Of a DNA stretch of 64,000 bases, positions 1 through 64,000 are shown piece by piece; position 1 is the first letter of the stretch; each line of letters opens with the position of its first letter. Source of the stretch: Rhizobium sp. Lineage in GTDB: Bacteria > Pseudomonadota > Alphaproteobacteria > Rhizobiales > Rhizobiaceae. The stretch lies in the NCBI RefSeq assembly GCF_036383055.1, contig NZ_DASVPC010000195.1; one strand, given 5' to 3'. Below the pieces are notes generated by a model. That model saw only the letters and a list, made by a program, of their open reading frames with translations, had not been told where the DNA came from and ran no database searches. Made by a program: the position numbers and the translations under genes.

Positions 1-613
1 TCCACAGAGCGGCCAGATCCTCGTCGACGGCAACGATATTACCAAGGTGACGCGCAAGTCGCTGCGCCGCTACATCGCCACCGTCTTCCAGGATGCCGGC
101 CTGCTGAACCGCTCGATCAGCGACAACATCCGTCTCGGCCGCGAGGGTGCGACCGAGGAAGAGATGATGCGCGCTGCCGAAGCGGCGGCCGCCAACGACT
201 TTATCGAGACGCGCGAAAGCGGCTACGAGACCCGTGTCGGCGAGCGCGGCAACAAGCTTTCCGGTGGCGAGCGCCAACGTATCGCGATTGCCCGCGCCAT
301 CCTCAAGGACGCGCCGATCCTCGTGCTCGATGAGGCAACCAGCGCGCTCGACGTGGAGACGGAGAACAGGGTCAAGGCAGCGATCGACAATCTGCGGCAG
401 AACCGCACGACCTTCATCATCGCTCACCGCCTGTCGACGGTTCGCGAAGCCGATATCGTTCTCTTCCTCGAAAACGGGCGCGTTATCGAGAACGGCAGCT
501 TCAGTGCGCTCAGCCAGAGCAACGGCCGCTTCGCCGCCCTGCTGCGCGCCAGCGGTATCCTGACGGACGAGGAAGTCCGCAAGGCTCATACCACGGAACA
601 CGAAGCCGCCTGA
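1..613 (+). CDS. chvA: Cyclic beta-1,2-glucan exporter ChvA/NdvA, C-terminal ABC ATPase domain (5' end lies outside the window)
   Basis: The frame is open from nt 2 (PQSGQILVDGNDITKV... precedes the GTG used by the ORF track). ABC signature LSGGERQR and Walker B ILVLDEATSALD are present. It lies in the same locus as the giant glucan synthase gene, as in chvA/chvB (ndvA/ndvB) loci. Confidence 0.85.
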   Translation, partial: PQSGQILVDGNDITKVTRKSLRRYIATVFQDAGLLNRSISDNIRLGREGATEEEMMRAAEAAAANDFIETRESGYETRVGERGNKLSGGERQRIAIARAILKDAPILVLDEATSALDVETENRVKAAIDNLRQNRTTFIIAHRLSTVREADIVLFLENGRVIENGSFSALSQSNGRFAALLRASGILTDEEVRKAHTTEHEAA

Positions 614-640
614 TCATTCGCATGGGGCCTGAAAATCGAA

Positions 641-670
641 GCCGGGGGAGCAATGCTTCCCCGGCTTTTT
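641..670 (+). terminator. Rho-independent terminator after chvA
   Basis: GCCGGGG (641-647) pairs with CCCCGGC (659-665) and is followed by TTTTT (666-670), 28 nt after the stop codon. Confidence 0.7.
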
Positions 671-716
671 CGTATCAGCGCCTATGCCCCGGCTAAAATT
701 CCACGGCAGCAACAAG

Positions 717-745
717 AAAGGCCCGGCAGGGAAAACCGGGCCTTT
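717..745. terminator. Hairpin between the convergent chvA and porin genes (possible bidirectional terminator)
   Basis: AAAGGCCCGG (717-726) pairs with CCGGGCCTTT (736-745) around a 9-nt loop. Both strands have T-rich flanks. Confidence 0.5.
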
Positions 746-861
746 CTCCTTCTCTGATCGGAGGTCAAATCGGTCATGACGCCAGCGGAGTTATGACGGG
801 CGTCAAACCGGTTATGATTGGCGTCAAGCCGGGTAGGGCCGGCCTCACGTCGGGGATCAGA

Positions 862-1953
862 TCAGAACTTGCGCTCGAAGCGCAGGGCGCCGGTCCACTG
901 GTCGGTATTGGCGGCGTCGTAACGCATGTAGGTAAGTTCCGGCATGACGACCAGATCCTTGACCGGACGCCAGGCCAGGTTCGTCGTCGCCTGCAGAATG
1001 CCGCTGTCGGTATAGGCGACCATGGTGGTGTTCTGCAGCTTCGGTGTGAAGGTGTAGCTGAAGCCGGTCCAGAAGGCCCAGTCACCCCATCCGCAGTCGG
1101 CGCCATTCTTCGGGCAAGCCGCCGCGTTGGTGTTGAGGAAGGATCCGGCATATTTGTTCAGCTTGTCGCCGTCCGTATTCCAGCCACCCATGAAGAACGG
1201 CTTGAATGCGCCGAAGTCGCCATCGATACGCGCCTTGATGGCACCCTCTTCGACGACGGAATCATAGCCGCCGACGATCCTGAACTGGAACATGCTGCCC
1301 TTGTAGCCGGCACCGGCCACGACGTCCGGAGCGTAGTGATCAGCCTTTCCGGTCTGCCATGCGCCGCGATAGGAAGAGCTATTTGCCGCGGAATTGGAAT
1401 CCTCCAGCGACACCAGCGCGGTAAAGCCATTGCCGGAATCATACTTGTAGGTGAGCTGATTGAGCTCCTTCGGACCTTCGTAGACGACCTCGTCGTTTAT
1501 GAGGCTGGTCGTGTAGCCCATGTACATCGTGTATTGGGAATCGAGCTTGCCGACGGTGAAGCCACCCAGGCTGATATTGGCAAACAGCAGCCGGGCGTTG
1601 GTCGTGCCGCCATCCTGCCAATCCCAACGATAAACGGTGTTGGTCTTGAGCGCACCGTATTCCGTATCGGTCGCGGTATCGAAGGAAAGCTCCGCGCGGG
1701 TATGCCATTGTGTGCCGATGTTGCTTGCCGCGTTCTTCGGATCCTTCCAATAGCCTTCAGTGCGGACCTTGCCGCCGACCTTCAGACAGGTTTCGGTGCC
1801 GGGGATGAAGAAATAGCCCGCGCCAAAAGCGTCGCAAATCCGGACATATTCCAGCGGTTCCGGCTCGGCGGCCACGATGGCGTCAGCCGCCTGCGCTCCC
1901 GAGACGGCAGCCAGGGCGGCGGCGGAACCGAGAAGAAGACTTCTGATATTCAT
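862..1953 (-). CDS. Outer-membrane porin, Rhizobiales Porin_2 family (RopA/Omp2b-like)
   Basis: Signal peptide MNIRSLLLGSAAALAAVSGAQA/AD, a beta-rich Gly/Tyr-rich body and the C-terminal ...RFERKF (terminal Phe typical of OMPs). GGAG lies 7 nt upstream of the ATG. Confidence 0.9.
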   Translation of the reverse strand: MNIRSLLLGSAAALAAVSGAQAADAIVAAEPEPLEYVRICDAFGAGYFFIPGTETCLKVGGKVRTEGYWKDPKNAASNIGTQWHTRAELSFDTATDTEYGALKTNTVYRWDWQDGGTTNARLLFANISLGGFTVGKLDSQYTMYMGYTTSLINDEVVYEGPKELNQLTYKYDSGNGFTALVSLEDSNSAANSSSYRGAWQTGKADHYAPDVVAGAGYKGSMFQFRIVGGYDSVVEEGAIKARIDGDFGAFKPFFMGGWNTDGDKLNKYAGSFLNTNAAACPKNGADCGWGDWAFWTGFSYTFTPKLQNTTMVAYTDSGILQATTNLAWRPVKDLVVMPELTYMRYDAANTDQWTGALRFERKF

Positions 1954-2297
1954 AGATTACTCCAATCCAGTATCGATTGGGCATGAGCGATCGCGCCGGA
2001 CATTCGACGTTCCCTACCCCATTCCCGTTTGACGATCCCCACGATTGCGTCATGCACCCATTCGGGCGCGTGTGGCGCCGGGATGGCGTTACTCCCCGAG
2101 CACCGCCACAGCGTCGATGTAGGCTTTTCGATTTTGCACAACAAGATTTTGAGCAATGGAATTTTCGCGGCAACGCGCCGAAACGCTGCCGCGTTGCAGA
2201 AACATCACGTCACACATCCTTCACGAAAGTGTCGCGAATGAATTTTCGTTGAAAATAAATCCGTTGCCCGTTGCGGCATTGAAGGCCGACGGAGGGA

Positions 2298-3512
2298 TTA
2301 TCGACGCTGCTCGACCCGCAAGGGCACAGGCAGCACAGCCGCTGTCGTCTTGGTGGGACGGTTGCTGGCCGTATCCAGCCGCTTATGCTCGAGATAATAG
2401 GCATAGGCAAACTGCAGGACAATGCCGACGACGACATAGGCGGCACCGACGGCCGGATCCTTCTCGGTAACATAGAGAATGACCTGCCCCGCCATGGCGA
2501 GGATGGTGCCGGCAACGAAGATGCTGAGAGAATGCCGTCCGAGGATCGTCAGTGGATGGTCGGCCGGCCGCCGCAGCAGACGCGACACCGATGGTATGCA
2601 GATGATGAGATAGGCGAGCGCCAGCACATGCAGCAGTCGCGGCAGCGACAGGAACGTCTTGTCGAAACCGGTGATGACCGTGGGCAGGCCGAGCGCGGCC
2701 AGCTGGTCGCCCAGCACCCAGAGCCTGTCGGTGACCCAGATGAAGGATAGCATGACATAGGCAAGCGAAAGCGCGAACAGGATCGGGTTATAGGCAATCC
2801 GGCCGCCGCGTTTTACATGCATGACGGCGACGAAGCCGATGACGAACAGGAACTGCCAGGAAAGCGGGTTCAGGAACCAGAAACCGTCGAGCAGCGTCGT
2901 GTGCGGCGCGATCTGGTAGATGCCGGCCAGCAGCCAGACGCCGCCGGAAACCAGCAGCAGAAACAGCGGGCTTCTCGCCTCCACCACCAGCATCAGCGGC
3001 AGCATCAGGAACAGCGCCCCATACATCGGCAAGATATTATTATAGCCGATCTGATGGCCGAGCAGCAGCAGCGCCTGAATGCCACGCGCCGGATTCATCA
3101 GCACCGCGAGGATGTTCACCTCGCAGAGCAGGCCCACCTGGCGGAAGATCCAGGCGCCGGAGATGAACAGCACCAGCGTGATGAAGGTGGTGATCATATG
3201 CGCCGTATAGAGCGTGAAAGCACGCTTGACCGCCTTCCAGGCGATCAGCAGCCGATTGCCGGGCTTGAACCGCGTGCCGTAGGCGAGACCAACGGAGATG
3301 CCGGAGATCAGTACGAAAGCTTCGGCGCCATCCGAGAAGCCGAAATTTTTCGTCGTCAGATGCTCGAAGAACTGGCCGGGAACATGGTTGATGAAGATCG
3401 TGATCAGGGCCAAGGCCCGCAGAACATCCAGCCTGGTATCACGCCCTGCCGACATTTTCGATAAGCTGCCGGCGCTTCCCGACCGTGTGTCGATACTTGC
3501 CCTGATGTTCAT
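2298..3512 (-). CDS. OpgC-family membrane acyltransferase (putative cyclic-glucan succinyl modifier, Cgm/OpgC-like)
   Basis: Polytopic membrane protein with the N-terminal RLDVLRALALITIFINHVPG motif typical of OpgC-type acyltransferases. Start moved to MNIRAS (AGGAG 6 nt upstream); the track ORF starts at 3533. Confidence 0.7.
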   Translation of the reverse strand: MNIRASIDTRSGSAGSLSKMSAGRDTRLDVLRALALITIFINHVPGQFFEHLTTKNFGFSDGAEAFVLISGISVGLAYGTRFKPGNRLLIAWKAVKRAFTLYTAHMITTFITLVLFISGAWIFRQVGLLCEVNILAVLMNPARGIQALLLLGHQIGYNNILPMYGALFLMLPLMLVVEARSPLFLLLVSGGVWLLAGIYQIAPHTTLLDGFWFLNPLSWQFLFVIGFVAVMHVKRGGRIAYNPILFALSLAYVMLSFIWVTDRLWVLGDQLAALGLPTVITGFDKTFLSLPRLLHVLALAYLIICIPSVSRLLRRPADHPLTILGRHSLSIFVAGTILAMAGQVILYVTEKDPAVGAAYVVVGIVLQFAYAYYLEHKRLDTASNRPTKTTAAVLPVPLRVEQRR

Positions 3513-3604
3513 GAACATCTCCTGTTCCGGCATTCAAATGCGGATAGGGCCAAAGAGTTCCCTCTTTGGCCCTATCGATCAATGCAAAACAGTGCACAAA
3601 AGCG

Positions 3605-6600
3605 TTACTGTTCGATCGGATAGCCCTCGTCGGGATTAGCAAGCGCCCTATCATTCACGGTGACTGAGTATCCGCTGGCATCGGGCGCTTTTGAGACGGA
3701 AATACGGTATTTTCCGCTCGGCAGATCGAGGTCCGCCGCAAAGCCATCCCAGGTCGACGGCAGTGCCGACTTGACGTAGAGGCGACCATTCTTGACGCGG
3801 ATACCGAGAAGGCCCTCGATCGCCACGCGATAGAACCAGCCGGCCGAGCCCGTATACCAGGTCCAGCCGCCGCGGCCGGTCAATTGCCCCTCGCCATAGA
3901 CGTCGGCGGCGATGACATAGGGCTCGACGCGGTAGGTGTCGGCCTGATCGCGATCAAGCGCGTGGTTGACCGGGTTTAGCATCTCGAAGCAATGCCAGGC
4001 ATCGTCGCCGCGGTTCATTTCCGCCAGCGCCATGACCACCCAGGTGGCGGCATGGGTATACTGACCGCCATTTTCGCGGACACCCGGCGGATAGGACTTG
4101 ATGTAGCCCGGATCGCGCGCCGATTTGGAGAAGGGCGGTGTGAACAGCCGGATCATCCGGTTGTCGTCGTCGACCAGCTTTTCGAGAACGGCGTTCATCG
4201 CAGTCTCGCCGCGCTTGGGATCGCCCTCGCCGGAGAGAATGTTCCACGACTGCGCGATCGAATCGATCTGGCATTCGAAATTCTCGCTGGAGCCGAGCGG
4301 GCTGCCGTCGTCGAAATAGCCACGGCGATAATGATTGCCGTCCCAGCCCGCCGTTTCCAGCGACTTGCGCAGTTCGGGCAGATGCTTGGTCCAGCGCTCG
4401 ACGCGCTCCTTGTCGCCCCGCGCTTCCGCATAGGGCAGGAAGGCGGTGAGCGTACCGGCCAAGAACCAGCCGAGCCAGACGCTTTCGCCGCGCCCCTGAA
4501 TGCCGACACGGTTCATGCCGTCGTTCCAGTCACCGCCGAGGATCAGCGGCAGGCCATTGCCGCCCTTGCGCTTGATGGCAAGATCGAGCGCCAAAGCCGC
4601 ATGCTCGTAGACGCTGACCTTATCCTGCGACACGGTCGGCTGGTAGAAGGCGTCGTGCGTGCCAGGCATCAGGGCAGCGCCCTCGACGAAGGCAAGCTCT
4701 TCGTCCAGAAGCGACTTGTCGCCCGTCACCGTGCAATACTGGTTGATGGCATAGGCGAGCCAGACGACATCGTCCGAGATATGCGTACGCACGCCGGCGC
4801 CGCTGCCCGGCAACCACCAATGCTGTACATCGCCTTCGCGGAACTGGCGCTGGGCGGCGTTCACGATCTGCTTGCGCGCAAGCTCCGGTGCATGCATCAG
4901 GAAGGCCAGCGTATCCTGTAGCTGGTCGCGGAAGCCGAAGGCGCCCGAGGCCTGGTAGAAGGCGGTGCGCGCCATGATGCGGCAGCCAAGGCTCTGATAG
5001 GGGAGCCAGGCGTTGATCATGTTGTTCATCGCCTTGTCCGGCGTCGAGATCTGCAGGCGGCCGGTGAAGCCGTCCCAGAAGCCGCGGGTCGCCGACAGCA
5101 CGGCCTCGAAATCCGCCTTGCGGATCTCGGAGACCAATGTGCGCGCCTCTTCAAGAGAGACGGTGTCGCCCATGTAGAAGCAGATATCCTTCTCCTCACC
5201 CGCACCGATGGTCAGGTCGAAGGCAAGCGCCGCACAGGGATCGCCGTCGAGGTCGGTGGAGTTGGAGAGGACGGCGCCGGACACGACGGCTTCCGGCATT
5301 TGCACCGTGCCGTGCCGGCCGATGAATTCGCGGCGGCTGGCCGAGAAGCTCGAATGCGCCTCGCTTGCCGCCATGAAGGCGACCCGCTTGGAATAATCGA
5401 TGCTGTAGGGATTGTTGGCAAACAGCGCGCCGGTCTCCTCGTCCAGCGACGAGAGGATGAAGGGCTTGGTCTTGTGCGGATTGATGCCGAGCACCCATTC
5501 CGCATAATTATAGAGCCGCAGCCGCCGGGTGCCCTTGCCCTTGTTGCTGACGCGCAGGCGGAAGACCTTCACAGGACGCTCACGGTCGACCGTCTGCGTC
5601 AATTCCAGCCCGATGCCGTTCTCTTCGCTCGAGAAGACCGAATAGCCGAGGCCGTGGCGGGCCTCAAACTGCACCTTCGGATTGCGCGACAAGCCAGCAT
5701 AGGGGGTCATCACCGCATTGCTGTCGAGATCGGTCACATAAAGCGCCTCGCCCGGACGGTTGATGACCATGTCGTTGGTCCATGGGGTCAACTGATAGTC
5801 GCGCGAATTGTGGCTCCAGGTGAAACCGCCGCCTTCGGCGGGCACATGAAAGCCGAAGCGCTCATTGGTGATGACGTTGATCCACGGATGCGGCGTCGAC
5901 TGGCCGCCGGCAAGCCGGACGACATATTCACGGCCATTTTCGGCGAAACCGCCATAGCCGTTCCAGAAGTCGAGATCGGCCTGTGCTCCGAGTTCCGTCA
6001 CCGCAAACACCGATTCCTGCGATGCAAGCGCCACGGCACGACGATCGACCGGAGCCTCATCACCCTGAGGCGCCGAGGCGAACAGTGTCGCCGCGCGGGC
6101 GATCTGGTCGACCAGCTTGCCGTTGCGGGCATGGAAGACGACACGAGAGGCGGCGAGGATCTGCTGATAGGTCTCGTTCTCGATCAGATCCTTGCGCACC
6201 GCGAAGATGTGCTGACGCAGCCCATCCCCCTGATTGTGACGGATATGATCGGCAAGCGCATCCAGCTGATGCTGCATCGCCTGCGCATGCTCGGCGGCGC
6301 ATTCGTTCAGGATCACCAGATCGGCGGCGATACCGCGCGAGCGCAGATACTCCCCGGCACTCAGCGCTTCCTTGGCGATTTCGATGTCGATTTCGTCGTT
6401 GATGCGCAGCGTGAAGATCGGGAAATCGCCCGAGATGGTCACCGGCCAGAGCGCCGACTGCGAATGTAGGCCGGCAAGGACGGTGGCGCTGTCGGCGCGC
6501 AGATGCATGTCGGGATAGACGAGGTAGCGGGCGAGCTTCTGGAAGGCGGCCGCCTGCTGCGAGGAGACGCCGACATGGCGCATCTGCATCTGCGTGCGCG

Positions 6601-9600
6601 TCCAGGCCTGCGTCAGCTCGACCCCGAAGGCATCCGGATTACGGTAGCGATCGACCGCCTTGTCGACCTCTTCGCGGTTCGGCGCGGCGATCGTCCAGAA
6701 GATCACGCTGACTTTCTTGCCGGCCGGCACGCGCACGACGCGGCGCAGCGACAGGCAGGCATCCATGGTGAAGCCTTGCGTGCCCGAAAGCGTCGCGCCC
6801 GGATCGAAGGCGGCGGCTTCGGCAAGCGTGCGGCCACGGCCGAGGAACTTGCGGCGGTCCGTCTCGAATTCCGTCGGACGCTCCGAGCCGGCATTGTCGA
6901 CGACCAGATGCGCGATCGCCATGTCCGGCTCGTTATATTCGCGCTTGTTGCGCTCGGCACGAAGCACGTCGCCGCTGCTACCGACTTCGGTGCGAACGAA
7001 CATGCGTGCGAAGACCGGATGGCCGGAATCGACGTCGTCGCTGGCAATCGCCGGTTCGAGATAGGAGGTCACTTCGATGAAGCGGTCTTCCGACCCCATG
7101 TTGAGCAGCGTGACACGGCGGCCTTCGGCATCGTTTTCGGTGGCGACGATGCACTCGACCTCACTTGTGAAATCACCGATGGTCTTGCTGTATTCCGCCT
7201 TTTCGTCGCTGAAGGCGACCTTGACCTTTTCGCCTTCGATGCTGCGCGGCTCGGCAGTCGCCGACCACCACTGGCCGGATGCGGTATCGCGCAGGAAGAT
7301 GAAGGTGCCCCAGCGGTCTTCCGTCGGATCGGGCCGCCAGCGCGACACGGACAGGCCGTTCCAACGCGAATAGCCCGCGCCGGTCGCCGTCAGCATGACG
7401 GAGTAATGGCCGTTGGAGAGGAAGGCGAGTTCGCGATCCTGCGTGACCGGATCGGCGATCTTGCGGATCTCCGGACGCAGCATGTCTTCCTGGATATTGG
7501 CCGGCTGGTCGCTCTCGTGCTTGGCGGCCATGACCGGGATATCGCGCGGCGCCTTTTCCTGCAGCAGCAGTTCGGCCGCTTCGATCACCGGATCGGCGTG
7601 GAAGAGTTCGCGCAGACGGCCGTTGAAGGCGACGTTGGCAATAGCCGCAATCGACATGCCATGGTGGTGGGCATAGTAGTTGAAGACCACCGCGCATTTC
7701 TTGCCTTCGGGAACGCGGGTCGGCGTGAAGTCGACGGCATCATGGAAACCATAGATACCGAGAGCGCCGACCTTGCGCAGCTTCTGCAGGTTTTCAAGCG
7801 CCGCTTCCGGCCGGTACTGGCTGGCGAGGATGGAGGCATAGGGCGCGATGACGGCATTCTGGCCGAGGCCGCGCTTCAGGCCGAGCGAGGGCACACCGAA
7901 GTTGGTGTACTGATATTGCATCTGATGGTCGCGGGCGTTGAACGCCGCTTCCGAAATGCCCCAGGGGATGCCGGCGCCGAGACGCTTGGCATAGTTCATC
8001 TGCTCCTGGACGATCAGATTGTTGGTCTGGTTGAGAATACCGCCCTGACGCTCCTGCATGACGAGCGGCGGCATCAGATATTCGAACATCGAGCCGGACC
8101 AGGAGACCAGCGCACCGCGCGAGCCCACCGGCACGACCTGGCGACCGAGGCGATACCAATGCTCCGTCGGCAGGTCGCCCTTGGCGATGGCGAACAGGCT
8201 GGTGAGGCGGGCTTCCGACGCCAGCAAGTCGTAGCAGGCGGCATCGAGCTCGTTGGTTTCCACGCGGAAGCCGATGGAGAGCAGGCGCCGTTCCGGACGA
8301 TAGAGGAAGGCGAATTCCATGCCGAAGGCGGTTTCGCGCATGCGGTCGCGCAGCTTCGCCAGGCGCTGGCGCAATGCGTCGACATTGGCAAGATCGAAGA
8401 CGCTGTCGGCAATATGACCTTCGCAGACCTTCACCAGCGATTGCGACCAGGTGAGTACCTCGCCGCTCTGCGGCGATTTGACCTCGTGGTCGAGGTTGGC
8501 GGCAAGCTTCTGGATGTCATGCGCCAGAACCGAAAGGTTGATGATGCGGATCGAGGCGAACTCATGCTCGCGCTTGACCGCCGCCAGCGCGTTCTGGAAG
8601 CCGACGATACGCTCTTCCAGGCGATGACGCAGCGGGCGCACGGTCTTACGGTCATCCGGAAGCTCGGCGAGTATTTCGCCGAGGATGCCGGCGACATCGC
8701 CGACGCCGTCGAGATTGCCCTGCATATGCGCGGAAGGGGCTTCCGCCCAGATGCGGCAGGCAGAGGACACGGCAAGCAAGTGACCGGCGAAATTGCCGCT
8801 ATCGACCGCCGAGACATAGCGCGCGCCCATCGGCTTTAGCGTGTCCGTATGGTACCAGTTGCAGAGATGGCCACGGAATTTTTCGAGCTTCTCGACCGTC
8901 GCCATGGTCTTTTCCATGCGATCGATGGTTTCCTCGAAGGAAATCCAGCCGAAATGGCGGGCGGAGATGATCGAGAGCAGGTAGACGCCGATATTGGTCG
9001 GCGAGGTGCGCGAGGCCACGACCGGATGCGGCGTCTGCTGCACATTGTCCGGCGGCAGGTGGTTCTGCTGCTCGACCACGAAGGTGTCGAAATAGCGCCA
9101 GGTGCGCCGCGCGATCTTGCGCAGTTCCGACGAGACGCTTTCCGGTACTTCAAGCTTGTCTTCGGTTTCCGCCGACTGGCTGACATACCAGGCGATCGCC
9201 GGCGACAGGACCCAGAGCAGCGCAAAGGGAATGCCGACGAGGAAGGCATTGTCGCCCGACAGCGACGCGAAGGCGAGCGCCAGCAGGGCCAGCACCGGCG
9301 CATGCCACATGACGCGGTAGTGGCCGAGAATGGTGGTCTGCGCCGCGGCCTGGGCGCTGGCGGCGGTGCGCCATTGCAGCATCAGCTTGCGGCTGACGAA
9401 GGCGCGGTAGAGCGAACGGCCGATGGCGTCGGCCATGACGCAGGCGCTGTCGGCAATGAAGACGATGCGCAGCGCCACTTGCGCGTTGGCGGCGCGGATA
9501 TCCGTCCAGACCGTATAGAGATGGGCGCGGGCGATGATATCGCTGGTGCGCGGGATGATGCCGTTGATGAGCGACAGCGTCGGTGCCACGAACAGGCAGA

Positions 9601-12115
9601 AGATCAGCAGGATCTGCCAGATCAGGGCGGCAAACGGCCCCATGAAGTACCAGCCGAGGACAGAGGCGAAGAACCAGGCGATCGGCGTCAGCGAACGACG
9701 CAGATTGTCCATCATCTTCCAGCGGCCGAGGCCGGTGACACCGCGCTTCGGATTGAAGAGGTAGGGAAGGAGCTGCCAGTCGCCACGAGCCCAGCGATGC
9801 TGGCGCGAGACTTCGACTTCGTAGCGGATCGGGAAGTCTTCCACGAGCTCGCAATCGGTCACAAGCGCGCAGCGCGCCATCGAACCTTCGAGCAGATCGT
9901 GGCTGAGAACGGCGTTCTCGTCGATCTTGCCCTTCAGCGAAGCCTCGAAGGCATCGATATCATAGAGGCCCTTGCCGGTGAACGTGCCTTCCTCGACCAG
10001 ATCCTGATAGACATCGGAAACGGCGAAGACATAGGGGTCGAGACCGCGATTGACGGAGAAGACGCGCTGGAACACCGAGGCATCCTTGCCCGTGGTCAGC
10101 GACGGGGTGACGCGCGGCTGCAAGATACCGTAGCCGCGAACGACGCGCTTGGTCTCCGGATCGAGGACCGGCCGGTTGATCGGATGATGTAGCTTGCCGA
10201 CGAGCTTCGTGACCGTATCGCGCACCAGGCGCGTGTCGGAATCGAGCGTCATGACGTATTTCACATCCTTCGGCACGGTATTGGCGCCGGGCAGGAAGGT
10301 GGTGTCGCGGTCGCCGCGCAAAAGCAGGTTCAGCTCGTGCAGCTTGCCGCGCTTGCGCTCCCAGCCCATCCAGGAGCCTTCGGCCGGATTGTAGAGGCGG
10401 CGGCGATGCAGGAGATAGAAACGCTGCTTGCCGTCTTCGGCATAGCGGGCCGCGAGATTGGCGACTTCGCGGCGGGCATAGTCCAGGATTTCCAGATCGC
10501 GTTCGCTCTCTTCCTCCTGGCTGTCTGGCCAGTCGCTGAGCAGTGCGTAGTAGACTTCACCGCGCGGATTGGCGAGATAATGAACTTCGAGATTACGCAC
10601 GAGCTCGTCGACGCTGTCGCGGTTGCCGATCAGCGTCGGCACAACGACCAGCGTGCGGGCCTCTTCCGGAATGCCTTCCTTGAACTCATAACCGACAAGG
10701 CGTGCCGGTGTCAGGTACATGGTGACGACGAAATTGAACAGGCCCGTCGCCCCTTCGGACGCCGGCAGCGAGAACATCAGCAGCATGAGAATGGTTTCAG
10801 CCCAGCCCATGCCGGCCTGGATCATGAAATAGCCGACGACAGCCAGTGCAAGGGCGGTCAGAGCCATTACGGGTGCCGCGATCGCCAGCCAGTTAAGCTT
10901 GCGCCACTGGCGCACGAAACGCGCCGACAGGAAGGGGCGATAGCCGATCGCCTTTTCCAGCTTTTCCGTCTGCTGGCCCATGATGTAGTCGCCGATATTC
11001 GGCTCTTGCGGCTGCGGTTCGCCCGAAGCTTTGGCCGCCTCCGTCATCGCCATGGCGACCTGGGCGATCTCCATTTCGGTCTTCTTGGAACGGCGGGCAA
11101 GCTTTTCGATGCGGCGGCGATAGCTGTTGCGCGAGCCGGGATCGAGCTTGGCGTAGTCGGTTTCGTCCCACAGCAGCTTGTCGACCGCGCTCACCTCTTC
11201 GACCCAGACCGACCAGTCGGTGTCGTCGATCAGGCGCAGGCTCTTGATGATGTTGCCCATCGTCACATTGCCGGACGACAGCCGGTTATGCTCGGCCATC
11301 ATGACGCTTTCGGCGTCCGTGCCGGCATCCGCCATGCGCTTTTCCATCCAGGTGACGGCGAGACCCGAGGTGTGCGAGCCGTCACGGAGACGATAGAGGA
11401 ACTGCGTCGCGAAGGTATTGTCCGAGGTATAGGGCTCGAGCGTCTTCAGGAATTCGGCGACCTTGGCGTCGTCGTTGAGACGGATCAGCTCGTCGACGGC
11501 CTCGTTGGCCTTCTTGCGCGTGATGCGGCTCTGCTCGACGCGGCTGGAGATGCGGCGAAGGTTGTCGACCAGGATATAGCGCACCAGCGACGGAACAGCC
11601 CAGAGCTCGCCGATCTTCAGCATCTCAACGGACTGGAAGCCTTCTACCAGCGCCAGCAGGCCCTGGTTGGTCACGCTGCTGTGCGTATGGGCGACATAGA
11701 GCCAGGCGAGCGCCATGGTGCGCGGCATGACCATGCCGCCGATGGTGATCGTCTGGAGCTGATCGTAGAACTTCTTCGGGAAATCGCGGCGAACTTCCTG
11801 GATCGCCTCTTCGATGACGTAGTGGTTGTCGAGCAGCCACTCGGCCGCCGGCGTGATCGATTCGCCCGCGTCGACGTCGGCATTGGCCGAACGATAGACC
11901 CGCAGAATCTCCTTCTCATTCTCCTTGTGACGCGCGAAGAAGTCGAAGGGCGCAAAGCCCGGCAGCGTCGTCTTGGCGCCGTTACGGGCGAACGTCGCGC
12001 CGCATTCGCGTATCTGCTCGTTGGAGAAATAGGTCGCCCGGATCGAATCATTGTGATCGATCTGCTTGGCTTCAGAATCGCGTAGCGAAACAGTGGAGAG
12101 ATTTTGAGTCGTCAT
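3605..12115 (-). CDS. chvB: Cyclic beta-1,2-glucan synthase ChvB/NdvB/Cgs (GT84 glycosyltransferase plus C-terminal GH94-like phosphorylase region)
   Basis: A single ORF of about 2,840 aa with internal TM segments, of the size class expected for cyclic glucan synthases, in the same locus as chvA. First ATG (MTTQNLS) chosen; the track's start at 12136 is a TTG. Confidence 0.95.
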   Translation of the reverse strand: MTTQNLSTVSLRDSEAKQIDHNDSIRATYFSNEQIRECGATFARNGAKTTLPGFAPFDFFARHKENEKEILRVYRSANADVDAGESITPAAEWLLDNHYVIEEAIQEVRRDFPKKFYDQLQTITIGGMVMPRTMALAWLYVAHTHSSVTNQGLLALVEGFQSVEMLKIGELWAVPSLVRYILVDNLRRISSRVEQSRITRKKANEAVDELIRLNDDAKVAEFLKTLEPYTSDNTFATQFLYRLRDGSHTSGLAVTWMEKRMADAGTDAESVMMAEHNRLSSGNVTMGNIIKSLRLIDDTDWSVWVEEVSAVDKLLWDETDYAKLDPGSRNSYRRRIEKLARRSKKTEMEIAQVAMAMTEAAKASGEPQPQEPNIGDYIMGQQTEKLEKAIGYRPFLSARFVRQWRKLNWLAIAAPVMALTALALAVVGYFMIQAGMGWAETILMLLMFSLPASEGATGLFNFVVTMYLTPARLVGYEFKEGIPEEARTLVVVPTLIGNRDSVDELVRNLEVHYLANPRGEVYYALLSDWPDSQEEESERDLEILDYARREVANLAARYAEDGKQRFYLLHRRRLYNPAEGSWMGWERKRGKLHELNLLLRGDRDTTFLPGANTVPKDVKYVMTLDSDTRLVRDTVTKLVGKLHHPINRPVLDPETKRVVRGYGILQPRVTPSLTTGKDASVFQRVFSVNRGLDPYVFAVSDVYQDLVEEGTFTGKGLYDIDAFEASLKGKIDENAVLSHDLLEGSMARCALVTDCELVEDFPIRYEVEVSRQHRWARGDWQLLPYLFNPKRGVTGLGRWKMMDNLRRSLTPIAWFFASVLGWYFMGPFAALIWQILLIFCLFVAPTLSLINGIIPRTSDIIARAHLYTVWTDIRAANAQVALRIVFIADSACVMADAIGRSLYRAFVSRKLMLQWRTAASAQAAAQTTILGHYRVMWHAPVLALLALAFASLSGDNAFLVGIPFALLWVLSPAIAWYVSQSAETEDKLEVPESVSSELRKIARRTWRYFDTFVVEQQNHLPPDNVQQTPHPVVASRTSPTNIGVYLLSIISARHFGWISFEETIDRMEKTMATVEKLEKFRGHLCNWYHTDTLKPMGARYVSAVDSGNFAGHLLAVSSACRIWAEAPSAHMQGNLDGVGDVAGILGEILAELPDDRKTVRPLRHRLEERIVGFQNALAAVKREHEFASIRIINLSVLAHDIQKLAANLDHEVKSPQSGEVLTWSQSLVKVCEGHIADSVFDLANVDALRQRLAKLRDRMRETAFGMEFAFLYRPERRLLSIGFRVETNELDAACYDLLASEARLTSLFAIAKGDLPTEHWYRLGRQVVPVGSRGALVSWSGSMFEYLMPPLVMQERQGGILNQTNNLIVQEQMNYAKRLGAGIPWGISEAAFNARDHQMQYQYTNFGVPSLGLKRGLGQNAVIAPYASILASQYRPEAALENLQKLRKVGALGIYGFHDAVDFTPTRVPEGKKCAVVFNYYAHHHGMSIAAIANVAFNGRLRELFHADPVIEAAELLLQEKAPRDIPVMAAKHESDQPANIQEDMLRPEIRKIADPVTQDRELAFLSNGHYSVMLTATGAGYSRWNGLSVSRWRPDPTEDRWGTFIFLRDTASGQWWSATAEPRSIEGEKVKVAFSDEKAEYSKTIGDFTSEVECIVATENDAEGRRVTLLNMGSEDRFIEVTSYLEPAIASDDVDSGHPVFARMFVRTEVGSSGDVLRAERNKREYNEPDMAIAHLVVDNAGSERPTEFETDRRKFLGRGRTLAEAAAFDPGATLSGTQGFTMDACLSLRRVVRVPAGKKVSVIFWTIAAPNREEVDKAVDRYRNPDAFGVELTQAWTRTQMQMRHVGVSSQQAAAFQKLARYLVYPDMHLRADSATVLAGLHSQSALWPVTISGDFPIFTLRINDEIDIEIAKEALSAGEYLRSRGIAADLVILNECAAEHAQAMQHQLDALADHIRHNQGDGLRQHIFAVRKDLIENETYQQILAASRVVFHARNGKLVDQIARAATLFASAPQGDEAPVDRRAVALASQESVFAVTELGAQADLDFWNGYGGFAENGREYVVRLAGGQSTPHPWINVITNERFGFHVPAEGGGFTWSHNSRDYQLTPWTNDMVINRPGEALYVTDLDSNAVMTPYAGLSRNPKVQFEARHGLGYSVFSSEENGIGLELTQTVDRERPVKVFRLRVSNKGKGTRRLRLYNYAEWVLGINPHKTKPFILSSLDEETGALFANNPYSIDYSKRVAFMAASEAHSSFSASRREFIGRHGTVQMPEAVVSGAVLSNSTDLDGDPCAALAFDLTIGAGEEKDICFYMGDTVSLEEARTLVSEIRKADFEAVLSATRGFWDGFTGRLQISTPDKAMNNMINAWLPYQSLGCRIMARTAFYQASGAFGFRDQLQDTLAFLMHAPELARKQIVNAAQRQFREGDVQHWWLPGSGAGVRTHISDDVVWLAYAINQYCTVTGDKSLLDEELAFVEGAALMPGTHDAFYQPTVSQDKVSVYEHAALALDLAIKRKGGNGLPLILGGDWNDGMNRVGIQGRGESVWLGWFLAGTLTAFLPYAEARGDKERVERWTKHLPELRKSLETAGWDGNHYRRGYFDDGSPLGSSENFECQIDSIAQSWNILSGEGDPKRGETAMNAVLEKLVDDDNRMIRLFTPPFSKSARDPGYIKSYPPGVRENGGQYTHAATWVVMALAEMNRGDDAWHCFEMLNPVNHALDRDQADTYRVEPYVIAADVYGEGQLTGRGGWTWYTGSAGWFYRVAIEGLLGIRVKNGRLYVKSALPSTWDGFAADLDLPSGKYRISVSKAPDASGYSVTVNDRALANPDEGYPIEQ

Positions 12116-12536
12116 GGATTCGGGTTCTGGGTCCAAACAGAGTGACAGGCATTATCGCCTTTGATGTCTTTGTCCTGCCTGACACAACCATTCACACATT
12201 TGGACCCTTTTGCTTCGCTTCCCGGCGCGCGAAGGGGGTGAATTGGAGGTGGCGGCTTAGAACAAACGATTCAGGCGAAGATTTTCATGGGCTCTTTTTC
12301 GGGATCATGGCGATTTCACGCCACCATTCGAAACAGGCTTCCCATGAAACTTGAGACGCCGCCGGATGGTTCCGACAGCAGTCCCGGTGTGTCAAAAACA
12401 ATCGATCAGGGTCACGAGGCATTCTCCTTGGGCTGACTTCTTGCAAACAGGAATCAGGGTATTTCAGACTGAGCCCTCCATATCCCGCGGAAGATGAACT
12501 TAAACTGAACTCCCTCAAAAGATTCGCAAATTCGTC

Positions 12537-13220
12537 TCAAGCGCCGCTTTTCTCCGGATAGGAAATAATCGACAGGAAACGGATCGGCAGACTGACCAGC
12601 ACTTCCGGGCCATGCGGCGCGTCGGCATCGAAGAACAGGCTGTCGCCGGGCAGCATGGCATAGAGCTTGTCGGCGTGGCGATATTTTACCTCGCCTTCCA
12701 GCATATAGATCAATTCCAGCCCCGCGTGCTGAAACGCCGGAAAAACATCCGAATCGGCCGTCAGGGTAATGAGATAGGGCTCAACCTGCAGGCCGTTCGA
12801 CCCATTGCCGATATGGCCGAGCAGATTGTACTGGTGACCGGCGCGCGTGCCCCGCCGCTCCATCTCCAGACCCTCGCCGGCCTTGACGAAGACGGCATTG
12901 CGCTTCTCTTCAAATCGCCGGAAGAATGCGGTGACGGGCACGCCGAGCGCCCGCGCCAGGGATTGCAGCGTCGTCAGCGACGGCGAGGTATTACCGTTTT
13001 CGATCTTGGAGAGCATGCCGAGCGATATGCCCGTGGCCGAGGCGAGATCGGCGCCGGTGATGCCGAGCTTCTTGCGATAGGCGCGAACCTCATGGCCAAT
13101 CGCCATTTCGAGGTTGTTCTCCTTCGCGTCGCGCAGGGCGTGCGGATCCTGCTTCAGAATTGCCTTCGCATCGTGAGCCCCACTCCGCCTGCTGCTGCGC
13201 CCAGCCTCCACCTTGGTCAT
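12537..13220 (-). CDS. XRE-family HTH transcriptional regulator with C-terminal cupin domain
   Basis: HTH_3 motif (IGHEVRAYRKKLGITGADLASATGISLGMLSKIENGNTSPSLTTLQSLARALGV) followed by a cupin-like beta region (PGDSLFFDADAPHGPE). Start set at MTKVEAG; the longest ORF reaches 13280. Confidence 0.85.
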   Translation of the reverse strand: MTKVEAGRSSRRSGAHDAKAILKQDPHALRDAKENNLEMAIGHEVRAYRKKLGITGADLASATGISLGMLSKIENGNTSPSLTTLQSLARALGVPVTAFFRRFEEKRNAVFVKAGEGLEMERRGTRAGHQYNLLGHIGNGSNGLQVEPYLITLTADSDVFPAFQHAGLELIYMLEGEVKYRHADKLYAMLPGDSLFFDADAPHGPEVLVSLPIRFLSIISYPEKSGA

Positions 13221-13509
13221 GCCTCCGCCCCAATCTATTTTTTGTATTTTGGCGAAGCTTACTGTTTTAACGAAGCGCATTCCATTGGGCAGGGCAAAAT
13301 TTCTTTGCCCGGCAAAGTTCTGATCATGTACGGGAATAAGAATTGCCGTTGGGGAGGAGTGAATCTGAAAGAAGACGGATCAAACCACCGGTCATAGCCG
13401 GCCGGACCCGAGCCTCGGCCCGATGAAATACTGTCGTCCTGGGGACAAGCGAGAGAAGAACGCTTCAGCCACGACCGGCCAAACCCGGTCGCATCACCCT
13501 CGGCAGAAA

Positions 13510-13668
13510 TCAGACCACGATGCCGCAAACGATGGCAGCGACGAAGATGAACGCGGCGGAGCACAGCGCAACATTGATCGCGGTGTGGATCTTGTGCCGC
13601 GTCGCAGCAGCACGCTTCGAAGCATCGAACCGGTTCACATGCGTATTCGACATACCCAAATTCGCCAT
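13510..13668 (-). CDS. Possible 52-aa tail-anchored small membrane protein (below the ORF-track length cutoff)
   Basis: My own translation: MANLGMSNTHVNRFDASKRAAATRHKIHTAINVALCSAAFIFVAAIVCGIVV*. GGAGG lies 6 nt upstream of the ATG, and there is one C-terminal hydrophobic helix. No family recognised. Confidence 0.4.
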   Translation of the reverse strand: MANLGMSNTHVNRFDASKRAAATRHKIHTAINVALCSAAFIFVAAIVCGIVV

Positions 13669-13831
13669 GTGTTGCCTCCGTTGATTTTTTATTGTCGCAG
13701 GGACGAGCCCATGCCTGACATTTATATAGTCTCTATCAATTAGGTAGAGATAATTTTCCGTCCAGAGGACCGCGAGGGAAAAAATAAACCACTGGGTTCA
13801 GGTGGGGCTCGATAATCGGCGGAGCAGAAGC

Positions 13832-14020
13832 TCAGCAGAGAATGCGGCGAGCCCAGATCAAGGTGCGCTCGAAGGCGCTTGTTTCAGAGACTGGAGTCTC
13901 TGTTTGACCGATCAGATGACGGTTCTTTTCTTCCGGCAGAGTGACGGTCAACACGTCCTCTTCCTTCGCCGGCATCGGCGGATGGAGATAGCCCATGGTC
14001 ATGCCACCCATGAAAAACAT
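13832..14020 (-). CDS. Possible 62-aa hypothetical protein
   Basis: GGAGG lies 5 nt upstream of the ATG (MFFMGGMTMGYLHPP...). No recognisable family. It sits in an AT-richer intergenic gap. Confidence 0.3.
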   Translation of the reverse strand: MFFMGGMTMGYLHPPMPAKEEDVLTVTLPEEKNRHLIGQTETPVSETSAFERTLIWARRILC

Positions 14021-14171
14021 GCCTGCCTCCACTCGTGTACGACCCGTTGAGGATCACGAAAGTTAACCGTCATTAACAACATCATGACAGAAATGCGGCA
14101 GGTGTCAATAGTCTATACGATTGGTCGTCTTTTGAACGGAGATCGATTAAAGACGCAATGATCTCATATGC

Positions 14172-14921
14172 TTAGCTGCGAACAAAGCCCTTGCTCGCAA
14201 TCATCAGATTGCGGGTATAATCTTCCTCGACCTTGCCGGCCGCCAGGTCTTTCGCGCTCAGCCGCTCGACGATGGCGCCGTTCTGCATGACCACGAGGCG
14301 CTCACACATATGGGTGACGACGCCGAGATCGTGGCTGACCATGACGAATGTCAGGTGACGATCTCTACGCACCTGCTCCAGCAGATTGAGCACTTCCGCC
14401 TGCACGGAGGCATCCAGCGCCGAGGTCGGCTCGTCGAGCAGCAGGATGGTCGGCTCGACGATCAGGGCGCGGGCAATCGCCACACGCTGGCGTTGGCCGC
14501 CGGAAAGCTGATGCGGATAGCGAAACCGGAAACCGGTGCCGAGGCCGACTTCGTCGAGCGCCCGGGCAATACGCGTCTCGCTGTCGCCGATGCCGTGGAT
14601 CGCCAGCGGCTCCAGCAGCAACCGGTCAATGGTCTGGCGCGGATGCAACGAGCCGTAAGGGTCCTGAAACACCATCTGGACCTGACGATAGAACGCCTTG
14701 GTGCGCTTCGAGCCCTTCAGCGTCTCGCCATCAATGCGGATCGTGCCACCGCTGACCGGCGCAAGACCGGCGACAGCCCGCAGCAGGGTGGACTTGCCGG
14801 AACCGGACTCGCCGACGAGGCCGAAGGATTCGCCCCGGTTCACATCGATGCGCACCGCATCCAGGGCATAGTAACCGTCATAGACGACGCTGAGGCCGTC
14901 AACCGCAAGCGCCGCCGTCAT
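14172..14921 (-). CDS. Peptide ABC transporter ATP-binding protein (OppF/DppF-like)
   Basis: Walker A GESGSGKST, signature LSGGQRQR and Walker B LLLDEPTSALD. Its ATG overlaps the upstream stop codon (ATGA at 14918-14921). Confidence 0.9.
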   Translation of the reverse strand: MTAALAVDGLSVVYDGYYALDAVRIDVNRGESFGLVGESGSGKSTLLRAVAGLAPVSGGTIRIDGETLKGSKRTKAFYRQVQMVFQDPYGSLHPRQTIDRLLLEPLAIHGIGDSETRIARALDEVGLGTGFRFRYPHQLSGGQRQRVAIARALIVEPTILLLDEPTSALDASVQAEVLNLLEQVRRDRHLTFVMVSHDLGVVTHMCERLVVMQNGAIVERLSAKDLAAGKVEEDYTRNLMIASKGFVRS

Positions 14922-15751
14922 GCCGCCCACTCCGGCTTGCGGTCGAGAACCGGCAGCGGATGGCGGTTCTCGCCGATCACAGGCATGCAGTTCAACAGGC
15001 CGCGCGTATAGGGATGCTGCGCATTGTTGAGCTCGGAGGCCTTGAGTTCCTCGACGATCTTGCCGGCATACATGACGATGACCCGGTCGCAGAAGGAAGA
15101 GACCAGCCGCAGATCGTGCGACACAAAAATCAGCCCCATGCCGCGCTCCGACACCAGTTTGTCCATGATCCGGAGCACATCGAGCTGCACGGTGACATCA
15201 AGCGCCGAGGTCGGCTCGTCGGCGATCAACAGTTCCGGCCCGGCGATCAGCATCATCGCGATCATCACGCGCTGGCCCATGCCGCCGGAAACTTCATGCG
15301 GGTGCAGGTCGTAGACGCGCCTGGGGTCACGGATCTGCACGGCCTCCAGCATGGCCAGGGCGCGGTCGCGCGCTTCTCCCCTGCCAACCTTTTCATGCGT
15401 GCGCAACGTCTCGGTGATTTGCTTGCCGATAGGCATCACCGGATCCAGCGAGTATTTCGGATCCTGCAGCACCATGGCGATGCGCTTGCCGCGCAGGGAC
15501 CGACGCTCCTTGGCCGAGATCGACAAGAGGTCGATGCCGCTGAAATTCAGCCTGTCGGCGCTGACGAGCGCGTGCGGCGGCGTCAACCCCATGATGGCGC
15601 GGCCGGTCTGCGATTTGCCGGAACCGCTCTCGCCGACGATGCCAAGCCGCTCGCGGCCGAGCGTGAAGGACACGCCGCGCACCGCCTCGATGACGCCGGT
15701 ACGGGTGGGATAACGAACTCTAAGGTTTTCGACCGTCAGCATCGTCGTCAT
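14918..15751 (-). CDS. Peptide ABC transporter ATP-binding protein (OppD/DppD-like)
   Basis: MTTMLTVENLRVRY..., Walker A GESGSGKSQT, signature VSGGMGQR and Walker B LIADEPTSALD. ATGA overlaps the permease stop at 15748-15751. The upstream 200 aa of the track ORF were discarded. Confidence 0.9.
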   Translation of the reverse strand: MTTMLTVENLRVRYPTRTGVIEAVRGVSFTLGRERLGIVGESGSGKSQTGRAIMGLTPPHALVSADRLNFSGIDLLSISAKERRSLRGKRIAMVLQDPKYSLDPVMPIGKQITETLRTHEKVGRGEARDRALAMLEAVQIRDPRRVYDLHPHEVSGGMGQRVMIAMMLIAGPELLIADEPTSALDVTVQLDVLRIMDKLVSERGMGLIFVSHDLRLVSSFCDRVIVMYAGKIVEELKASELNNAQHPYTRGLLNCMPVIGENRHPLPVLDRKPEWAA

Positions 15752-16674
15752 TGACCGCTCTCCTTGGGATCGAGCGCATCGCGCAGGCCGTCGCCGAGCA
15801 GGTTGAAGCCGAGGCTGACGATCAGGATGGCGATGCCTGGCATGGCGGCCACCCACCATTGGTCGAGATAATATTTGAAGCCGCTGGCGATCATCACGCC
15901 CCATTCCGGCAGCGGCGGCTGCGCACCAAGGCCGAGAAAACCGAGGCCGGCCGCCGTCAGGATGACGCCGGCCATATCGAGCGTGACGCGCACGATCAAC
16001 GAGGAAATGCAAAGCGGCATGACGTGGCGGAAGATGATGCGCAGCGGCGAGGCGCCCATCAGCTGCACGGCGGCTATATAATCCGAGCGCCGCACGGTCA
16101 TCGTCTCGGCCCGCGCAAGACGCGCATAGGGCGGCCAGGAGGTGATGGCGATGGCGATGATAGCGTTTTCGATGCCCGCCCCGAGCGCGCCGGCAAAGGC
16201 GAGCGCCAGCACCAGCTTCGGGAAGGCAAGGAAGATATCGGTGATTCGCATCAGCACGGTATCGACCCAGCCGCCGAGATAGCCGGAGACCATGCCGATG
16301 ATCAGCCCGATCGGCGCGGAGATGATCGCGACCAGCACGACGATATAGAGCGTCCATCGCGACCCGTAGATCAGGCGGGAGAGGATATCGCGGCCAAGAT
16401 CGTCGGTGCCGAGCAGATAGCTCCCGGTACCCGGCGGCTTCAGATAGGCGTTGGTGAGATCGCCGATGACGGGCGAATGCGGCGCGATGAAATCGGCGAG
16501 GGCGGCGATCAGTACCAATGCGAGGATGATCAGCAATCCGATGACGGCCAGGCGATTGGCGGAGAATTGCCGCCAGGTGACATAGGCACGCCCAAGCCTT
16601 GCCTGGCGGCGCGACTGCGGCCGGTCCGACAGCAGCCAGTCACGCCAGCTAATTTGCGCGGTCCCAGCCGTCAT
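15748..16674 (-). CDS. Peptide ABC transporter permease (OppC/DppC-like)
   Basis: BPD_transp_1-type polytopic protein (..YIAAVQLMGASPLRIIFRHVMP..). ATGA overlaps the upstream permease stop. Confidence 0.9.
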   Translation of the reverse strand: MTAGTAQISWRDWLLSDRPQSRRQARLGRAYVTWRQFSANRLAVIGLLIILALVLIAALADFIAPHSPVIGDLTNAYLKPPGTGSYLLGTDDLGRDILSRLIYGSRWTLYIVVLVAIISAPIGLIIGMVSGYLGGWVDTVLMRITDIFLAFPKLVLALAFAGALGAGIENAIIAIAITSWPPYARLARAETMTVRRSDYIAAVQLMGASPLRIIFRHVMPLCISSLIVRVTLDMAGVILTAAGLGFLGLGAQPPLPEWGVMIASGFKYYLDQWWVAAMPGIAILIVSLGFNLLGDGLRDALDPKESGQ

Positions 16675-17738
16675 TTACGTCGCGTCCTTGGATCGAGGGT
16701 CCGATAAAGCAGATCGGAAAGCAGGTTGATGCCGATGAAGACGGTGCCGATGACGATGGTGCCGCCGAGCACGGCGTTCATGTCGGCGTTGCGCAGCGAG
16801 CTGGTGATATAGAAGCCGATGCCCGGCCAGGAGAAGACGATCTCCGTCAGCACCGATCCCTCCAGCAGCGATGCGTAGGAAAGCGCGATCACCGTGATCA
16901 GCGGCACCATGGCGCTGCGCAGCGCATGCCCCCAGATCACCCGCGTCTCGGAAAGACCCTTGGCGCGGGCAGCGACGATATATTCCTGCCCCAGCTCATT
17001 CAGCATGAAGCTGCGCGTCATGCGGCTGATATAGGCAAGGGAGAAATAGCCGAGCAGCGAAGCCGGCAGAATGATATGGCGGAACACATCCCAGAACACA
17101 TCCCATTGCCCCTGCATGGCGCTGTCGAGCAGGAAGAAGCCGGTGACAGGCGTGAAGGTATATTCATAGGCGATGTCGATGCGGCCGGGATAGGCCACCC
17201 AGCGCAGCTGCGCATAAAAGATGACGAGCGCCACCATCGCCAGCCAGAAGACCGGCAGCGAATAGCCGACGAGACCGATGACGCGGACGATCTGGTCGAT
17301 GAAACTGTTCCGCCGCACGGCAGCAAGCACGCCAAAGGGAACGCCGAACAACGCACCGATGATCGTGCCGACGGTCGCAAGCTCCATGGTCGCCGGAAAG
17401 ACGCGCCGGATATCGTCCATCACCGGATTGGTCGTCAGCACCGAGGTGCCGAAATCGCCGGTGAGCGCGCTCACCAGATAGAAGTAGAACTGCTGATAGA
17501 GCGGCTGATCGAGATGCATTTCGCGGCGCAGGCGTTCGATCACCTGCGCAGGCGCATGGTCGCCGGCAATCGCCAGCGCCGGGTCGATCGGGATCACCCG
17601 TCCGATGAAGAAGGTGACGGCCAGAAGGCCGAGATAGGTCGTGACGGCGACGACCAGGAAGCGCAAGACGCCCATTAGAATGGGCGCGGTACGGCCCTTT
17701 TTGGGCCGTACCTCCAATTTCCGTTCGACGGTGCTCAA
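16671..17738 (-). CDS. Peptide ABC transporter permease (OppB/DppB-like)
   Basis: Typical OppB/DppB features (..YIVAARAKGLSETRVIWGHALRSAMVPLITV..). Start uncertain: TTG at 17738 or ATG at 17675 (MGVLRF). Confidence 0.85.
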   Translation of the reverse strand: MSTVERKLEVRPKKGRTAPILMGVLRFLVVAVTTYLGLLAVTFFIGRVIPIDPALAIAGDHAPAQVIERLRREMHLDQPLYQQFYFYLVSALTGDFGTSVLTTNPVMDDIRRVFPATMELATVGTIIGALFGVPFGVLAAVRRNSFIDQIVRVIGLVGYSLPVFWLAMVALVIFYAQLRWVAYPGRIDIAYEYTFTPVTGFFLLDSAMQGQWDVFWDVFRHIILPASLLGYFSLAYISRMTRSFMLNELGQEYIVAARAKGLSETRVIWGHALRSAMVPLITVIALSYASLLEGSVLTEIVFSWPGIGFYITSSLRNADMNAVLGGTIVIGTVFIGINLLSDLLYRTLDPRTRRK

Positions 17739-17759
17739 AGAACTAATCCTGCCGGATTA

Positions 17760-19400
17760 CTACTTCGAGATCGGCCATACGAAATTCGTGTCGAAGCTTG
17801 GGCCGAGCTTGAAATCCTTCACGTCCTTGCGATAGCCGGCCACTTCCGTCTGCTGATAGAGGAAGATGAAGGGGCTGGCTTCCAGGTACTTCTTCTGGAT
17901 ATCCTGATACATGGCGGCGCGCTTGGCGGTATCGACCTCGAACAGGGCGGCCTTTGTTTCCTTGTCGAGCTCCGGCGTCGTCCAGGTATTGCGCCAGGCA
18001 AGCGTCTTGTTGGTGCCAGCGTCGGAATTGTCGGGGTTGTTGGTGAACGTATCGGCGTTGGAATGGGGATCCCAATAATCGTTGCCCCACTGACCGTAAT
18101 AGATGTCATGATTGCGGGCGCGATACTTGGTCAGCTTCTGCTTGCCGTCGCCGGGGATGATTTCCACCTTGATGCCGGCCTGGCCGAGCGTCTGCTGGAT
18201 CGAGGTGGCAATGCCGGTGTCCGGCTCGATGCTGCGCGCGTCCATGGTCACGGAGAAGCCGTCCGGCAGGCCGGCCTTCGCCAGCAATTCCTTCGCCTTG
18301 GCGACATCCAGCTTGAACGGATTTTCGTCCAGCGCGCCGAGCAGGCCCTTCGGCTCGAAGGTCTGATGGATTTCGCCGATACCCTTGATCAGCGTCTTGC
18401 CGATGGCGTCATAGTCGACCAGGTACTTGAATGCCTGCTGCACTTCCGGCTTGGCAAGGTTCGGGTTCTTCTGGTTGAGGCTGATGTAATAGATCGTGCC
18501 CTTTGGCGCGCTGGTCGAGGCAAGCTGCGCGTTCTTCTCGACGGCGGCAAGATCGGTCGGCGACAGGTTGCGGGCAATATCGATATCGCCGTTCTCCAGC
18601 GCCAGGCGCTGTGCCGAGCTTTCCTTCATGAAGCGGTAGATGACGCGGGTAAGCTTCGGCTTGTCGCCGTAGTAATTTTCATTGCGCTCGAGAACCACGG
18701 CCTCGTTGGCACGCCATTCGCGCAGCTTGAACGGCCCGGAGCCGGCAAAGCCGGTCTTCAGCCAGCTGTTGCCGAAGTCGTTGTCATACTTGAAGTCGGC
18801 CGTCGGCGTCGCCGGCTTGACATGTTGCAGAACCAGCTTCTTGTCGACCACTTCCGCGACCGTGGCCGTCAGGCAGTTCAGCACGAAGCTCGGTGCGTAA
18901 GGCTTATCGACGGTGAAGACGAAGGTGTTCGGATCGGTTGCCTTGGCCTTTTCCGTGACATTGTCGCCGGTCAGGCCGAATTGGGTAAGAATGAAGGCCG
19001 GGCTCTTGTCGAGCTTGACGACACGCTCGAAGGACCACGCAACATCCTCGGCGGTGATCGGATTGCCGGAGGCGAATTTCAGGCCGGGTTTCAGCTTGAA
19101 CGTATAGGTCAGGTGATCGTCGGAGACCGACCAACTCTCGGCAAGATCGCCCTGGATCTTGGACGTGTCGTTGATATCAAGGCGAACGAGCAGGCTGTAG
19201 CTGTTGCCGGTGATTTCGGCAGCGGAGAGCTCATAAGCCTCGGCCGGGTCCATGCTGAGGATATCGTCGAAGGCAAAGCCCTCCACCAGCGTATCCTTCG
19301 GCGTTTCGGCAAAGGCGTTCGGTGCTGCCATCAGCAAAATCGAGAGAGCCGCGCCGGCCGAAAGGGCGCGGAAGCTGCGGTTCATCCTGGTCATCATCAT
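17760..19400 (-). CDS. Peptide/nickel ABC transporter substrate-binding protein (SBP family 5)
   Basis: Signal peptide ...LLMAAPNAFA/ETPKD, length of about 540 aa, and first position in the ABC operon. Confidence 0.9.
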   Translation of the reverse strand: MMMTRMNRSFRALSAGAALSILLMAAPNAFAETPKDTLVEGFAFDDILSMDPAEAYELSAAEITGNSYSLLVRLDINDTSKIQGDLAESWSVSDDHLTYTFKLKPGLKFASGNPITAEDVAWSFERVVKLDKSPAFILTQFGLTGDNVTEKAKATDPNTFVFTVDKPYAPSFVLNCLTATVAEVVDKKLVLQHVKPATPTADFKYDNDFGNSWLKTGFAGSGPFKLREWRANEAVVLERNENYYGDKPKLTRVIYRFMKESSAQRLALENGDIDIARNLSPTDLAAVEKNAQLASTSAPKGTIYYISLNQKNPNLAKPEVQQAFKYLVDYDAIGKTLIKGIGEIHQTFEPKGLLGALDENPFKLDVAKAKELLAKAGLPDGFSVTMDARSIEPDTGIATSIQQTLGQAGIKVEIIPGDGKQKLTKYRARNHDIYYGQWGNDYWDPHSNADTFTNNPDNSDAGTNKTLAWRNTWTTPELDKETKAALFEVDTAKRAAMYQDIQKKYLEASPFIFLYQQTEVAGYRKDVKDFKLGPSFDTNFVWPISK

Positions 19401-19436
19401 GTTTTCGTTCCCTTATTTGAACTTTTATCAGTCTGA

Positions 19437-20504
19437 TTATGCACGCGGCGCGCTGCCCTCTCCCCAGGCGGACGCCAGAATACGAAGCCAATTCTCTCGG
19501 CACAGCTTCGCAAGATCGTCCTCACCATAGCCAACGTTCCGGAGCGCAGCAATCAGCTTTTGATTGCCGGCGGCATCGCCGATATCCGCCGGAATCGTCG
19601 CCCCGTCAAAGTCCGATCCGAGGCCGACGCAATCGATGCCGACGCGCTTGATGAGATGGTCGAGATGGCGGATCATCACTTCGATCGGCGTGTCGGCATC
19701 CGAGCGGCCGTCCTCGCGCAGCATGGCGGTCGCGTAGTTGAGGCCGACGATCCCACGGCTCTCCTTGATGGCGTCGAGCTGCTTGTCGGTGAGGTTGCGC
19801 GCAACCGGGGTCAGCGCATGCGCGTTGGAATGGCTGGCGACCAGCGGCTGGTCCGATGTCTTCGCCACATCCCAGAAGCCCTTTTCGGTGATATGGGCGA
19901 GGTCGATGACAATGCCGAGCCGATTGCATTCGCGCACCAGGGCAAACCCCGCATCCGTCAAGCCCGGACCGGTGTCCGGCGAACTTGGATAGGCGAAGGG
20001 CACGCCATGGGCAAAGACGTTGTTGCGGCTCCAGACCGGGCCGAGCGAGCGCAAGCCCGCCGCATAGAAGATCTCGAGCGTAACGAGATCAGCATCGATC
20101 GCCTCACAGCCTTCCATATGCATGACGGCGGCGAAAATGCCCTTTTCCATGCTGTCGCGGATGTCTGCGGTCGACCGGCAGAGCTTCCAGGCGCCGGCAC
20201 GGTCGAGCTTGAGTGCGATCGCGGCCATTTCCAGCGCGATATCGAGCGACGGCGCCCGCTCCAGCGGTGCGGCGAGCGGCGTCGCATAGTGGCCGTTGCG
20301 GTCGGGTTCGGCAAAGACGAGATGGCCGGAAGGGATATAGATGGCGCAGAGACCGCCGGCGAGACCGCCCGCCTTGGCGCGCGGCGCATCGATATGTCCG
20401 ATCGATATCCCATCCCTGAATTCGGCGACTGGATCGGCGCCTTCATTTGTATGATGCCAGAGCCTCAGCAGAACGTCGTTATGGCCATCGAATACGGATT
20501 GCAT
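19437..20504 (-). CDS. Membrane dipeptidase, peptidase family M19
   Basis: N-terminal FDGHNDVLLRLW and internal HSNAHAL / DFDG motifs characteristic of renal-type dipeptidases. It lies directly upstream of, and co-oriented with, the ABC genes. Confidence 0.85.
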   Translation of the reverse strand: MQSVFDGHNDVLLRLWHHTNEGADPVAEFRDGISIGHIDAPRAKAGGLAGGLCAIYIPSGHLVFAEPDRNGHYATPLAAPLERAPSLDIALEMAAIALKLDRAGAWKLCRSTADIRDSMEKGIFAAVMHMEGCEAIDADLVTLEIFYAAGLRSLGPVWSRNNVFAHGVPFAYPSSPDTGPGLTDAGFALVRECNRLGIVIDLAHITEKGFWDVAKTSDQPLVASHSNAHALTPVARNLTDKQLDAIKESRGIVGLNYATAMLREDGRSDADTPIEVMIRHLDHLIKRVGIDCVGLGSDFDGATIPADIGDAAGNQKLIAALRNVGYGEDDLAKLCRENWLRILASAWGEGSAPRA

Positions 20505-20620
20505 CGTCTATCCTGGATAAAGCGCTCGAACGAGCGGAGGGAAAGCGGCCAGAATAGAAAAGATGACAGAATTCGCCATCCCTAAATGAAAAAAATCTTC
20601 ATGGACATGAAGGGCGCGGA

Positions 20621-20651
20621 TACACGAAAAAGGCGGGGCAAAACCCCGCCT
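20621..20651 (-). terminator. Rho-independent terminator after the sugar ABC operon
   Basis: AGGCGGGG (20631-20638) pairs with CCCCGCCT (20644-20651). On the minus strand it is followed by TTTT (complement of 20627-20630), 27 nt after the permease stop. Confidence 0.65.
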
Positions 20652-20677
20652 TGAGAGGACCAGAAATTTGGACCGTT

Positions 20678-21703
20678 CTAGCGTTTCGCCCGCTTCTTCT
20701 GGCGGTAGACGTCGATGGCGACGGCGGCGATGATGATCACGCCCTTGGCGATTTCCTGATAGTATGCGTCGACGTTCAGGAAGGTGAAGCCCGAGATCAT
20801 CACGCCGAGGATGACCGTGCCGATCACCGTGCCGGCGATGCGTCCGACGCCGCCGGTGAGCGAGGTGCCGCCGATGACGGCCGCTGCAATCGCATCCAAT
20901 TCATAGGTGACGCCCATGCCGGCCTGCGCCGTCTGGACGCGCGCCGCGGTGATGATGCCCGCAAGACCCGCCAGCAGACCGGCGATCGCATAGACCTTGA
21001 CCAGATGCGCCTCGACATTGATGCCGGAGACGCGCGCCGCCTGAATGTTGGCGCCGATCGCATAGGTGAACTTGCCGTAGCGTGTGTAGCGCAGCACGAT
21101 ATGGAAAGCGAAGGCAACCACCAGGAAGACGATGACAGGCCAGATGCCGGTGCCGATGAAGTTGAACTGGTCGGTGAGACCCGAGATCGGCTGACCCTTG
21201 GTATAGAGCTTCGACAGGCCGCGCGCCGAGACCATCATGCCGAGGGTGGCGATGAAAGGCGGTATCTTCGTTCTCGTGATCAGCAGGCCGTTGACGTAGC
21301 CGGCGGCAAGACCGATCAGCAGACCGATGCCGATCGGAACGAAGAACGGCAGATCGGTGAGCGCCGGATAGAGCGCCCGCGCCCAGGTGGAGGACTGGGC
21401 AAAGCTTGCGGCAATCATCGCCGTCAAGCCGACGACGGAGCCGGATGAGAGATCGATGCCCCCGGTGATGATGACCTGCGTCACCCCGACCGAGATGATC
21501 CCGATGACCGAGACCTGCAGGATCATGATCTTCAGGCGCTGGATGTTGAGCAGGAAGCTCTGGCCGACAAAGATCCAGCCGAGAACCTCGCAGACAAGCG
21601 CAATGCCGATCAGCACCAGAAAGATGCCGAGTTCCGGCGGCACGCGGCGGCGCCTCGAGCGCGTCAGCGGCGGTGCGACCGTCTCTGCGACTTTGCTAAC
21701 CAT
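20678..21703 (-). CDS. Sugar ABC transporter permease (RbsC-like)
   Basis: Polytopic BPD_transp_2-type protein. GGGAGG lies upstream of the ATG. Confidence 0.9.
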   Translation of the reverse strand: MVSKVAETVAPPLTRSRRRRVPPELGIFLVLIGIALVCEVLGWIFVGQSFLLNIQRLKIMILQVSVIGIISVGVTQVIITGGIDLSSGSVVGLTAMIAASFAQSSTWARALYPALTDLPFFVPIGIGLLIGLAAGYVNGLLITRTKIPPFIATLGMMVSARGLSKLYTKGQPISGLTDQFNFIGTGIWPVIVFLVVAFAFHIVLRYTRYGKFTYAIGANIQAARVSGINVEAHLVKVYAIAGLLAGLAGIITAARVQTAQAGMGVTYELDAIAAAVIGGTSLTGGVGRIAGTVIGTVILGVMISGFTFLNVDAYYQEIAKGVIIIAAVAIDVYRQKKRAKR

Positions 21704-21736
21704 GGTTCAATCCTCCCTTGCGATGGCCGGCACGGA

Positions 21737-23278
<1,542 letters not shown>

Positions 23279-23353
23279 CTTTTCTCTCCCGGAAAGTGGC
23301 GGAATTCGTGAGGATGCGGGCTCACGCGCCCGCATCCGTCGATAGCGGCGGCG

Positions 23354-24283
23354 TCAGTTCTTCTTGACGAAGTCCTTGACGTTTGCCGGCGTCACGAGCT
23401 GGAAGGGAATGTAGACCTTCTTCTCGACCTTCTCGCCCTTGGCAAGCTTTAGCGCGGCATCCACCGCACCCTTGCCCTGGCCGGCGGCATCCTGGAACAC
23501 CGTGACCTTCAGATCGCCGGCCTGCATCGAAGCCAAGGCATCCTGCGTGGCATCGACGCCGGCGACGACGATCTTGTCGAGCGACTTGCCGGAAGCCTTC
23601 AGCGCCTGGATTGCGCCGATCGCCATTTCGTCGTTGTTGGCGATGACGGCATCGAATTCGAGGCCGCTGGAAAGCCAGTTGGTCACAAGGTCGGCGCCCT
23701 GGGTACGCTGCCAGTTGGCGGTCTGTTCCTGGACGATGGTGATGCCCTTGCATTCGTCGGTGGCGAGAACGTCATGCACGTCCTTGGTACGCATGCGGGC
23801 CGCCTGGTTGGACAGTTCACCCATCATGACGACGGCCTTGCCCTTGCCACCGAGAAGACGGCACACTTCCTTGGTTTCCAGCGTGCCGGATTCCTGCTCG
23901 TTGGAGGCGACAAACGCCTGCCCTTCCGGCAGGCTGTCGACGTTCGCCGGCTCGCGGTTGACGTAGATCAGCGGGATCTTCGCTTCTGCCGCCAGCTTCG
24001 AGATGGCCGCAGTCGCATCCGTATCGACCGGGTTCACGATGATGGCATCGACCTTACTGGCAATGAAGTTCTGGATCTGGCTCTGCTGCTTGGCGATATC
24101 GTTCTGCGCGTCTTCGACCTGCAGGTTCACGCCCTTCACGGTTTTGGCGTAGTCCTGCATACCGTTGCGCAGAACGGTCAGGAAGTTGTCGTCGAACAGC
24201 GCCATCGACACGCCGATGGTTTCGGCATGCGCCGCCGTCGAGAGCATAAGCGCCATAGCGGAGCCAAGGATAAGTTTTCGCAT
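23354..24283 (-). CDS. Sugar ABC transporter periplasmic binding protein (RbsB-like)
   Basis: Signal peptide MRKLILGSAMALMLSTAAHA/ETIGV and a Peripla_BP-type body. GGGAGG lies 6 nt upstream of this ATG. Confidence 0.9.
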   Translation of the reverse strand: MRKLILGSAMALMLSTAAHAETIGVSMALFDDNFLTVLRNGMQDYAKTVKGVNLQVEDAQNDIAKQQSQIQNFIASKVDAIIVNPVDTDATAAISKLAAEAKIPLIYVNREPANVDSLPEGQAFVASNEQESGTLETKEVCRLLGGKGKAVVMMGELSNQAARMRTKDVHDVLATDECKGITIVQEQTANWQRTQGADLVTNWLSSGLEFDAVIANNDEMAIGAIQALKASGKSLDKIVVAGVDATQDALASMQAGDLKVTVFQDAAGQGKGAVDAALKLAKGEKVEKKVYIPFQLVTPANVKDFVKKN

Positions 24284-24570
24284 GATTTTCCTCCCAATTG
24301 CGGTGTCCGGCCACACCCCTCATTAATACCGGAACCCTCGGTTTCGACCGCAGGGCCAACAATCCAAGCTGCCATCACTCCCATAACGGCAACCTAAAAA
24401 CGGAACAAACAAACCGTAAAATTCTCTATGCGGAATATTTATTCCATTTCCCAGGGAAAACGTCAACACTATTTTGTAACCGTCTTGGCGGAGACGGAAT
24501 TCTCAGGGCGATAACGGAGTTTTCGATGGGGAAAGGCTGTAAAAGCCGGCGTCCGAACCCACATCTCAGC

Positions 24571-24610
24571 CACCCAACCCAATGGAACGTCCGTTCCATT
24601 GGGTCGGGTG
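24571..24610. repeat. Large intergenic palindrome (19-nt arms, one mismatch, 2-nt spacer)
   Basis: CACCCAACCCAATGGAACG-tc-CGTTCCATTGGGTCGGGTG, lying between the divergent rbsB-like and DUF1993 genes. Confidence 0.8.
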
Positions 24611-24670
24611 GCATAAAACGCCGTCGATATCGGGCCGAATACCCCCACCGGCCGACAATGGAGAACCAGC

Positions 24671-25177
24671 ATGCCCTCGATGTACCGCTTTTCAGTTCCC
24701 GTCTTTCAACGCGGCCTCACAATCCTTGCGACCTATCTCGATGCGATCGAGACCTATGCCGCGGAAAAAGGCATAGACCCCAAAGAGCTTGTCGGCGCGC
24801 GCCTTATCGACGACATGCTGCCGCTTTCCGGCCAGTTCCAGCGCGCCTCCGATGGCGCCAAGCTCGCCATCGTCCGGCTGACCGGCGTCGAGGCGCCGCG
24901 CTTCGAGGACAATGAGACGACCGTCGCTGAGCTACGCGAGCGCCTGAAGAAGACACAGGATTTCCTGGCGACGATCACGCCGGAGACGATGGCGGGCAGC
25001 GAAAGCCGCGAAGTGACGATTTCCCCCGGCGGCAAGACGATGGTCTTCACCGGCGAGGACCTGCTCGCAAGCTTCGCCCTGCCGAATTTCTTCTTCCACG
25101 TCACCACCGCGCACGCCATCCTACGCAGCCGCGGCCTGCCGGTCGGCAAGATGACCTATCTTGGGGCGTTCTCTTGA
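24671..25177 (+). CDS. DUF1993 domain protein
   Basis: MPSMYRFSVPVFQRGLTILATYLD... with a length of about 168 aa, typical of the DUF1993 family. Confidence 0.75.
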   Translation: MPSMYRFSVPVFQRGLTILATYLDAIETYAAEKGIDPKELVGARLIDDMLPLSGQFQRASDGAKLAIVRLTGVEAPRFEDNETTVAELRERLKKTQDFLATITPETMAGSESREVTISPGGKTMVFTGEDLLASFALPNFFFHVTTAHAILRSRGLPVGKMTYLGAFS

Positions 25178-25198
25178 TGGATTGCTGCTGAACGTTGA

Positions 25199-26755
25199 TC
25201 AGGGCCGGCGTGAAACCGGCCCTTTTTCCGTCAGCTCGGTATAGGCGAGCGTCTGGTCGAGATGCCGTGCCCTGAGCGACAACAGCTTTTCGGCATAGTC
25301 CAGCCGCACCGCCGCATAATCGCCGTCAGCGGCGACATTGGTCAGCTCCGCCGGATCCTTCAACAGATCGTAAAGCAGCGGCGGCAGTCCGGCGAAATGC
25401 ACATATTTGAAGCGCTCGTCCCTGATGACAGCGAGATTGCAGGCATTCGACCTCAGCCCGAAATGCCGCTCCGATTCGCCGCCGGCGATATCGCGGAAAT
25501 CGAATTCCCAGAACGCAGCATCGCGCCAGCTCTCCGGCTCCCCACCTTCAAGGAAGGGCACAAGCGTCTCGCCGTCAAGGTGATTGTCGGGCGCAAGACC
25601 GAGCCGGTCGCACAGCGTCGGAAAGATATCGGCGGCACTGGTGAAGCGCTCGACCTGCCGGCCCGCGCCTGCCGGACGACCGGGATCACGGATGACCAGC
25701 GGCACATGATAGCTGCCATCGAAAAAACCGCCTTTGCCGAGCATCCAGTGGTCGCCCATCATTTCGGCATGGTCGGAGGTGAAGATGATCAGCGTATCGT
25801 CCCAGGCGTCCGCATCCTTGAGCGCCTGCCAGATCCGTCCGAGTTGCGTGTCCACCTCGGCGATCATGCCGTAATAGATGGCGCGGATCGCGGAGAGATC
25901 CTCCGCTGTCCAGTCACTCGCGGATCCTGCACCGCCATGAATGAAACTACCCTTGCCGATCAAGGGCAGGGCGAAGGCAAGAAAGGGATGCACCGCCTGC
26001 TCCGCATCACGATCGGCAGCCCGCACAAACGCCGGTCCATCGCTCGCAGAAAACATGCGGTTATAGGGTTCCGGCACCGAAAACGGCGGATGCGGTCTCA
26101 GGAACGAGACATGCGCGAACCAGGGCGCATCCTGTTCGCCGAGCCAGCGAATGAATTCGCCGGCGAGAAAGGCCGTCTGCGTCTCGTCCTTGGAATAGGC
26201 GGGTGCCGCGTCGGAAATTTCGCCGGGCTTCGCCCCAACGGGAATATGAATGTCGCGGCTCGTCGCCCCCGCATGGCCGCGCGAGCGCAGCCAGGAGAGC
26301 CATTGCTTCTCATGCTCGGGCAGGAGTTGGCGGGCGCTGAAGCCGGGGAGCACACCTTCATAGGTGGTCAGGTGCGGATCGTTCGGATCCATGCAGCGCG
26401 GATCGGGCGCCGTATCGGTATAGCCGAATAGCGTCGGATCGTAACCGCCGCGCCGGGCAGCAAGCGCCAGATTGTCGAACCGCGCATCCAGCGGTGATCC
26501 ATTGCGGCAGACGCGATGGTTCATCTGATAGAGGCCGGTATAAAGTGTCGCGCGCGCCGGCGAACAGGGCGCCGTCCCGGCGAAGTGACGGGCAAACAGC
26601 ACGCCGTCTTGCGCCAGCGCATCGACATTCGGCGTCTTGACGCTTGCATGGCCGACAGCGGAGAGGCAATCGCCCCGCCACTGATCGGCAGATATCAGCA
26701 ATACGTTCGGGCGTTTGCCCGAGGCACGCCGCTCAGTGCTGGTTGGATTTAGCAT
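25199..26755 (-). CDS. Sulfatase (arylsulfatase family, Cys-type formylglycine motif)
   Basis: PNVLLISADQWRGD near the N-terminus, a C-x-P-x-R motif (APCSPARATLYTG) and DHAEMMGDH. Start set at MLNPTST, which overlaps the galE 3' end by 23 nt; the track ORF extends to 26878. Confidence 0.85.
   Translation of the reverse strand: MLNPTSTERRASGKRPNVLLISADQWRGDCLSAVGHASVKTPNVDALAQDGVLFARHFAGTAPCSPARATLYTGLYQMNHRVCRNGSPLDARFDNLALAARRGGYDPTLFGYTDTAPDPRCMDPNDPHLTTYEGVLPGFSARQLLPEHEKQWLSWLRSRGHAGATSRDIHIPVGAKPGEISDAAPAYSKDETQTAFLAGEFIRWLGEQDAPWFAHVSFLRPHPPFSVPEPYNRMFSASDGPAFVRAADRDAEQAVHPFLAFALPLIGKGSFIHGGAGSASDWTAEDLSAIRAIYYGMIAEVDTQLGRIWQALKDADAWDDTLIIFTSDHAEMMGDHWMLGKGGFFDGSYHVPLVIRDPGRPAGAGRQVERFTSAADIFPTLCDRLGLAPDNHLDGETLVPFLEGGEPESWRDAAFWEFDFRDIAGGESERHFGLRSNACNLAVIRDERFKYVHFAGLPPLLYDLLKDPAELTNVAADGDYAAVRLDYAEKLLSLRARHLDQTLAYTELTEKGPVSRRP
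25202..25227 (+). terminator. Rho-independent terminator after the DUF1993 gene
   Basis: GGGCCGG (25202-25208) pairs with CCGGCCC (25216-25222), followed by TTTTT (25223-25227). It overlaps the 3' end of the convergent sulfatase gene. Confidence 0.7.
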
Positions 26756-27722
26756 GCCAGTTCCAGGCGGATTCGATGATCCGCGACAGATCGTATTGCG
26801 GCGACCAGCCAAGAACGTCCCGGGCCTTGTCGTTGTTAGCGACCAGCGTCGTCGAATCGCCCTCGCGACGGCCGACATATTCGACCGGGAACGGCCGGGC
26901 TGACACGGTTTCGATCGCGCCCAGCAACTCCTTGACCGTCGTGCCAGTGCCGGTGCCGAGGTTCAGCGCGACGGACTCACCGCCCCTGAGCAGATATTCC
27001 ACCGCCCGCACATGCGCGTCCGCAAGATCGAGGACGTGGATATAGTCGCGCACGCAGGTTCCGTCGCGCGTGTCGTAATCGCTGCCGAAGACCTTGAAGC
27101 CCTGGCGGCGGCCGAGTGCTGCGTCGATCGCCAGCGGGATGGCATGGGTTTCCGGCGTGTGCCACTCGCCGATGCGGCCTTCGAAATCAGCGCCGGCGGC
27201 ATTGAAGTAGCGCAACACCACGGAACGCAGGCCCTTGTATTGGTCGTAGTCGGCAAGCGCCTGCTCGACGATATATTTGGTGCGGCCATAGGGATTGATC
27301 GGCACCTGCCGGTGGCTCTCGTCCAGCGGCACGCTCTGCGGCAGGCCATAGGTGGCACAGGTGGAGGAGAAGACGAAAGCCTCGACGCCTGCCGCCTGCG
27401 CCGCCGCCAGCAGCGTCAGCGTACCGATGACGTTGTTTTCGTAGAAGGAGACGGGGTCCTTGACGGATTCGCCCACCTCGATTAGCGCCGCAAAATGCAG
27501 GATGGCGGCCGGCTTGTATTTCGCCAGGACTTCATCGAGGCGCGCCCGGTCGCGGATATCGCCTTCTTCGGCCGGACCCCATTTGACGAATTCGCGATGA
27601 CCGTTGGAAAAATTGTCGTAGACGACGGGCTGAAAACCCTTGTTCGCCAGATCCAGACATGTGTGCGAGCCGATATAGCCGGCGCCCCCGACCACAAGAA
27701 CCGTTTCCCCTGCCATAGCCAT
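26733..27722 (-). CDS. galE: UDP-glucose 4-epimerase
   Basis: VLVVGGAGYIGSH Rossmann motif, a YGRTK-type catalytic motif (PYGRTKYIVE) and a length of 329 aa. Confidence 0.9.
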   Translation of the reverse strand: MAMAGETVLVVGGAGYIGSHTCLDLANKGFQPVVYDNFSNGHREFVKWGPAEEGDIRDRARLDEVLAKYKPAAILHFAALIEVGESVKDPVSFYENNVIGTLTLLAAAQAAGVEAFVFSSTCATYGLPQSVPLDESHRQVPINPYGRTKYIVEQALADYDQYKGLRSVVLRYFNAAGADFEGRIGEWHTPETHAIPLAIDAALGRRQGFKVFGSDYDTRDGTCVRDYIHVLDLADAHVRAVEYLLRGGESVALNLGTGTGTTVKELLGAIETVSARPFPVEYVGRREGDSTTLVANNDKARDVLGWSPQYDLSRIIESAWNWHAKSNQH

Positions 27723-27736
27723 CCCTTCTCAACGAT

Positions 27737-28558
27737 TTACTGCTCAAAGCACGCAAGATCGCGCTTGATCCGAGGCGTAGAGTTAGAGACCTCTGGGAGA
27801 GTTGCAAGACCAAAAAAAGGCGATGACTTCGCAAGCGCAGCAAAGAGGAGGAGGTCCAGCGCTATCGCTCGACGGGACGAGCCGCTTGCCCTGCCCGCAT
27901 GCAACAGAATTCCGGCGAGCGCCACAACTGGCGGCACGAGGAAACATGCGACGCCGATCAGCATGAAAAGCAGGGCCGCCGCCGCACAGCCGAAGACAAA
28001 ACCACCAAGCGTCGCCCCCATCCGGCCAAGCCTCGCCTTGGCGGCGGCCTTCGCTTCGGGCTCTACTCCACGCAGGAGATCGGCGATATCGATCATGATC
28101 TGCGTCGTCGTCCCGGTCATCATCGTCGTCGGCGGCGCCGTGCCGAGATGAACGCGGTGCAGGGCATTCTGAACGGCCATCGCCGACACCAGCGTCATCC
28201 CCGTCAGGATCGCCTGCCAGCCGTCGCCACTGACAAACGGGCCGAAGCCAAGGGTAAAGACGGCGGCAAGCGCCAATAGCAGGAAATTCAGCATGAGGAT
28301 CACCGGTAGCACCGGAAAATTGCGCCGAGACAGCTCGCCGCCGAGCAGACGGGCGAGGATCACGACCATGCAGAAGACCGGCAGCGCCAGCAGCTTGGCC
28401 GCAGCGCCCGAGGTTCCCAGCACCATCGCGGCGGCGAAGGTGACGAAGTTGCCAGTGACATGGGCGGTAAACAGGCCGTGCAGGGCCAGAAAGCCGGCGG
28501 TATCGACATAACCGCCATTGATGCTCAAGAGAGTGGGCAGGCTCGGCTTCATCGACAA
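27737..28558 (-). CDS. DUF1275 (YoaK-like) membrane protein
   Basis: INGGYVDTAGFLALHGLFTAHVTGNFV signature and multiple TM helices. Confidence 0.8.
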   Translation of the reverse strand: MSMKPSLPTLLSINGGYVDTAGFLALHGLFTAHVTGNFVTFAAAMVLGTSGAAAKLLALPVFCMVVILARLLGGELSRRNFPVLPVILMLNFLLLALAAVFTLGFGPFVSGDGWQAILTGMTLVSAMAVQNALHRVHLGTAPPTTMMTGTTTQIMIDIADLLRGVEPEAKAAAKARLGRMGATLGGFVFGCAAAALLFMLIGVACFLVPPVVALAGILLHAGRASGSSRRAIALDLLLFAALAKSSPFFGLATLPEVSNSTPRIKRDLACFEQ

Positions 28559-28622
28559 CCTGGTCTCCGCTGCGATCCATCAGAGAGTATGAATCCTTAT
28601 CTCGCGAAAACGAAAGCGATGT

Positions 28623-28838
28623 CTAGCTATTATGCCCCTGTTCCAGCGTCGCGATCTCGTCGGATATCTCGCGGATCCTCTCCTTCAGATCCGCTTCAGT
28701 GCCATCCTCGATCTCTCCGTCGCCGAAACAATAGCGCGCTATATACAATTCGAGCTTGGCTTCCAGCTCCGTCCGCCGGGCATATAATTGCTTGAGATAT
28801 TTATTACGCATAACGAACCACGCATTCTGAGAAAACAT
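28623..28838 (-). CDS. Hypothetical small coiled-coil protein
   Basis: ORF only, helical and charged (..RRTELEAKLELYIARY..LKERIREISDEIATLEQ). No clear RBS; the start could be the internal MRNKYL. Confidence 0.4.
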   Translation of the reverse strand: MFSQNAWFVMRNKYLKQLYARRTELEAKLELYIARYCFGDGEIEDGTEADLKERIREISDEIATLEQGHNS

Positions 28839-28898
28839 GTCTCAGGATACTAAATAAGCATGCGAGCAAAAAGTTTCGATAGGTGCCACTGCCGGCAC

Positions 28899-29465
28899 CT
28901 ATCCGCGCGTCGGCATCATCCGCGCAAGCACACGGTCGCGCAGCACATAATGGTGCACGAGGGCGACGACGGCATGTATGCCGGCGATGACGATGATCGC
29001 CCAGGCGGTGGCACTGTGCAACTCGCTGAACAGGCGGCGCATTGCCGGATCGACGATGACAAAGGGCGGGATGGAAAAGAGACCGAAGAATTCCGGATCA
29101 CTCGCAGACGCCCAGCGCATCAGGAACCCATAGAACACCTGCGAGATCATCAGCGCATAGAGAACAAGGTGCACAAGGGACGAGGCCACATGCTGAAGCC
29201 CGGAAACAGCAGGCGCCATGCGCCGATGCGTCAAGAGCCGCCAGACGATGCGCAGGACAAGGACGACAGCAAGCAGGATGCCGAGCGAGACATGCAGCGA
29301 AATCAGCCCTAGGCGCAGGGGCGTGCCGCGACCGGCAAAATCCCAGACCTGCGCCATCGCAAACAGTGTCAGCACGAGGAGTGCGGTCAGCCAGTGCAGC
29401 GCAATGGTGAAAGGGTCATAGCGGGTTGCGCGCTCATCGGCGGCAGTCCGATTGAAATTGCTCAT
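28899..29465 (-). CDS. Cytochrome b561 family protein
   Basis: RYDPFTIALHWLTALLVLTLF, four TM helices with conserved His residues, about 188 aa. Confidence 0.85.
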   Translation of the reverse strand: MSNFNRTAADERATRYDPFTIALHWLTALLVLTLFAMAQVWDFAGRGTPLRLGLISLHVSLGILLAVVLVLRIVWRLLTHRRMAPAVSGLQHVASSLVHLVLYALMISQVFYGFLMRWASASDPEFFGLFSIPPFVIVDPAMRRLFSELHSATAWAIIVIAGIHAVVALVHHYVLRDRVLARMMPTRG

Positions 29466-29702
29466 GATTTAAGATCTCCTTGGGAGGAACGAGCAGCAAA
29501 CAGCTGGAGCTTCCCTTCTATTCGACAGCCTCAAGGCGACGGGCGACATACGGCACCGCCTCGCCGACCCGACTATTGCAAAGCCTCCGCCTGATATTCA
29601 CATTGATCTGACATGCACCTGAATTGGCACGGCACGGCAAAGATTTGCGCTGACATGCGGCTCGGATATGCGCTAATTCAGATCGATTGTTCGAGGTAGA
29701 AT

Positions 29703-30989
<1,287 letters not shown>

Positions 30990-30996
30990 GCGCCGC

Positions 30997-31929
30997 CTAG
31001 CGGTCTCCTGACGAGGTAGCGACCGTCAACAGTAGCCCCTCATCGACCGAATAGGGCGGCGACCAGCCGGTGATCGCCACCGTCTCACCGATATCGACCT
31101 GCAACGAACCGAGAAGGCGCTGTGCCGCTGCGCGGCGCCCGAGCAGCGTCGCCAGCCCTTCCAACAGGCGCGGCGGGATCGGCAGCAGCAGGGCTTTCCG
31201 CCCCATTACCGCAGAAAGCTTGCCGATCAATTCGCCGATGGAAAGATCCGCCCCGTCGCTGATCAGGAACACCCGATTTCCGGCAGCGGGATGACGCGCC
31301 GAGAGCAGGATGAAATCGACGAGATTACCGACGAAGACCAGCGATCTGCGGTTGGTAACGAGGCCGAAGGGCCACGGAAACGGCCGCCCGGCCCATGTCA
31401 TCAGACTGGCGAAATTTGCCTTCACGCCCGGCCCGTAGACCAGCGGCGGGCGGATGACGACGATTTCCATGCCCGTCTCAGCACCTATGGCAAGGAGCGC
31501 CTCCTCCGCCTCGCGCTTCGACTGGCCGTAGGGATCCTCCGGATGCGGCATATCGGACGCCCTGAACGGACGACCTGGCACCGTCGCCTCGCCATTGACC
31601 TTGATCGAGCTCAGGAAGATGAAGCGCTTGACGCCGGCCCGGGCGGCCTGACGGGCCAGATTGACCGTGGCATCGACATTGACGGCGCGAAAGGCGGCGA
31701 GCGGATCGGACGAGGTATCGTTCATGACGTGGACGCGCGCCGCCAGATGCACGACGGTTTCGACGCCCGCAAGCGCTCTCACCCAATCGGTCGCGCCATC
31801 GAACGTACCCATGGCCACAAAACCCGGCTGCGGCGCGCGGCTGACCGGACGATAATCCATCTGCCGTCGGGAAAGCTCGGCGCAAAGCGCCTGCCCGACA
31901 AAACCTGTTGCACCCGTGACCAGGATCAT
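30997..31929 (-). CDS. SDR-family NAD-dependent sugar epimerase/dehydratase
   Basis: MILVTGATGFVGQAL Rossmann motif and YGQSK catalytic motif. Start set at MILV. Confidence 0.85.
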   Translation of the reverse strand: MILVTGATGFVGQALCAELSRRQMDYRPVSRAPQPGFVAMGTFDGATDWVRALAGVETVVHLAARVHVMNDTSSDPLAAFRAVNVDATVNLARQAARAGVKRFIFLSSIKVNGEATVPGRPFRASDMPHPEDPYGQSKREAEEALLAIGAETGMEIVVIRPPLVYGPGVKANFASLMTWAGRPFPWPFGLVTNRRSLVFVGNLVDFILLSARHPAAGNRVFLISDGADLSIGELIGKLSAVMGRKALLLPIPPRLLEGLATLLGRRAAAQRLLGSLQVDIGETVAITGWSPPYSVDEGLLLTVATSSGDR

Positions 31930-32072
31930 GCGCCCATCGTCCCTCAATGACGCCCATGCGTCCGCTCAGACCATGCTTCGCATATTACCTCCGTGACGAA
32001 CAAGGCATCCCGGAGGGACAGGCCCGGCAAAATTCGTGCCCGGAACGATTGTGCAGAAATGCCTGATATGAG

Positions 32073-32711
32073 ATGGACTGCGCAGAAACCATCACCGACG
32101 CTGTGAAACCAGCGCCGGTAAAACCATCAGAGACGATGCCCTACACGATCGCCAAGCGCCTGTTCGACTTCCTCGCCGCCTTTGCGGCTGTCGTCGTCTT
32201 TTCCATTCCGATCCTGATCGTCGCGGTCGCCGTGCGGCTGACCTCCCCCGGTCCCATTCTTTACTGGTCGGACCGGGTCGGCCGCCGAAATCAGATTTTC
32301 CGCATGCCGAAGTTTCGCAGCATGCGGACCGACACGCCCGCGGTCGCCACGCACCTCCTGAAGGATGCCGGCGCCTATCTGACGCCGATCGGCTCTTTCT
32401 TGCGCAAATCCAGCCTGGACGAACTGCCGCAGCTCTGGTGCATCCTGAAGGGCGAGATGAGCGTTGTCGGCCCTCGCCCGGCGCTCTTCAACCAGCATGA
32501 CCTGATTGCGCTACGCACCGAACGCGGCGTCGACGCCCTGCTGCCGGGCCTGACCGGCTGGGCGCAGGTTAATGGCCGCGATGAACTGCCGATCCCACAG
32601 AAAGTAGCTCTGGACGAGGACTATCTGCGCCGGCGCTCGTTTTTCTTCGATCTGAAGATCATCATCCTGACGGCCCTGAAAGTCGTTCGCAGCGATGGTG
32701 TGACCCATTAA
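32073..32711 (+). CDS. Initiating polyprenyl-phosphate sugar-phosphate transferase (bacterial sugar transferase family, PglC/WbaP C-terminal-like)
   Basis: KRLFDFLAA..., one TM helix, then [24 protein letters not shown] ... [21 protein letters not shown]. The start may be the internal MPYTIAK. Confidence 0.85.
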
Positions 32712-32758
32712 CACCAACGTCGGGCAGAAATAAGCTCGGTGGATGCACGACCGCCGAA

Positions 32759-34237
32759 ATGCCGTATTCATGCCCCTTTACAGCCCTACTGGCTGTCGTG
32801 AATGCTCCGGCATACCAAACGAAGCGAACGTGGACGAAGGCGGAGATACCATTGGACGACTTGCGCGCGAAGAAACCGCATGCTGATCCCGCAGCCCGGG
32901 CTATTGCCGGCAGGATGACAACAGGCGTCATGACACGGCCCGTGGCGGTCTTCGGCAGCCTGCTCTGGATTCTCGCCGCATCCGCTACCCTTGTGGAAAG
33001 CGATGCCTACCGCTACGCGGTCGCCCTGCTCTCGTTGATCGCCCTCTATTACTATCTGAAAGCGCCGGTGCGGCCCCGCACCGATTGGATCGGCTGGCTG
33101 TGCATGGGCTGGGGTGCCTATGTCATGACCCGCTTCGGCATCACCTATTGGCTGACGCCCGAGCACGATATCGGCGCTTCCGACTGGCTTTATGCCTTCC
33201 CCTTCTTCTTCCCGATCCTCGGCGTCGCGGTCCTGCTCTACGAGCCGCTGCTCGAAAAGATCATCGCCGCCTATTTCGCCGCGGCCCTGATCATGCTGAT
33301 CGCCACGCAGCATTTCCGCGAGGTTTTCGCGGGCGAGACCGTCCGCCCGCTGATCATGAACAACCAGATCCACGGCGCCGTCGCCTGCGGCATGATCGTG
33401 ATCTTCACGCTGTTCTGGCTGCTGCACTATCTGACGGACAAGTCGAGCGACCGCAGGATCGCGCGCTTTGCCTATATCGTCTCGCCCTTCATCGTCGGGC
33501 TCTGTTTCATCGCAATCTATGGCGCCAAGTCGAAAGGCGTCTGGCTGGCGCTCAGCATCACCCTACCCCTGCTGGCACTGGTGGCTCTGAGCTATCTGCG
33601 CCTGAAGCTCGGCGCCATCGTCATCGCCATAGCCGCCGTTCTGCTCGTCGCCGGCGTCTACACCGTGCGCCACAATCTCGACAAGACGGCCGGCCCGACC
33701 GTGTCGGCGACCGTCGCCATGCTGGAAAGCGTCACCGGCGGCGGTGACCTGGGTGGCGCGGTGACAAGCACCATCGGTTCCACCAACACGCCGGTATCGA
33801 TGGACGAGCGGCTGCAGCTCTGGTCGAACAGCTGGGAAGTCTTCTCTTCCGCTCCGGTCTTCGGCTGGGGCAACCGCTGGCTGGAACGCTGGTATCAGAC
33901 GCGTTATTCGCATATCCAGTATACGCTGCTGCACAACGGCTATCTGGAAATCCTGGTGCGCTACGGCCTGTTCGGCGCCGCCATCATGGCCTTCATGCTC
34001 GCGATCTTCATCCGGGCGGTCTGGCGCGCCTATAGGGCCAGCATCATCCCCCGCGCCGCCTGGCACGCCTACGCCGTCTGCCTGTTCTTTTTCTCACTGA
34101 CGCTGCTCAGCAACTCCAACAACCGCCTGGCCATCGGCGAAAGCCTGGCCTTCGCCAGCTCCGCCTTTGCCTGCTGGTGTCACATGCGGCTGAAGGGGGA
34201 GTATTTGGCGGCGGCGAAGGGTATGACCAGCGTTTGA
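32759..34237 (+). CDS. O-antigen ligase-like (Wzy_C domain) membrane protein
   Basis: At least 10 TM helices and a periplasmic loop with ...WSNSWEVFSSAPVFGWG...HNGYLEILVRYGLFG. The true start is probably downstream (MTTGVM at 32915). Confidence 0.8.
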   Translation: MPYSCPFTALLAVVNAPAYQTKRTWTKAEIPLDDLRAKKPHADPAARAIAGRMTTGVMTRPVAVFGSLLWILAASATLVESDAYRYAVALLSLIALYYYLKAPVRPRTDWIGWLCMGWGAYVMTRFGITYWLTPEHDIGASDWLYAFPFFFPILGVAVLLYEPLLEKIIAAYFAAALIMLIATQHFREVFAGETVRPLIMNNQIHGAVACGMIVIFTLFWLLHYLTDKSSDRRIARFAYIVSPFIVGLCFIAIYGAKSKGVWLALSITLPLLALVALSYLRLKLGAIVIAIAAVLLVAGVYTVRHNLDKTAGPTVSATVAMLESVTGGGDLGGAVTSTIGSTNTPVSMDERLQLWSNSWEVFSSAPVFGWGNRWLERWYQTRYSHIQYTLLHNGYLEILVRYGLFGAAIMAFMLAIFIRAVWRAYRASIIPRAAWHAYAVCLFFFSLTLLSNSNNRLAIGESLAFASSAFACWCHMRLKGEYLAAAKGMTSV

Positions 34238-34486
34238 TCCGGCCCCGCGCCATTTCCAATTTTGAGGCGGCGCGGCAATATTGTCGATTTGGGCGCCATA
34301 GCAAAATCATTAGTTGTTCAATAGTAATACTACATCTAAAAAGTGCGCATCTACCTACTTGACTATGCAATTGATAGTACAGCATTTGGTCGGCGCTCAA
34401 GCAGCCAACGGTAGACACAACAAAAGCTGGAATAGTTACCTAGCTCGTTGTCAATTGCTCCGAGTGGATAAATGAAGGGTTAGTCG

Positions 34487-36844
34487 ATGCGCAACACCGA
34501 TCAGTTCGATGAAGAATACTATAAGTCGGGATTTGGCCCAGATGCCTATGAACGCACCGCGCCTTGGCTGAGCTTTTATGCCAATATTGTCGATGAAATT
34601 ATCCGTTCGCTCCAGCCGCGCCGAGTGCTCGATGCCGGATGCGCGCTGGGAATGGTTGTCGAAGCCTTTTGGGACCGTGGGATCGAGGCGGAAGGCGTAG
34701 ACATCTCCGAATATGCCATCGCGAACGTCCGTGCCGACATGCGCGAGCATTGCCAAGTCGCATCCCTGACCAAACCGTTTGAATCACGATACGACTTGGT
34801 CGTGTGCATAGAAGTTCTCGAGCACATGCCGGCGGAAGAAGCGGCTATCGCCATCAAGAACATCACGGCATCGACTGATACCGTATTATTCTCCTCTTCC
34901 CCCCGGGATTTCGAAGAGGTGACTCATGTCAATGTGCGCCCGCCCTTATCGTGGATGAAATTGTTTGGTCAGCACGGCCTATGGCCGGATTTGATCTACG
35001 ACGCCTCCTATCTGACGCCTCACGCCGTGCTCTTTCGCCGGGGCGAAGCCGTACCTGAAGATGCCTTGATTCTCATGAGCGAGCAGCTCCGGCTTCGCTT
35101 TCTTTTGGGTGAAGCAAGACAAGCGAAACTGGAAGCGGCCGCTCAAGTTACTCGCTCTCGAGACGAGGCCCATCTGGCCCAGCAACAGGCGCAGACAGCG
35201 TTCGATCGGGAGCTGGAAAGGACGCAGACGGCGCTGGACCAAACGCTGCAAAAGATGCGGATGCGAGAACAGGAGCTTGCCGCAGCACTGGAGAAGGCAG
35301 CGCGCGAAGGCATCACCCATACTCAGGAAACCATGAAACTGAGGGGGATTGCCGCCGATGCGCGTCAACAGGCGGCGATCGAGATCGAGGGAATGCGCAC
35401 GCGCGTTGCCGCTATCGAATCGAGCACCTTTTGGCGAGCCTCAAAACCCGCCCGCGCGTTCGCGGCCAATCTGCCCACACCAATCCGACGGCGCCTGCTG
35501 CGATTGGCCAGGGCCGGCTATTGGGCAGCAACGCCACATAGAATCCCAGCGCGAATTGCATTCTTAAGAGAACAGAAGAACAATCAGACACAGTCTCCGC
35601 TGAATTTGATCGACCTCCCTTATCAATCCACGGCTATAGTCAATACAACTGGTTTAGCCGCTAATATTCCGCCGGCGGCATCCACGCGCTCCATGATTCG
35701 CGAGCACTGTGCAAACTGGGGACCATTACCGGTCTTTAAAGATCGCTCATCGGCACCGACGCTTACAGTCCTGACGGACAGCGTGGACGCCAATCATCTT
35801 TTTGGAGGCGTGGGGACGGCACTCATAGTAGGTGCATTGGCAGCTCGCCGCCTGAACGCGCGACTACGTCTCGTTACGCGGCACGCCGCGCCAGATCCTG
35901 CAGCGCTTGGCGAAATCATACGGGCGCACGGGATAAAATTTGACGGACCGACCGACTTTGTTCATATGCCTGTCGGAGATGACACCCCTCTTCCCATTGG
36001 CAGCGAAGACACGATCCTGACGACCTCGTGGTGGGGTACGCGCGCTGCGCTTGGTGCAATCGATCCGGCACGCATCCTATATCTTCTGCAGGAAGACGAG
36101 CGGATGTTCTATCCGTTCGGCGATTCACGGCTGCGCTGCGCCGAAACCTTGTCCGATCCCAATCTGCACGTTTTGATAAATACGCGTATGCTATTTGATC
36201 ATTTGGCGGATGGTCCCGATTGCTTGCCATTGCTTCGGAAACGGGGATACTGGTTTGAGCCTGCTTTTCCGGCATTCTCAAAACCTAGCGTCGCAAAACC
36301 TCGCCCGGAAAAGAAGAACTTTTTCTTCTATGCGCGGCCAAACAACGACCGCAATCTCTATTGGCGTGGCCTCGAAGTCATCGACAAAGTGATGCGCGAA
36401 GGCTTGCTGCCGGCAAGTGAATGGAACATCCATTTTGTGGGCCGCGAACTGCCCGACATGGAGCTCCCCGGTGGGGTGCGCCCTCAGGTCTGGGCCAAGT
36501 TGCCCTGGTCGAAATATGCCGAATTGATGTCGGAGATGGATCTTGGTCTTTCGTTGATGGATACACCGCACCCATCCTACCCGCCCCTCGATCTTGCAGC
36601 TTCGGGTGCTGTTGTCGTCACCAATACGCATGGGCCCAAGACATCTATGGAACAGTGGTCCCGTAACATTCTTGCTGTACCATCAAGCGTCATTGCTCTT
36701 GCGGAAGCACTCCATCAAGGAGCCAAGCTGGCGGAAGACATGCAGCAACGCGTCGACAATTGTGCCGCGGACAACATCGCTCGCGATTGGGAAGCCACGC
36801 TCACGCCGGCTCTTGATTGGTTCTTGGCCAAAAGGAACTCGTAA
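34487..36844 (+). CDS. Three-part protein: class I SAM methyltransferase, long coiled coil, then a C-terminal WsaF-like (rhamnosyl)transferase domain
   Basis: N-terminal VLDAGCALGMVVE ... DLVVCIEVLEHM. Residues about 200-320 are heptad-like and Ala/Gln/Glu-rich. The C-terminal half begins LTVLTDSVDANHLFGGVGTAL. Confidence 0.75.
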   Translation: MRNTDQFDEEYYKSGFGPDAYERTAPWLSFYANIVDEIIRSLQPRRVLDAGCALGMVVEAFWDRGIEAEGVDISEYAIANVRADMREHCQVASLTKPFESRYDLVVCIEVLEHMPAEEAAIAIKNITASTDTVLFSSSPRDFEEVTHVNVRPPLSWMKLFGQHGLWPDLIYDASYLTPHAVLFRRGEAVPEDALILMSEQLRLRFLLGEARQAKLEAAAQVTRSRDEAHLAQQQAQTAFDRELERTQTALDQTLQKMRMREQELAAALEKAAREGITHTQETMKLRGIAADARQQAAIEIEGMRTRVAAIESSTFWRASKPARAFAANLPTPIRRRLLRLARAGYWAATPHRIPARIAFLREQKNNQTQSPLNLIDLPYQSTAIVNTTGLAANIPPAASTRSMIREHCANWGPLPVFKDRSSAPTLTVLTDSVDANHLFGGVGTALIVGALAARRLNARLRLVTRHAAPDPAALGEIIRAHGIKFDGPTDFVHMPVGDDTPLPIGSEDTILTTSWWGTRAALGAIDPARILYLLQEDERMFYPFGDSRLRCAETLSDPNLHVLINTRMLFDHLADGPDCLPLLRKRGYWFEPAFPAFSKPSVAKPRPEKKNFFFYARPNNDRNLYWRGLEVIDKVMREGLLPASEWNIHFVGRELPDMELPGGVRPQVWAKLPWSKYAELMSEMDLGLSLMDTPHPSYPPLDLAASGAVVVTNTHGPKTSMEQWSRNILAVPSSVIALAEALHQGAKLAEDMQQRVDNCAADNIARDWEATLTPALDWFLAKRNS

Positions 36845-38064
36845 ACTTGTACCTGAATATACCCTCGCCCGTACGATACGAAGATCCGTGGCTTTCAACC
36901 TACGATGACCGGCTGCAGCAGATGGTCGCTCAAAAGCAGCGTATCGCCTATTTTTACGAATACCCCGATACAAGTACGTTTCGGTACCGAGCATTCAACC
37001 CGGGCCTAACCTTAGCGGCAAATCCTGAATCCGGAGTCTCCGGTGCATGGTTCGATCGCCGTGACCTGGGCACTGATGATCGCTTCATCGACGAAGCCGA
37101 TGCATTGGTGATCTGCCGTGTTCGCTACAGCGCGGCCGTGGCTCGCATGATAGCCCGGGCCCGGGCTCGCGATATCCCTGTGCTCTTCGACTGCGATGAT
37201 CTTGTCTTCGATACCGAGCGCCTTCACCTGTTGGTCGATTCGCTCAATCAGGATCAGCGAAGTGAAGCCGTCTGGAATGATTGGTTTGCATCGATAGGCC
37301 GAATTGGTGCGGTGCTCCGCCTGTGTGACGGCTTGGTCACCACGAATGATTACCTTGCACAACGGGCCAAGGAATTCGACCCGCGACTTCGAACGACAAT
37401 CATGCCGAACTATCTGAATCGCGAGCAGCAGGAGCTGTCCGAGACTATCTACAATGCAAAGCGCGAGTCCGGCTGGCAGCGGGATGGTCGAATCCATATC
37501 GGATATTTCAGCGGATCACCGACACACACGCGCGATTTCGCCGTCGCGGCCCCGGCAATTTTCAGGCTTTTGGATAGCGATCCACGCATTGTGTTGCGTA
37601 TTGTGGGATTTGCCGAATTCGATCCGCGATTGAAGTATTACGGCGATCGCGTCGAGTTTCATCCGCTACAGGATTTCCTGAATCTTCAGAGGCTTATCGG
37701 CGAGGTTGAGATTAATATTTCGCCCCTGCAAGATAACCAGTTCACCAACTGCAAATCCGAGCTGAAGTTTTTCGAAGCTGCAATTTGCGGCACATTAACA
37801 CTTGCGACGCCGACCTTCTCCTTTCGAAATAGCATAACCCATGGTAAAACCGGATTTCTGGTACCATCCTACGGTTGGGATGATGCGCTACGGGATGCCG
37901 TATCGATCGTTGATAGCAAGACGCAATATGTCACTATCGCAGATAGTGCGTTTACATATGTGCAAACGGCCTATGGCTGGGATCGTCATGCGGCGACCAT
38001 ATCGCGCGCAGTTTTTGCTTCGGGGGGAGCTACAGATTGGCAAAGGGACGCTCAGACAGGTTAA
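36817..38064 (+). CDS. GT-B fold glycosyltransferase (GT1/GT4-like)
   Basis: C-terminal ..IHIGYFSGSPTHTRDF.., NCKSELKFFEAAICGTL and HGKTGFLV. The start is uncertain: TTG at 36817 or 36847, or ATG at 36922. Confidence 0.75.
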   Translation: MVLGQKELVNLYLNIPSPVRYEDPWLSTYDDRLQQMVAQKQRIAYFYEYPDTSTFRYRAFNPGLTLAANPESGVSGAWFDRRDLGTDDRFIDEADALVICRVRYSAAVARMIARARARDIPVLFDCDDLVFDTERLHLLVDSLNQDQRSEAVWNDWFASIGRIGAVLRLCDGLVTTNDYLAQRAKEFDPRLRTTIMPNYLNREQQELSETIYNAKRESGWQRDGRIHIGYFSGSPTHTRDFAVAAPAIFRLLDSDPRIVLRIVGFAEFDPRLKYYGDRVEFHPLQDFLNLQRLIGEVEINISPLQDNQFTNCKSELKFFEAAICGTLTLATPTFSFRNSITHGKTGFLVPSYGWDDALRDAVSIVDSKTQYVTIADSAFTYVQTAYGWDRHAATISRAVFASGGATDWQRDAQTG

Positions 38065-39035
38065 GATCCACGTTCAATGTCGCCGGGAAGGGTCTTGAGA
38101 TAGGCCCTTCACATAGTCCCCTTATGCCAAAGGCAGCCGGTTTCGATGTGGAAATACTCGACTACCTCGACGCCGAAGGCCTTCGTGAAAAATACGCAAG
38201 AGCCGGCCTTGATGTATCGGCTGTAGAAGAGGTCGACTTTATCGGCGACGGGCGATCGATGACCGAAGTGATCGGCACTCACGCCCGCTACGACTGGATT
38301 GTCGCTTCCCACGTTATCGAACATGTTCCAGACCTTGTGTCGTTCTTAACCGACTGCGAAGCCTTGCTCAAACCAGGTGGATCACTGGTTCTAGCCGTGC
38401 CCGACAAGCGCTGCTGCTTTGACATACTTCGTCCGATATCCACCGTGGGCCAGGTTCTGCAAGCGCATGTGGATGGCAGAAAAAGGCCATCGCCGGGTAT
38501 AGTTTTCGATGACGTCGCATACGCCCGCAAGAGGGATGGCCATATCGGTTGGAGCTTGGCTGATCGTGGCGAGCTTAAAGAAGTCCGGCCAGCTAAAGAT
38601 GCCTGGACTTTGTTCGAACAAGCCCGCAGAAGCGATGCGTACATCGATATGCATTGCTGGGTCTTCGTTCCCTCCTCATTCCGCTTGATCGTCGATGCCC
38701 TAGCCACCTTCGGATTGATTGGTCTTCGCGAACTCAGTTTCCAAGTCAATGACGGCGAGTTCTTTGTCGTACTTTCAACCAGCGCGCCTTTGACCACGCT
38801 TGATATTGGAGCGCTGGCTTTGGCAGCCGTCGCGGAAGAGCGCGAAGCATTGGTCTTGGCCGAAACCGAAAGTCTCCGCAGGGATCTTGAAGCGACGCGC
38901 GCGGAACTTTCTGCCGCATTGCAACGCCAAGCAACCGAAGCTCAGCGTATAGCCGACATAACGGCATCAACCTCGTGGCGATTGACCGCGCCGCTTAGGG
39001 CCGCCAAAAACCTCGTAGCAAAGACATTTCACTGA
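38037..39035 (+). CDS. Class I SAM-dependent methyltransferase with C-terminal coiled coil
   Basis: GLEIGPSHSP, IVASHVIEHVPDL and LKPGGSLVLAVPD. A C-terminal helical tail ends ...STSWRLTAPLRAAKN. The TTG start is needed to include motif I. Confidence 0.8.
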   Translation: MAKGRSDRLRSTFNVAGKGLEIGPSHSPLMPKAAGFDVEILDYLDAEGLREKYARAGLDVSAVEEVDFIGDGRSMTEVIGTHARYDWIVASHVIEHVPDLVSFLTDCEALLKPGGSLVLAVPDKRCCFDILRPISTVGQVLQAHVDGRKRPSPGIVFDDVAYARKRDGHIGWSLADRGELKEVRPAKDAWTLFEQARRSDAYIDMHCWVFVPSSFRLIVDALATFGLIGLRELSFQVNDGEFFVVLSTSAPLTTLDIGALALAAVAEEREALVLAETESLRRDLEATRAELSAALQRQATEAQRIADITASTSWRLTAPLRAAKNLVAKTFH

Positions 39036-39042
39036 CCTTGCC

Positions 39043-39789
39043 TCAGTGCGAGCCGAAATAAGCCTCCGCAACGACTTCCGGCTTGTCATCCATACGGATG
39101 GTACCATGGTCGAGCCAGATGAGGCGGTTGCAGTTTTCCAGCAGCAGATCCCTGGAATGGCTTGCAATGATCAATATTTTGGTTTGATTGACGAGCTCGT
39201 GCAGCCGCTTGTTGGCCTTTTCCTTGAAGCCCTCATCGCCGGTCGCGAGCCATTCGTCCATGATCAGGATTTCCGGTTGGATCACCGTCGAAATCGAGAA
39301 GGCAAGCCGCAACTGCATGCCCGTCGAATAGGTCCGGACCGGCATGTCCAGAAAGTCCCCGAGTTCGGAAAACTCCTCGATCTCTTCCTGGCGAGCGCGC
39401 AACTGGCCCTTGGAGAGTCCGAGAAGCGCACCGCGAATCTTGATATTCTGACGGCCGGTGGCTTCAGGATCAATTCCCAGCGAGATATTGATCAACGAGG
39501 TGCATTTTCCAACAATCGAGGTCTTCCCCGCGGACGGACGGTAGACGCCGCTCATGACGCGCAGGAGTGTCGTCTTACCGGAACCATTGTGGCCGACAAG
39601 GCCGAGACGATCGCCATCGCTAAGACTGATGTTAACGTTCTCCAGTCCGCGGATGATCACATGCCCTTCCGAATCCGATTCAATCCGGCCGCCCGTCGCA
39701 ATATTGAGAACGCGGTTCTTCAGTGAACGGCTGCGGGCATTGAACACCGGGAAGTCGACAACGACGTTGTCCAGATTGATACTTGCCAT
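39043..39789 (-). CDS. wzt: Polysaccharide (O-antigen) ABC exporter ATP-binding protein, short form
   Basis: GHNGSGKTTLL, YSTGMQLRLAFSI and ILIMDEWLATGD. About 248 aa, with no C-terminal extension. Start set at MASINL. Confidence 0.85.
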   Translation of the reverse strand: MASINLDNVVVDFPVFNARSRSLKNRVLNIATGGRIESDSEGHVIIRGLENVNISLSDGDRLGLVGHNGSGKTTLLRVMSGVYRPSAGKTSIVGKCTSLINISLGIDPEATGRQNIKIRGALLGLSKGQLRARQEEIEEFSELGDFLDMPVRTYSTGMQLRLAFSISTVIQPEILIMDEWLATGDEGFKEKANKRLHELVNQTKILIIASHSRDLLLENCNRLIWLDHGTIRMDDKPEVVAEAYFGSH

Positions 39790-39814
39790 TTCAAATACTT
39801 TCGATGTCGATAAC

Positions 39815-40621
39815 CTAGAGCCAGTACGCAATTCGGCCGCGATAGCGATTGAAGAGGACCATCGTCACGGTCCAGCCGACAACAGCAAGCAGCAGCGAAA
39901 CGAGCCAGTTGAGACCCGATGGCATCGTGCCGAGCAGGGGATTTCGGATGAGCGCCATGAAGTGGGAGAAGGGATTGAAATTGAGCAAAATAAAGCCGGC
40001 GCGGCTGCTGATATGATCCGGCATCCACATAATCGGCGTCACATACATACCGACCTGCATGACATTCTGAATAATCTGGGAAAGATCGCGATACCGTGTG
40101 CAGAGGATGGCAACGAAAGTGACGATCCAAAGGATGTTCGCCGAGACAAGGATGAATCCAGGTATGAAGAGCAGGCTCTCCAAAGGCGGATACTTGAGGA
40201 AAATCGCGAGCACGAGCGGAAATATGACGAGATTATGCGCTACGATGATCGTATTTCGCCACCATGTTCTCATGACATAGGTAAAAAATGGGATCGGCAG
40301 CTGAAGAATCGTTTCACCGTTTGAAATGAAGGTCGTGCAACCCTCATTGATGGTTTGCGAGAAATAGGTCCAGAATATCAAGCCAACACAGATGAAGGGG
40401 AGGAACTCCGACATCGGCGACTTAAAGATTGCACCGAAGACGAGACCCATGGCACCGATGAGCACGCCCATGTTGATCGTCAACCAGAAGGCGCCGACCC
40501 TCGACCGCCTGTAACGCTGCGCAACATCCTGCCAGCCCAACATTCCCGCGAGATGAAAATTGCGCACGGCATTCGCGACGTCCTCCGACGCCGTCGAGTC
40601 GTTCGTAATGGGTTTACTCAT
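39815..40621 (-). CDS. wzm: Polysaccharide ABC exporter permease (ABC-2 type)
   Basis: Six-TM ABC-2-type membrane protein immediately upstream of wzt. Confidence 0.85.
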   Translation of the reverse strand: MSKPITNDSTASEDVANAVRNFHLAGMLGWQDVAQRYRRSRVGAFWLTINMGVLIGAMGLVFGAIFKSPMSEFLPFICVGLIFWTYFSQTINEGCTTFISNGETILQLPIPFFTYVMRTWWRNTIIVAHNLVIFPLVLAIFLKYPPLESLLFIPGFILVSANILWIVTFVAILCTRYRDLSQIIQNVMQVGMYVTPIMWMPDHISSRAGFILLNFNPFSHFMALIRNPLLGTMPSGLNWLVSLLLAVVGWTVTMVLFNRYRGRIAYWL

Positions 40622-40883
40622 AAGGATGATGCGACTCCTTTTCCATGTCGTGCCCGGCTTTGATCATCGAATCTGGCCGATAACATGGCCAGAATTGCCG
40701 GATGTGCTCTTTCACAGGTTCAACCTAGCTAACGCTTCAAAGCCGGTCCCGCGCGATAAATCAAGTCCGCTGGAAACCTCATTTCGGTACCACGACGAAA
40801 TTCCGTCCCTAGTTCGCGCTTCATCAATCCCGGCAACCCGGAACATCATCGACGATCGCGACAAAGGATCTCTCTTTTCCAAG

Positions 40884-42101
40884 TTAGATCTTGCTGCGCA
40901 AGAACCCTGCAACCTTGTCGGCTTCCGCTTCCCAGCTCACCGACCGGCTGAACCGCAGAGCGGCATCCACCCGTTCCTTTACCTGCTCCGGATTGACAAG
41001 GACATTGATCAAAGCCGCCGCGATACCGTCGACGGTCATGTCGCAATAGATCGCATGGTCCCGCGACAACAGCCAATTGGAATGCGGCCCGTCATTCATG
41101 ACAACAGGCCGGGCACAGGCTGCAACCTCCAGCGGCATGAGCGACAGGTTTGTCGCCGACAGGATCAAACCGACATCACTTTGCGAGATGAGTTCCGGCA
41201 GATCCTCGACACTGACGGTGCCACGATTCTGGTGTGGAAAGTCGATATCAAAATTGCTGACATCCCAACCGTAAAAGATCACCTCCGCCTCAGGCACCAC
41301 GGCGCATACCTTCTTCAAGGCGAGAAGCCCGAGCTCGAAACAGCGGCGTTGCGTCACGGGGCGCGCATAGAAGGAGATCCGCTTCTTATCGGTGGCCAGC
41401 TTCGGGCGCGGAACATAATGATCGGTGTCGCAGGCGAAACTATAGGAGAATGTCTCCATACCGTATTCGTCCGCCAATTTCTGCGCGAGCCACGGACCGG
41501 CAGTCACACCGGTGAGGCCGAGCCGGTAGGTATTCTCCGCAAAATAATATTCACTGCCCAGTGGATTGAAGAAGGGCTCGAAGTCCTGAACGAAATAGAT
41601 GCGGTGAACGGCATCCTTGTATTTCGCGACCCAATAGGCGGTCTGCCAACCGGTAGCCATCAGGAAGTGGCTGGGTTCGATCGACCGCACACCCAGCGAG
41701 ACCGTGACGTTGACGCCACCGAAAGAGCGGGCGATCGCCGCTTGTGCATCCGCGGCCGACAACCAGCGATGCGGTTCGGCGATGACGATGTGCTGGTTCG
41801 CGAATCCACGTTTCTGTAGCAGGCCGATCATGCGGAAGATGTTGATATGACCGCCGGACTGCGCTTCGAAATCCGGAATCACCCAGGTCATCGAATTCCA
41901 TGGCAGGTTTTCAGGCGTCAGCTTCAGCCCAAACCCCTGCTCCTCTCCCAGGATGGATTCGTAATAGCTGATGGTATCGCTTCTAAGCGCCATAGAGGCC
42001 GGATTGATGCCCAGGAGCCTGTTACGCACCTTTCGGGCGGCAACGCGATATCCGTCCCGCTTCATGACGGCCGCCAGACGCCTGACATTATGATAGAGCA
42101 T
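40884..42101 (-). CDS. Glycosyltransferase, WsaF-like (putative rhamnosyltransferase)
   Basis: MTWVIPDFEAQSGGHINIFRMIGLL N-terminal motif and a GT-B-like C-terminal half. Confidence 0.7.
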   Translation of the reverse strand: MLYHNVRRLAAVMKRDGYRVAARKVRNRLLGINPASMALRSDTISYYESILGEEQGFGLKLTPENLPWNSMTWVIPDFEAQSGGHINIFRMIGLLQKRGFANQHIVIAEPHRWLSAADAQAAIARSFGGVNVTVSLGVRSIEPSHFLMATGWQTAYWVAKYKDAVHRIYFVQDFEPFFNPLGSEYYFAENTYRLGLTGVTAGPWLAQKLADEYGMETFSYSFACDTDHYVPRPKLATDKKRISFYARPVTQRRCFELGLLALKKVCAVVPEAEVIFYGWDVSNFDIDFPHQNRGTVSVEDLPELISQSDVGLILSATNLSLMPLEVAACARPVVMNDGPHSNWLLSRDHAIYCDMTVDGIAAALINVLVNPEQVKERVDAALRFSRSVSWEAEADKVAGFLRSKI

Positions 42102-42142
42102 AAGAAAAAGGACCTTGTATTGTTCCCGGGTATTGTTCTGGG

Positions 42143-43141
42143 CTATTGCGCCTGGATCTTCTGATCGCGCGAGAGTAGCTGCACATGCCGCGCTGTGTCC
42201 GATCGCGTCGTTCCGAGATAATGACCAATCTGGCGCGCGCAGTTATCGAACGGCATCAGCAGCGTCAAAATCGGATATTTCCATATCCAGCCATTGGCAA
42301 CCGCATTGCGGAAATCGCGAATGGTAGAGAAAACCGCCCGCCGCAGCCCTTGCTTCTTCGATGCGCAAATGCGGTAGCCGAAATACCGGCGAAAAGCGCT
42401 GGCTTCATCGAAGCTGCGCTGCACTCTTTCCCATAAGGTGAATTCATGGGAATGGGCCACCACCGAATTCCAGGCGAAGGCTTTCGTATAGCCCGCCTCG
42501 ACGATCGTCTTCGCCCAAAGCTGGTCTTCGGCAAAATTGACGTCGGGATAGGGAAATCGCTCCCATACCGATTTACGCAGGCAAGACGAGTTGTCGGAAT
42601 AAAAATGGTAGACTTGGCGCAGCCCCTCATTGCGGAAATATTCCCTGGCGTCGTCAAGCTTTACCCTCGGCCAGTTGTTAAGACCGCCGAAATGAGCCTC
42701 AAGCTCCCATTTGGTAAAAGGCGAAGCACCGGGGGATGCGACATGGCGCCCGAAGACACCAGCGACGTCGTCATCCTCACGCAAGGGTTTTATCAGCTCG
42801 GCCAGCCAATATTTGTCCATCGGCACGGCATCATGGGTGAGAAAGGCGCAGAACTTACCGCGAGAATGCTGAACGCCCAAATTTCGCGTTTTCCCATGCC
42901 CGAAACTCTTGGGGTCGATCTCTATCAGTCGAAATCTGGGATCATCCGCAGGTATGGCCTGCTTGGAACCATCTTTGGAGCCTGAATCGATGACGATGAC
43001 CTCGAACGGCGCATCCAGTTCCTGCGCTCGAACCATATCCACGACGGTATTGAACGTCGGCAGCCCATTCTTCACCGGAATGATGATGGAAACCAGCGGT
43101 TCTTCAGAGGATAAGGGAGCTAGAGACGATGCTTCGTTCAT
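42143..43141 (-). CDS. Family 2 glycosyltransferase
   Basis: VSIIIPVKNGLPTF...EVIVIDSGSKDGS and a ..THDAV.. DxD-like region. Confidence 0.85.
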   Translation of the reverse strand: MNEASSLAPLSSEEPLVSIIIPVKNGLPTFNTVVDMVRAQELDAPFEVIVIDSGSKDGSKQAIPADDPRFRLIEIDPKSFGHGKTRNLGVQHSRGKFCAFLTHDAVPMDKYWLAELIKPLREDDDVAGVFGRHVASPGASPFTKWELEAHFGGLNNWPRVKLDDAREYFRNEGLRQVYHFYSDNSSCLRKSVWERFPYPDVNFAEDQLWAKTIVEAGYTKAFAWNSVVAHSHEFTLWERVQRSFDEASAFRRYFGYRICASKKQGLRRAVFSTIRDFRNAVANGWIWKYPILTLLMPFDNCARQIGHYLGTTRSDTARHVQLLSRDQKIQAQ

Positions 43142-43246
43142 TCAGTGTCCTACTCCGCACTCATGCGAGGAATTCGGCAAGATACCGATCAAACGACCAT
43201 TTGCGTTTGCCGGTACGACCATTGCCTTCGATGATGGGACAGCGGA

Positions 43247-43795
43247 TCAATCGAATACCTCAGCATCCGCCAGCAGCGGCTGCCGCTCATCCTTGGCGGA
43301 AAGCGTGAGCGGACCTACGGTTTTCCAGTCAATGGCGATCTTCGGATCGTCCCAGCGAATCCCACGGTCGCTCGTCGGAGCATAGTAGTTGGTAGTCTTG
43401 TAGAGGAATTCGACACGGTCGCTCAGCGTCAGGAATCCATGGGCAAAGCCTTCCGGGATCCAAAGCTGGCGCTTGTTTTCCTCCGACAGCAGAACGCCGA
43501 CCCACTTGCCGAATGTCGGGGACGAACGCCTGATGTCGACGGCGAGATCATAGACCTCTCCGACGACGACCCGGACGAGCTTGGCTTGCGCATGCGGCGG
43601 CAACTGATAGTGCAGGCCGCGCAGCACCCCCTCGCCCGATCGGCTATGGTTGTCCTGCACGAAAGCGGCGCTTCGCCCTATCGCTGCTTCGAACTTGGCC
43701 TGGTTGAAGCTCTCAAGGAAAAATCCGCGATCATCGGCAAACACCGCGGGTTCGATGATCTTGACGTCCGGTATGGCGGTATCGATGGCTTTCAT
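43247..43795 (-). CDS. rfbC: dTDP-4-dehydrorhamnose 3,5-epimerase
   Basis: MKAIDTAIPDVKIIEPAVFADDRGFFLESFN...VLRGLHYQ...GFAHGF. The track's N-terminal extension to 43993 overlaps rfbA and was removed. Confidence 0.95.
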   Translation of the reverse strand: MKAIDTAIPDVKIIEPAVFADDRGFFLESFNQAKFEAAIGRSAAFVQDNHSRSGEGVLRGLHYQLPPHAQAKLVRVVVGEVYDLAVDIRRSSPTFGKWVGVLLSEENKRQLWIPEGFAHGFLTLSDRVEFLYKTTNYYAPTSDRGIRWDDPKIAIDWKTVGPLTLSAKDERQPLLADAEVFD

Positions 43796-43863
43796 GTGTC
43801 TTTCCTGCTTCACGCTGCCGGCATTCGACAGGCCAACTCCACGCAACTCGACCGAGTGCGCCG

Positions 43864-44751
43864 TTAAAATATCTGTTCCCGGAGAATTCCCAGAAGATAC
43901 TGCCCATAGGAGTTCTTCTTCAGCGGCTCGGCGAGCGCCTCCACTTGGGAAGCATCGATCCAATGGCTCCGGTAGGCAATTTCCTCGGGGCAAGCGACTT
44001 TCAGCCCCTGCCGGCTTTCGATGGTGGCGATGTAATGGCTCGCCTCCAGCATCGATTCATGCGTGCCGGTGTCGAGCCAGGCATAGCCGCGGCCCATCGT
44101 CTGTACATCCAGCTGCCCGGCACTCAGGTAGTGCACATTGACGTCGGTAATTTCCAATTCGCCGCGGGGAGAAGGGCGGATCGACTTTGCGACGTCGACA
44201 ACATCGGCGTCGTAGAAATAGAGCCCGGTAACGGCGTAGTTGCTCTTCGGAACCTTCGGCTTTTCCTCAAGGCTGATCGCACGGCCCTGCTGATCGAATT
44301 CGACCACGCCATAGCGGTGCGGATCATGCACATGATAGGCAAAGACGGTGGCGCCAGCCTCCTTGTCGCTCGCCTGATGGAGCAGCTTGGCGAAATCGTG
44401 CCCGTAGAAGATATTGTCACCCAGCACCAGGGCGGACGGGGCGCCATCGAGGAATTCCTCGCCGATGAGAAACGCCTGGGCAAGGCCGTCTGGGCTAGGC
44501 TGGACCGCATACTCAAGCTTGATACCCCACTGGCTTCCGTCCTTCAGCAGCTGCTCGAAGCGCGGCGTATCCTGCGGTGTCGAAATAATGAGAATTTCGC
44601 GAATACCCGCCAACATCAAAGTCGTCAGCGGATAGTAAATCATCGGCTTGTCGTAGATCGGCAAAAGCTGCTTGCTGACCGCAAGGGTCGCCGGATAGAG
44701 GCGTGTGCCGGACCCGCCTGCGAGGATGATGCCTTTACGTGCTTTGGTCAT
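43864..44751 (-). CDS. rfbA: Glucose-1-phosphate thymidylyltransferase
   Basis: [37 protein letters not shown]. Confidence 0.95.
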
Positions 44752-44834
44752 TGTCTAGCGTCTCGTCTTGATTTCGTTTTACAGTCGCTTAACCCGTCAG
44801 TTGCAACCGATAAATTTGACAAACCTTGCGCATA

Positions 44835-45734
44835 TCAATGCGCGGCGGGTACAAGTCTCTCGATGACGCCATTTACGCCCTCCTGCCATGCGGGAAGAGG
44901 CAAGTCAAAGCAATCCATGAGCTTGGTGCAGTTCAGTCTCGAATTCTGCGGGCGCTTCGCCGGTGTCGGATAGTCGACGGTCGGGATCGGCTTGAGAGCC
45001 TCGAGCGTGAGTGCAAGCTTGACGTTCCTCGCCGAGACCTCGCGGACAATATGTGCCGCGTAGCCATGCCAGGACGTATTGCCTTGCGCGCTCAGATGAT
45101 AGGTGCCCGAGACATCCGGCGCTTCGGGACCGCTGACAAACTCGACGACCCTGCGCGTAACGTCGGCGATCAGCGCCGCCGATGTCGGCGCCCCGACCTG
45201 ATCAGCGACGATGTTCAGGGAGCTGCGCTCCTGCGCGAGACGCAGGATGGTCTTGAGGAAATTGTTGCCGTGATGGCCATAGACCCAACTTGTCCGCAGG
45301 ATGGCGTGACGAGCGCCGGAGGAGCGAACCGCCTCCTCGCCCAGCCACTTGCTTTCGCCATAGACCGACTGCGGGTTGACCGGATCGGTCTCGACATAGG
45401 CATCGGCCTTGGTGCCGTCGAAGACATAATCGGTCGAGTAATGTACGAGATAGGCGCCGTTGTCGGCAGCCCAGCGCGCCATCACGCCCGGTGCCGCCGC
45501 ATTCACCGCCATCGCCTGCTCTCTCTCGCTCTCCGCGCGATCGACAGCGGTATAGGCTGCGGGGTTCACAATGATGCTTGGCTTATGTGCCTCAAGCACC
45601 AAGAGAATGCTTGCCTCGCTCGCCAGATCCATCTCGGCGCGCGTAACTGCCGCGACTGTACCCCATGATGCGAGAGAACGCTGTAATTCGAAACCGACTT
45701 GCCCATTGGCGCCGGTGACCAGGATCGAGCTCAC
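44835..45734 (-). CDS. rfbD: dTDP-4-dehydrorhamnose reductase
   Basis: [11 protein letters not shown] ... YGESK. The GTG start overlaps the rfbB stop (GTGA). Confidence 0.9.
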
Positions 45735-46798
45735 GGCTGAACCTCATATTGCTTGCCCACCCATTCGCGATAGGCACCGCTGGTGACATTCTTCACCCAA
45801 TCCTCATTGGCGAGATACCACTCGATCGTCTTGCGAATGCCGGTCTCGAACGTTTCCTCCGGCTTCCAGCCCAATTCGCGCTCGAGCTTGCGCGCATCGA
45901 TCGCATAACGGCGATCATGGCCGGGTCTGTCCTTCACGAAGGCGATCTGGTCCTTGTAGCGGCTACCGCCAGCCTTCGGCCGCAACTCGTCGAGAATGGC
46001 GCAGATCGTATGCACCACATCCAGATTGGGCTTCTCATTCCAACCGCCGACATTATAGGTTTCGCCGACCATGCCCGCTTGAAGCACGCGGCGAATGGCG
46101 CTGCAGTGATCCTTGACATAGAGCCAATCGCGGATCTGCTGGCCGTCGCCATAGATCGGCAGGCTCTTGCCCGACAGCGCATTCAGGATCACCAGGGGGA
46201 TCAGCTTCTCGGGGAAATGATAAGGGCCATAATTATTGCTGCAGTTCGTAGTCACGACCGGCAAGCCATAGGTGTGATGCCAGGCGCGCACGAGATGGTC
46301 GGACGCCGCCTTGCTCGCGGAATAGGGGCTGTTCGGCTCATACCGGTTGAGCTCGTTGAACGGCGCGTCTTCCTTGGAAAGCGTGCCATAGACTTCATCG
46401 GTCGAAACATGCAGGAAGCGGAACGCCTGCTTCTCCTCGCCGGGCAGGCCGTCCCAGTAACTACGGACCGATTCCAGCAGGTTGAACGTCCCCACCACAT
46501 TCGTCTGAATGAAATCGCCAGGCCCGTGAATGGAGCGGTCGACATGGCTTTCGGCGGCGAAATTGAGGACGGCGCGGGGCTTGTGCATGGCCAGCAGATT
46601 GCCGGTCAGATCGCGATCGCCGATATCGCCATGAACGAAGACATGACGGTTATTGCCGTTCAGCCCCTTCAGCGTATCCAGATTGCCGGCATAAGTCAGC
46701 TTGTCGAGATTGATGACCGCCTCATCGAAGTGTTTCAACCAGTCGAGAACAAAATTCCCGCCGATGAAGCCGGCACCCCCGGAAACCAATATCGTCAT
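45731..46798 (-). CDS. rfbB: dTDP-glucose 4,6-dehydratase
   Basis: [17 protein letters not shown]...HVSTDEVYG...[16 protein letters not shown]. The track ORF extension to 46903 was removed. Confidence 0.95.
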
Positions 46799-46815
46799 TT
46801 CGCTTCTATTCCCAC

Positions 46816-47754
46816 CTAGACTTGTCTTAATACAACCGCGGCCACGAGGCCTATATTGCCGAGAAATGTTTGGCGATGAAGGCCAGACTTGTACAACGTC
46901 CACAAACGCTTTGGAAAGCCTTGCCTCCGGATTTGCTTAAATTGTTCCAGCGTCTTGATATTTTCGCCCGTCAGAAGGTGCTCTATCGATTTCAGCGCAT
47001 CAAGATTCTGGGTATTCCAGCTCCGGAACTGGCTCCTGGTCAACATGCGAAGCCGCCGGATGCGCGCGCGCCAGCCGGAATTGGAACCGACCAGATTGCT
47101 TCCATGCTGGCGATAATCGATCGGCGGCAGGGGGTCGTAGCGGATATGTCCGCCGGCGCCGGCGATGACCATATAGGCCCACCAATCGTGGCTGGCGACC
47201 GTGACGTCAGACCCCGCCGCCAACAGCACGCGCCGGGCGGTATCGTTCATGACGATGGTATTGCCGCCGCCAATGCTCTGTACCAGCGCGTTCGAAAATG
47301 ACGGCCGCCGTGCAAACAGCGGTGATTCACCGACCGATCCACCGCTTTCGTCGACAATATGCGTCCGCGAACAGTAAAGCGCGGGGACATCCGCAGGCTG
47401 ACTTTGCAGCCAGGCAAGCGCTCTCTCGAGCTTGTCGGTATGCCAGATGTCGTCCTGATCGGCAAAACTGTAAAAATCGGCAGAGATAGCCGGATTGCAG
47501 GCAAGAGCGAGGAAATTGCGGATAAAGCCTTTTCGCGGCCCCGCCACGACATGAATCGGCGCCCCGCGCTCCCTTTGGAAGTCCTCGACAATGCTCAAGG
47601 TGCGATCGGTGGAACCGTCGTCCGAAACCCAGAGCTCCCAGTCTCGATGCGTTTGAGCGAAAAACGATTCCATCTGTTCGGAGATAAATCGCTCTCCCTG
47701 AAATGTGCCCATGAGAATGGCAACGTGGCTGTTCATGCGCCCCACAACAGTCAT
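46816..47754 (-). CDS. Family 2 glycosyltransferase (first gene of the rfb operon)
   Basis: [42 protein letters not shown] and ..FADQDDIW... Confidence 0.85.
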
Positions 47755-48093
47755 AAAAATCGAATTGCCCTATTATCCGCTGATGTGAACAAACACAACA
47801 CGGAGCATGGGCGGCAAGATTTGAAACGCAAAATCCGTCAATTACAAGGCGAAAGTCAAAGCTTCGCCACCAAAACCGTCGCTAAACATGGAACATGACG
47901 ATAGTCCGCAGCTATTATTCAAAGAGAGGATGTGCAAGCCAGGAAGTTTGATTTGGCTGGGGAACCTGGATTCTCACATGATTTCAATGGCTTAACGAGC
48001 TTTCCTTGAAATTCCCTTGTTTTTCCCACCGCGAGCGACCGTGGATGCCACCTTTGTGCCCTGGCTTTGGGCGTCAGTCAACAGCACGGGCGA

Positions 48094-48110
48094 GCGGCAA
48101 TAATTTCCGC
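48094..48110. repeat. 17-nt palindrome GCGGCAATAATTTCCGC (copy 1 of 2)
   Basis: Imperfect inverted repeat. It differs at one base from the perfect copy at 55824-55840, and both are preceded by TCAA(A)CAGC. Confidence 0.7.
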
Positions 48111-48435
48111 TATCGGAGGTCAAGTATACGGGGAGGCGGCCACAAAACGCCCAGCGGCTCTGCGCTCCCATTACGGTCATACGGGCTGCCTTCGCGGCTT
48201 CCCAAAAGCGGACATCCCGATCGATCAACGAGGCGGCATGTTTGTGCCAAGGCTTACCTTCGAGATGCGAGCAAGCTCAAGGCGCACCCATAGAAAGCCT
48301 TTCAGCAATCTGTCTCGCGAGCCAACCATTGCAGGCCGGACCAAGAGCCTTGACCAAGCCTTGGACTGAGATATCGCATCTGACAGCAACACCAACGGTG
48401 TTGCCGCGACCCCAATTGAATTTGCTCGTTTGAAG

Positions 48436-50910
48436 CTACTTGGCACCTTGCGATACTGTACATAGTCCCACAATCTCGGTAGCCGCGAGTTTGTGATGTG
48501 AAAGCTGTTTGGCCGCCTCCGCTGGATCTTTGAATCCTCCGGACGTCGCAAGCGATATCGAATAGGCGCGCACCGCGTCCCTCAGCCTTTTCAGCCCCGC
48601 CGAGTTCACTATCCGAATGTCGCTATGGGGCGACGCCGCATGTTCGAAGACCGTCTTCGGATGCACCATGATTGGCGTCGCCGTGCATGACTTGTCGTAT
48701 TTTTCGCCGAACCATACGATCGAGCCGTTGAGCTGGTTGGCATCACCCTTCGATATCTTGTCTGCTTGGACCGCGCCACTCTTGCACTCGATAACAAGAT
48801 ATTTGAGGCCGCCCAGCGCCCAGAGATTGTCGGGGCCACGTCCTACCTCGTCTTCCGGACGCTGTGATCCGAACCCAAGGAATTTTCCGAGATCCTTCAT
48901 TGCAGCCTCGAAGCGCTTCGAACCTTCTTCTCCCCAGTCCAGATCGTCCAGAAGGCCGTTCACCCAGATGATTAGGTCGTTCCCCTCAAGGAACTTCCCC
49001 ATGTAGGCCACTGCGGCAGAGCTTTGGCCCGAGGGTGGCGCATTGAGTTTTGTGTAAGTCGCGCCTGCAATTGGCTTCAGAAGCCGAGAATTCAGACTCA
49101 GCGCAGACAATTGAAGTTCCTGGGCCTTAGCAGCATCGATGAAGTTCGTGATTTCAGCCAATTGCTGTTTAAGAAAGCCCTTTTCTTGGGGGTCAGTGGC
49201 GGAGTTAACAGCTTCTTGGGCCTTGTCGATCGCCAAATCATATCTGCTGATCCGGACCGCATCGAATGCTTCGCGCATCTTAACTTGATGACCATCGAGA
49301 TGGCCGCCTTCGATGGGAAGGGCATTCACCACAGCATTGCGTCCGGCCTGCACCCAGTCATCATTCTGCTCGAGGCAGAGATCCAATATTGGCTCAAGGT
49401 CTGCGAGCGACTTCCCGCGAACCTGCTCAGCAACTGCTTTTCCGAGCGTAATCTGCGCACGTGTAGCTGCAGAGAACATGTCTTCGGCTTCTGGCTGATG
49501 AAGTCGTTGTGTAAGCTTCCCACCTAATAGAAGCACGACGCAGTGATCATCACTCGATCGCACACCGCGGCCCATGCCCTGCTCGATCCTCTGGATTTGG
49601 CGGACAAGTTGCTTCCGGGTCCCGTCGAGCAACAGCATCTCCGATCGTTCCGAAAGACCGTAGACTTCCGGAAGTCCGTCAATGACCAGAAGTTCGCAAG
49701 CCTCGCCTGGCAAGTCGATGCCGTCATATTTGTTTATGAGTACAGACAGACCCACGTGACCGTTCTTAAGCTTCTCGACGCCTTGTTGGATGTTATCCTT
49801 GTCCAGGATTTGGTGTGCCACATCTTTCCAGAAGGATGCCCGGCTTTTTGAAGGAACGATGATGACCACGTTGAGGTCGTCCGCGATGCTAGACACCATC
49901 GCTTTGATTTCTTCGACTGTGTATTCAGGATTTATCTCTTGCGGAGCCAGAATCATCCGATCGCCGATATCGCCGCCGCCCTTCGGCCGGATAGGCTTCG
50001 CAATCTCTTTGGGATCGGCCTGGAAATGACTGACAAGGATTGTGTCATCAGCCAAAGTGGCGGTCATGTAGATTCGGCGCTGGGCAGAGGCGAAAGAGGG
50101 AATGCGATCGATCGGGAGAAACCGCGGAGCAATCTCGAGCCGACCTCCTCCGAAAATGCATGTGCATAGCGGAATCGCTTCGCTCAACAACGGCCAATTC
50201 CATTCGAGCTCCTTACCGTTCCTATTAGCGTGCAGGATTCCCAGAACATCGTCCTGATGTGCCTGCCACGCCCAGTAGGGAACCGTAAGGACGGCATTCG
50301 GATCTTCCGCCTTCACGTCAAGAAGGGTTGTCGGTGATTGCGCCTTAAGATCCTCTTCGAATAGCGCAAGGAGACCGTCATACACCGGGCTTCCGGCTTT
50401 GGACTTCAAGCAGAACTGGTCGTTTACGCTGCTGAGACTTGCATGGGCATCGTCTATCACGACTACTCCGATTGGGATCTTTCTTTCTCCGACGCCAAAG
50501 ACTGTCCGTCCATTGATCAGCTTGTGGATGTTAGCAACCAGAATCGATCTGCCCGCGAGAAAGTCCGGATCTTTTTCGTCGTCCGTTGCCGCAATTCCAA
50601 GATCGCTCGCCTCTGCGATAACCTGCGAGACCAGGAAGTTATCTGGGGTGATATATACCGCCGGCTTCACATTTTCATTGAGCGAGCTCTGTAGGGACAG
50701 CAGACCGACAACGGTCTTTCCCCCACCGGTGTTCATCTTTATCGTCAGATCCTTCGCCGCTCGTCTTTCAAACCAGGCGTCAAGAACATCGGCTTGCTCG
50801 TCCAATGGGCGCTTGAACCGAGCATGCCGTTTCAGGGTTGTGAAGATTTTCCTTGGGTCGATCTGCTTCGCTGTCGTGCCAGCGTTTAATATGCCGAAAT
50901 CTAATGACAT
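48436..50910 (-). CDS. SF2 (DinG/Rad3-like) helicase fused to a C-terminal PD-(D/E)xK-type nuclease; candidate single-gene defence protein (Hna-like architecture)
   Basis: Motif I MNTGGGKT, motif II VVVIDDAHA and a motif VI-like QGMGRGVRSSDDHCVVLLLG. The C-terminal approx. 170 aa carry GPDNLW...YLVIECKSG (D...ExK). Confidence 0.8.
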   Translation of the reverse strand: MSLDFGILNAGTTAKQIDPRKIFTTLKRHARFKRPLDEQADVLDAWFERRAAKDLTIKMNTGGGKTVVGLLSLQSSLNENVKPAVYITPDNFLVSQVIAEASDLGIAATDDEKDPDFLAGRSILVANIHKLINGRTVFGVGERKIPIGVVVIDDAHASLSSVNDQFCLKSKAGSPVYDGLLALFEEDLKAQSPTTLLDVKAEDPNAVLTVPYWAWQAHQDDVLGILHANRNGKELEWNWPLLSEAIPLCTCIFGGGRLEIAPRFLPIDRIPSFASAQRRIYMTATLADDTILVSHFQADPKEIAKPIRPKGGGDIGDRMILAPQEINPEYTVEEIKAMVSSIADDLNVVIIVPSKSRASFWKDVAHQILDKDNIQQGVEKLKNGHVGLSVLINKYDGIDLPGEACELLVIDGLPEVYGLSERSEMLLLDGTRKQLVRQIQRIEQGMGRGVRSSDDHCVVLLLGGKLTQRLHQPEAEDMFSAATRAQITLGKAVAEQVRGKSLADLEPILDLCLEQNDDWVQAGRNAVVNALPIEGGHLDGHQVKMREAFDAVRISRYDLAIDKAQEAVNSATDPQEKGFLKQQLAEITNFIDAAKAQELQLSALSLNSRLLKPIAGATYTKLNAPPSGQSSAAVAYMGKFLEGNDLIIWVNGLLDDLDWGEEGSKRFEAAMKDLGKFLGFGSQRPEDEVGRGPDNLWALGGLKYLVIECKSGAVQADKISKGDANQLNGSIVWFGEKYDKSCTATPIMVHPKTVFEHAASPHSDIRIVNSAGLKRLRDAVRAYSISLATSGGFKDPAEAAKQLSHHKLAATEIVGLCTVSQGAK

Positions 50911-51404
50911 TCGCCAGCCCCGCTCCCATACGCCTATACTTGCGCTTATTTCCTAGATAAACGAGTCTTTTAGTGTGACGAGAGCTGCTGAGCAACTGCA
51001 GCTTGAGGCAGGGGCCCAATGATTGGTTTGTTGTGAGGACGTCCGTTTCGCACCTTCGCGCCGGAAGTAGCACGTCCTCAGCGTGATCCAGAAAGCGGAC
51101 GTCGCGGGTGGGTCGATGTAGCGACATCTATGCGCCAATAGCTGCATCACATCGCCGTGAAGACACGCTGGAAGAGCGAGCCAACAGAGAAGCACTATCG
51201 CGAGACGATTATCTGGAAGCGACTTTTTGTATGTGCCCACCAATTAGCTGAAGAGAAGGTAGGTAGCTCCCCGCCGATCGCCTGGTGCCCGCGCCGTCTG
51301 CTTTCTCAAAGTAGTTCTGCTTCAGTCGAATCTGCAACCTAGACTATTGCGCTGATACAAAAACACAGGCAAACTTTCGTAATAGTTGGTTGGGGGGGAA
51401 TCGT

Positions 51405-51575
51405 ATGGATTTTGATTTCTGGAACTTCCTTGGCGGCTTGCTCACAGGCGCTGCCGGGGGCGCGCTACTGACGCTGCACTTCACCAAGACTATGCGAGCC
51501 GATCGCCATGGAAATACAACCGACCAATCCGGAGCGCGGGCTCGCGGAGACATCGTAGGCCGCGACAAGCGTTAA
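51405..51575 (+). CDS. 56-aa glycine-zipper transmembrane peptide with a C-terminal GN..Q..ARA.G.IVGRD motif
   Basis: MDFDFWNFLGGLLTGAAGGALLTLHF (one TM helix, G-x3-G repeats) followed by a polar tail. GGGGGGAA lies 5 nt upstream of the ATG. The track's TTG at 51390 was trimmed. Confidence 0.55.
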   Translation: MDFDFWNFLGGLLTGAAGGALLTLHFTKTMRADRHGNTTDQSGARARGDIVGRDKR

Positions 51576-51601
51576 CTTTCTGGAAGCACGCCATCATATC
51601 C

Positions 51602-52183
51602 ATGAACATTGCGACCCATCAGGGTAACGTCTCCAACCAGCAAAATGCACGCGCCGGCGGCCCCATCGTAGGCCGCGACTACTATAATGTCGAAGCCAAG
51701 AGGGGCTTGGTCGAGAAGCTGCTGCATAAGCTGAAAGAACAGTATGACTGCAACGAGCAGACGCAGACGACGATAGACGAACTCGCCCGATACCACACGC
51801 GGCGCGCGCCCGACGGCATTGACGGTCTTGAAGCCAAGTTCGAGGTCAGTGGGCGGTCCGCCTACTACGACGATGCGATCGAGAAAAAGGAGATGTTCGC
51901 GAAACTTCTTGAGAGATGGTCGCTGTACTCATCCGCCCAGGAAATCTTCGTCCACATCCTGGCCAAGGCCGAGAATGAGTTCACCCAGGTAATCTACGGC
52001 CAAATACCGAAGAAGGAACCCGAGGAAATCAACGCTATGGTCATCGACCGTATAGTAAATCCTATCGTTGAAGAATGCGGTGGCGATCTCATAGCCGTGA
52101 ACCACAACCTAGTTCAAGGAATGGTGTACTGGCTTGCTGAGCAATGCTTCATCAAATGGCATCACGGCTTGGTTGCGAGATGA
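51602..52183 (+). CDS. 193-aa helical protein: N-terminal copy of the IVGRD motif plus a C-terminal domain in the position of an ABC-3C/Lamassu effector-adaptor (LmuA slot)
   Basis: Residues 8-26 (GNVSNQQNARAGGPIVGRD) match the tail of the upstream peptide. The rest is helical and I see no enzymatic motif. Its stop codon overlaps the next gene's start (ATGA at 52180). Confidence 0.7.
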   Translation: MNIATHQGNVSNQQNARAGGPIVGRDYYNVEAKRGLVEKLLHKLKEQYDCNEQTQTTIDELARYHTRRAPDGIDGLEAKFEVSGRSAYYDDAIEKKEMFAKLLERWSLYSSAQEIFVHILAKAENEFTQVIYGQIPKKEPEEINAMVIDRIVNPIVEECGGDLIAVNHNLVQGMVYWLAEQCFIKWHHGLVAR

Positions 52184-52701
52184 CTCAGCTCACATATAAC
52201 GAGGCCTTCGACCCATATCATGCCGCCTTCCGGTTTCTTAGACTACATCTGGCGTGCGACGTAACCGCCAGAGTGCCCTTCGACACGATACGTATACTTG
52301 ATTTCTACCTGCTCTTCCCGTTCCGCCTTCAATCGATGAAGCTCTTCTCGCAAGACACGAGTTGGAGAAAGGTAAGCAAATCATATGAGGAACAAGCGCC
52401 GTATGGCGCGATGCCGGATGACAACATTGTCTTCTCTCGCATGGAACCCTTCCAGCGGGCTGCCGCTTCCAGTCTTGTGATCAGCGGTTACCTTGCGCCG
52501 AAGGCGTGGGATCAGAACGAAGTGCAGTTCACCAAGGAAGCGATCCCGGATGCGCTCAGACTTCGCTGTTCTGAACTGAACGCCCGGATGAGCGATGTGG
52601 TGGAAATCCTTTGTCAGATCAAGGCTCGGTATCCGCTCGGAGGCCGTGACGGGCTGAAGGATCGCACAGGTCTTCTGGAGTATCGATATGACCCGGTATG
52701 A
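52180..52701 (+). CDS. 173-aa protein in the 'middle component' position of an ABC three-component (LmuC-like) system
   Basis: MTQLTYNEAFDPYHAAFRFLRL...IRILDFYLLFPFRL. It is translationally coupled on both sides and small, with no enzymatic motif. The assignment rests on position and size only. Confidence 0.65.
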   Translation: MTQLTYNEAFDPYHAAFRFLRLHLACDVTARVPFDTIRILDFYLLFPFRLQSMKLFSQDTSWRKVSKSYEEQAPYGAMPDDNIVFSRMEPFQRAAASSLVISGYLAPKAWDQNEVQFTKEAIPDALRLRCSELNARMSDVVEILCQIKARYPLGGRDGLKDRTGLLEYRYDPV

Positions 52702-54619
52702 CCCCTCCCTCGTGGTCAAGCGCCTTGTCGTGAAGCGCGGCGCCTTCACGATGTATGATGAGGCCTTTCACACGGGCGTTAACGTGGTCAGAGGCGACAA
52801 CTCCTCTGGCAAGTCGACGATTATGAACTTCCTTTTCTTCGGTCTGGGAGGTGATCTCGACCGTTCGGCGTGGAGCGAACACGCCCTGCTGTGCGATCAT
52901 GTGTGGCTTGAGGTGGAGTTCAACGGCAACCCCGCGGTGCTGCGGCGGGAGATCGATGTCTCGTCCCAATCGGCGATGGAGATCTTCGGCGGACGCTATG
53001 AGCAAGCAGTCGTGGCCCCAATCGAAGCGTGGCACCGATATCCCTATGCCCGTTCAAGAAACCAGGAGAGCTTCTCACAAGCGATCTTCCGGCTCCTGGA
53101 GATGCCAGACGTTGCAGTTGAGGGCACGTCGAGCATCACCATCCACCAGATCCTGCGCCTTCTCTACGCAGATCAGCTTTCGCCGACAGAAAGCCTCTTC
53201 CGGTTTGAAGGGTTCGATTCTGAGAACCTGCGCGAGGCCGTGGGCAATCTCCTTTGCGGAGCGTTCGACACCGAGATATATGAGCTCCAGCAACTGAAGC
53301 GAACGAAGGAAAAGGAATTCACCGAAGCCAGCGCGGAGTTGAGGAGCATATTCAAGGTCGTCGGAGGTGGCGACGAGAGCATGACCCTTGACTGGATCGA
53401 GCAGCGCCGCAAAGGCCTTGTTCAGGAGCGCGACACGACCTCGGCTCAGCTTCTGGAGGCAGAAGAGGCGTTCTATTCCAGCCAATCCTCCGAAAAGATA
53501 ACGCTTCAGGTTCAGAAAGACCTCTACAAGCAGGTTCAGAAACTGCAGGGTGAGATCCGTCACAAGCAGGCCGAGGTGGATTCAGTTGAATTCGAAATCG
53601 CGGATTCGGCGGCGTTCATCCGAACCTTGTCCACACGACTGGAAGCATTGCGAGATGCGGATCTCACCGCGAGTGTCGTAGGCAGCGTCCGGTTCGGAAC
53701 CTGCCCGGCTTGCTACGCGGAGGTCGTTGAGCACGACCATGATGTCGAAGCTTGTCATCTATGCAAGACACCCCTCGACACCGGGCGTGCCCGTGAGCGA
53801 GTAGTCGGCATTATCAACGAGCTGTCGATACAGATAAAGCAGTCGGAGCGCCTGCAAACAATTAGGGCCGAGCGCCTGGAGAAGCATCAGGACTCCCTGA
53901 ATGCGCTGGTCGCGAACTGGCGGCTCAAGTCAAAGGAACTTTCCGATCTTAGCTCAGTACCGACATCCAAAGCTCGGGAGCAGATCCGAGAGTTGCAGCG
54001 GAAGCTTGGGTATATTGACAAATCCATTGAAGATGTCGAGGCGCAGGTCAAGCTCGCGAACAAGATCGGCCACCTATCCGCCCGCAAGGCGGAGCTCGAT
54101 CAGGAGATCCAATCGCTGGGTTCCCGCATTACCACGCTCCAACTCAGTCAGACCGATCGGTTGCGGACAGCCAAGAACAGCATTGAGAAAAACATCATCG
54201 AGATCCTCCAGGGCGATCTCAAGCGTCAGGACTCCTTCGAAAACCCCGAGCATGTTCAATTCTCGTTCGCGAAGAACTCCATCACGGTTGATGAGCACAC
54301 CTACTTCTCCGCAAGCTCCCGCGTTATTCTCAAGGCCGCATTCCTGGTGGGCTTCCTGAAGGCCGCCCTCTATGATCGACAATTCCGCCATCCCCGCTTT
54401 CTCATGATCGACATCACCGAGGACAAGGGTATCGAGCAGGCGCGAAGCCATAATTTCCAGAAGCAGGTAATCGAGATTTCGGACCAGGCGCCTGTCGAGC
54501 ACCAGATCATCATCGCGACGGCAATGCCGTGGCCCGAGATTGGGCCGCAGCTCTTTGTCGGCAGACATTCGACGCGACAGCAAGGCACACTCGCGTTTCT
54601 CACGAGCAACGGCAACTGA
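52688..54619 (+). CDS. SMC/Rad50-like ABC ATPase with a long coiled-coil insert (LmuB / ABC-3C ATPase-like)
   Basis: Walker A GDNSSGKST (52793-52819). A coiled-coil region of about 300 aa carries CPAC-x13-CHLC at its centre. The C-terminal lobe has a degenerate signature motif (FSASSR) and Walker B RFLMIDITED (54395-54424). Confidence 0.85.
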   Translation: MTRYDPSLVVKRLVVKRGAFTMYDEAFHTGVNVVRGDNSSGKSTIMNFLFFGLGGDLDRSAWSEHALLCDHVWLEVEFNGNPAVLRREIDVSSQSAMEIFGGRYEQAVVAPIEAWHRYPYARSRNQESFSQAIFRLLEMPDVAVEGTSSITIHQILRLLYADQLSPTESLFRFEGFDSENLREAVGNLLCGAFDTEIYELQQLKRTKEKEFTEASAELRSIFKVVGGGDESMTLDWIEQRRKGLVQERDTTSAQLLEAEEAFYSSQSSEKITLQVQKDLYKQVQKLQGEIRHKQAEVDSVEFEIADSAAFIRTLSTRLEALRDADLTASVVGSVRFGTCPACYAEVVEHDHDVEACHLCKTPLDTGRARERVVGIINELSIQIKQSERLQTIRAERLEKHQDSLNALVANWRLKSKELSDLSSVPTSKAREQIRELQRKLGYIDKSIEDVEAQVKLANKIGHLSARKAELDQEIQSLGSRITTLQLSQTDRLRTAKNSIEKNIIEILQGDLKRQDSFENPEHVQFSFAKNSITVDEHTYFSASSRVILKAAFLVGFLKAALYDRQFRHPRFLMIDITEDKGIEQARSHNFQKQVIEISDQAPVEHQIIIATAMPWPEIGPQLFVGRHSTRQQGTLAFLTSNGN

Positions 54620-54635
54620 GGGAAAGGATACATCG

Positions 54636-54926
54636 ATGGCGAAGGCGCAATCAGTTGAAATCGCGGGCCATCAGTTTCCTCGCAAGACGGATGCGTTGGC
54701 GTTCATGAAAGTCATGCTCAACCGCTATCGGCCTGGGGACACCGTGACCGATGACGACAGAGAGTTCCTTCAGGAGGCCTTGAAACGCCATCCAGAGGCG
54801 GCCACCAAGATCAGATCTGGTGTAAGAGGTTTCGAGGTAAGGGCCGCCGACTACGGTACCCAATGCTTCTGGATACTCCGGATAGACGGTTCCGACGAAC
54901 GGTTCTCCTACAAGAGCTGCATCTGA
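54636..54926 (+). CDS. DUF3223 (DCL-domain) protein
   Basis: MAKAQSVEIAGHQF...LKRHPEAATKIRSGVRGFEVRAADYGTQCFWILRIDGSDERFSYKSCI matches the DUF3223 C-terminal pattern (HP..K...G...F.V......CF...R.DG....FSY..C). RBS GAGGGAAAGGA. It starts 16 nt after the ATPase stop. Confidence 0.75.
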   Translation: MAKAQSVEIAGHQFPRKTDALAFMKVMLNRYRPGDTVTDDDREFLQEALKRHPEAATKIRSGVRGFEVRAADYGTQCFWILRIDGSDERFSYKSCI

Positions 54927-54963
54927 TCGACTGGATGGTCACCGCCTGGGCAGCGGCTAGGAG

Positions 54964-55602
54964 ATGTTCGTGAACCAGAGTATACTCAACGGCCCTGCCC
55001 GTCCGGAGTTGATCGCTCCGGGAAAAACGAAAGATGACTGGCATGACTTCGCTAAGAAGCTGGTGCCCGGCGGCGATGAAGTTCTGTGGGCGGAAGCTTT
55101 CGAGAGCTTCCTGTCCGCCCGACTTCATAGCCGATACATCGATCCCATCGCAGCGGTACGAGACGGCTCCAAGTGGAAGGGGGAGGGCTTCACGATCGTA
55201 TCGATACAATGCGCGCTCATAGAATTCCTTGCGGCGCTCCGGGCGGGCAAGAATTTTCGCCATGAAAATCCTGTGCCGCCGCATGAATATAAGAATAGCA
55301 GCGGTCTCTTTTGCGACTTTCTGCGAAAGACTGATCCATTCGACAAGTTGTTCACGAAGCCGCAAGCCAAGGATTTCTACGCAAACGTCCGGTGCGGACT
55401 CCTGCACGAGGCAAGGACAAAGGGCGACTGGATCATATGGGCGAGCGGCACCCCAGCCGTGGATTGTCAGAGGAAGATCGTCTATCGCGACAGCTTTCAG
55501 GACCTCATCGAGGGGTACATCCAAGACTACGGTCGCGCGCTGCTGGAGGACATCCCCCTACAAAATGCCTTCGTCAGGAAGTTCAACGATCTGGCCGATT
55601 GA
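54964..55602 (+). CDS. 212-aa all-helical hypothetical protein with an R-x4-H motif (possible HEPN-like RNase)
   Basis: ...DFYANVRCGLLHEARTKGDW... (R-CGLL-H). No other family recognised. It starts 37 nt after the DUF3223 gene; AGGAG lies upstream, and the start is ATG 54964 or GTG 54970. Confidence 0.6.
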   Translation: MFVNQSILNGPARPELIAPGKTKDDWHDFAKKLVPGGDEVLWAEAFESFLSARLHSRYIDPIAAVRDGSKWKGEGFTIVSIQCALIEFLAALRAGKNFRHENPVPPHEYKNSSGLFCDFLRKTDPFDKLFTKPQAKDFYANVRCGLLHEARTKGDWIIWASGTPAVDCQRKIVYRDSFQDLIEGYIQDYGRALLEDIPLQNAFVRKFNDLAD

Positions 55603-55823
55603 GCGTTCTTTGAAGGGATTTAGTACCTGCTGAATCTGGATGTGACCTGGCAAGAGGTCAACAGCCGAATGGCAGGGTTGGCTCAATCCACGACCTAAAC
55701 CTGACTGTCCCCAACCGGCCCCACAACAATCATTTAGCGCCATAGACTGACAGTGAACGTCGCTTCATCGGCTGGTCCTGCGCTTTCAGCGGCACGGTCA
55801 TAGGGGCTCGCTGTAATCAAACA

Positions 55824-55840
55824 GCGGAAATAATTTCCGC
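55824..55840. repeat. 17-nt perfect palindrome GCGGAAATAATTTCCGC (copy 2 of 2), about 110 nt upstream of hsdR
   Basis: 8-nt arms around a single central A. It matches 48094-48110 apart from one base. Confidence 0.7.
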
Positions 55841-55949
55841 AAAAGATACCTCTTTTCAATCGCCCCCTTACAACTCTGATTTGCCTACGGGCATCAAGCT
55901 ATGGCATGTTCCAGAAAAAGTTGAAGGCTAGACGCATTTAGGTGGGGCA

Positions 55950-58900
55950 TTGTCGGCAAATTTCGGTCATCTGCAGGAGGTCAGCCCAGAGCTCCATCGC
56001 CTCGGCACGCTGGCCGAGCGCTTCTTTGCCGAAGACGCAAATACATCGCTGATCAAGAGCCGCCAGTTCGGCGAGTACATGGTCAAGGAGATCGCGGCAC
56101 TTTCCGGCGTCTATGATCCCGCGGCGCGTGAGACCACGAATGATCTCCTCAGGCGGCTGGTGACACAGCAGGTCTTGCCGCGTGAAGTCGCCGACATCTT
56201 CCATGCCGTGCGCAAGAGTGGCAATGAGGCCGCTCATAACCTGGCGGGATCGCCCGAAGAAGCTTTGGCCGCGCTCAAGTTCTGCCGCGCGCTAGGAGTC
56301 TGGTATCGGCGCACTTACGGCCGCGATCCCAATTTCAGGCCAGGCCCGTTTGTACCCCCAAAGGCCTCTGCCGATATTGACCAGGCCACACGGGCAGAGC
56401 TCACGGCCCTGCGCGCCCAGGTTCTTGAAGCCCAGGATAAACTGGCCGCCGCCCATGCCTCGGCTGAGGAACTCGCCAAGGCCCGAGCTGCTGCCGAAGA
56501 GCTTGCCCGGCAGGCGGCAGCCGATAGCCAAGTGTGGGAACAGACTGCTGTCGAAATGGAGGCAAATCAGGCCGCGCTTTCGCGCAAGCTCGCGGAACTG
56601 CAGAAGGTGGCCGAAGCCCAGCCTGAGCAATTGCGGATGGAGTTCAAACAGGCCGGTATTCAGGCGGCGAGTCGGTTGGAACTCGACGAGCGCCAGACCC
56701 GCCGTCTGATCGACGTCCAGCTTGTCGATGCCGGCTGGGAGGCCGACAGTGACCGCCTGACCTACCAGAAGGGTGCTAGACCGGAAGAAGGCCGCAGCGT
56801 GGCCATCGCAGAATGGCCCTCCGAAGGTGGTCGGGCGGACTACGCACTTTTCGTCGGCCTCACCTGTCTCGGCGTCATCGAGGCGAAGCGCGAGAGCGTC
56901 GATGTGCCATCGATCCTGCAGCAAGCCGAACGCTACGCCCGCACGATTGTCTTGGCGCCGGAACAGACGTATCCGCATGGTCCATGGAAACATGGCTTGG
57001 ATGACCCCTTCCGCGTGCCCTTTGTCTTCGCCACGAACGGCCGACCCTATGTGCGCCAGTGGCTGACGAAATCCGGAATCTGGTACCGCGACGTGCGGCG
57101 GGAGACGAACCACGCCATTGCCATGACGAGCTGGTTCTCGCCGAAGGACCTGCTGGACAAGCTGGCCACGGATGTCGACACCGCCGCGCAAGGCCTCGCC
57201 GAAGAAAGCTTCGGCAAGGGCAAGATGCGCCCCTACCAGGAGGAGGCAATAGCGGCGCTCGAAGATGCCGTGGTGGCCGGCCAGCGCGACATCCTTATTT
57301 CCATGGCGACCGGCACCGGCAAGACGCGCACGGCGATTGCGCTCATGTATCGTCTCCTGAAGCACAAGCGCTTCCGCCGCATTCTCTTCCTGGTCGACCG
57401 CAAGGCGCTGGGACGGCAGACGAGCGATGCCTTGGAAACCACCGAAATCGAAGGCATGCTGAACTTCGCCCAGATCTACAAGGTGGCGGGGTTGGAGCAG
57501 AAGCTGCCGGAGGACGAGGATCAGGTGCAGGTCGCGACCGTTCAGTCGCTGATCGCCCGCATCCTGAACGAGCCTGACCCGGCCAAACGCCCGACGCCAG
57601 GTACCTTCGATTGCATCATCGTTGACGAAGCCCATCGCGGTTACACGCTCGATGCCGAGCTGCGTGAAAGCGACATCGGCTTCCGCAACATCGATGACTA
57701 CCAGTCTGCTTACCGCCAGATCCTCGATTACTTCGATGCCGTGAAGGTGGCGCTGACGGCGACACCCGCGCTGCATACCCGCGAGATCTTCGGCCATCCC
57801 GTCTTCCACTATGGCTACCGCCAAGCCGTCGTCGAGGGCTATCTCAACGATCACCTACCGCCAAAGCGTATCACGACGGCTCTGTCTGAAGCTGGCATTC
57901 ATTTCGTTGGCGGCGAGGAGGTCGAGATCATCGACCGCAAGACCGGACAGATCGATCTCTTCGAGCTTCCGGACGAAGTATCGCTCGATTACGATCTCGC
58001 CGACTTCAACAAGAGGGTTTATTCGGAAGCCTTCAACCGTATCGTCTGCCGAGCGATCGCCACCGAGATCTCGCCGTCGAAGCCCGGCAAGACGCTGATC
58101 TTCGCCGCCCGCGACGCCCATGCCGATGATATCGTGCGCCTGCTGATCGAGGAGCTGCAGGAGGAATACGGGAAAGAGGTTGTGCCGCATGGCATGGTCG
58201 TGAAGATCACCGGCAATGTCGAAAAGGCCGACGACCTGATCCTGAAATTCAAGAACGATCCCTATCCGAAATACGTCGTCACCGTGGATCTGCTGACCAC
58301 CGGCGTCGACATCCCCTCGATCTGCAATCTCGTCTTCGTGCGCCGGGTCAAGAGCCGTATCCTCTACGACCAGATGATCGGCCGCGCCACGCGGCTTTGC
58401 CCTGACATCGGCAAGGAGCATTTCCGCATCTTTGATGCGGTCGATCTCTATGCCGAGCTGCAGGAGATGACAGACATGCACCCGGTCATCGTCAAGCCGG
58501 ATATCTCTCTCGGTCAGCTCGTCACTGATCTGCGGACGGCAGAAACGGAAGAGGACAAGAGCTGGGTCGCTGGCCAGGTGATCGTGCGCATGCGGGCCAT
58601 GGTTAAGCGCATGGATGCCGAGAGCCGGGAAAGCTTCGAACGCCACACGGGCGAAAGTCCGGACATGGCCCTTCAGCGGCTTTCAACCCACTCCGGTACC
58701 GAGCTACAGAACTGGCTCGCCGCCTATCCACGCGCGGTCGAGCTGCTGGAGCGCCGCCCGCTGCGCGGTGACAAGAATGATGGCGTCGTCATCTCCACCC
58801 ATGAGGATGAGCTGCTGCGCATCGAAGAAATCTTTGGCAAGAACACGACGCCGGAGGATTACATCACCAGCTTCGAACGCTTCGTGCGCGAGAACATGAA

Positions 58901-59357
58901 CCAGGTGCCGGCTCTGATCGCTGTCACCCAGCGCCCGCGCGATCTGACCCGCAAGGAGATTTCGGAGCTGGCCGGCCTGCTCGACGAGAAGAATTATTCC
59001 GAAGCTATGCTGCGCGCCGCCTACGGCCGCGCCCGCAATGCCGATATCGCCGCCCATATCATCGGCTTCGTCCGACAGGCGGCTCTTGGTGATCCGCTGA
59101 TCCCCTATGCCACCCGCGTCGACAATGCGATTCTGAAGATCGAGGCCTCGCGGCCGTGGACGCAAAAGCAGAAGGAGTGGCTGCGCCGCATAGGCCGGGC
59201 GCTGAAGGACAAGCCGGTAGCCGACCCGACCCTGCTCGATCAGGGCGCCTTTGCTGACAAGGGCGGCTTCAAGCGCATCTCGCAGGAGTTTGATGGCGCG
59301 CTCGACGAGGTCCTGCACGCCTTTAACGAGGCAATCTGGACGCCACCCGCCGCCTGA
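55950..59357 (+). CDS. hsdR: Type I restriction enzyme R subunit with N-terminal DUF4145-like domain and coiled coil
   Basis: N-terminal ...FHAVRKSGNEAAHNL (DUF4145-type R..GN.AAH). An Ala/Glu-rich coiled coil follows. Nuclease motif ADYALF...VIEAKRE, helicase motifs MATGTGKTRTA and IIVDEAHRG, and a long C-terminal helical domain. The apparent start is a TTG. Confidence 0.9.
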   Translation: MSANFGHLQEVSPELHRLGTLAERFFAEDANTSLIKSRQFGEYMVKEIAALSGVYDPAARETTNDLLRRLVTQQVLPREVADIFHAVRKSGNEAAHNLAGSPEEALAALKFCRALGVWYRRTYGRDPNFRPGPFVPPKASADIDQATRAELTALRAQVLEAQDKLAAAHASAEELAKARAAAEELARQAAADSQVWEQTAVEMEANQAALSRKLAELQKVAEAQPEQLRMEFKQAGIQAASRLELDERQTRRLIDVQLVDAGWEADSDRLTYQKGARPEEGRSVAIAEWPSEGGRADYALFVGLTCLGVIEAKRESVDVPSILQQAERYARTIVLAPEQTYPHGPWKHGLDDPFRVPFVFATNGRPYVRQWLTKSGIWYRDVRRETNHAIAMTSWFSPKDLLDKLATDVDTAAQGLAEESFGKGKMRPYQEEAIAALEDAVVAGQRDILISMATGTGKTRTAIALMYRLLKHKRFRRILFLVDRKALGRQTSDALETTEIEGMLNFAQIYKVAGLEQKLPEDEDQVQVATVQSLIARILNEPDPAKRPTPGTFDCIIVDEAHRGYTLDAELRESDIGFRNIDDYQSAYRQILDYFDAVKVALTATPALHTREIFGHPVFHYGYRQAVVEGYLNDHLPPKRITTALSEAGIHFVGGEEVEIIDRKTGQIDLFELPDEVSLDYDLADFNKRVYSEAFNRIVCRAIATEISPSKPGKTLIFAARDAHADDIVRLLIEELQEEYGKEVVPHGMVVKITGNVEKADDLILKFKNDPYPKYVVTVDLLTTGVDIPSICNLVFVRRVKSRILYDQMIGRATRLCPDIGKEHFRIFDAVDLYAELQEMTDMHPVIVKPDISLGQLVTDLRTAETEEDKSWVAGQVIVRMRAMVKRMDAESRESFERHTGESPDMALQRLSTHSGTELQNWLAAYPRAVELLERRPLRGDKNDGVVISTHEDELLRIEEIFGKNTTPEDYITSFERFVRENMNQVPALIAVTQRPRDLTRKEISELAGLLDEKNYSEAMLRAAYGRARNADIAAHIIGFVRQAALGDPLIPYATRVDNAILKIEASRPWTQKQKEWLRRIGRALKDKPVADPTLLDQGAFADKGGFKRISQEFDGALDEVLHAFNEAIWTPPAA

Positions 59358-59436
59358 CGTTTCAGGCTGTCGTTGACCATCGGCCACCGCTCGCTACAAC
59401 CGCAATCACGATCCCGGATCAGATGAGAATCATGCC

Positions 59437-60978
59437 ATGAATGCCAATGCCATCGTCCAGAAACTCTGGCGCCTCTGCACGGTCCTGCGCAAGGACGGCA
59501 TCACCTACCAGCAATATGTCACCGAGCTGACCTATCTGCTTTTCCTGAAGATGATGGCCGAGCGCAACCGCGAGACCGGCAGTCTGCCCATGCCCAAGGG
59601 CATGCGCTGGGCGGATCTGGTCGCAGCCAACGGCCTGGCCAAGCTGGAGCATTATCGCAAGGTCCTGGTCACCCTTGGCGCCGCCAGCACCCGTCTCGGC
59701 AAGGACGACGCACTTGTGCTTCCGCCCGGCGAAAACGCCAGCCCGGAAGACCGGAAGCGCTATGCCGATGCCCGTCCGCTGCCGGAGATGGTGCAAAAGA
59801 TCTTCGACAATGCCTCGACCTTCCTGCGCGAGCCGCAGAACCTCACGACGCTGGTCACCGCCATCGACGAGCTCGACTGGTTCTCCGAAGAGCGCGACCA
59901 GTTCGGCGATCTCTATGAAGGTCTGCTGCAGAAGAACGCGGAAGAAACCAAGCGCGGCGCCGGGCAATACTTCACTCCCCGCGTGCTCATCGAGCTTCTG
60001 GTCCGCCTCATGCAGCCGAAGCCCGGCGAAGTCATCCAGGATCCGGCGGCCGGCACGGGCGGCTTCCTGATCGCTGCCGATCGCTACATGAAGGCGCGCA
60101 CCGACGACTATCTGGATCTCGGCGAGAAGGAACAAGAGTTCCAGAAGCGCCGCGCCATCCACGGCATGGAGAACGTGCCCGGCACGCTCCGCCTGCTGCT
60201 GATGAACCTTTATCTGCACGATATCGACGGCGATCATGTCGATCTTGGCGATACGCTCTCCGACAAGGGCAAGACCCTCGGCCGCGCCAACCTCATCCTC
60301 ACCAATCCGCCCTTCGGCCCGGCAGGTGGCGCGCCGACCCGCGACGACCTCTCGTTCACGGCCAGCGTCTCCTCCTACCAGCTTCCCTTTGTCGAACATT
60401 GCATTCGCGCGCTGCAGGCCGGTGGCCGCGCGGCCATCGTTGTGCCAGACAATGTGTTGTTCGAAGACGGGCGCGGCAAGGACTTGCGGCGGATGATGAT
60501 GGACTGGTGCGACCTGCACACCATCCTGCGCCTGCCGACTGGCATCTTTTATGCGCAAGGCGTCAAGACCAATGTCATCTTCCTGACACGCGGCAAGACC
60601 GAGACCGGCAACACCAAAGCCACCTGGATCTACGATCTGCGCGCCCAGATGCCGAAATTCGGCAAGACCACACCGCTGACTCAAGAGCATTTCGAAGGCT
60701 TTGAAAAGGCTTTTGGCTGGGACCCCTTCGGTAAGGAGCGCGGGCCGGATGAAGGCGAGGCCGGCCGCTGGCGGGAGTTCATGCGCGAGGGCATCGCCGC
60801 CCGCGGCGACAATCTCGATATCGTCTGGTTGCGCGAGACAGAGGAAGAGGCGGAAGAAGGCCTCATTGAACCCGACGACATCGCGGCCGCCATTCTCGGC
60901 CACCTGCAGGCTGCGACGCTGGAGATCGAGGCGCTGATGGCGGATCTGGGTGACGAGCTGCCAGAGGCGGCGGAATGA
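59437..60978 (+). CDS. hsdM: Type I restriction-modification system methyltransferase subunit (N6-adenine)
   Basis: HsdM N-terminal helical domain, SAM motif DPAAGTGGFL and catalytic LTNPPFG. Confidence 0.95.
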   Translation: MNANAIVQKLWRLCTVLRKDGITYQQYVTELTYLLFLKMMAERNRETGSLPMPKGMRWADLVAANGLAKLEHYRKVLVTLGAASTRLGKDDALVLPPGENASPEDRKRYADARPLPEMVQKIFDNASTFLREPQNLTTLVTAIDELDWFSEERDQFGDLYEGLLQKNAEETKRGAGQYFTPRVLIELLVRLMQPKPGEVIQDPAAGTGGFLIAADRYMKARTDDYLDLGEKEQEFQKRRAIHGMENVPGTLRLLLMNLYLHDIDGDHVDLGDTLSDKGKTLGRANLILTNPPFGPAGGAPTRDDLSFTASVSSYQLPFVEHCIRALQAGGRAAIVVPDNVLFEDGRGKDLRRMMMDWCDLHTILRLPTGIFYAQGVKTNVIFLTRGKTETGNTKATWIYDLRAQMPKFGKTTPLTQEHFEGFEKAFGWDPFGKERGPDEGEAGRWREFMREGIAARGDNLDIVWLRETEEEAEEGLIEPDDIAAAILGHLQAATLEIEALMADLGDELPEAAE

Positions 60979-62351
60979 GTGAGTTGCCGAGAGGGTGGGG
61001 AGAAGACGAAGCCTGGAATATCTGCGAGTTGGTGCAGAGTGGCGGTACACCAAAAGAGGGCTTCATTGACAAACCCGGAGTGCCGTTTTTGAAGGTGTAC
61101 AACATCGTTGATCAGAAGATTGACTTTGAGTACCGGCCCCAGTTCATCGACGTTGACATTCATCGCTCCTCAATGGCGAAGTCGCAGGCATATCCTGGCG
61201 ATGTTTTGATGAACATCGTAGGACCGCCACTTGGCAAGGTAGCTGTAATTCCAGACTCCTTCCCAACGTGGAACGTCAATCAAGCGTTGACGATTTTTCG
61301 GCCGAGTGAAGCCGTGACCTCCGAGTGGCTTTACTATTTCCTTTGCGGTGGCAACAGCGTGAAGAGTGTGATCAATGAGACGCGCGGTTCTGCGGGCCAA
61401 GTCAACATTTCGTTGTCGCAGTGCCGAGCCTTCAAGCTTCCGCTCCCACCCCTGGCCGAGCAAAAGCGCATCGTGGCTAAGCTGGATGCGCTGAACGCGA
61501 AATCCGCCCGCGCCCGCACCGAACTCGCCCGCATCGAAACCCTCGTCTCCCGCTACAAGCAGGCTGTGCTCAGCAAGGCGTTCAGCGGGGATCTGACGCG
61601 GGAGTGGCGGAAAGTTGCATCGACAGTTTGGCCGTGGCGCTCGGAGTTTTGGGGTGATTGTGGCGAGACCTTAAACGGGCGCGCATTCCCGAGCGGCGAC
61701 TACTGCGAGTCCGGGGTGAGGCTCTTGAGGCCCGGTAACCTTGGTGCATCAGGCGATGTTTTCTGGAATGAGAAGAACTCGCGGTTTCTACCTGACAAGT
61801 ACGCGGTCGAATTCCCAAAGCACTTCATCAAGGGCGAGGAGATACTTATTAATCTCACTGCTCAGAGCCTTGAGGACCAATTTTTGGCACGAGCTTGTCT
61901 TTCATCTGCGTCGGACGAGTTCATGTTGAACCAGCGAATTGGCTTATTTCGCCCTCGAAACATGATCCCCAAGTTCTGCCTATTCGCTCTCAAGAGTCCC
62001 CGCTTCCGGGGTTTTGTGGACAACGGAATGAACTCAGGCAGCCTGATTCAGCACGTTCATACAAAGCAGCTTGAACAGTACGAATTTGAAGTTCCAGATA
62101 TTGAAGAACAACACGAAATCGTCCGCCGTATCGAATCCGCCTTCGCCAAAATTGACCGGTTGGCTAAAGAGGCAGAGCGCGCGCTGGAGCTGGTGGGCCG
62201 GCTGGACGAAGCGATCCTGGCCAAAGCCTTCCGCGGCGAACTGGTTCGCCAGGATGAAAATGTCGAACCCGCCGAACACCTGCTTGCCCGCATCCGCGCC
62301 GAGCGCGAGACAGCACCGAAAACGAAGCGCGGGCGAAGAGCCCGCGCCTGA
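60975..62351 (+). CDS. hsdS: Type I restriction-modification system specificity subunit
   Basis: Two target-recognition domains separated by conserved helices (LPPLAEQKRIVAKLDAL ; EEQHEIVRRIESAFAKIDRL). The ATG overlaps the hsdM stop (ATGA). Confidence 0.9.
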   Translation: MSELPRGWGEDEAWNICELVQSGGTPKEGFIDKPGVPFLKVYNIVDQKIDFEYRPQFIDVDIHRSSMAKSQAYPGDVLMNIVGPPLGKVAVIPDSFPTWNVNQALTIFRPSEAVTSEWLYYFLCGGNSVKSVINETRGSAGQVNISLSQCRAFKLPLPPLAEQKRIVAKLDALNAKSARARTELARIETLVSRYKQAVLSKAFSGDLTREWRKVASTVWPWRSEFWGDCGETLNGRAFPSGDYCESGVRLLRPGNLGASGDVFWNEKNSRFLPDKYAVEFPKHFIKGEEILINLTAQSLEDQFLARACLSSASDEFMLNQRIGLFRPRNMIPKFCLFALKSPRFRGFVDNGMNSGSLIQHVHTKQLEQYEFEVPDIEEQHEIVRRIESAFAKIDRLAKEAERALELVGRLDEAILAKAFRGELVRQDENVEPAEHLLARIRAERETAPKTKRGRRARA

Positions 62352-62672
62352 GTTTTGCGTAAAATTTTGGAAGCACTGAATAATTTGGAGATTTCGGAAT
62401 GCACGCTGCATCTCGCACCACCTATTGCCGTTGGGTGGTGAATGCCCTGACGGCAATCAGGACCAGCGACGCCGAAAACTGTCAACGACTGGATCCGGAA
62501 GTACGAGCCCGTCTCTGCTGGCGATCTCTCTGGCCTCACAAGTGACGGCGAAAACCTCTACGAGAAAGAAGTCCGTTTTGCCCGCTGGCAATTGCGGCAA
62601 GAAGGAACGGTCGTTAGCCCGAGACGTGGCGTGTGGGCATTGAAATAGACCATCCAATAGGGGCGGGAATCA

Positions 62673-63383
62673 ATGACTGAAACGACAAGGACCGGCATCG
62701 CCGTTATAGAGAGCAAGTGGAACGGCGAAGGCATAGTGATGCGAAAGAACGCATCGGTAAAGCCGATGTTCGATATGCTCTGCGACCTGCACTTCGGCAA
62801 CATGCATGAATATGTCTATGAAATGGTGGCGACGGCCCCAGCATTGAGCGACGCTATCAAACGCATGGCGTGGGACAAAGATATCTCGACGATCTACATC
62901 GCCTGTCACGGTAATGAAGAAGGCCTGCATCTCCATGGCTGGGATGAGGTTGTCGACCGGAAAAAGCTGAGCAAGATGCTTCTGGAGGGCGGCTCCAGGA
63001 GTTCTTTGAGCGGCGTCTACCTTGGAGCCTGTGAATTTGGAACGCGTAAACTTGCCGAACACCTCTTGGCCAATGACAAACGGCTGCGTTGGGTCGCCGG
63101 CTATCAACATTCTGCCGATTTCATTGATGGCACGGCCCTCGACGTCATGTTCTTCAACTCTTGGTTCACGCATCTAGACGGGGCCTCTGATACCCGCGCT
63201 CGTGAAATCGTGGAGTTAGTTGCAGATGACCTGAAAAACAAATGCAAGGGTCTAATCTCAACGCGGGAAGAGAACGGTTATGATGCCGACGACGAAGACG
63301 CGCCGGGCATGGGGCTTTCCATCTTTGTCCGTGCTCGCGGCCCGAAAGGCGGCATCGTCGATTTGCTACGCGACGAGGATTGA
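62673..63383 (+). CDS. Small caspase/CHAT-like (clan CD-type His-Cys dyad) hypothetical protein
   Basis: A hydrophobic strand followed by H-G (TIYIACHGNEEG, His codon 62907-62909). 41 residues later a second strand is followed by Cys (GVYLGACEFG, Cys codon 63030-63032). The C-terminal tail is acidic. Confidence 0.55.
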   Translation: MTETTRTGIAVIESKWNGEGIVMRKNASVKPMFDMLCDLHFGNMHEYVYEMVATAPALSDAIKRMAWDKDISTIYIACHGNEEGLHLHGWDEVVDRKKLSKMLLEGGSRSSLSGVYLGACEFGTRKLAEHLLANDKRLRWVAGYQHSADFIDGTALDVMFFNSWFTHLDGASDTRAREIVELVADDLKNKCKGLISTREENGYDADDEDAPGMGLSIFVRARGPKGGIVDLLRDED

Positions 63384-63462
63384 GCTTCTTCAAAGACTGA
63401 CGGATTTCGACATGCTTATCGGTTGACATGGTACGCCGGGGCGGTCGTTGGGGAGGGACTAA

Positions 63463-64000
63463 ATGTCGAAGATCTTTTTCACCTATGTCTGGGGGCCGCC
63501 CGGCGATCCTTGCTGGCCATTGACTTTCGCTTCCAAGGGGGCACGGACCTTGGCGAAGAGGGCACTCACTGAAGGTGACTATGTGTTTACGGTTGGCACG
63601 AAGGGGGAGCCGACCTTGCCCAACTATCAAGGCCGTGTTTCGGGCCTCTATCAAGTTTCTTCGCTGGACGTGAACACGATAGATTATATCGATCAGGTAG
63701 AGGTGAAAGCCATCACCGAGCGACTGGCAACCAAGTTTCCCTACGCGCTTCATCCAATTGCGGTCTGGGAGATTACTTCGCAGGGCAACGTGTTTTCGCG
63801 CCTCGTTGGCCCTCTGACGAGCGCCCATCATCTGCGTGCGCAATCGACTGTCGTCAAACTCGATCCGGAAACCTCGGCTCCGCTGATGGCGCTCGAGCGC
63901 CGTCCAGTCACGCTGGCCGAACCCAAGACCTTGCTCGGGCGCGGGCTGGTGGCCCAGAAGAACAGCAAGCTGGCACCCAAGCACGAAGGCGAATTCAGCG
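63463..64000 (+). CDS. Hypothetical protein, 3' end outside the window
   Basis: My own translation from the ATG at 63463 (GGGAGGGA upstream) is open to the window end: MSKIFFTYVWGPPGDPCWPLTFASKGARTLAKRALTEGDYVFTVGTKGEP.... It is absent from the track because no stop is reached. The overlapping minus-strand ORF is Arg-rich and looks spurious. Confidence 0.5.
   Translation, partial: MSKIFFTYVWGPPGDPCWPLTFASKGARTLAKRALTEGDYVFTVGTKGEPTLPNYQGRVSGLYQVSSLDVNTIDYIDQVEVKAITERLATKFPYALHPIAVWEITSQGNVFSRLVGPLTSAHHLRAQSTVVKLDPETSAPLMALERRPVTLAEPKTLLGRGLVAQKNSKLAPKHEGEFS

Follow-up and report, generated by a model that had tools for sequence, protein, structure and literature searches.

Organization of the locus

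The window analysed here, the whole 64,000-nucleotide stretch of DNA from Rhizobium sp., includes a run of six closely packed open reading frames on the + strand (Table 1). They specify, in order, a small membrane peptide; an adaptor that occupies the effector slot of ABC-3C systems; a middle component; an SMC/Rad50-like ABC ATPase; a DUF3223 protein; and a helical protein. Genes 1 and 2 are separated by 26 nt; genes 2 and 3 overlap at an ATGA (52180), and genes 3 and 4 by 14 nt (at 52688); genes 5 and 6 follow after gaps of 16 and 37 nt, respectively. All six frames and all five junctions are exactly where an initial annotation of this DNA had placed them. For gene 6 the frame stands, but the true start is more likely the GTG at 54970—preceded, 6 nt upstream, by AGGAG—than the codon at 54964. 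This would shorten the protein to 210 aa, the length given both by an independent gene caller and by the closest homologue, and would widen the gap before it to 43 nt.

Table 1. Genes, domains and motifs of the locus, in window coordinates
Feature	Coordinates	Strand	Details
Gene 1, peptide	51405-51575	+	56 aa
Hydrophobic Gly-rich helix of peptide	51417-51482	+	residues 5-26, FWNFLGGLLTGAAGGALLTLHF; GxxxGxxxG zipper inside
Shared motif, copy 1	51522-51572	+	peptide residues 40-56, DQSGARARGDIVGRDKR
Gene 2, adaptor (ABC-3C effector-slot protein)	51602-52183	+	193 aa
Shared motif, copy 2	51635-51685	+	adaptor residues 12-28, NQQNARAGGPIVGRDYY
CTD9 domain	51824-52159	+	Pfam profile match
Gene 3, MC5 middle component (LmuC-equivalent)	52180-52701	+	173 aa
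Gene 4, SMC/Rad50-like ABC ATPase (LmuB-equivalent)	52688-54619	+	643 aa
Walker A	52793-52819	+	GDNSSGKST, residues 36-44; RGxNSSGKST at least 90% conserved in 50 homologues
Zinc-hook-like CxxC...CxxC, coiled-coil apex	53702-53764	+	C339, C342, C356, C359
ABC signature-like motif	54305-54322	+	FSASSR, residues 540-545; YFSASSR at least 90% conserved
Variant Walker B	54395-54424	+	RFLMIDITED; conserved in 50 homologues
Gene 5, DUF3223/DeCL protein	54636-54926	+	96 aa
Gene 6, helical protein	54964-55602	+	212 aa; start more likely GTG 54970

The locus is part of a defence island, flanked upstream by a PDC-S28 helicase and on the other side by a Type I R-M system. The helicase gene is on the opposite strand (HamB E = 0.049) and is missing from all 58 of the related genomic loci that we surveyed, along with four viral contigs, for comparison; 55 of these loci could be evaluated for the peptide. 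In all of the 58 loci that are long enough, the peptide, CTD9, MC5 and ATPase genes stand close together in the same order, and the same unit is present in the four viral contigs. The initial annotation had taken the six genes together as one unit. Four of them are conserved together, and these four (51405-54619) are probably the functional unit; of the remaining two, the DUF3223 gene is facultative and the 212-aa gene is rare.

The conserved core and its optional neighbours

The family memberships of the second and third proteins, proposed earlier from position and size, are now based on homology. The 173-aa protein belongs to Pfam MC5 (PF20291, E = 4.5e-56; residues 4-171, 167 of 167 model positions), and its gene lies between those for CTD9 and the ATPase in every related locus long enough to include them. 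The 193-aa protein matches Pfam CTD9 (PF20285, E = 1.2e-33; residues 75-186, 113 of 113 model positions). The 74 residues in front of this domain comprise the N-terminal motif described below and a helical linker, and searches of Pfam, NCBIfam, PADLOC and PHROG find no enzymatic or effector domain there, as had been surmised. Close homologues of the adaptor (n = 398) are likewise ~190 aa in length, and nearly all members of the wider family, which forms 568 clusters at 50% identity, are 185–200 aa. In the AF2 model of the adaptor, residues 1-33 have pLDDT values below 50 and the remainder is helical at low confidence (overall pLDDT 55.6); the N-terminus, motif included, is thus predicted to be disordered.

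By analogy, the CTD9 domain is presumed to be the docking and oligomerisation domain of an LmuA-equivalent. In the solved Lamassu complexes, LmuB2–LmuC sequesters the C-terminal domain (CTD) of LmuA, and the released CTD tetramerises (10.1101/2025.03.14.643221; 10.1101/2025.06.23.660979). No sequence relatives of CTD9 or MC5 were detected among the LmuA and LmuC proteins of the solved structures, and the PADLOC LmuA and LmuC models match neither the CTD9 protein nor the MC5 protein; current detectors therefore probably flag such loci as orphan LmuB only.

The ATPase itself is readily recognized. It matches the PADLOC LmuB model (PDLC03862, E = 9e-46) from residue 5 to residue 609, against model positions 4-608 of 643, and it also matches phrog_1637 (E = 1e-98). 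It carries a coiled coil with a zinc hook, and the Walker A motif, the Walker B motif and the four hook cysteines singled out in the initial annotation are real and conserved among 50 homologues, the hook in the form CPaC...aChLCKtP. The Walker B motif is unusual: the residue that follows D575 is non-conserved and is not Glu, and a conserved E578-D579 occurs three residues later. In characterised LmuB, the catalytic Glu of this motif is replaced by Gln (10.1101/2025.03.14.643221).

The CTD9, MC5 and full-length LmuB matches bear out the earlier ABC-3C/Lamassu assignment, and the core of the locus is almost certainly a member of the ABC-3C/Lamassu type II group. Weak matches of the ATPase to Rad50, SMC and ASRP profiles might suggest a housekeeping repair protein of the SMC/RecN/SbcC type instead, whose small neighbours are incidental. 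Every housekeeping model, however, falls far below its cut-off. CTD9 and MC5 are constant neighbours of the gene, moreover; its distribution is patchy; homologues are carried on an ICE, a plasmid and prophage-type contigs; and some copies are disrupted by IS elements. Together, the LmuB match, the CTD9/MC5 flanks and the patchy, mobile distribution effectively refute a housekeeping role, the probability of which we regard as negligible.

Genes 5 and 6 were both put forward initially as possible killing modules. Gene 5 matches Pfam DUF3223 (E = 3.7e-23) and PADLOC HamC2 (E = 8e-39 for the best HamC2 model). About 80% of the residues that align with PDB entry 2K0M are identical, by our count from the alignment, and 2K0M in turn matches, over 96 aligned residues, the gene at the equivalent position of an R. 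rubrum operon. A DUF3223 gene follows the ATPase in only 14–16 of the ~50 loci with a readable downstream region (~30%), and in none of the four viral loci. It is a facultative accessory outside the conserved core, and this distribution goes against its being the killing module.

The 212-aa gene is scarcer still, following the system in 4 of the same ~50 loci. Elsewhere, members of its family occur in settings devoid of ABC-3C genes: alone, between phoX and dctP, beside a GGACT gene, downstream of a YobI-type ATPase and in an island with QueC. Being confined to four loci here, and occurring elsewhere without the system, the gene is not a component but an independent neighbour in the same defence island. 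Its AF2 model is confident (pLDDT 91.7), and the sequence R143-C-G-L-L-H148 (R-x4-H) is invariant in 32 homologues. The R-x4-H is all that speaks for a HEPN identity, which neither profile nor fold supports: the 32 family members have no match in Pfam, the protein has no sequence match in the PDB, Foldseek comparison of the model with the PDB and BFVD returns nothing below E = 0.08, and hhalign gives a probability of 0.1% for similarity to the neighbouring DUF4145 HEPN domain.

A true six-gene system, with the DUF3223 protein and the R-x4-H (HEPN-like) protein as integral killers beside the peptide, would account for six co-oriented frames separated by short gaps, for the recurrence of the whole arrangement in three close relatives (L014, L018 and L022), and for the invariance of R143 and H148; DUF3223 is, besides, a recognised accessory, HamC, of Hachiman type II (PMC8565338). 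We nevertheless consider such a system very improbable. The DUF3223 gene is missing from ~70% of related loci and the 212-aa gene from more than 90%, and DUF3223 reportedly acts in RNA and protein binding and not as a toxin (10.64898/2026.01.19.700320).

The peptide and its link to the adaptor

An intact frame for the peptide is present at the same position in 53 of the 55 evaluable loci, with its stop codon 5–30 nt upstream of the CTD9 gene, and the peptide recurs in all four viral contigs and in the R. rubrum locus. It is under purifying selection (dN/dS ~0.07). Public records label it merely ‘hypothetical protein’, and it has no match in Pfam, NCBIfam, PADLOC or PHROG. Its architecture is simple: a hydrophobic glycine-zipper helix, then a basic linker, then a C-terminal motif that is repeated in the adaptor. 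This single helix plus tail contains no domain of the Bell, HeLo or Bab helical type, at least as judged by family matches at E ≤ 1. Within the helix, G15 and G19 (GxxxG spacing) are invariant in the peptide alignment. The maximum Kyte-Doolittle mean over 19 residues is 1.43, somewhat below the usual transmembrane threshold of 1.6. The flanking residues are acidic before the helix and basic after it; by the positive-inside rule, the tail is probably cytoplasmic.

The shared motif is ~17 residues long and has the overall form [DN]QxxAxAxGDIVGRDK. The family consensus is DQSxAxAGGDIVGRDK on the peptide side and NQxxAxAGGDIxGRDK on the adaptor side, the latter being kept even in remote members of the adaptor family; some family members carry extra tandem repeats of the motif unit. 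The two copies form a 33-nt direct repeat in the DNA, 79% identical. Within ~1.2 Mb of related loci the strict motif is confined to the peptide and the adaptor, and the link is conserved in Alphaproteobacteria, in Gammaproteobacteria and in prophage-type contigs. The sole locus that lacks the peptide (L066) lacks the adaptor motif, too. The initial annotation had remarked on this motif as a link between the two proteins, rightly as it turns out: the sharing is seen in 53 of 55 evaluable loci, far more often than chance would allow.

The two copies also appear to change together. Matched derived variants occur within loci (AGNK/AGNK, GGDK/GGDK, RDNAGGNI/RDNAAGNI and SNVGRDQIGG/SNVGQNQIGG), and Arg14 is lost from the peptide solely where it is lost from the adaptor (8 of 12 such loci, versus 0 of 40 others; Fisher p = 6.6e-7, or 2.9e-6 with one sister pair merged). 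Motif likeness within loci exceeds that between loci with a permutation p < 5e-5, a value inflated by relatedness. When sister pairs are compared in a phylogeny-aware manner, overall motif identity is higher for ‘own’ than for ‘cross’ combinations in nine cases, lower in five and equal in nine. This contrast is weak (sign test p = 0.21, Wilcoxon p = 0.03), and so the evidence for covariation rests on few positions and lineages. Codon identity at residues identical in both copies is 0.381 within loci versus 0.385 between; since it is not raised within loci, gene conversion does not explain the matching. We conclude that the peptide is very probably a functional partner of the system, coupled to it through the shared motif.

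To call the locus an undescribed system, as the initial annotation did, overstates the case: CTD9 and MC5 are already Pfam ABC-3C families, and homologues go under the NCBI name ‘ABC-three component system protein’. What stands is the conserved peptide and its motif coupling, of which we found no description in the literature, although Krishnan et al. (2020) may already comment on the subtype.

A possible mechanism, and comparison with known systems

Our working view, held with moderate confidence and drawn by analogy, is that the four genes make up a Lamassu-family abortive-infection system (ABC-3C, CTD9/MC5 subtype) with a split, membrane-peptide effector. As in the solved Lamassu complexes, an ATPase dimer and MC5 would hold one CTD9 protein sequestered. 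When foreign DNA ends or replication intermediates are sensed, the adaptor would be released; its freed CTD would oligomerise, and the adaptor motifs would be clustered. The disordered motif would stand in place of the usual N-terminal enzyme, and once clustered would recruit, or template, the tails of the 56-aa peptides. The weakly hydrophobic peptide helices would then come together in an oligomeric, membrane-permeabilising assembly, and the infected cell would die. DUF3223, where present, would be an optional accessory, comparable to HamC in Hachiman type II. We infer the architecture of the complex, its trigger, the killing at the membrane and the templating mode of coupling from better-studied systems, and that the peptide is the killing effector seems to us somewhat the better bet.

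The peptide could, instead, be a membrane tether or regulator and not a killer. Its motif would then hold the sensor complex to the inner membrane, at the point of entry of phage or plasmid DNA, and protection would come from elsewhere, for example from a host factor or from the SMC-like complex itself, through DNA binding or exclusion; in a variant of this idea, a single site on MC5 or on the ATPase is contested by the two copies of the motif. The peptide is conserved as strictly as the core and has the motif in common with it, but this establishes coupling and not toxicity; its helix is only moderately hydrophobic; and none of the four proteins shows a demonstrable effector activity. A tether would sit comfortably with all of this. 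A GxxxGxxxG zipper, however, is expected of a self-associating helix more than of a passive anchor, and the conservation of this one fits self-association better. Competition for a single site leaves the matched derived states of the motif unexplained, unless a third site co-evolves. An effector-free Lamassu would be unprecedented, furthermore: all characterised examples use a CTD-borne effector and act by abortive infection (10.1101/2022.05.11.491447; 10.1101/2025.03.14.643221). We consider the tether rather unlikely, and prefer the split effector.

The logic of the split effector would be that of amyloid signalling, as in Bab/Agp, Bell/NLR and HET-S/NWD2. The hallmark of such signalling is a motif that a small membrane-targeting protein carries at its C-terminus and the adjacent sensor at its N-terminus; experiments have demonstrated it for the Bab/Agp anti-phage system (10.1101/2024.11.07.622273; 10.1101/2020.01.06.895854). 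That the coupling between peptide and adaptor is truly amyloid-like we rate as rather doubtful. The same caution extends to the broader idea, a tentative one, that an SMC-like DNA sensor fires a 56-residue glycine-zipper pore peptide by prion-like templating, through a bacterial amyloid-signalling motif of a new class, in a widespread proteobacterial subtype of Lamassu. If true, amyloid signalling would here be seen for the first time with a sensor other than an NLR or TPR protein, and Lamassu would have its first effector that is split and non-enzymatic.

How the locus compares with systems already known is instructive. With Lamassu type II, DdmABC and other ABC-3C systems it shares the gene order—CTD protein, middle component, SMC/Rad50-like ATPase—and overlapping frames; an ATPase that matches LmuB full-length, with coiled coil and hook, and perhaps a comparable non-canonical Walker B; CTD and MC families drawn from the same published classification; and presumably, as activation logic, release followed by CTD oligomerisation. 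The characterised examples combine CTD7 with MC3, or use CTD12, whereas here the pair is CTD9 and MC5. It differs, too, in that the CTD protein is devoid of a nuclease, Sir2, protease or hydrolase domain, and in having a fourth conserved gene, for a membrane peptide that has a motif in common with the CTD protein.

The amyloid pairs—Bab/Agp (BASS11) in E. coli, Bell/NLR in filamentous bacteria, HET-S/NWD2 in fungi—resemble the peptide and adaptor in several respects. The motif occurs in the products of adjacent genes: the executioner, which is small and has a hydrophobic helix in its N-terminal part, carries it at the C-terminus, and the sensor-side protein at the N-terminus; it is rich in G, Q, N, V and I, falls within disordered stretches and in some cases recurs as repeats; and the sensor side is activated by oligomerisation, in a context of defence or cell death (10.1101/2024.11.07.622273; 10.1101/2020.01.06.895854). 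The differences are equally plain. Here the sensor is an SMC-like ABC complex, with CTD9 as partner, and not an NLR/STAND or TPR protein, and the executioner is a mere 56 aa, with neither a Bell/HeLo-type helical bundle nor a Pfam match. Described BASS motifs are ~25 aa and K-depleted (10.1101/2020.01.06.895854), whereas the present motif spans only ~17 aa and has more charged residues (D, R, D, K). The host bacteria, moreover, are unicellular Proteobacteria, in which Bell and NLR proteins are rare according to the 2020 BASS survey.

Hachiman type II (HamA-HamB-HamC) offers a parallel for gene 5, a small DUF3223 protein being there, too, a minority accessory of a DNA-sensing defence system, found in 3.8% of Hachiman systems (PMC8565338). 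Here, in contrast, there is no match to HamA (DUF1837), and the DUF3223 gene follows an ABC-3C ATPase instead. Small transmembrane effectors are found in abortive-infection systems of the CBASS, Pycsar and retron kinds, in which suicide proceeds by loss of membrane integrity, the same final step that we propose for the peptide. In those systems the effector responds to a nucleotide second messenger or another ligand, whereas the peptide would be activated by way of a sequence motif that it has in common with a protein on the sensor side.

The conserved four-gene unit

The six co-oriented ORFs of the initial annotation are present exactly where it placed them, and so are the junctions it described: genes 1 and 2 are 26 nt apart, genes 2 and 3 overlap by ATGA at 52180, genes 3 and 4 overlap by 14 nt at 52688, and gaps of 16 and 37 nt separate the rest. 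An independent gene caller finds the same six genes, the 56-aa peptide included, on an identical metagenomic contig. It puts the start of the last gene six bases further on, at GTG 54970, which from the sequence is the more likely true start; AGGAG lies 6 bases upstream of it. The genes for the peptide and for DUF3223, too, have Shine–Dalgarno-like sequences ahead of them. Co-transcription of the six genes is plausible; a consensus scan for promoters and terminators gave nothing above background, and the window contains no tRNA gene.

The core had been assigned to the ABC-3C/Lamassu systems by the position and size of its proteins, and profile searches now replace this with homology. Pfam CTD9 ('C-terminal domain 9 of ABC-3C systems') matches residues 75–186 of the 193-aa protein (E=1.2e-33), MC5 ('ABC-3C middle component 5') matches the 173-aa protein over its full length (E=4.5e-56), and PADLOC LmuB models match the 643-aa ATPase end to end (best E=9e-46). 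Because of these three matches we place the core, on sequence grounds, in the ABC-3C/Lamassu type II family, CTD9/MC5 subtype. A housekeeping ATPase of the SMC/Rad50/RecN type was considered and rejected, every such NCBIfam model scoring far below its cut-off against the 643-aa protein. Among 50 homologues the ATPase keeps a Walker A motif (RGxNSSGKST), a CxxC…CxxC hook (C339, C342, C356 and C359) and a signature-like FSASSR; its Walker B motif has Asp575 without Glu directly after it. PADLOC LmuA and LmuC models do not match the CTD9 or MC5 proteins, nor do sequence searches of the PDB. PHROGs families exist for the three larger core proteins; the peptide and the 212-aa protein have no match in Pfam, NCBIfam, PADLOC or PHROGs. 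Since the PADLOC models recognize only LmuB here, such systems are probably under-counted. The peptide gene was itself missed in two of the three gene calls inspected for such loci, both of them calls of the Rhodospirillum rubrum locus.

Alignment of CTD9 homologues led to 58 loci from species-representative genomes, spanning Alphaproteobacteria and Gammaproteobacteria and including Pseudomonas, Lysobacter and Dokdonella. By tblastn with the proteins of the window, CTD9, MC5 and ATPase genes follow one another in the same order and with the same spacing in every locus long enough to contain them. When the frames upstream are read, a small ORF is found to end 5–30 nt before the CTD9 gene, also where tblastn missed it, and it encodes a hydrophobic helix rich in Gly, then a basic linker, and lastly a tail of the form DQSxAxAGGDIVGRDK at the C-terminus. 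This peptide is intact in 53 of 55 loci, three others—two cut by contig ends and one a remnant—having been left out of the count. The exceptions are L047, a locus from a MAG, where the peptide gene has an in-frame stop (~9760–9960), and L066, where it is absent and the adaptor, as we call the CTD9 protein, is divergent and also lacks the motif that the two proteins otherwise share. The peptide is under strong purifying selection (median dN/dS ~0.07), and the same four genes occur on four IMG/VR viral contigs.

The feature is thus real and well conserved, with an extent smaller than the six genes proposed: the first four co-occur across loci, and the last two are mostly absent. Peptide, CTD9 protein, MC5 and ATPase are constant and the DUF3223 and 212-aa genes patchy; the conserved system is therefore the four-gene unit at 51405–54619, with DUF3223 facultative and the last gene an independent resident of the island. 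The unit to clone becomes these four genes, with or without DUF3223. Some copies show signs of decay. Besides the stop in L047, the CTD9 gene of L046 (8724–10372) is interrupted by an IS element, and in L077, from Sinorhizobium medicae (1–4584), an IS66 element has taken the place of genes 1 to 3, so that what remains is a truncated ATPase followed by DUF3223 and the 212-aa gene.

The motif shared by peptide and adaptor

The CTD9 proteins form a uniform family. Their length hardly varies, being 185–200 aa in almost every one of the 398 close homologues and of the 568 clusters formed at 50% identity. The 193-aa protein had been described as having no effector domain, and indeed about 74 residues ahead of CTD9 are all that there is. 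Matches to the family profile begin at an N-terminal motif with the consensus NQxxAxAGGDIxGRDK, the same as the tail of the peptide. The proposed link between peptide and adaptor holds up, too, for the motif recurs as this tail/N-terminus pair across loci, and in ~1.2 Mb of related loci its strict form occurs only in the peptide and adaptor genes. Residues 1–33 of the adaptor have a pLDDT below 50 in an AF2 model of low confidence, with which a Foldseek search was meaningless. Longer CTD9 homologues (226–258 aa) were considered as peptide–adaptor fusions and rejected: they still carry the motif, and their N-terminal extensions are non-hydrophobic, with no fused transmembrane helix. Two long database proteins placed in one cluster with the peptide proved to be unrelated artefacts.

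The helix of the peptide has invariant glycines at GxxxG spacing and moderate hydropathy (KD19 = 1.43). Acidic residues precede it and basic ones follow, an arrangement that should leave the tail with its motif on the cytoplasmic side. In some members (L063, 9615–9902; the peptide tails of L039 and L040; the protein P0259) units of the motif stand in tandem, as in GGDMINGDKIGGDKVGGNKV, GRDKTVGRDQR and VGGDQVAGDKVDGPKIAGDVLGDN; such repeats are reminiscent of the stacking of beta-solenoid repeats.

Derived states of the motif also turn up together in the two partners. Peptide and adaptor both have AGNK in one locus (L023) and GGDK in two (L038, L055); RDNAGGNI in the peptide is paired with RDNAAGNI in the adaptor (L058), SNVGRDQIGG with SNVGQNQIGG (L060), and NM with DM, instead of DQ, in L061. 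Eight loci have lost Arg14 of the motif from the peptide: 8 of the 12 whose adaptor has lost it too and none of the other 40 (Fisher p=6.6e-7, or 2.9e-6 with one sister pair merged). Overall motif identity is significant by permutation (p<5e-5), a value inflated by relatedness, and the contrast between sister pairs (9 better, 5 worse, 9 equal; Wilcoxon p=0.03) lends it weak support, so the case for covariation rests on the specific positions and lineages. Gene conversion, or concerted evolution, might be thought to keep the copies alike, and is ruled out as the source because codon identity at residues identical in both copies is the same within loci (0.381) as between them (0.385).

The downstream genes and the defence island

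The 96-aa protein is a DUF3223 protein (E=3.7e-23; PADLOC HamC2, E=8e-39). Its gene follows the ATPase in 14–16 of the ~50 loci with readable downstream sequence and in none of the four viral ones, and so uneven a distribution speaks for a modulator and against a core part. DUF3223 occurs as HamC in 3.8% of Hachiman systems (PMC8565338), and in plants, where it is the DeCL domain, binding to RNA and to a protein partner has been reported (10.64898/2026.01.19.700320). By our own count from the alignment, ~80% of the residues of the 96-aa protein are identical to PDB 2K0M. Over an alignment of 96 residues, this entry matches the DUF3223 gene found behind the ATPase in an R. rubrum-type operon (L069, 6625–10333) lying between T4SS genes (VirB/Trb, TraG) on an ICE-like element. 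An orphan NMR structure from structural genomics ('uncharacterized protein') is thereby linked to the DUF3223 accessory of this type of operon.

The 212-aa gene follows the system in 4 of ~50 loci, all close relatives. The family has 221 matches, all 'hypothetical' and all from Alphaproteobacteria, and members without ABC-3C genes sit between phoX and dctP (Celeribacter), beside a GGACT gene, and in a QueC/AbiJ island (Mycoplana). In an Ochrobactrum sp. locus that has no ABC-3C genes (L075, 2293–6630), a 66%-identical homologue follows a YobI-type ATPase of 1221 aa at a distance of 43 nt; members of the family may repeatedly stand on the 3' side of different defence NTPases. The Ochrobactrum island also has an HNH protein, a reverse transcriptase with PRTase, and GmrSD. 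The AF2 model of the 212-aa protein is confident and all-helical (pLDDT 91.7), and R143-x4-H148, in the motif RCGLLHEA, is invariant. Pfam (with 32 members), a PDB profile search and Foldseek against the PDB gave no match, and neither did hhalign against the DUF4145 HEPN next door; against BFVD the only match is a marginal one, to an uncharacterized Arthrobacter phage protein (E=0.085, TM 0.39). The earlier suggestion of a HEPN protein, having neither profile nor fold match, is rejected as unsupported; judging by the model, the protein may belong to a fold family not yet described, marked by the invariant RCGLLHEA. Of the initial reading, then, the ABC-3C core and the peptide link stand, and the six-gene unit and the HEPN do not.

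Features of the window around the ABC-3C system
Feature	Coordinates	Strand	Remarks
dTDP-rhamnose/polysaccharide cluster	34487–47754		GC ~0.53–0.57 vs 0.60–0.64 further upstream
Helicase, 824 aa, DEAD/DinG-like	48436–50910	-	PADLOC candidate single-gene PDC-S28, full length, E=0, 1065 bits
Four-gene ABC-3C system	51405–54619		Peptide, CTD9, MC5, ATPase
212-aa protein	54964–55602		Start more likely GTG 54970
Type I restriction-modification system	55950–62351	+	HsdR, HsdM, HsdS; directly downstream
236-aa ORF after hsdS	62673–63383	+	No Pfam match

Helicase, ABC-3C system and type I R-M system together form a defence island. It abuts the lower-GC polysaccharide block, whose genes specify RmlA-, RmlB- and RmlD-like enzymes along with methyltransferases, WsaF-like rhamnosyltransferases and glycosyltransferases of families 1 and 2. 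The helicase gene and the ABC-3C system are divergently transcribed, and none of the 58 related loci has this helicase beside it; 'LVIECKSG' in the C-terminal part of the helicase looks like a PD-(D/E)xK nuclease motif. HsdR (1135 aa) has an N-terminal DUF4145 and an EcoEI_R_C tail. In L001, a longer identical contig, further uncharacterized ORFs and an HNH_2 gene lie beyond the 236-aa ORF.

A possible mechanism and its relatives

Lamassu is among the commonest defence families, present in ~10% of genomes, and its mechanism of sequestration, release and oligomerization has been demonstrated mainly for nuclease effectors. In the solved complexes, an LmuB dimer and LmuC hold one LmuA by its CTD; upon sensing of DNA ends LmuA is released, its CTD tetramerizes and the N-terminal effector becomes active, a switch that the authors suggest fits any effector activated by oligomerization (10.1101/2025.03.14.643221; 10.1101/2025.06.23.660979). 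From this release logic, and from the gene-pair layout of amyloid signalling, we infer a mechanism for the present system. The CTD9 adaptor, released and oligomerized as LmuA is, would bring several copies of its N-terminal motif together; the clustered motifs would recruit or template peptide tails, and the peptide helices would then assemble into a membrane-damaging oligomer. Against a strictly amyloid reading, the motif is short (~17 aa) and charged; simple beta-strand pairing would agree with the data as well, and so would a third site at which both motifs dock. The main rival to the proposed effector role is that the peptide acts as a tether or regulator. If recruitment of the peptide is right, the Lamassu switch would extend to an effector that is no enzyme and has a tiny gene of its own. 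In full-text searches no paper came up that joins Lamassu to amyloid signalling or to a transmembrane peptide; the original ABC-3C classification paper lay outside their coverage.

The locus shares with ABC-3C/Lamassu systems the ATPase, the middle component, the CTD and the gene order, but not the effector domain on the CTD protein, which in the catalogue of Millman et al. is a nuclease, Sir2, hydrolase, protease or monooxygenase (10.1101/2022.05.11.491447). The structurally characterized Lamassu subtypes are CTD7/MC3 and CTD12 (10.1101/2025.06.23.660979), whereas this one is CTD9/MC5. Its layout is that of amyloid-signalling pairs, whose defining signature is one motif present twice: at the C-terminus of a small protein that has a hydrophobic helix near its N-terminus, and at the N-terminus of the sensor-side protein encoded next to it. 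The signature is known for Bell/NLR pairs and HET-S/NWD2 (10.1101/2020.01.06.895854), and experiments have since demonstrated such signalling in E. coli, for the abortive-infection system Bab/Agp (10.1101/2024.11.07.622273). The present locus falls outside the Bell/NLR and Bab/Agp families, as it lacks both a Bell-type domain and a sensor of the NLR or TPR kind; if our reading is true, it ties SMC-type DNA sensing to amyloid/prion-like signalling, so far linked to NLR-type receptors.

Follow-up and report, generated by a model that had tools for sequence, protein, structure and literature searches.

A 56-residue membrane peptide sharing a co-evolving motif with the LmuA-like protein is a proposed effector of a short Lamassu operon

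The window, the whole stretch of 64,000 nucleotides analyzed from the Rhizobium sp. contig NZ_DASVPC010000195.1 (assembly GCF_036383055.1), contains a four-gene operon, all features of which lie on the plus strand. The first gene, at 51405..51575 (ATG at 51405, stop at 51573-51575), encodes on translation a small membrane peptide of 56 amino acids (MDFDFWNFLGGLLTGAAGGALLTLHFTKTMRADRHGNTTDQSGARARGDIVGRDKR). A G-rich run (GGGGGGGA, 51392..51399) ends 5 nt 5′ of this ATG and, as read from the sequence, may serve as its Shine-Dalgarno element. The second gene (51602..52183, ATG at 51602) encodes an LmuA-like component of 193 amino acids, made up of an N-terminal motif, a flexible and helical linker and a CTD9 domain (residues 75-186, 51824..52159; Pfam PF20285, E=1.2e-33). 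No effector domain was found in this protein, and Pfam detects nothing ahead of residue 75. Its family numbers 398 close homologues; at 50% identity it has 570 representatives, of which nearly all are 183-200 amino acids long. The third gene, listed at 52144..52701, encodes the middle component MC5 (LmuC-like, 185 amino acids as listed), which is matched over its full length by Pfam PF20291 (E=5.7e-56); translation may instead begin at the ATG at 52180, whose overlap with the stop codon of the preceding gene reads ATGA. The last gene (52688..54619) encodes an LmuB-like SMC/Rad50-type ABC ATPase of 643 amino acids (PADLOC LmuB PDLC03862, E=9e-46, residues 5-609), with weak matches to AAA_23 and SMC_N in Pfam and to Rad50/SMC over residues 196-501 in NCBIfam. 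It carries a Walker A motif, GDNSSGKS, at 52793-52816 and two zinc-hook-like CxxC motifs at 53702-53713 and 53753-53764.

By its gene content, the operon is a short Lamassu/ABC-3C system composed of the peptide, the LmuA-like protein, MC5 (LmuC) and the SMC-like ATPase (LmuB): an LmuB-type ATPase is present, a middle component is encoded between the CTD gene and the ATPase gene, and one component ends in a CTD. ABC-3C, CTD9 and MC5 were reportedly defined by Krishnan et al. in 2020. The operon has a PDC-S28 helicase and a type I restriction-modification system as neighbors, forming a defense island, and gene content and context together point to a putative anti-phage role. A further open reading frame, orf5 (54964-55602), was considered as a fifth component and rejected, being present in only 4 close relatives. 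CTD9 is presumed to be the docking and oligomerization domain, by analogy with the structures of LmuA CTDs (10.1101/2025.03.14.643221; 10.1101/2025.04.02.646746). The AF2 model of the CTD9 protein is poor (pLDDT 58.7); a Foldseek search of the PDB with this low-confidence model gave no match with E<1, and profile and sequence searches of the PDB returned nothing for CTD9 or LmuB. Because these searches were empty, the proposed homology between CTD9 and the LmuA CTDs of known structure is drawn only from the Pfam ABC-3C classification. Both CTD9 and MC5 also match PHROGs families of unknown function.

The peptide, a fourth gene of this Lamassu-type system and its proposed effector on the basis of sequence, contains a glycine-zipper-like hydrophobic helix (residues 8-24, FLGGLLTGAAGGALLTL, 51426..51476) between an acidic N-terminal and a basic C-terminal flank. 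The mean Kyte-Doolittle value of the helix is ∼1.6-1.7, 5 of its 17 residues are glycine, and its Hessa sum of about +1.5 kcal/mol is marginal. The flank charges (−1/+2) are compatible with an N-out/C-in orientation, which the peptide probably adopts. G11, G15, and G18 are invariant among the homologues. AF2 predicts a helix over residues 5-35, with block-mean pLDDT values of 94-97 for residues 1-20 and 86 for residues 21-30; the tail is modeled unreliably, as low-confidence coil or helix. The 44 homologues of the peptide range from 53 to 90 amino acids, all without a Pfam domain, and their architecture of helix, basic flank, and motif is conserved. No family in Pfam, PADLOC, NCBIfam, or PHROGs includes the peptide, and neither a globular domain of the Bell, HeLo, or Bab kind nor any Pfam match was found in it. 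Pairwise codon differences in the peptide gene are 0.41/0.31/0.68 at positions 1/2/3, the pattern expected of a coding gene.

The end of the peptide (GNTTDQSGARARGDIVGRD; tail motif G36-K55, 51510..51569) is repeated near the start of the LmuA-like protein, where the matching head motif follows the first 7 residues (G8-D26, 51623..51679; GNVSNQQNARAGGPIVGRD). The sequence-only reading had reported a shared motif of about 19 residues; its coordinates and sequences hold (G36-D54 at 51510-51566, G8-D26 at 51623-51679), and its count of 11 identical positions is corrected to 12 of 19 (G,N,Q,A,R,A,G,I,V,G,R,D). The family consensus of the peptide tail is x-x-[VT]-D-Q-S-x-A-x-A-G-G-D-[IV]-V-G-R-D-K, and codon differences within the tail motif are 0.29/0.21/0.65 at positions 1/2/3. 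The repeat at the protein level is far beyond chance, since it is conserved family-wide. No third copy was found by a regular-expression scan of the window in six frames; two copies occur here and two per locus elsewhere, with a single motif copy per peptide at most loci. The motif is rich in G, N, Q, and D, and the motif region of either protein matches no Pfam family, the amyloid-motif families included. In the AF2 model, residues 1-35 of the LmuA-like head are coil, with pLDDT below 50 for residues 1-11 and 21-33 and an average of ∼51 for residues 11-20; no β structure is predicted in the AF2 models. The motif is short and carries the conserved charges D13, R17, D18, and K19, which count against an amyloid mode. 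Amyloid cores seldom carry such charges, but salt bridges are known in HET-s.

The operon is widely conserved. The order peptide-CTD9-MC5-ABC, with fixed spacing, recurs at nearly all of 59 genome and plasmid loci from alpha- and gammaproteobacteria, and MC5 is syntenic in all loci examined. Nearly every intact locus among the 59 has retained both the peptide gene and its motif pair. The same system was found on 3 IMG/VR contigs, and a scan of IMG/VR with back-translated GDIVGRDK returned these three contigs only, each with the same system, and no other users of the motif. In a prospective test, 12 distant metagenomic CTD9 proteins were picked solely for their odd N-termini; upstream of all 12 lies a small gene whose product has a matching tail, the match being only moderate at one of them (L075).

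The 16-nt string CATCGTAGGCCGCGAC occurs at 51551..51566, where it encodes the third base of D49 followed by I-V-G-R-D, and again, as an exact match, at 51664..51679. No further copy is present in the window, even with 2 mismatches allowed; the chance expectation is 0.11, and at least two matches were obtained in none of 100 shuffles. The copies are part of a longer direct repeat of 33 nt (79% identity, 113-nt spacing). The identical core, which the earlier reading had treated as a key feature, is real and present in exactly two copies but is idiosyncratic to the window. Across 49 loci, the longest in-register stretch of identical nucleotides shared by the two motifs has a median length of 6, the 16 nt of the window being the maximum, and motif pairs taken from different loci reach runs of at least 16 nt in 0.4% of comparisons. 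Where residues are identical, the fraction of identical codons is 0.375 for pairs from one locus and 0.383 for pairs from different loci. At one locus (L027), 16 of 19 residues are identical, with only 4 identical codons. That synonymous codons are not shared indicates selection on the protein, not gene conversion. Gene conversion or recent duplication was therefore rejected as the source of the similarity: codon identity shows no within-locus excess, the codons at L027 differ, and the 16-nt run is unique to the window.

The same observations bear on the proposal that the small reading frame is a leader, upstream, or chance ORF with a regulatory role, its resemblance to the next gene arising from local DNA duplication or conversion. 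The 16 identical nucleotides in the window fit such an origin, as does the lack of any annotation for the peptide in certain records, one example being the single match in the plasmid collection, on a 1.58-Mb replicon of Ensifer adhaerens, which has no annotated feature beneath it, in a record for which the PLSDB gene table holds only one feature overall. Yet the amino acid sequence is conserved while third positions are free over deep divergence, the architecture of helix, basic flank, and motif is maintained, codons show no within-locus excess, no run longer than 16 nt occurs at any of the 49 loci, and fused, ancestor-like forms are missing from the homologues listed. A mere leader ORF is scarcely credible on these data. 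The sequence-only reading had also offered a stronger form, in which a tandem partial duplication split an ancestral fusion of membrane effector and adaptor, and this is not borne out either: fused forms are lacking among the homologues listed, and there is no DNA-level trace of duplication or conversion outside the window. When fused and split operons and the IVGRD motif were compared, the split form proved general and the motif pair was kept; no fusion of a TM segment to CTD9 occurs among the 120 close homologues listed or among the 150 listed of the 570 representatives. A few CTD9 proteins reach 230-258 amino acids, their N-terminal extensions being non-TM and of low complexity, and at one locus (L072) an upstream peptide is present despite the long CTD9 protein. 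Judged from these homologues, the split arrangement is ancient and general.

The tail and head motifs co-evolve position by position, with like residues matched to like, at the protein level and across hundreds of bacteria. Among 39 non-redundant loci, the mean identity between a peptide tail and the head of its own partner is 10.9 of 19 positions, as against 9.0 when partners are shuffled (z=8.3), a value reached in none of 100,000 permutations. In the same set, a non-consensus residue of the peptide is matched by the partner in 53 of 144 cases, with 17.6 expected. When matches were ranked by Smith-Waterman alignment, the own peptide came first for 16 of 18 heads. Individual loci illustrate the covariation. 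Derived states are present in both partners at L063 (SGHQAGRDVN/GGHQAGRDVN), L048 (GRDNAGGNI/ARDNAAGNI), and L050 (SNVGRDQIGG/SNVGQNQIGG); an otherwise invariant Q is replaced by M in both at L051, both have AGNK at L013, and both have DI...DF at L071. At L074, an entirely different type of motif, SxSDSSLxTNV, has replaced the usual one in both partners at once. At L067, the motif is N-terminal and the TM helix C-terminal in the peptide, and the match to the partner is kept along ∼30 residues. Iterated motif units also occur: GDKIGGDKVGGNKV in L053, and two units each in L065, L068, and L077, the second tail unit of the L068 peptide matching a non-canonical head. Covariation of identity at the same position is the outcome expected if the two motifs pair in parallel and in register, and the co-evolution of the shared motif indicates that the peptide is probably the killing component of this type of Lamassu.

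Covariation of this type would also be produced by two ligands that follow one receptor. Tail and head might never touch but compete for one pocket, for example in MC5, LmuB, or CTD9, with one acting as a pseudo-ligand or autoinhibitor and both tracking the specificity of the pocket. MC5 and LmuB do co-diverge with the motif classes; this is explained by the inheritance of all four genes together. No candidate pocket was found, and direct pairing of like with like more easily accommodates L067, where the motif sits at the opposite end of the peptide and is still matched. A swap of both partners of the L074 type would, in addition, need the simultaneous redesign of a third protein. A shared receptor is, on balance, quite improbable.

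We regard as probable, though by no means securely so, that the locus is a four-gene short Lamassu operon whose effector is a separate peptide encoded upstream, and that motifs of the released LmuA-like protein recruit or template the peptide tails so that the peptide helices damage the membrane. What the sequences show directly is which genes are present, that the peptide is conserved as a coding gene, in what register the motifs lie, and that the two copies co-evolve by identity at the protein level. The peptide has a marginally hydrophobic, glycine-zipper-like helix and a presumably cytoplasmic tail ending in the ∼19-residue motif; the LmuA-like protein bears this motif, in matching register, at its flexible N terminus, followed by the linker and CTD9. 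At rest, CTD9 would be held by LmuB2-LmuC, as in the solved Lamassu complexes. On sensing foreign DNA ends or replication intermediates, LmuB would release the LmuA-like protein, which, from what is known of other Lamassu systems, may then oligomerize through its CTD. The clustered N-terminal motifs would next form a parallel, in-register β-type nucleus, onto which the peptide tails, in identical register, are recruited or templated; this is the favored physical mode and is likened to the amyloid signaling of Bab/Agp or NWD2/HET-S. Clustering of the peptide helices would finally produce a membrane lesion, so that the infected cell dies and the infection is aborted.

The synteny and co-evolution data that underlie this scheme also serve as grounds for a stoichiometric tether or an antitoxin-like arrangement, in which the motifs pair 1:1 as a small β sheet or hairpin, with no templating, and either dock the peptide on the Lamassu complex or keep a toxic peptide inactive until the LmuA-like protein is released or remodeled. 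One motif copy per peptide at most loci agrees with such pairing, and the conserved charged residues would be in keeping with an interface that is defined and soluble. Also in its favor, hydrophobic peptides of small size (type I toxins, holins) are frequently toxic by themselves. However, identity covariation at the same position favors parallel pairing of like with like over a complementary interface, the iterated units (L053, L065, L068, L077) suggest stacking repeats, and solved Lamassu systems are activated by oligomerization of their effector, not by release of an inhibitor. Simple tethering or inhibition is unlikely, and the recruitment of peptide tails by released, clustered motifs is preferred.

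Lamassu systems occur in roughly 10-15% of prokaryotic genomes, and their described effectors are fused enzymes (Cap4, Mrr, Sir2, protease, lipase, HNH, and FMO). The CTD of LmuA is sequestered by LmuB2C, and LmuA tetramerizes once released (Li et al. 2025, 10.1101/2025.03.14.643221; Haudiquet et al. 2025, 10.1101/2025.04.02.646746). As in short Lamassu/ABC-3C systems (LmuA-LmuC-LmuB; DdmABC), the present operon combines an SMC/Rad50-like LmuB with CxxC hooks, a middle component, and an ABC-3C CTD in one operon within a defense island, and activation through release and oligomerization of the CTD-bearing subunit is shared by assumption. In contrast to described Lamassu systems, LmuA here has no enzymatic N-terminal domain, only the ∼19-residue motif and a linker, and a conserved fourth gene encodes the 56-residue membrane peptide with the same motif. 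A short-Lamassu clade, clade O, has “seemingly lost the effector domain,” and no peptide is mentioned for it (Haudiquet et al. 2025, 10.1101/2025.04.02.646746). No description of the arrangement of peptide and motif pair was found in the Lamassu papers examined; the small TM gene may already have been noted by Krishnan et al. in 2020.

The closest parallel in logic is bacterial amyloid signaling. In Bab/Agp of E. coli (BASS11), an amyloid motif common to the C terminus of one protein and the N terminus of the other activates a membrane-targeting killer (Ibarlosa et al. 2024, 10.1101/2024.11.07.622273); other such pairs are Bell/NLR with BASS1-10 (Dyrka et al. 2020, 10.1101/2020.01.06.895854) and the fungal HET-S/NWD2. 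As in these pairs, the motif here is C-terminal in a putatively killing, membrane-targeting protein with an N-terminal hydrophobic helix and N-terminal in the product of the adjacent gene, the motifs resemble each other within a gene pair, and the setting is a defense island with the logic of abortive infection. The partner differs, being a 193-residue CTD9 adaptor of an SMC-type DNA sensor and not an NLR/STAND or TPR sensor. The peptide, too, lacks a globular Bell/HeLo/Bab domain and has only helix, linker, and motif; the DQSxAxAGGDIVGRDK motif matches no Pfam amyloid-motif family, and amyloid behavior is putative. That a Lamassu SMC-family sensor signals by prion-like or amyloid templating, with released LmuA-like adaptors nucleating a cross-β fold through an uncatalogued motif family (DQSxAxAGGDIVGRDK and its co-evolving variants) and the fold spreading to a 56-residue membrane-permeabilizing peptide, is a possibility that we put forward tentatively and with some doubt.

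Two other comparisons help to place the peptide. NTPase conflict systems use effector-associated domains (EADs), which span some 80-100 amino acids and adopt a Death-like helical fold. These domains are said to have been treated by Kaur, Burroughs, Iyer, and Aravind in 2020. The present pair shares with EADs a homotypic adaptor on a sensor-side protein and a separately encoded effector, but the shared element is a glycine-rich, low-confidence coil of ∼19 residues with no match to a Pfam EAD. Of the initial suggestion of an EAD-like adaptor, the homotypic logic that ties the membrane peptide to the ATPase operon is thus retained, in view of the synteny and co-evolution, and the domain type is not, the motif being no Death-like helical domain of ∼90 residues. 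Small single-helix toxins and glycine-zipper pore formers include type I toxins, holins, and VacA-type GxxxGxxxG proteins. The peptide is similar to these in its short, glycine-rich hydrophobic helix (G11-x3-G15-x2-G18-G19) and basic cytoplasmic flank; it differs in having a conserved cytoplasmic recognition tail matched to a partner, and no sequence kinship with any catalogued family was found.

On this sequence evidence, a Lamassu clade regarded as effector-less probably has its killing component in this peptide, with clade O a candidate match. PADLOC 2.0 recognizes only LmuB here, so annotation would give an incomplete Lamassu and miss the peptide. A Lamassu type regarded as lacking an effector gains a concrete, testable one, a separate membrane peptide coupled to LmuA by a short co-evolving motif, and the natural variants of the motif are ready-made material for specificity swaps. 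If the proposal is true, a minimal killer made of a helix and a motif would be defined. If the coupling is amyloid-like, amyloid signaling would be extended from NLR-type receptors to SMC-type DNA sensors; and if the templating reading is correct, the peptide would be the smallest known amyloid-controlled executioner and the system the first case of amyloid signaling outside NLR and TPR sensors.

A 56-aa peptide, MDFDFWNFLGGLLTGAAGGALLTLHFTKTMRADRHGNTTDQSGARARGDIVGRDKR, is encoded in the window at 51405-51575 (+ strand), followed after 26 nt by the ORF of a 193-aa protein (51602-52183, +) with the N-terminus MNIATHQGNVSNQQNARAGGPIVGRDYYN. The C-terminal ~19 residues of the peptide (the tail) resemble an N-terminal motif of similar length in the larger protein (the head), as an earlier sequence-only reading had described; its description matches the window at both ORFs, with 12 of 19 positions identical on recount instead of the 11 it gave. 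The 193-aa protein matches Pfam CTD9 of the ABC-three-component (ABC-3C) systems at residues 75-186 (E=1.2e-33) and has no other domain. The gene 3′ of it encodes a Middle Component 5 (MC5; E=5.7e-56), and a 643-aa SMC/Rad50-like ABC ATPase, bearing a Walker A and two CxxC hook-like motifs, is called LmuB by PADLOC (E=9e-46). CTD9 and MC5 were reportedly defined by Krishnan et al. 2020. Given these matches, and since ABC-3C systems are the Lamassu superfamily (PMC10586767), the locus can be read as LmuA-like, LmuC-like and LmuB genes: three defining Lamassu/ABC-3C components are present in the operon, and the effector domain fused to LmuA in Lamassu is missing from the CTD9 protein. As listed, the MC5 ORF shares its first 40 nt with the end of the CTD9 gene (52144-52183). 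Its true start may instead be the ATG at 52180, translationally coupled, since the Pfam match begins at residue 16 and this ATG forms an ATGA with the CTD9 stop. LmuB starts at 52688, within the last 14 nt of MC5.

A genome scan with the CTD9 alignment recovered 58 loci in alpha- and gammaproteobacteria, and nearly all have an ORF of 52-70 aa ending 10-40 nt 5′ of the CTD9 gene, in the order peptide-CTD9-MC5-ABC with fixed spacing (tblastn). The parts of the peptide also keep a constant order: the N-terminus is short and acidic/aromatic, the hydrophobic helix after it is Gly-rich (FLGGLxxGxxGGxLLTF), and then come a basic flank (TKNxR), a linker of G/S/T residues and the tail, x-x-[VT]-D-Q-S-x-A-x-A-G-G-D-[IV]-V-G-R-D-K. 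At codon positions 1/2/3 the pairwise differences are 0.41/0.31/0.68 over the peptide and 0.29/0.21/0.65 in its motif region, the pattern of a gene that is translated and under purifying selection. At least 44 homologues of 53-90 aa are listed, those named by their source being hypothetical proteins, and Pfam, PADLOC, NCBIfam and PHROGs have no family for the peptide. Exceptions to the layout are decayed loci. A transposase-like ORF splits one CTD9 gene after the N-terminal motif and linker (L036:2724-4378), an in-frame TAA lies between helix and tail in another locus (L037:3794-3990; either a pseudogene or a MAG error), L033 is a remnant with a CTD9 fragment alone, and L056 is without a peptide. 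The closest relative in annotated collections, on a 1.58-Mb replicon of Ensifer adhaerens (NZ_CP030264.1 1257976-1258143), is 89% identical in the peptide and 95% in CTD9; no feature is present under the peptide match, though the PLSDB gene table has one feature for the entire record.

The sequence-only reading had also placed weight on a 16-nt core shared by tail and head. This core, CATCGTAGGCCGCGAC, does occur exactly twice in the 64-kb window (expected count 0.11; two matches were reached in no shuffle), within a 33-nt direct repeat of 79% identity, and a six-frame regex scan found no third motif copy in the window. The identity is extreme among 49 loci, where the median of the longest exact nucleotide run within a locus is 6, so the weight given to it is not borne out; exact runs of at least 16 nt occur in 0.4% of between-locus comparisons. 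It reflects either local micro-conversion or a chance agreement of codons at five identical residues, and is not a feature of the system. At identical residues, codon identity is 0.375 within loci versus 0.383 between loci, which leaves the proposed tandem duplication without support. In L027, 16 of 19 residues are common to both motifs, yet only 4 codons. Selection thus acts on the protein and not on the DNA. That the small ORF is a regulatory upstream ORF, or the likeness an artifact of DNA duplication, is opposed by the weight of evidence and strikes us as very improbable.

Tail and head covary within loci. When in-register 19-mers were compared (the Q5-to-G16 spacing is fixed), own-partner identity in the first 49 loci was 11.1/19 against 10.3/19 for shuffled partners, a value reached in 0/20,000 permutations; once the set was expanded and made non-redundant (39 loci), it was 10.9 against 9.0 of 19 (z=8.3; 0/100,000). 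Non-consensus peptide residues were matched by the partner in 53 of 144 cases, with 17.6 expected. Examples are GRDNAGGNI/ARDNAAGNI in L048 and SNVGRDQIGG/SNVGQNQIGG in L050 (tail/head), M in place of the otherwise invariant Q in both partners of L051, and AGNK in both partners of L013. These shared derived states differ from lineage to lineage and are thus independent events. In a prospective test, 12 distant CTD9 representatives were picked solely by their unusual N-termini and their contigs fetched; a small gene with a tail matching the odd head lay directly 5′ in 12/12, the match being only moderate in L075. The pairs include SGHQAGRDVNVK*/GGHQAGRDVNIY (L063), VGGNQAGRDVNI/VGGHQAGRDVNI (L064), GGDMAGRDI/KGDLAGRDL (L065), AGGDVAGGNINK*/AGGDVAAGNIYK (L066) and QRDISAGNDFVGRD/QKDIHTGRDFIGGD (L071); tail also matches head in L072 and L077, and in L070 given a 2-aa indel. 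All-against-all Smith-Waterman comparison of 18 diverse loci ranked the own peptide top for 16 heads.

The correspondence extends to unusual architectures, in L067, L068 and L074 of these 12 loci. The 93-aa peptide at L068:268-549 (same in L069) has a canonical-like tail unit, VVNQERARAGRDFTGRDN, plus another, VVGRDQIQGSQIRVNS; the head there is without the canonical motif and resembles this second unit only (VGRDQIQGSQIRV paired with non-canonical INRDQILGSQYNI). Iterated units also occur in L053, L065 and L077. The L067 peptide (1019-1189) is inverted, with the motif N-terminal and the hydrophobic helix C-terminal and tail-anchored-like (MFDKNISRSINVQSNSGVVVGDNNGNININKPKKYWLAKVLISILSLIGIIINFFN); its CTD9 protein (1201-1800) has a head beginning MVFDKSISSEIIVPNNIGSVVGVNKGIIDNH, and the two motifs, both N-terminal and non-canonical, are ~17/30 identical. 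In L074 the partners bear an entirely different motif (GGSVSDSSLSTNV/AGSISDSSITTNV): an upstream partner of at least 98 aa (2-298), cut by the contig end and with no hydrophobic helix in its visible part, has the tail GGSVSDSSLSTNVSE*, matching the head AGSISDSSITTNVDAS of the CTD9 protein (308-913). This partner is possibly a different effector. An exhaustive profile search gave 570 CTD9 representatives at 50% identity, nearly all of 183-200 aa, whose N-termini bear the motif or variants such as GGHQAGRDVN, GRDQIG, GDLAGRDI and GDVAAGNI. In the few longer ones the N-terminal extension is not a membrane segment, and no fused TM-CTD9 protein was seen among the 120 close homologues and the 150 of 570 representatives listed, so the suggestion of a recently split fusion finds no support.

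The hydrophobic segment of the peptide (~17 residues, 5 Gly) contains G11-x3-G15-x2-G18-G19, with G11, G15 and G18 invariant. Its mean Kyte-Doolittle hydropathy is ~1.7 and its Hessa sum ~+1.5 kcal/mol, marginal for spontaneous insertion; flank charges of -1 (N side) and +2 (C side) fit an N-out/C-in orientation. AF2 predicts a helix at residues 5-35 (block-mean pLDDT 94-97 for 1-20, 86 for 21-30) and a tail without reliable structure. Residues 1-35 of the CTD9 protein are modeled as coil (pLDDT <50 at 1-11 and 21-33) and the remainder as helical, in a poor model (58.7). PDB fold and sequence searches were uninformative.

In solved Lamassu complexes, two LmuB protomers and LmuC grip the C-terminal domain of a monomeric LmuA; LmuA is set free once DNA ends are sensed, the domain tetramerizes and the fused nuclease becomes active (10.1101/2025.03.14.643221; 10.1101/2025.04.02.646746). 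By inference from these structures, the CTD9 protein, once released and oligomerized, would bring four flexible heads together in a β-type nucleus that recruits or templates peptide tails, and the glycine-zipper helices so concentrated would cause a membrane lesion and abort infection. We lean toward this model: parallel in-register pairing predicts same-position, same-residue covariation, as observed, and a complementary interface predicts otherwise. A 1:1 tether or sequestration of tail by head, non-templating, is rather unlikely, and binding of both to one third-party pocket more doubtful still.

The closest functional analogue appears to be amyloid signaling. In the Bab/Agp pair of E. coli, a small membrane-targeting killer carries BASS11 C-terminally and the sensor next to it carries BASS11 N-terminally, and β-breaker mutations abolish defense (10.1101/2024.11.07.622273); BASS1-10 link Bell-domain proteins with NLRs (10.1101/2020.01.06.895854). 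Gene-pair layout, motif placement, within-pair similarity and the hydrophobic N-terminal helix are alike. In contrast, the partner here is a Lamassu adaptor subunit instead of an NLR or TPR sensor, the presumed killer is without a globular domain, and the motif differs in sequence and has conserved charges. The adaptor proposed in the sequence-only reading holds in its logic, a motif pair coupling a membrane peptide to the Lamassu operon, but not in kind, since the motif has no Death-like fold and is not an effector-associated domain. Neither a Lamassu membrane peptide nor the shared motif turned up in the literature searched; the small gene may have been mentioned earlier, in Krishnan et al. 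2020.

The operon lies in a defense island adjoining rhamnose and polysaccharide genes, with rml and glycosyltransferase genes at 40.8-47.7 kb, on a rhizobial-type chromosome. A helicase-like gene (48436-50910, -; 824 aa, DEAD/ResIII), oriented divergently from the operon, gives a full-length PADLOC match (1065 bits) to candidate system PDC-S28. A type I R-M system (55950-62351, +) comprises hsdR (within this interval, +; 1135 aa, N-terminal DUF4145 and PDC-M16A-like region), hsdM (59437-60978, +) and hsdS (60975-62351, +). A 212-aa ORF (54964-55602, +), 345 nt downstream of LmuB and without a family in Pfam, PADLOC, NCBIfam or PHROGs, was rejected as a core component, as just four close relatives (L003, L004, L008, L012) retain it behind the operon. 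Farther away, a 2843-aa ORF (3605-12136, -) with GH94 supersandwich, GH94 catalytic and glucoamylase domains looks like an NdvB/ChvB-type cyclic β-1,2-glucan synthase, in keeping with a rhizobial host; it overlaps long + strand ORFs that are without a Pfam match and probably spurious.

We favor, by analogy, a Lamassu with amyloid-signaling-like effector coupling. The peptide-bearing CTD9 family is plausibly clade O, the short-Lamassu clade that Haudiquet et al. (2025) reported to have "seemingly lost the effector domain". PADLOC 2.0 has no LmuA or LmuC model matching the CTD9 clade, so standard pipelines would call an incomplete Lamassu. The unusually clean natural covariation makes the mechanism directly testable.
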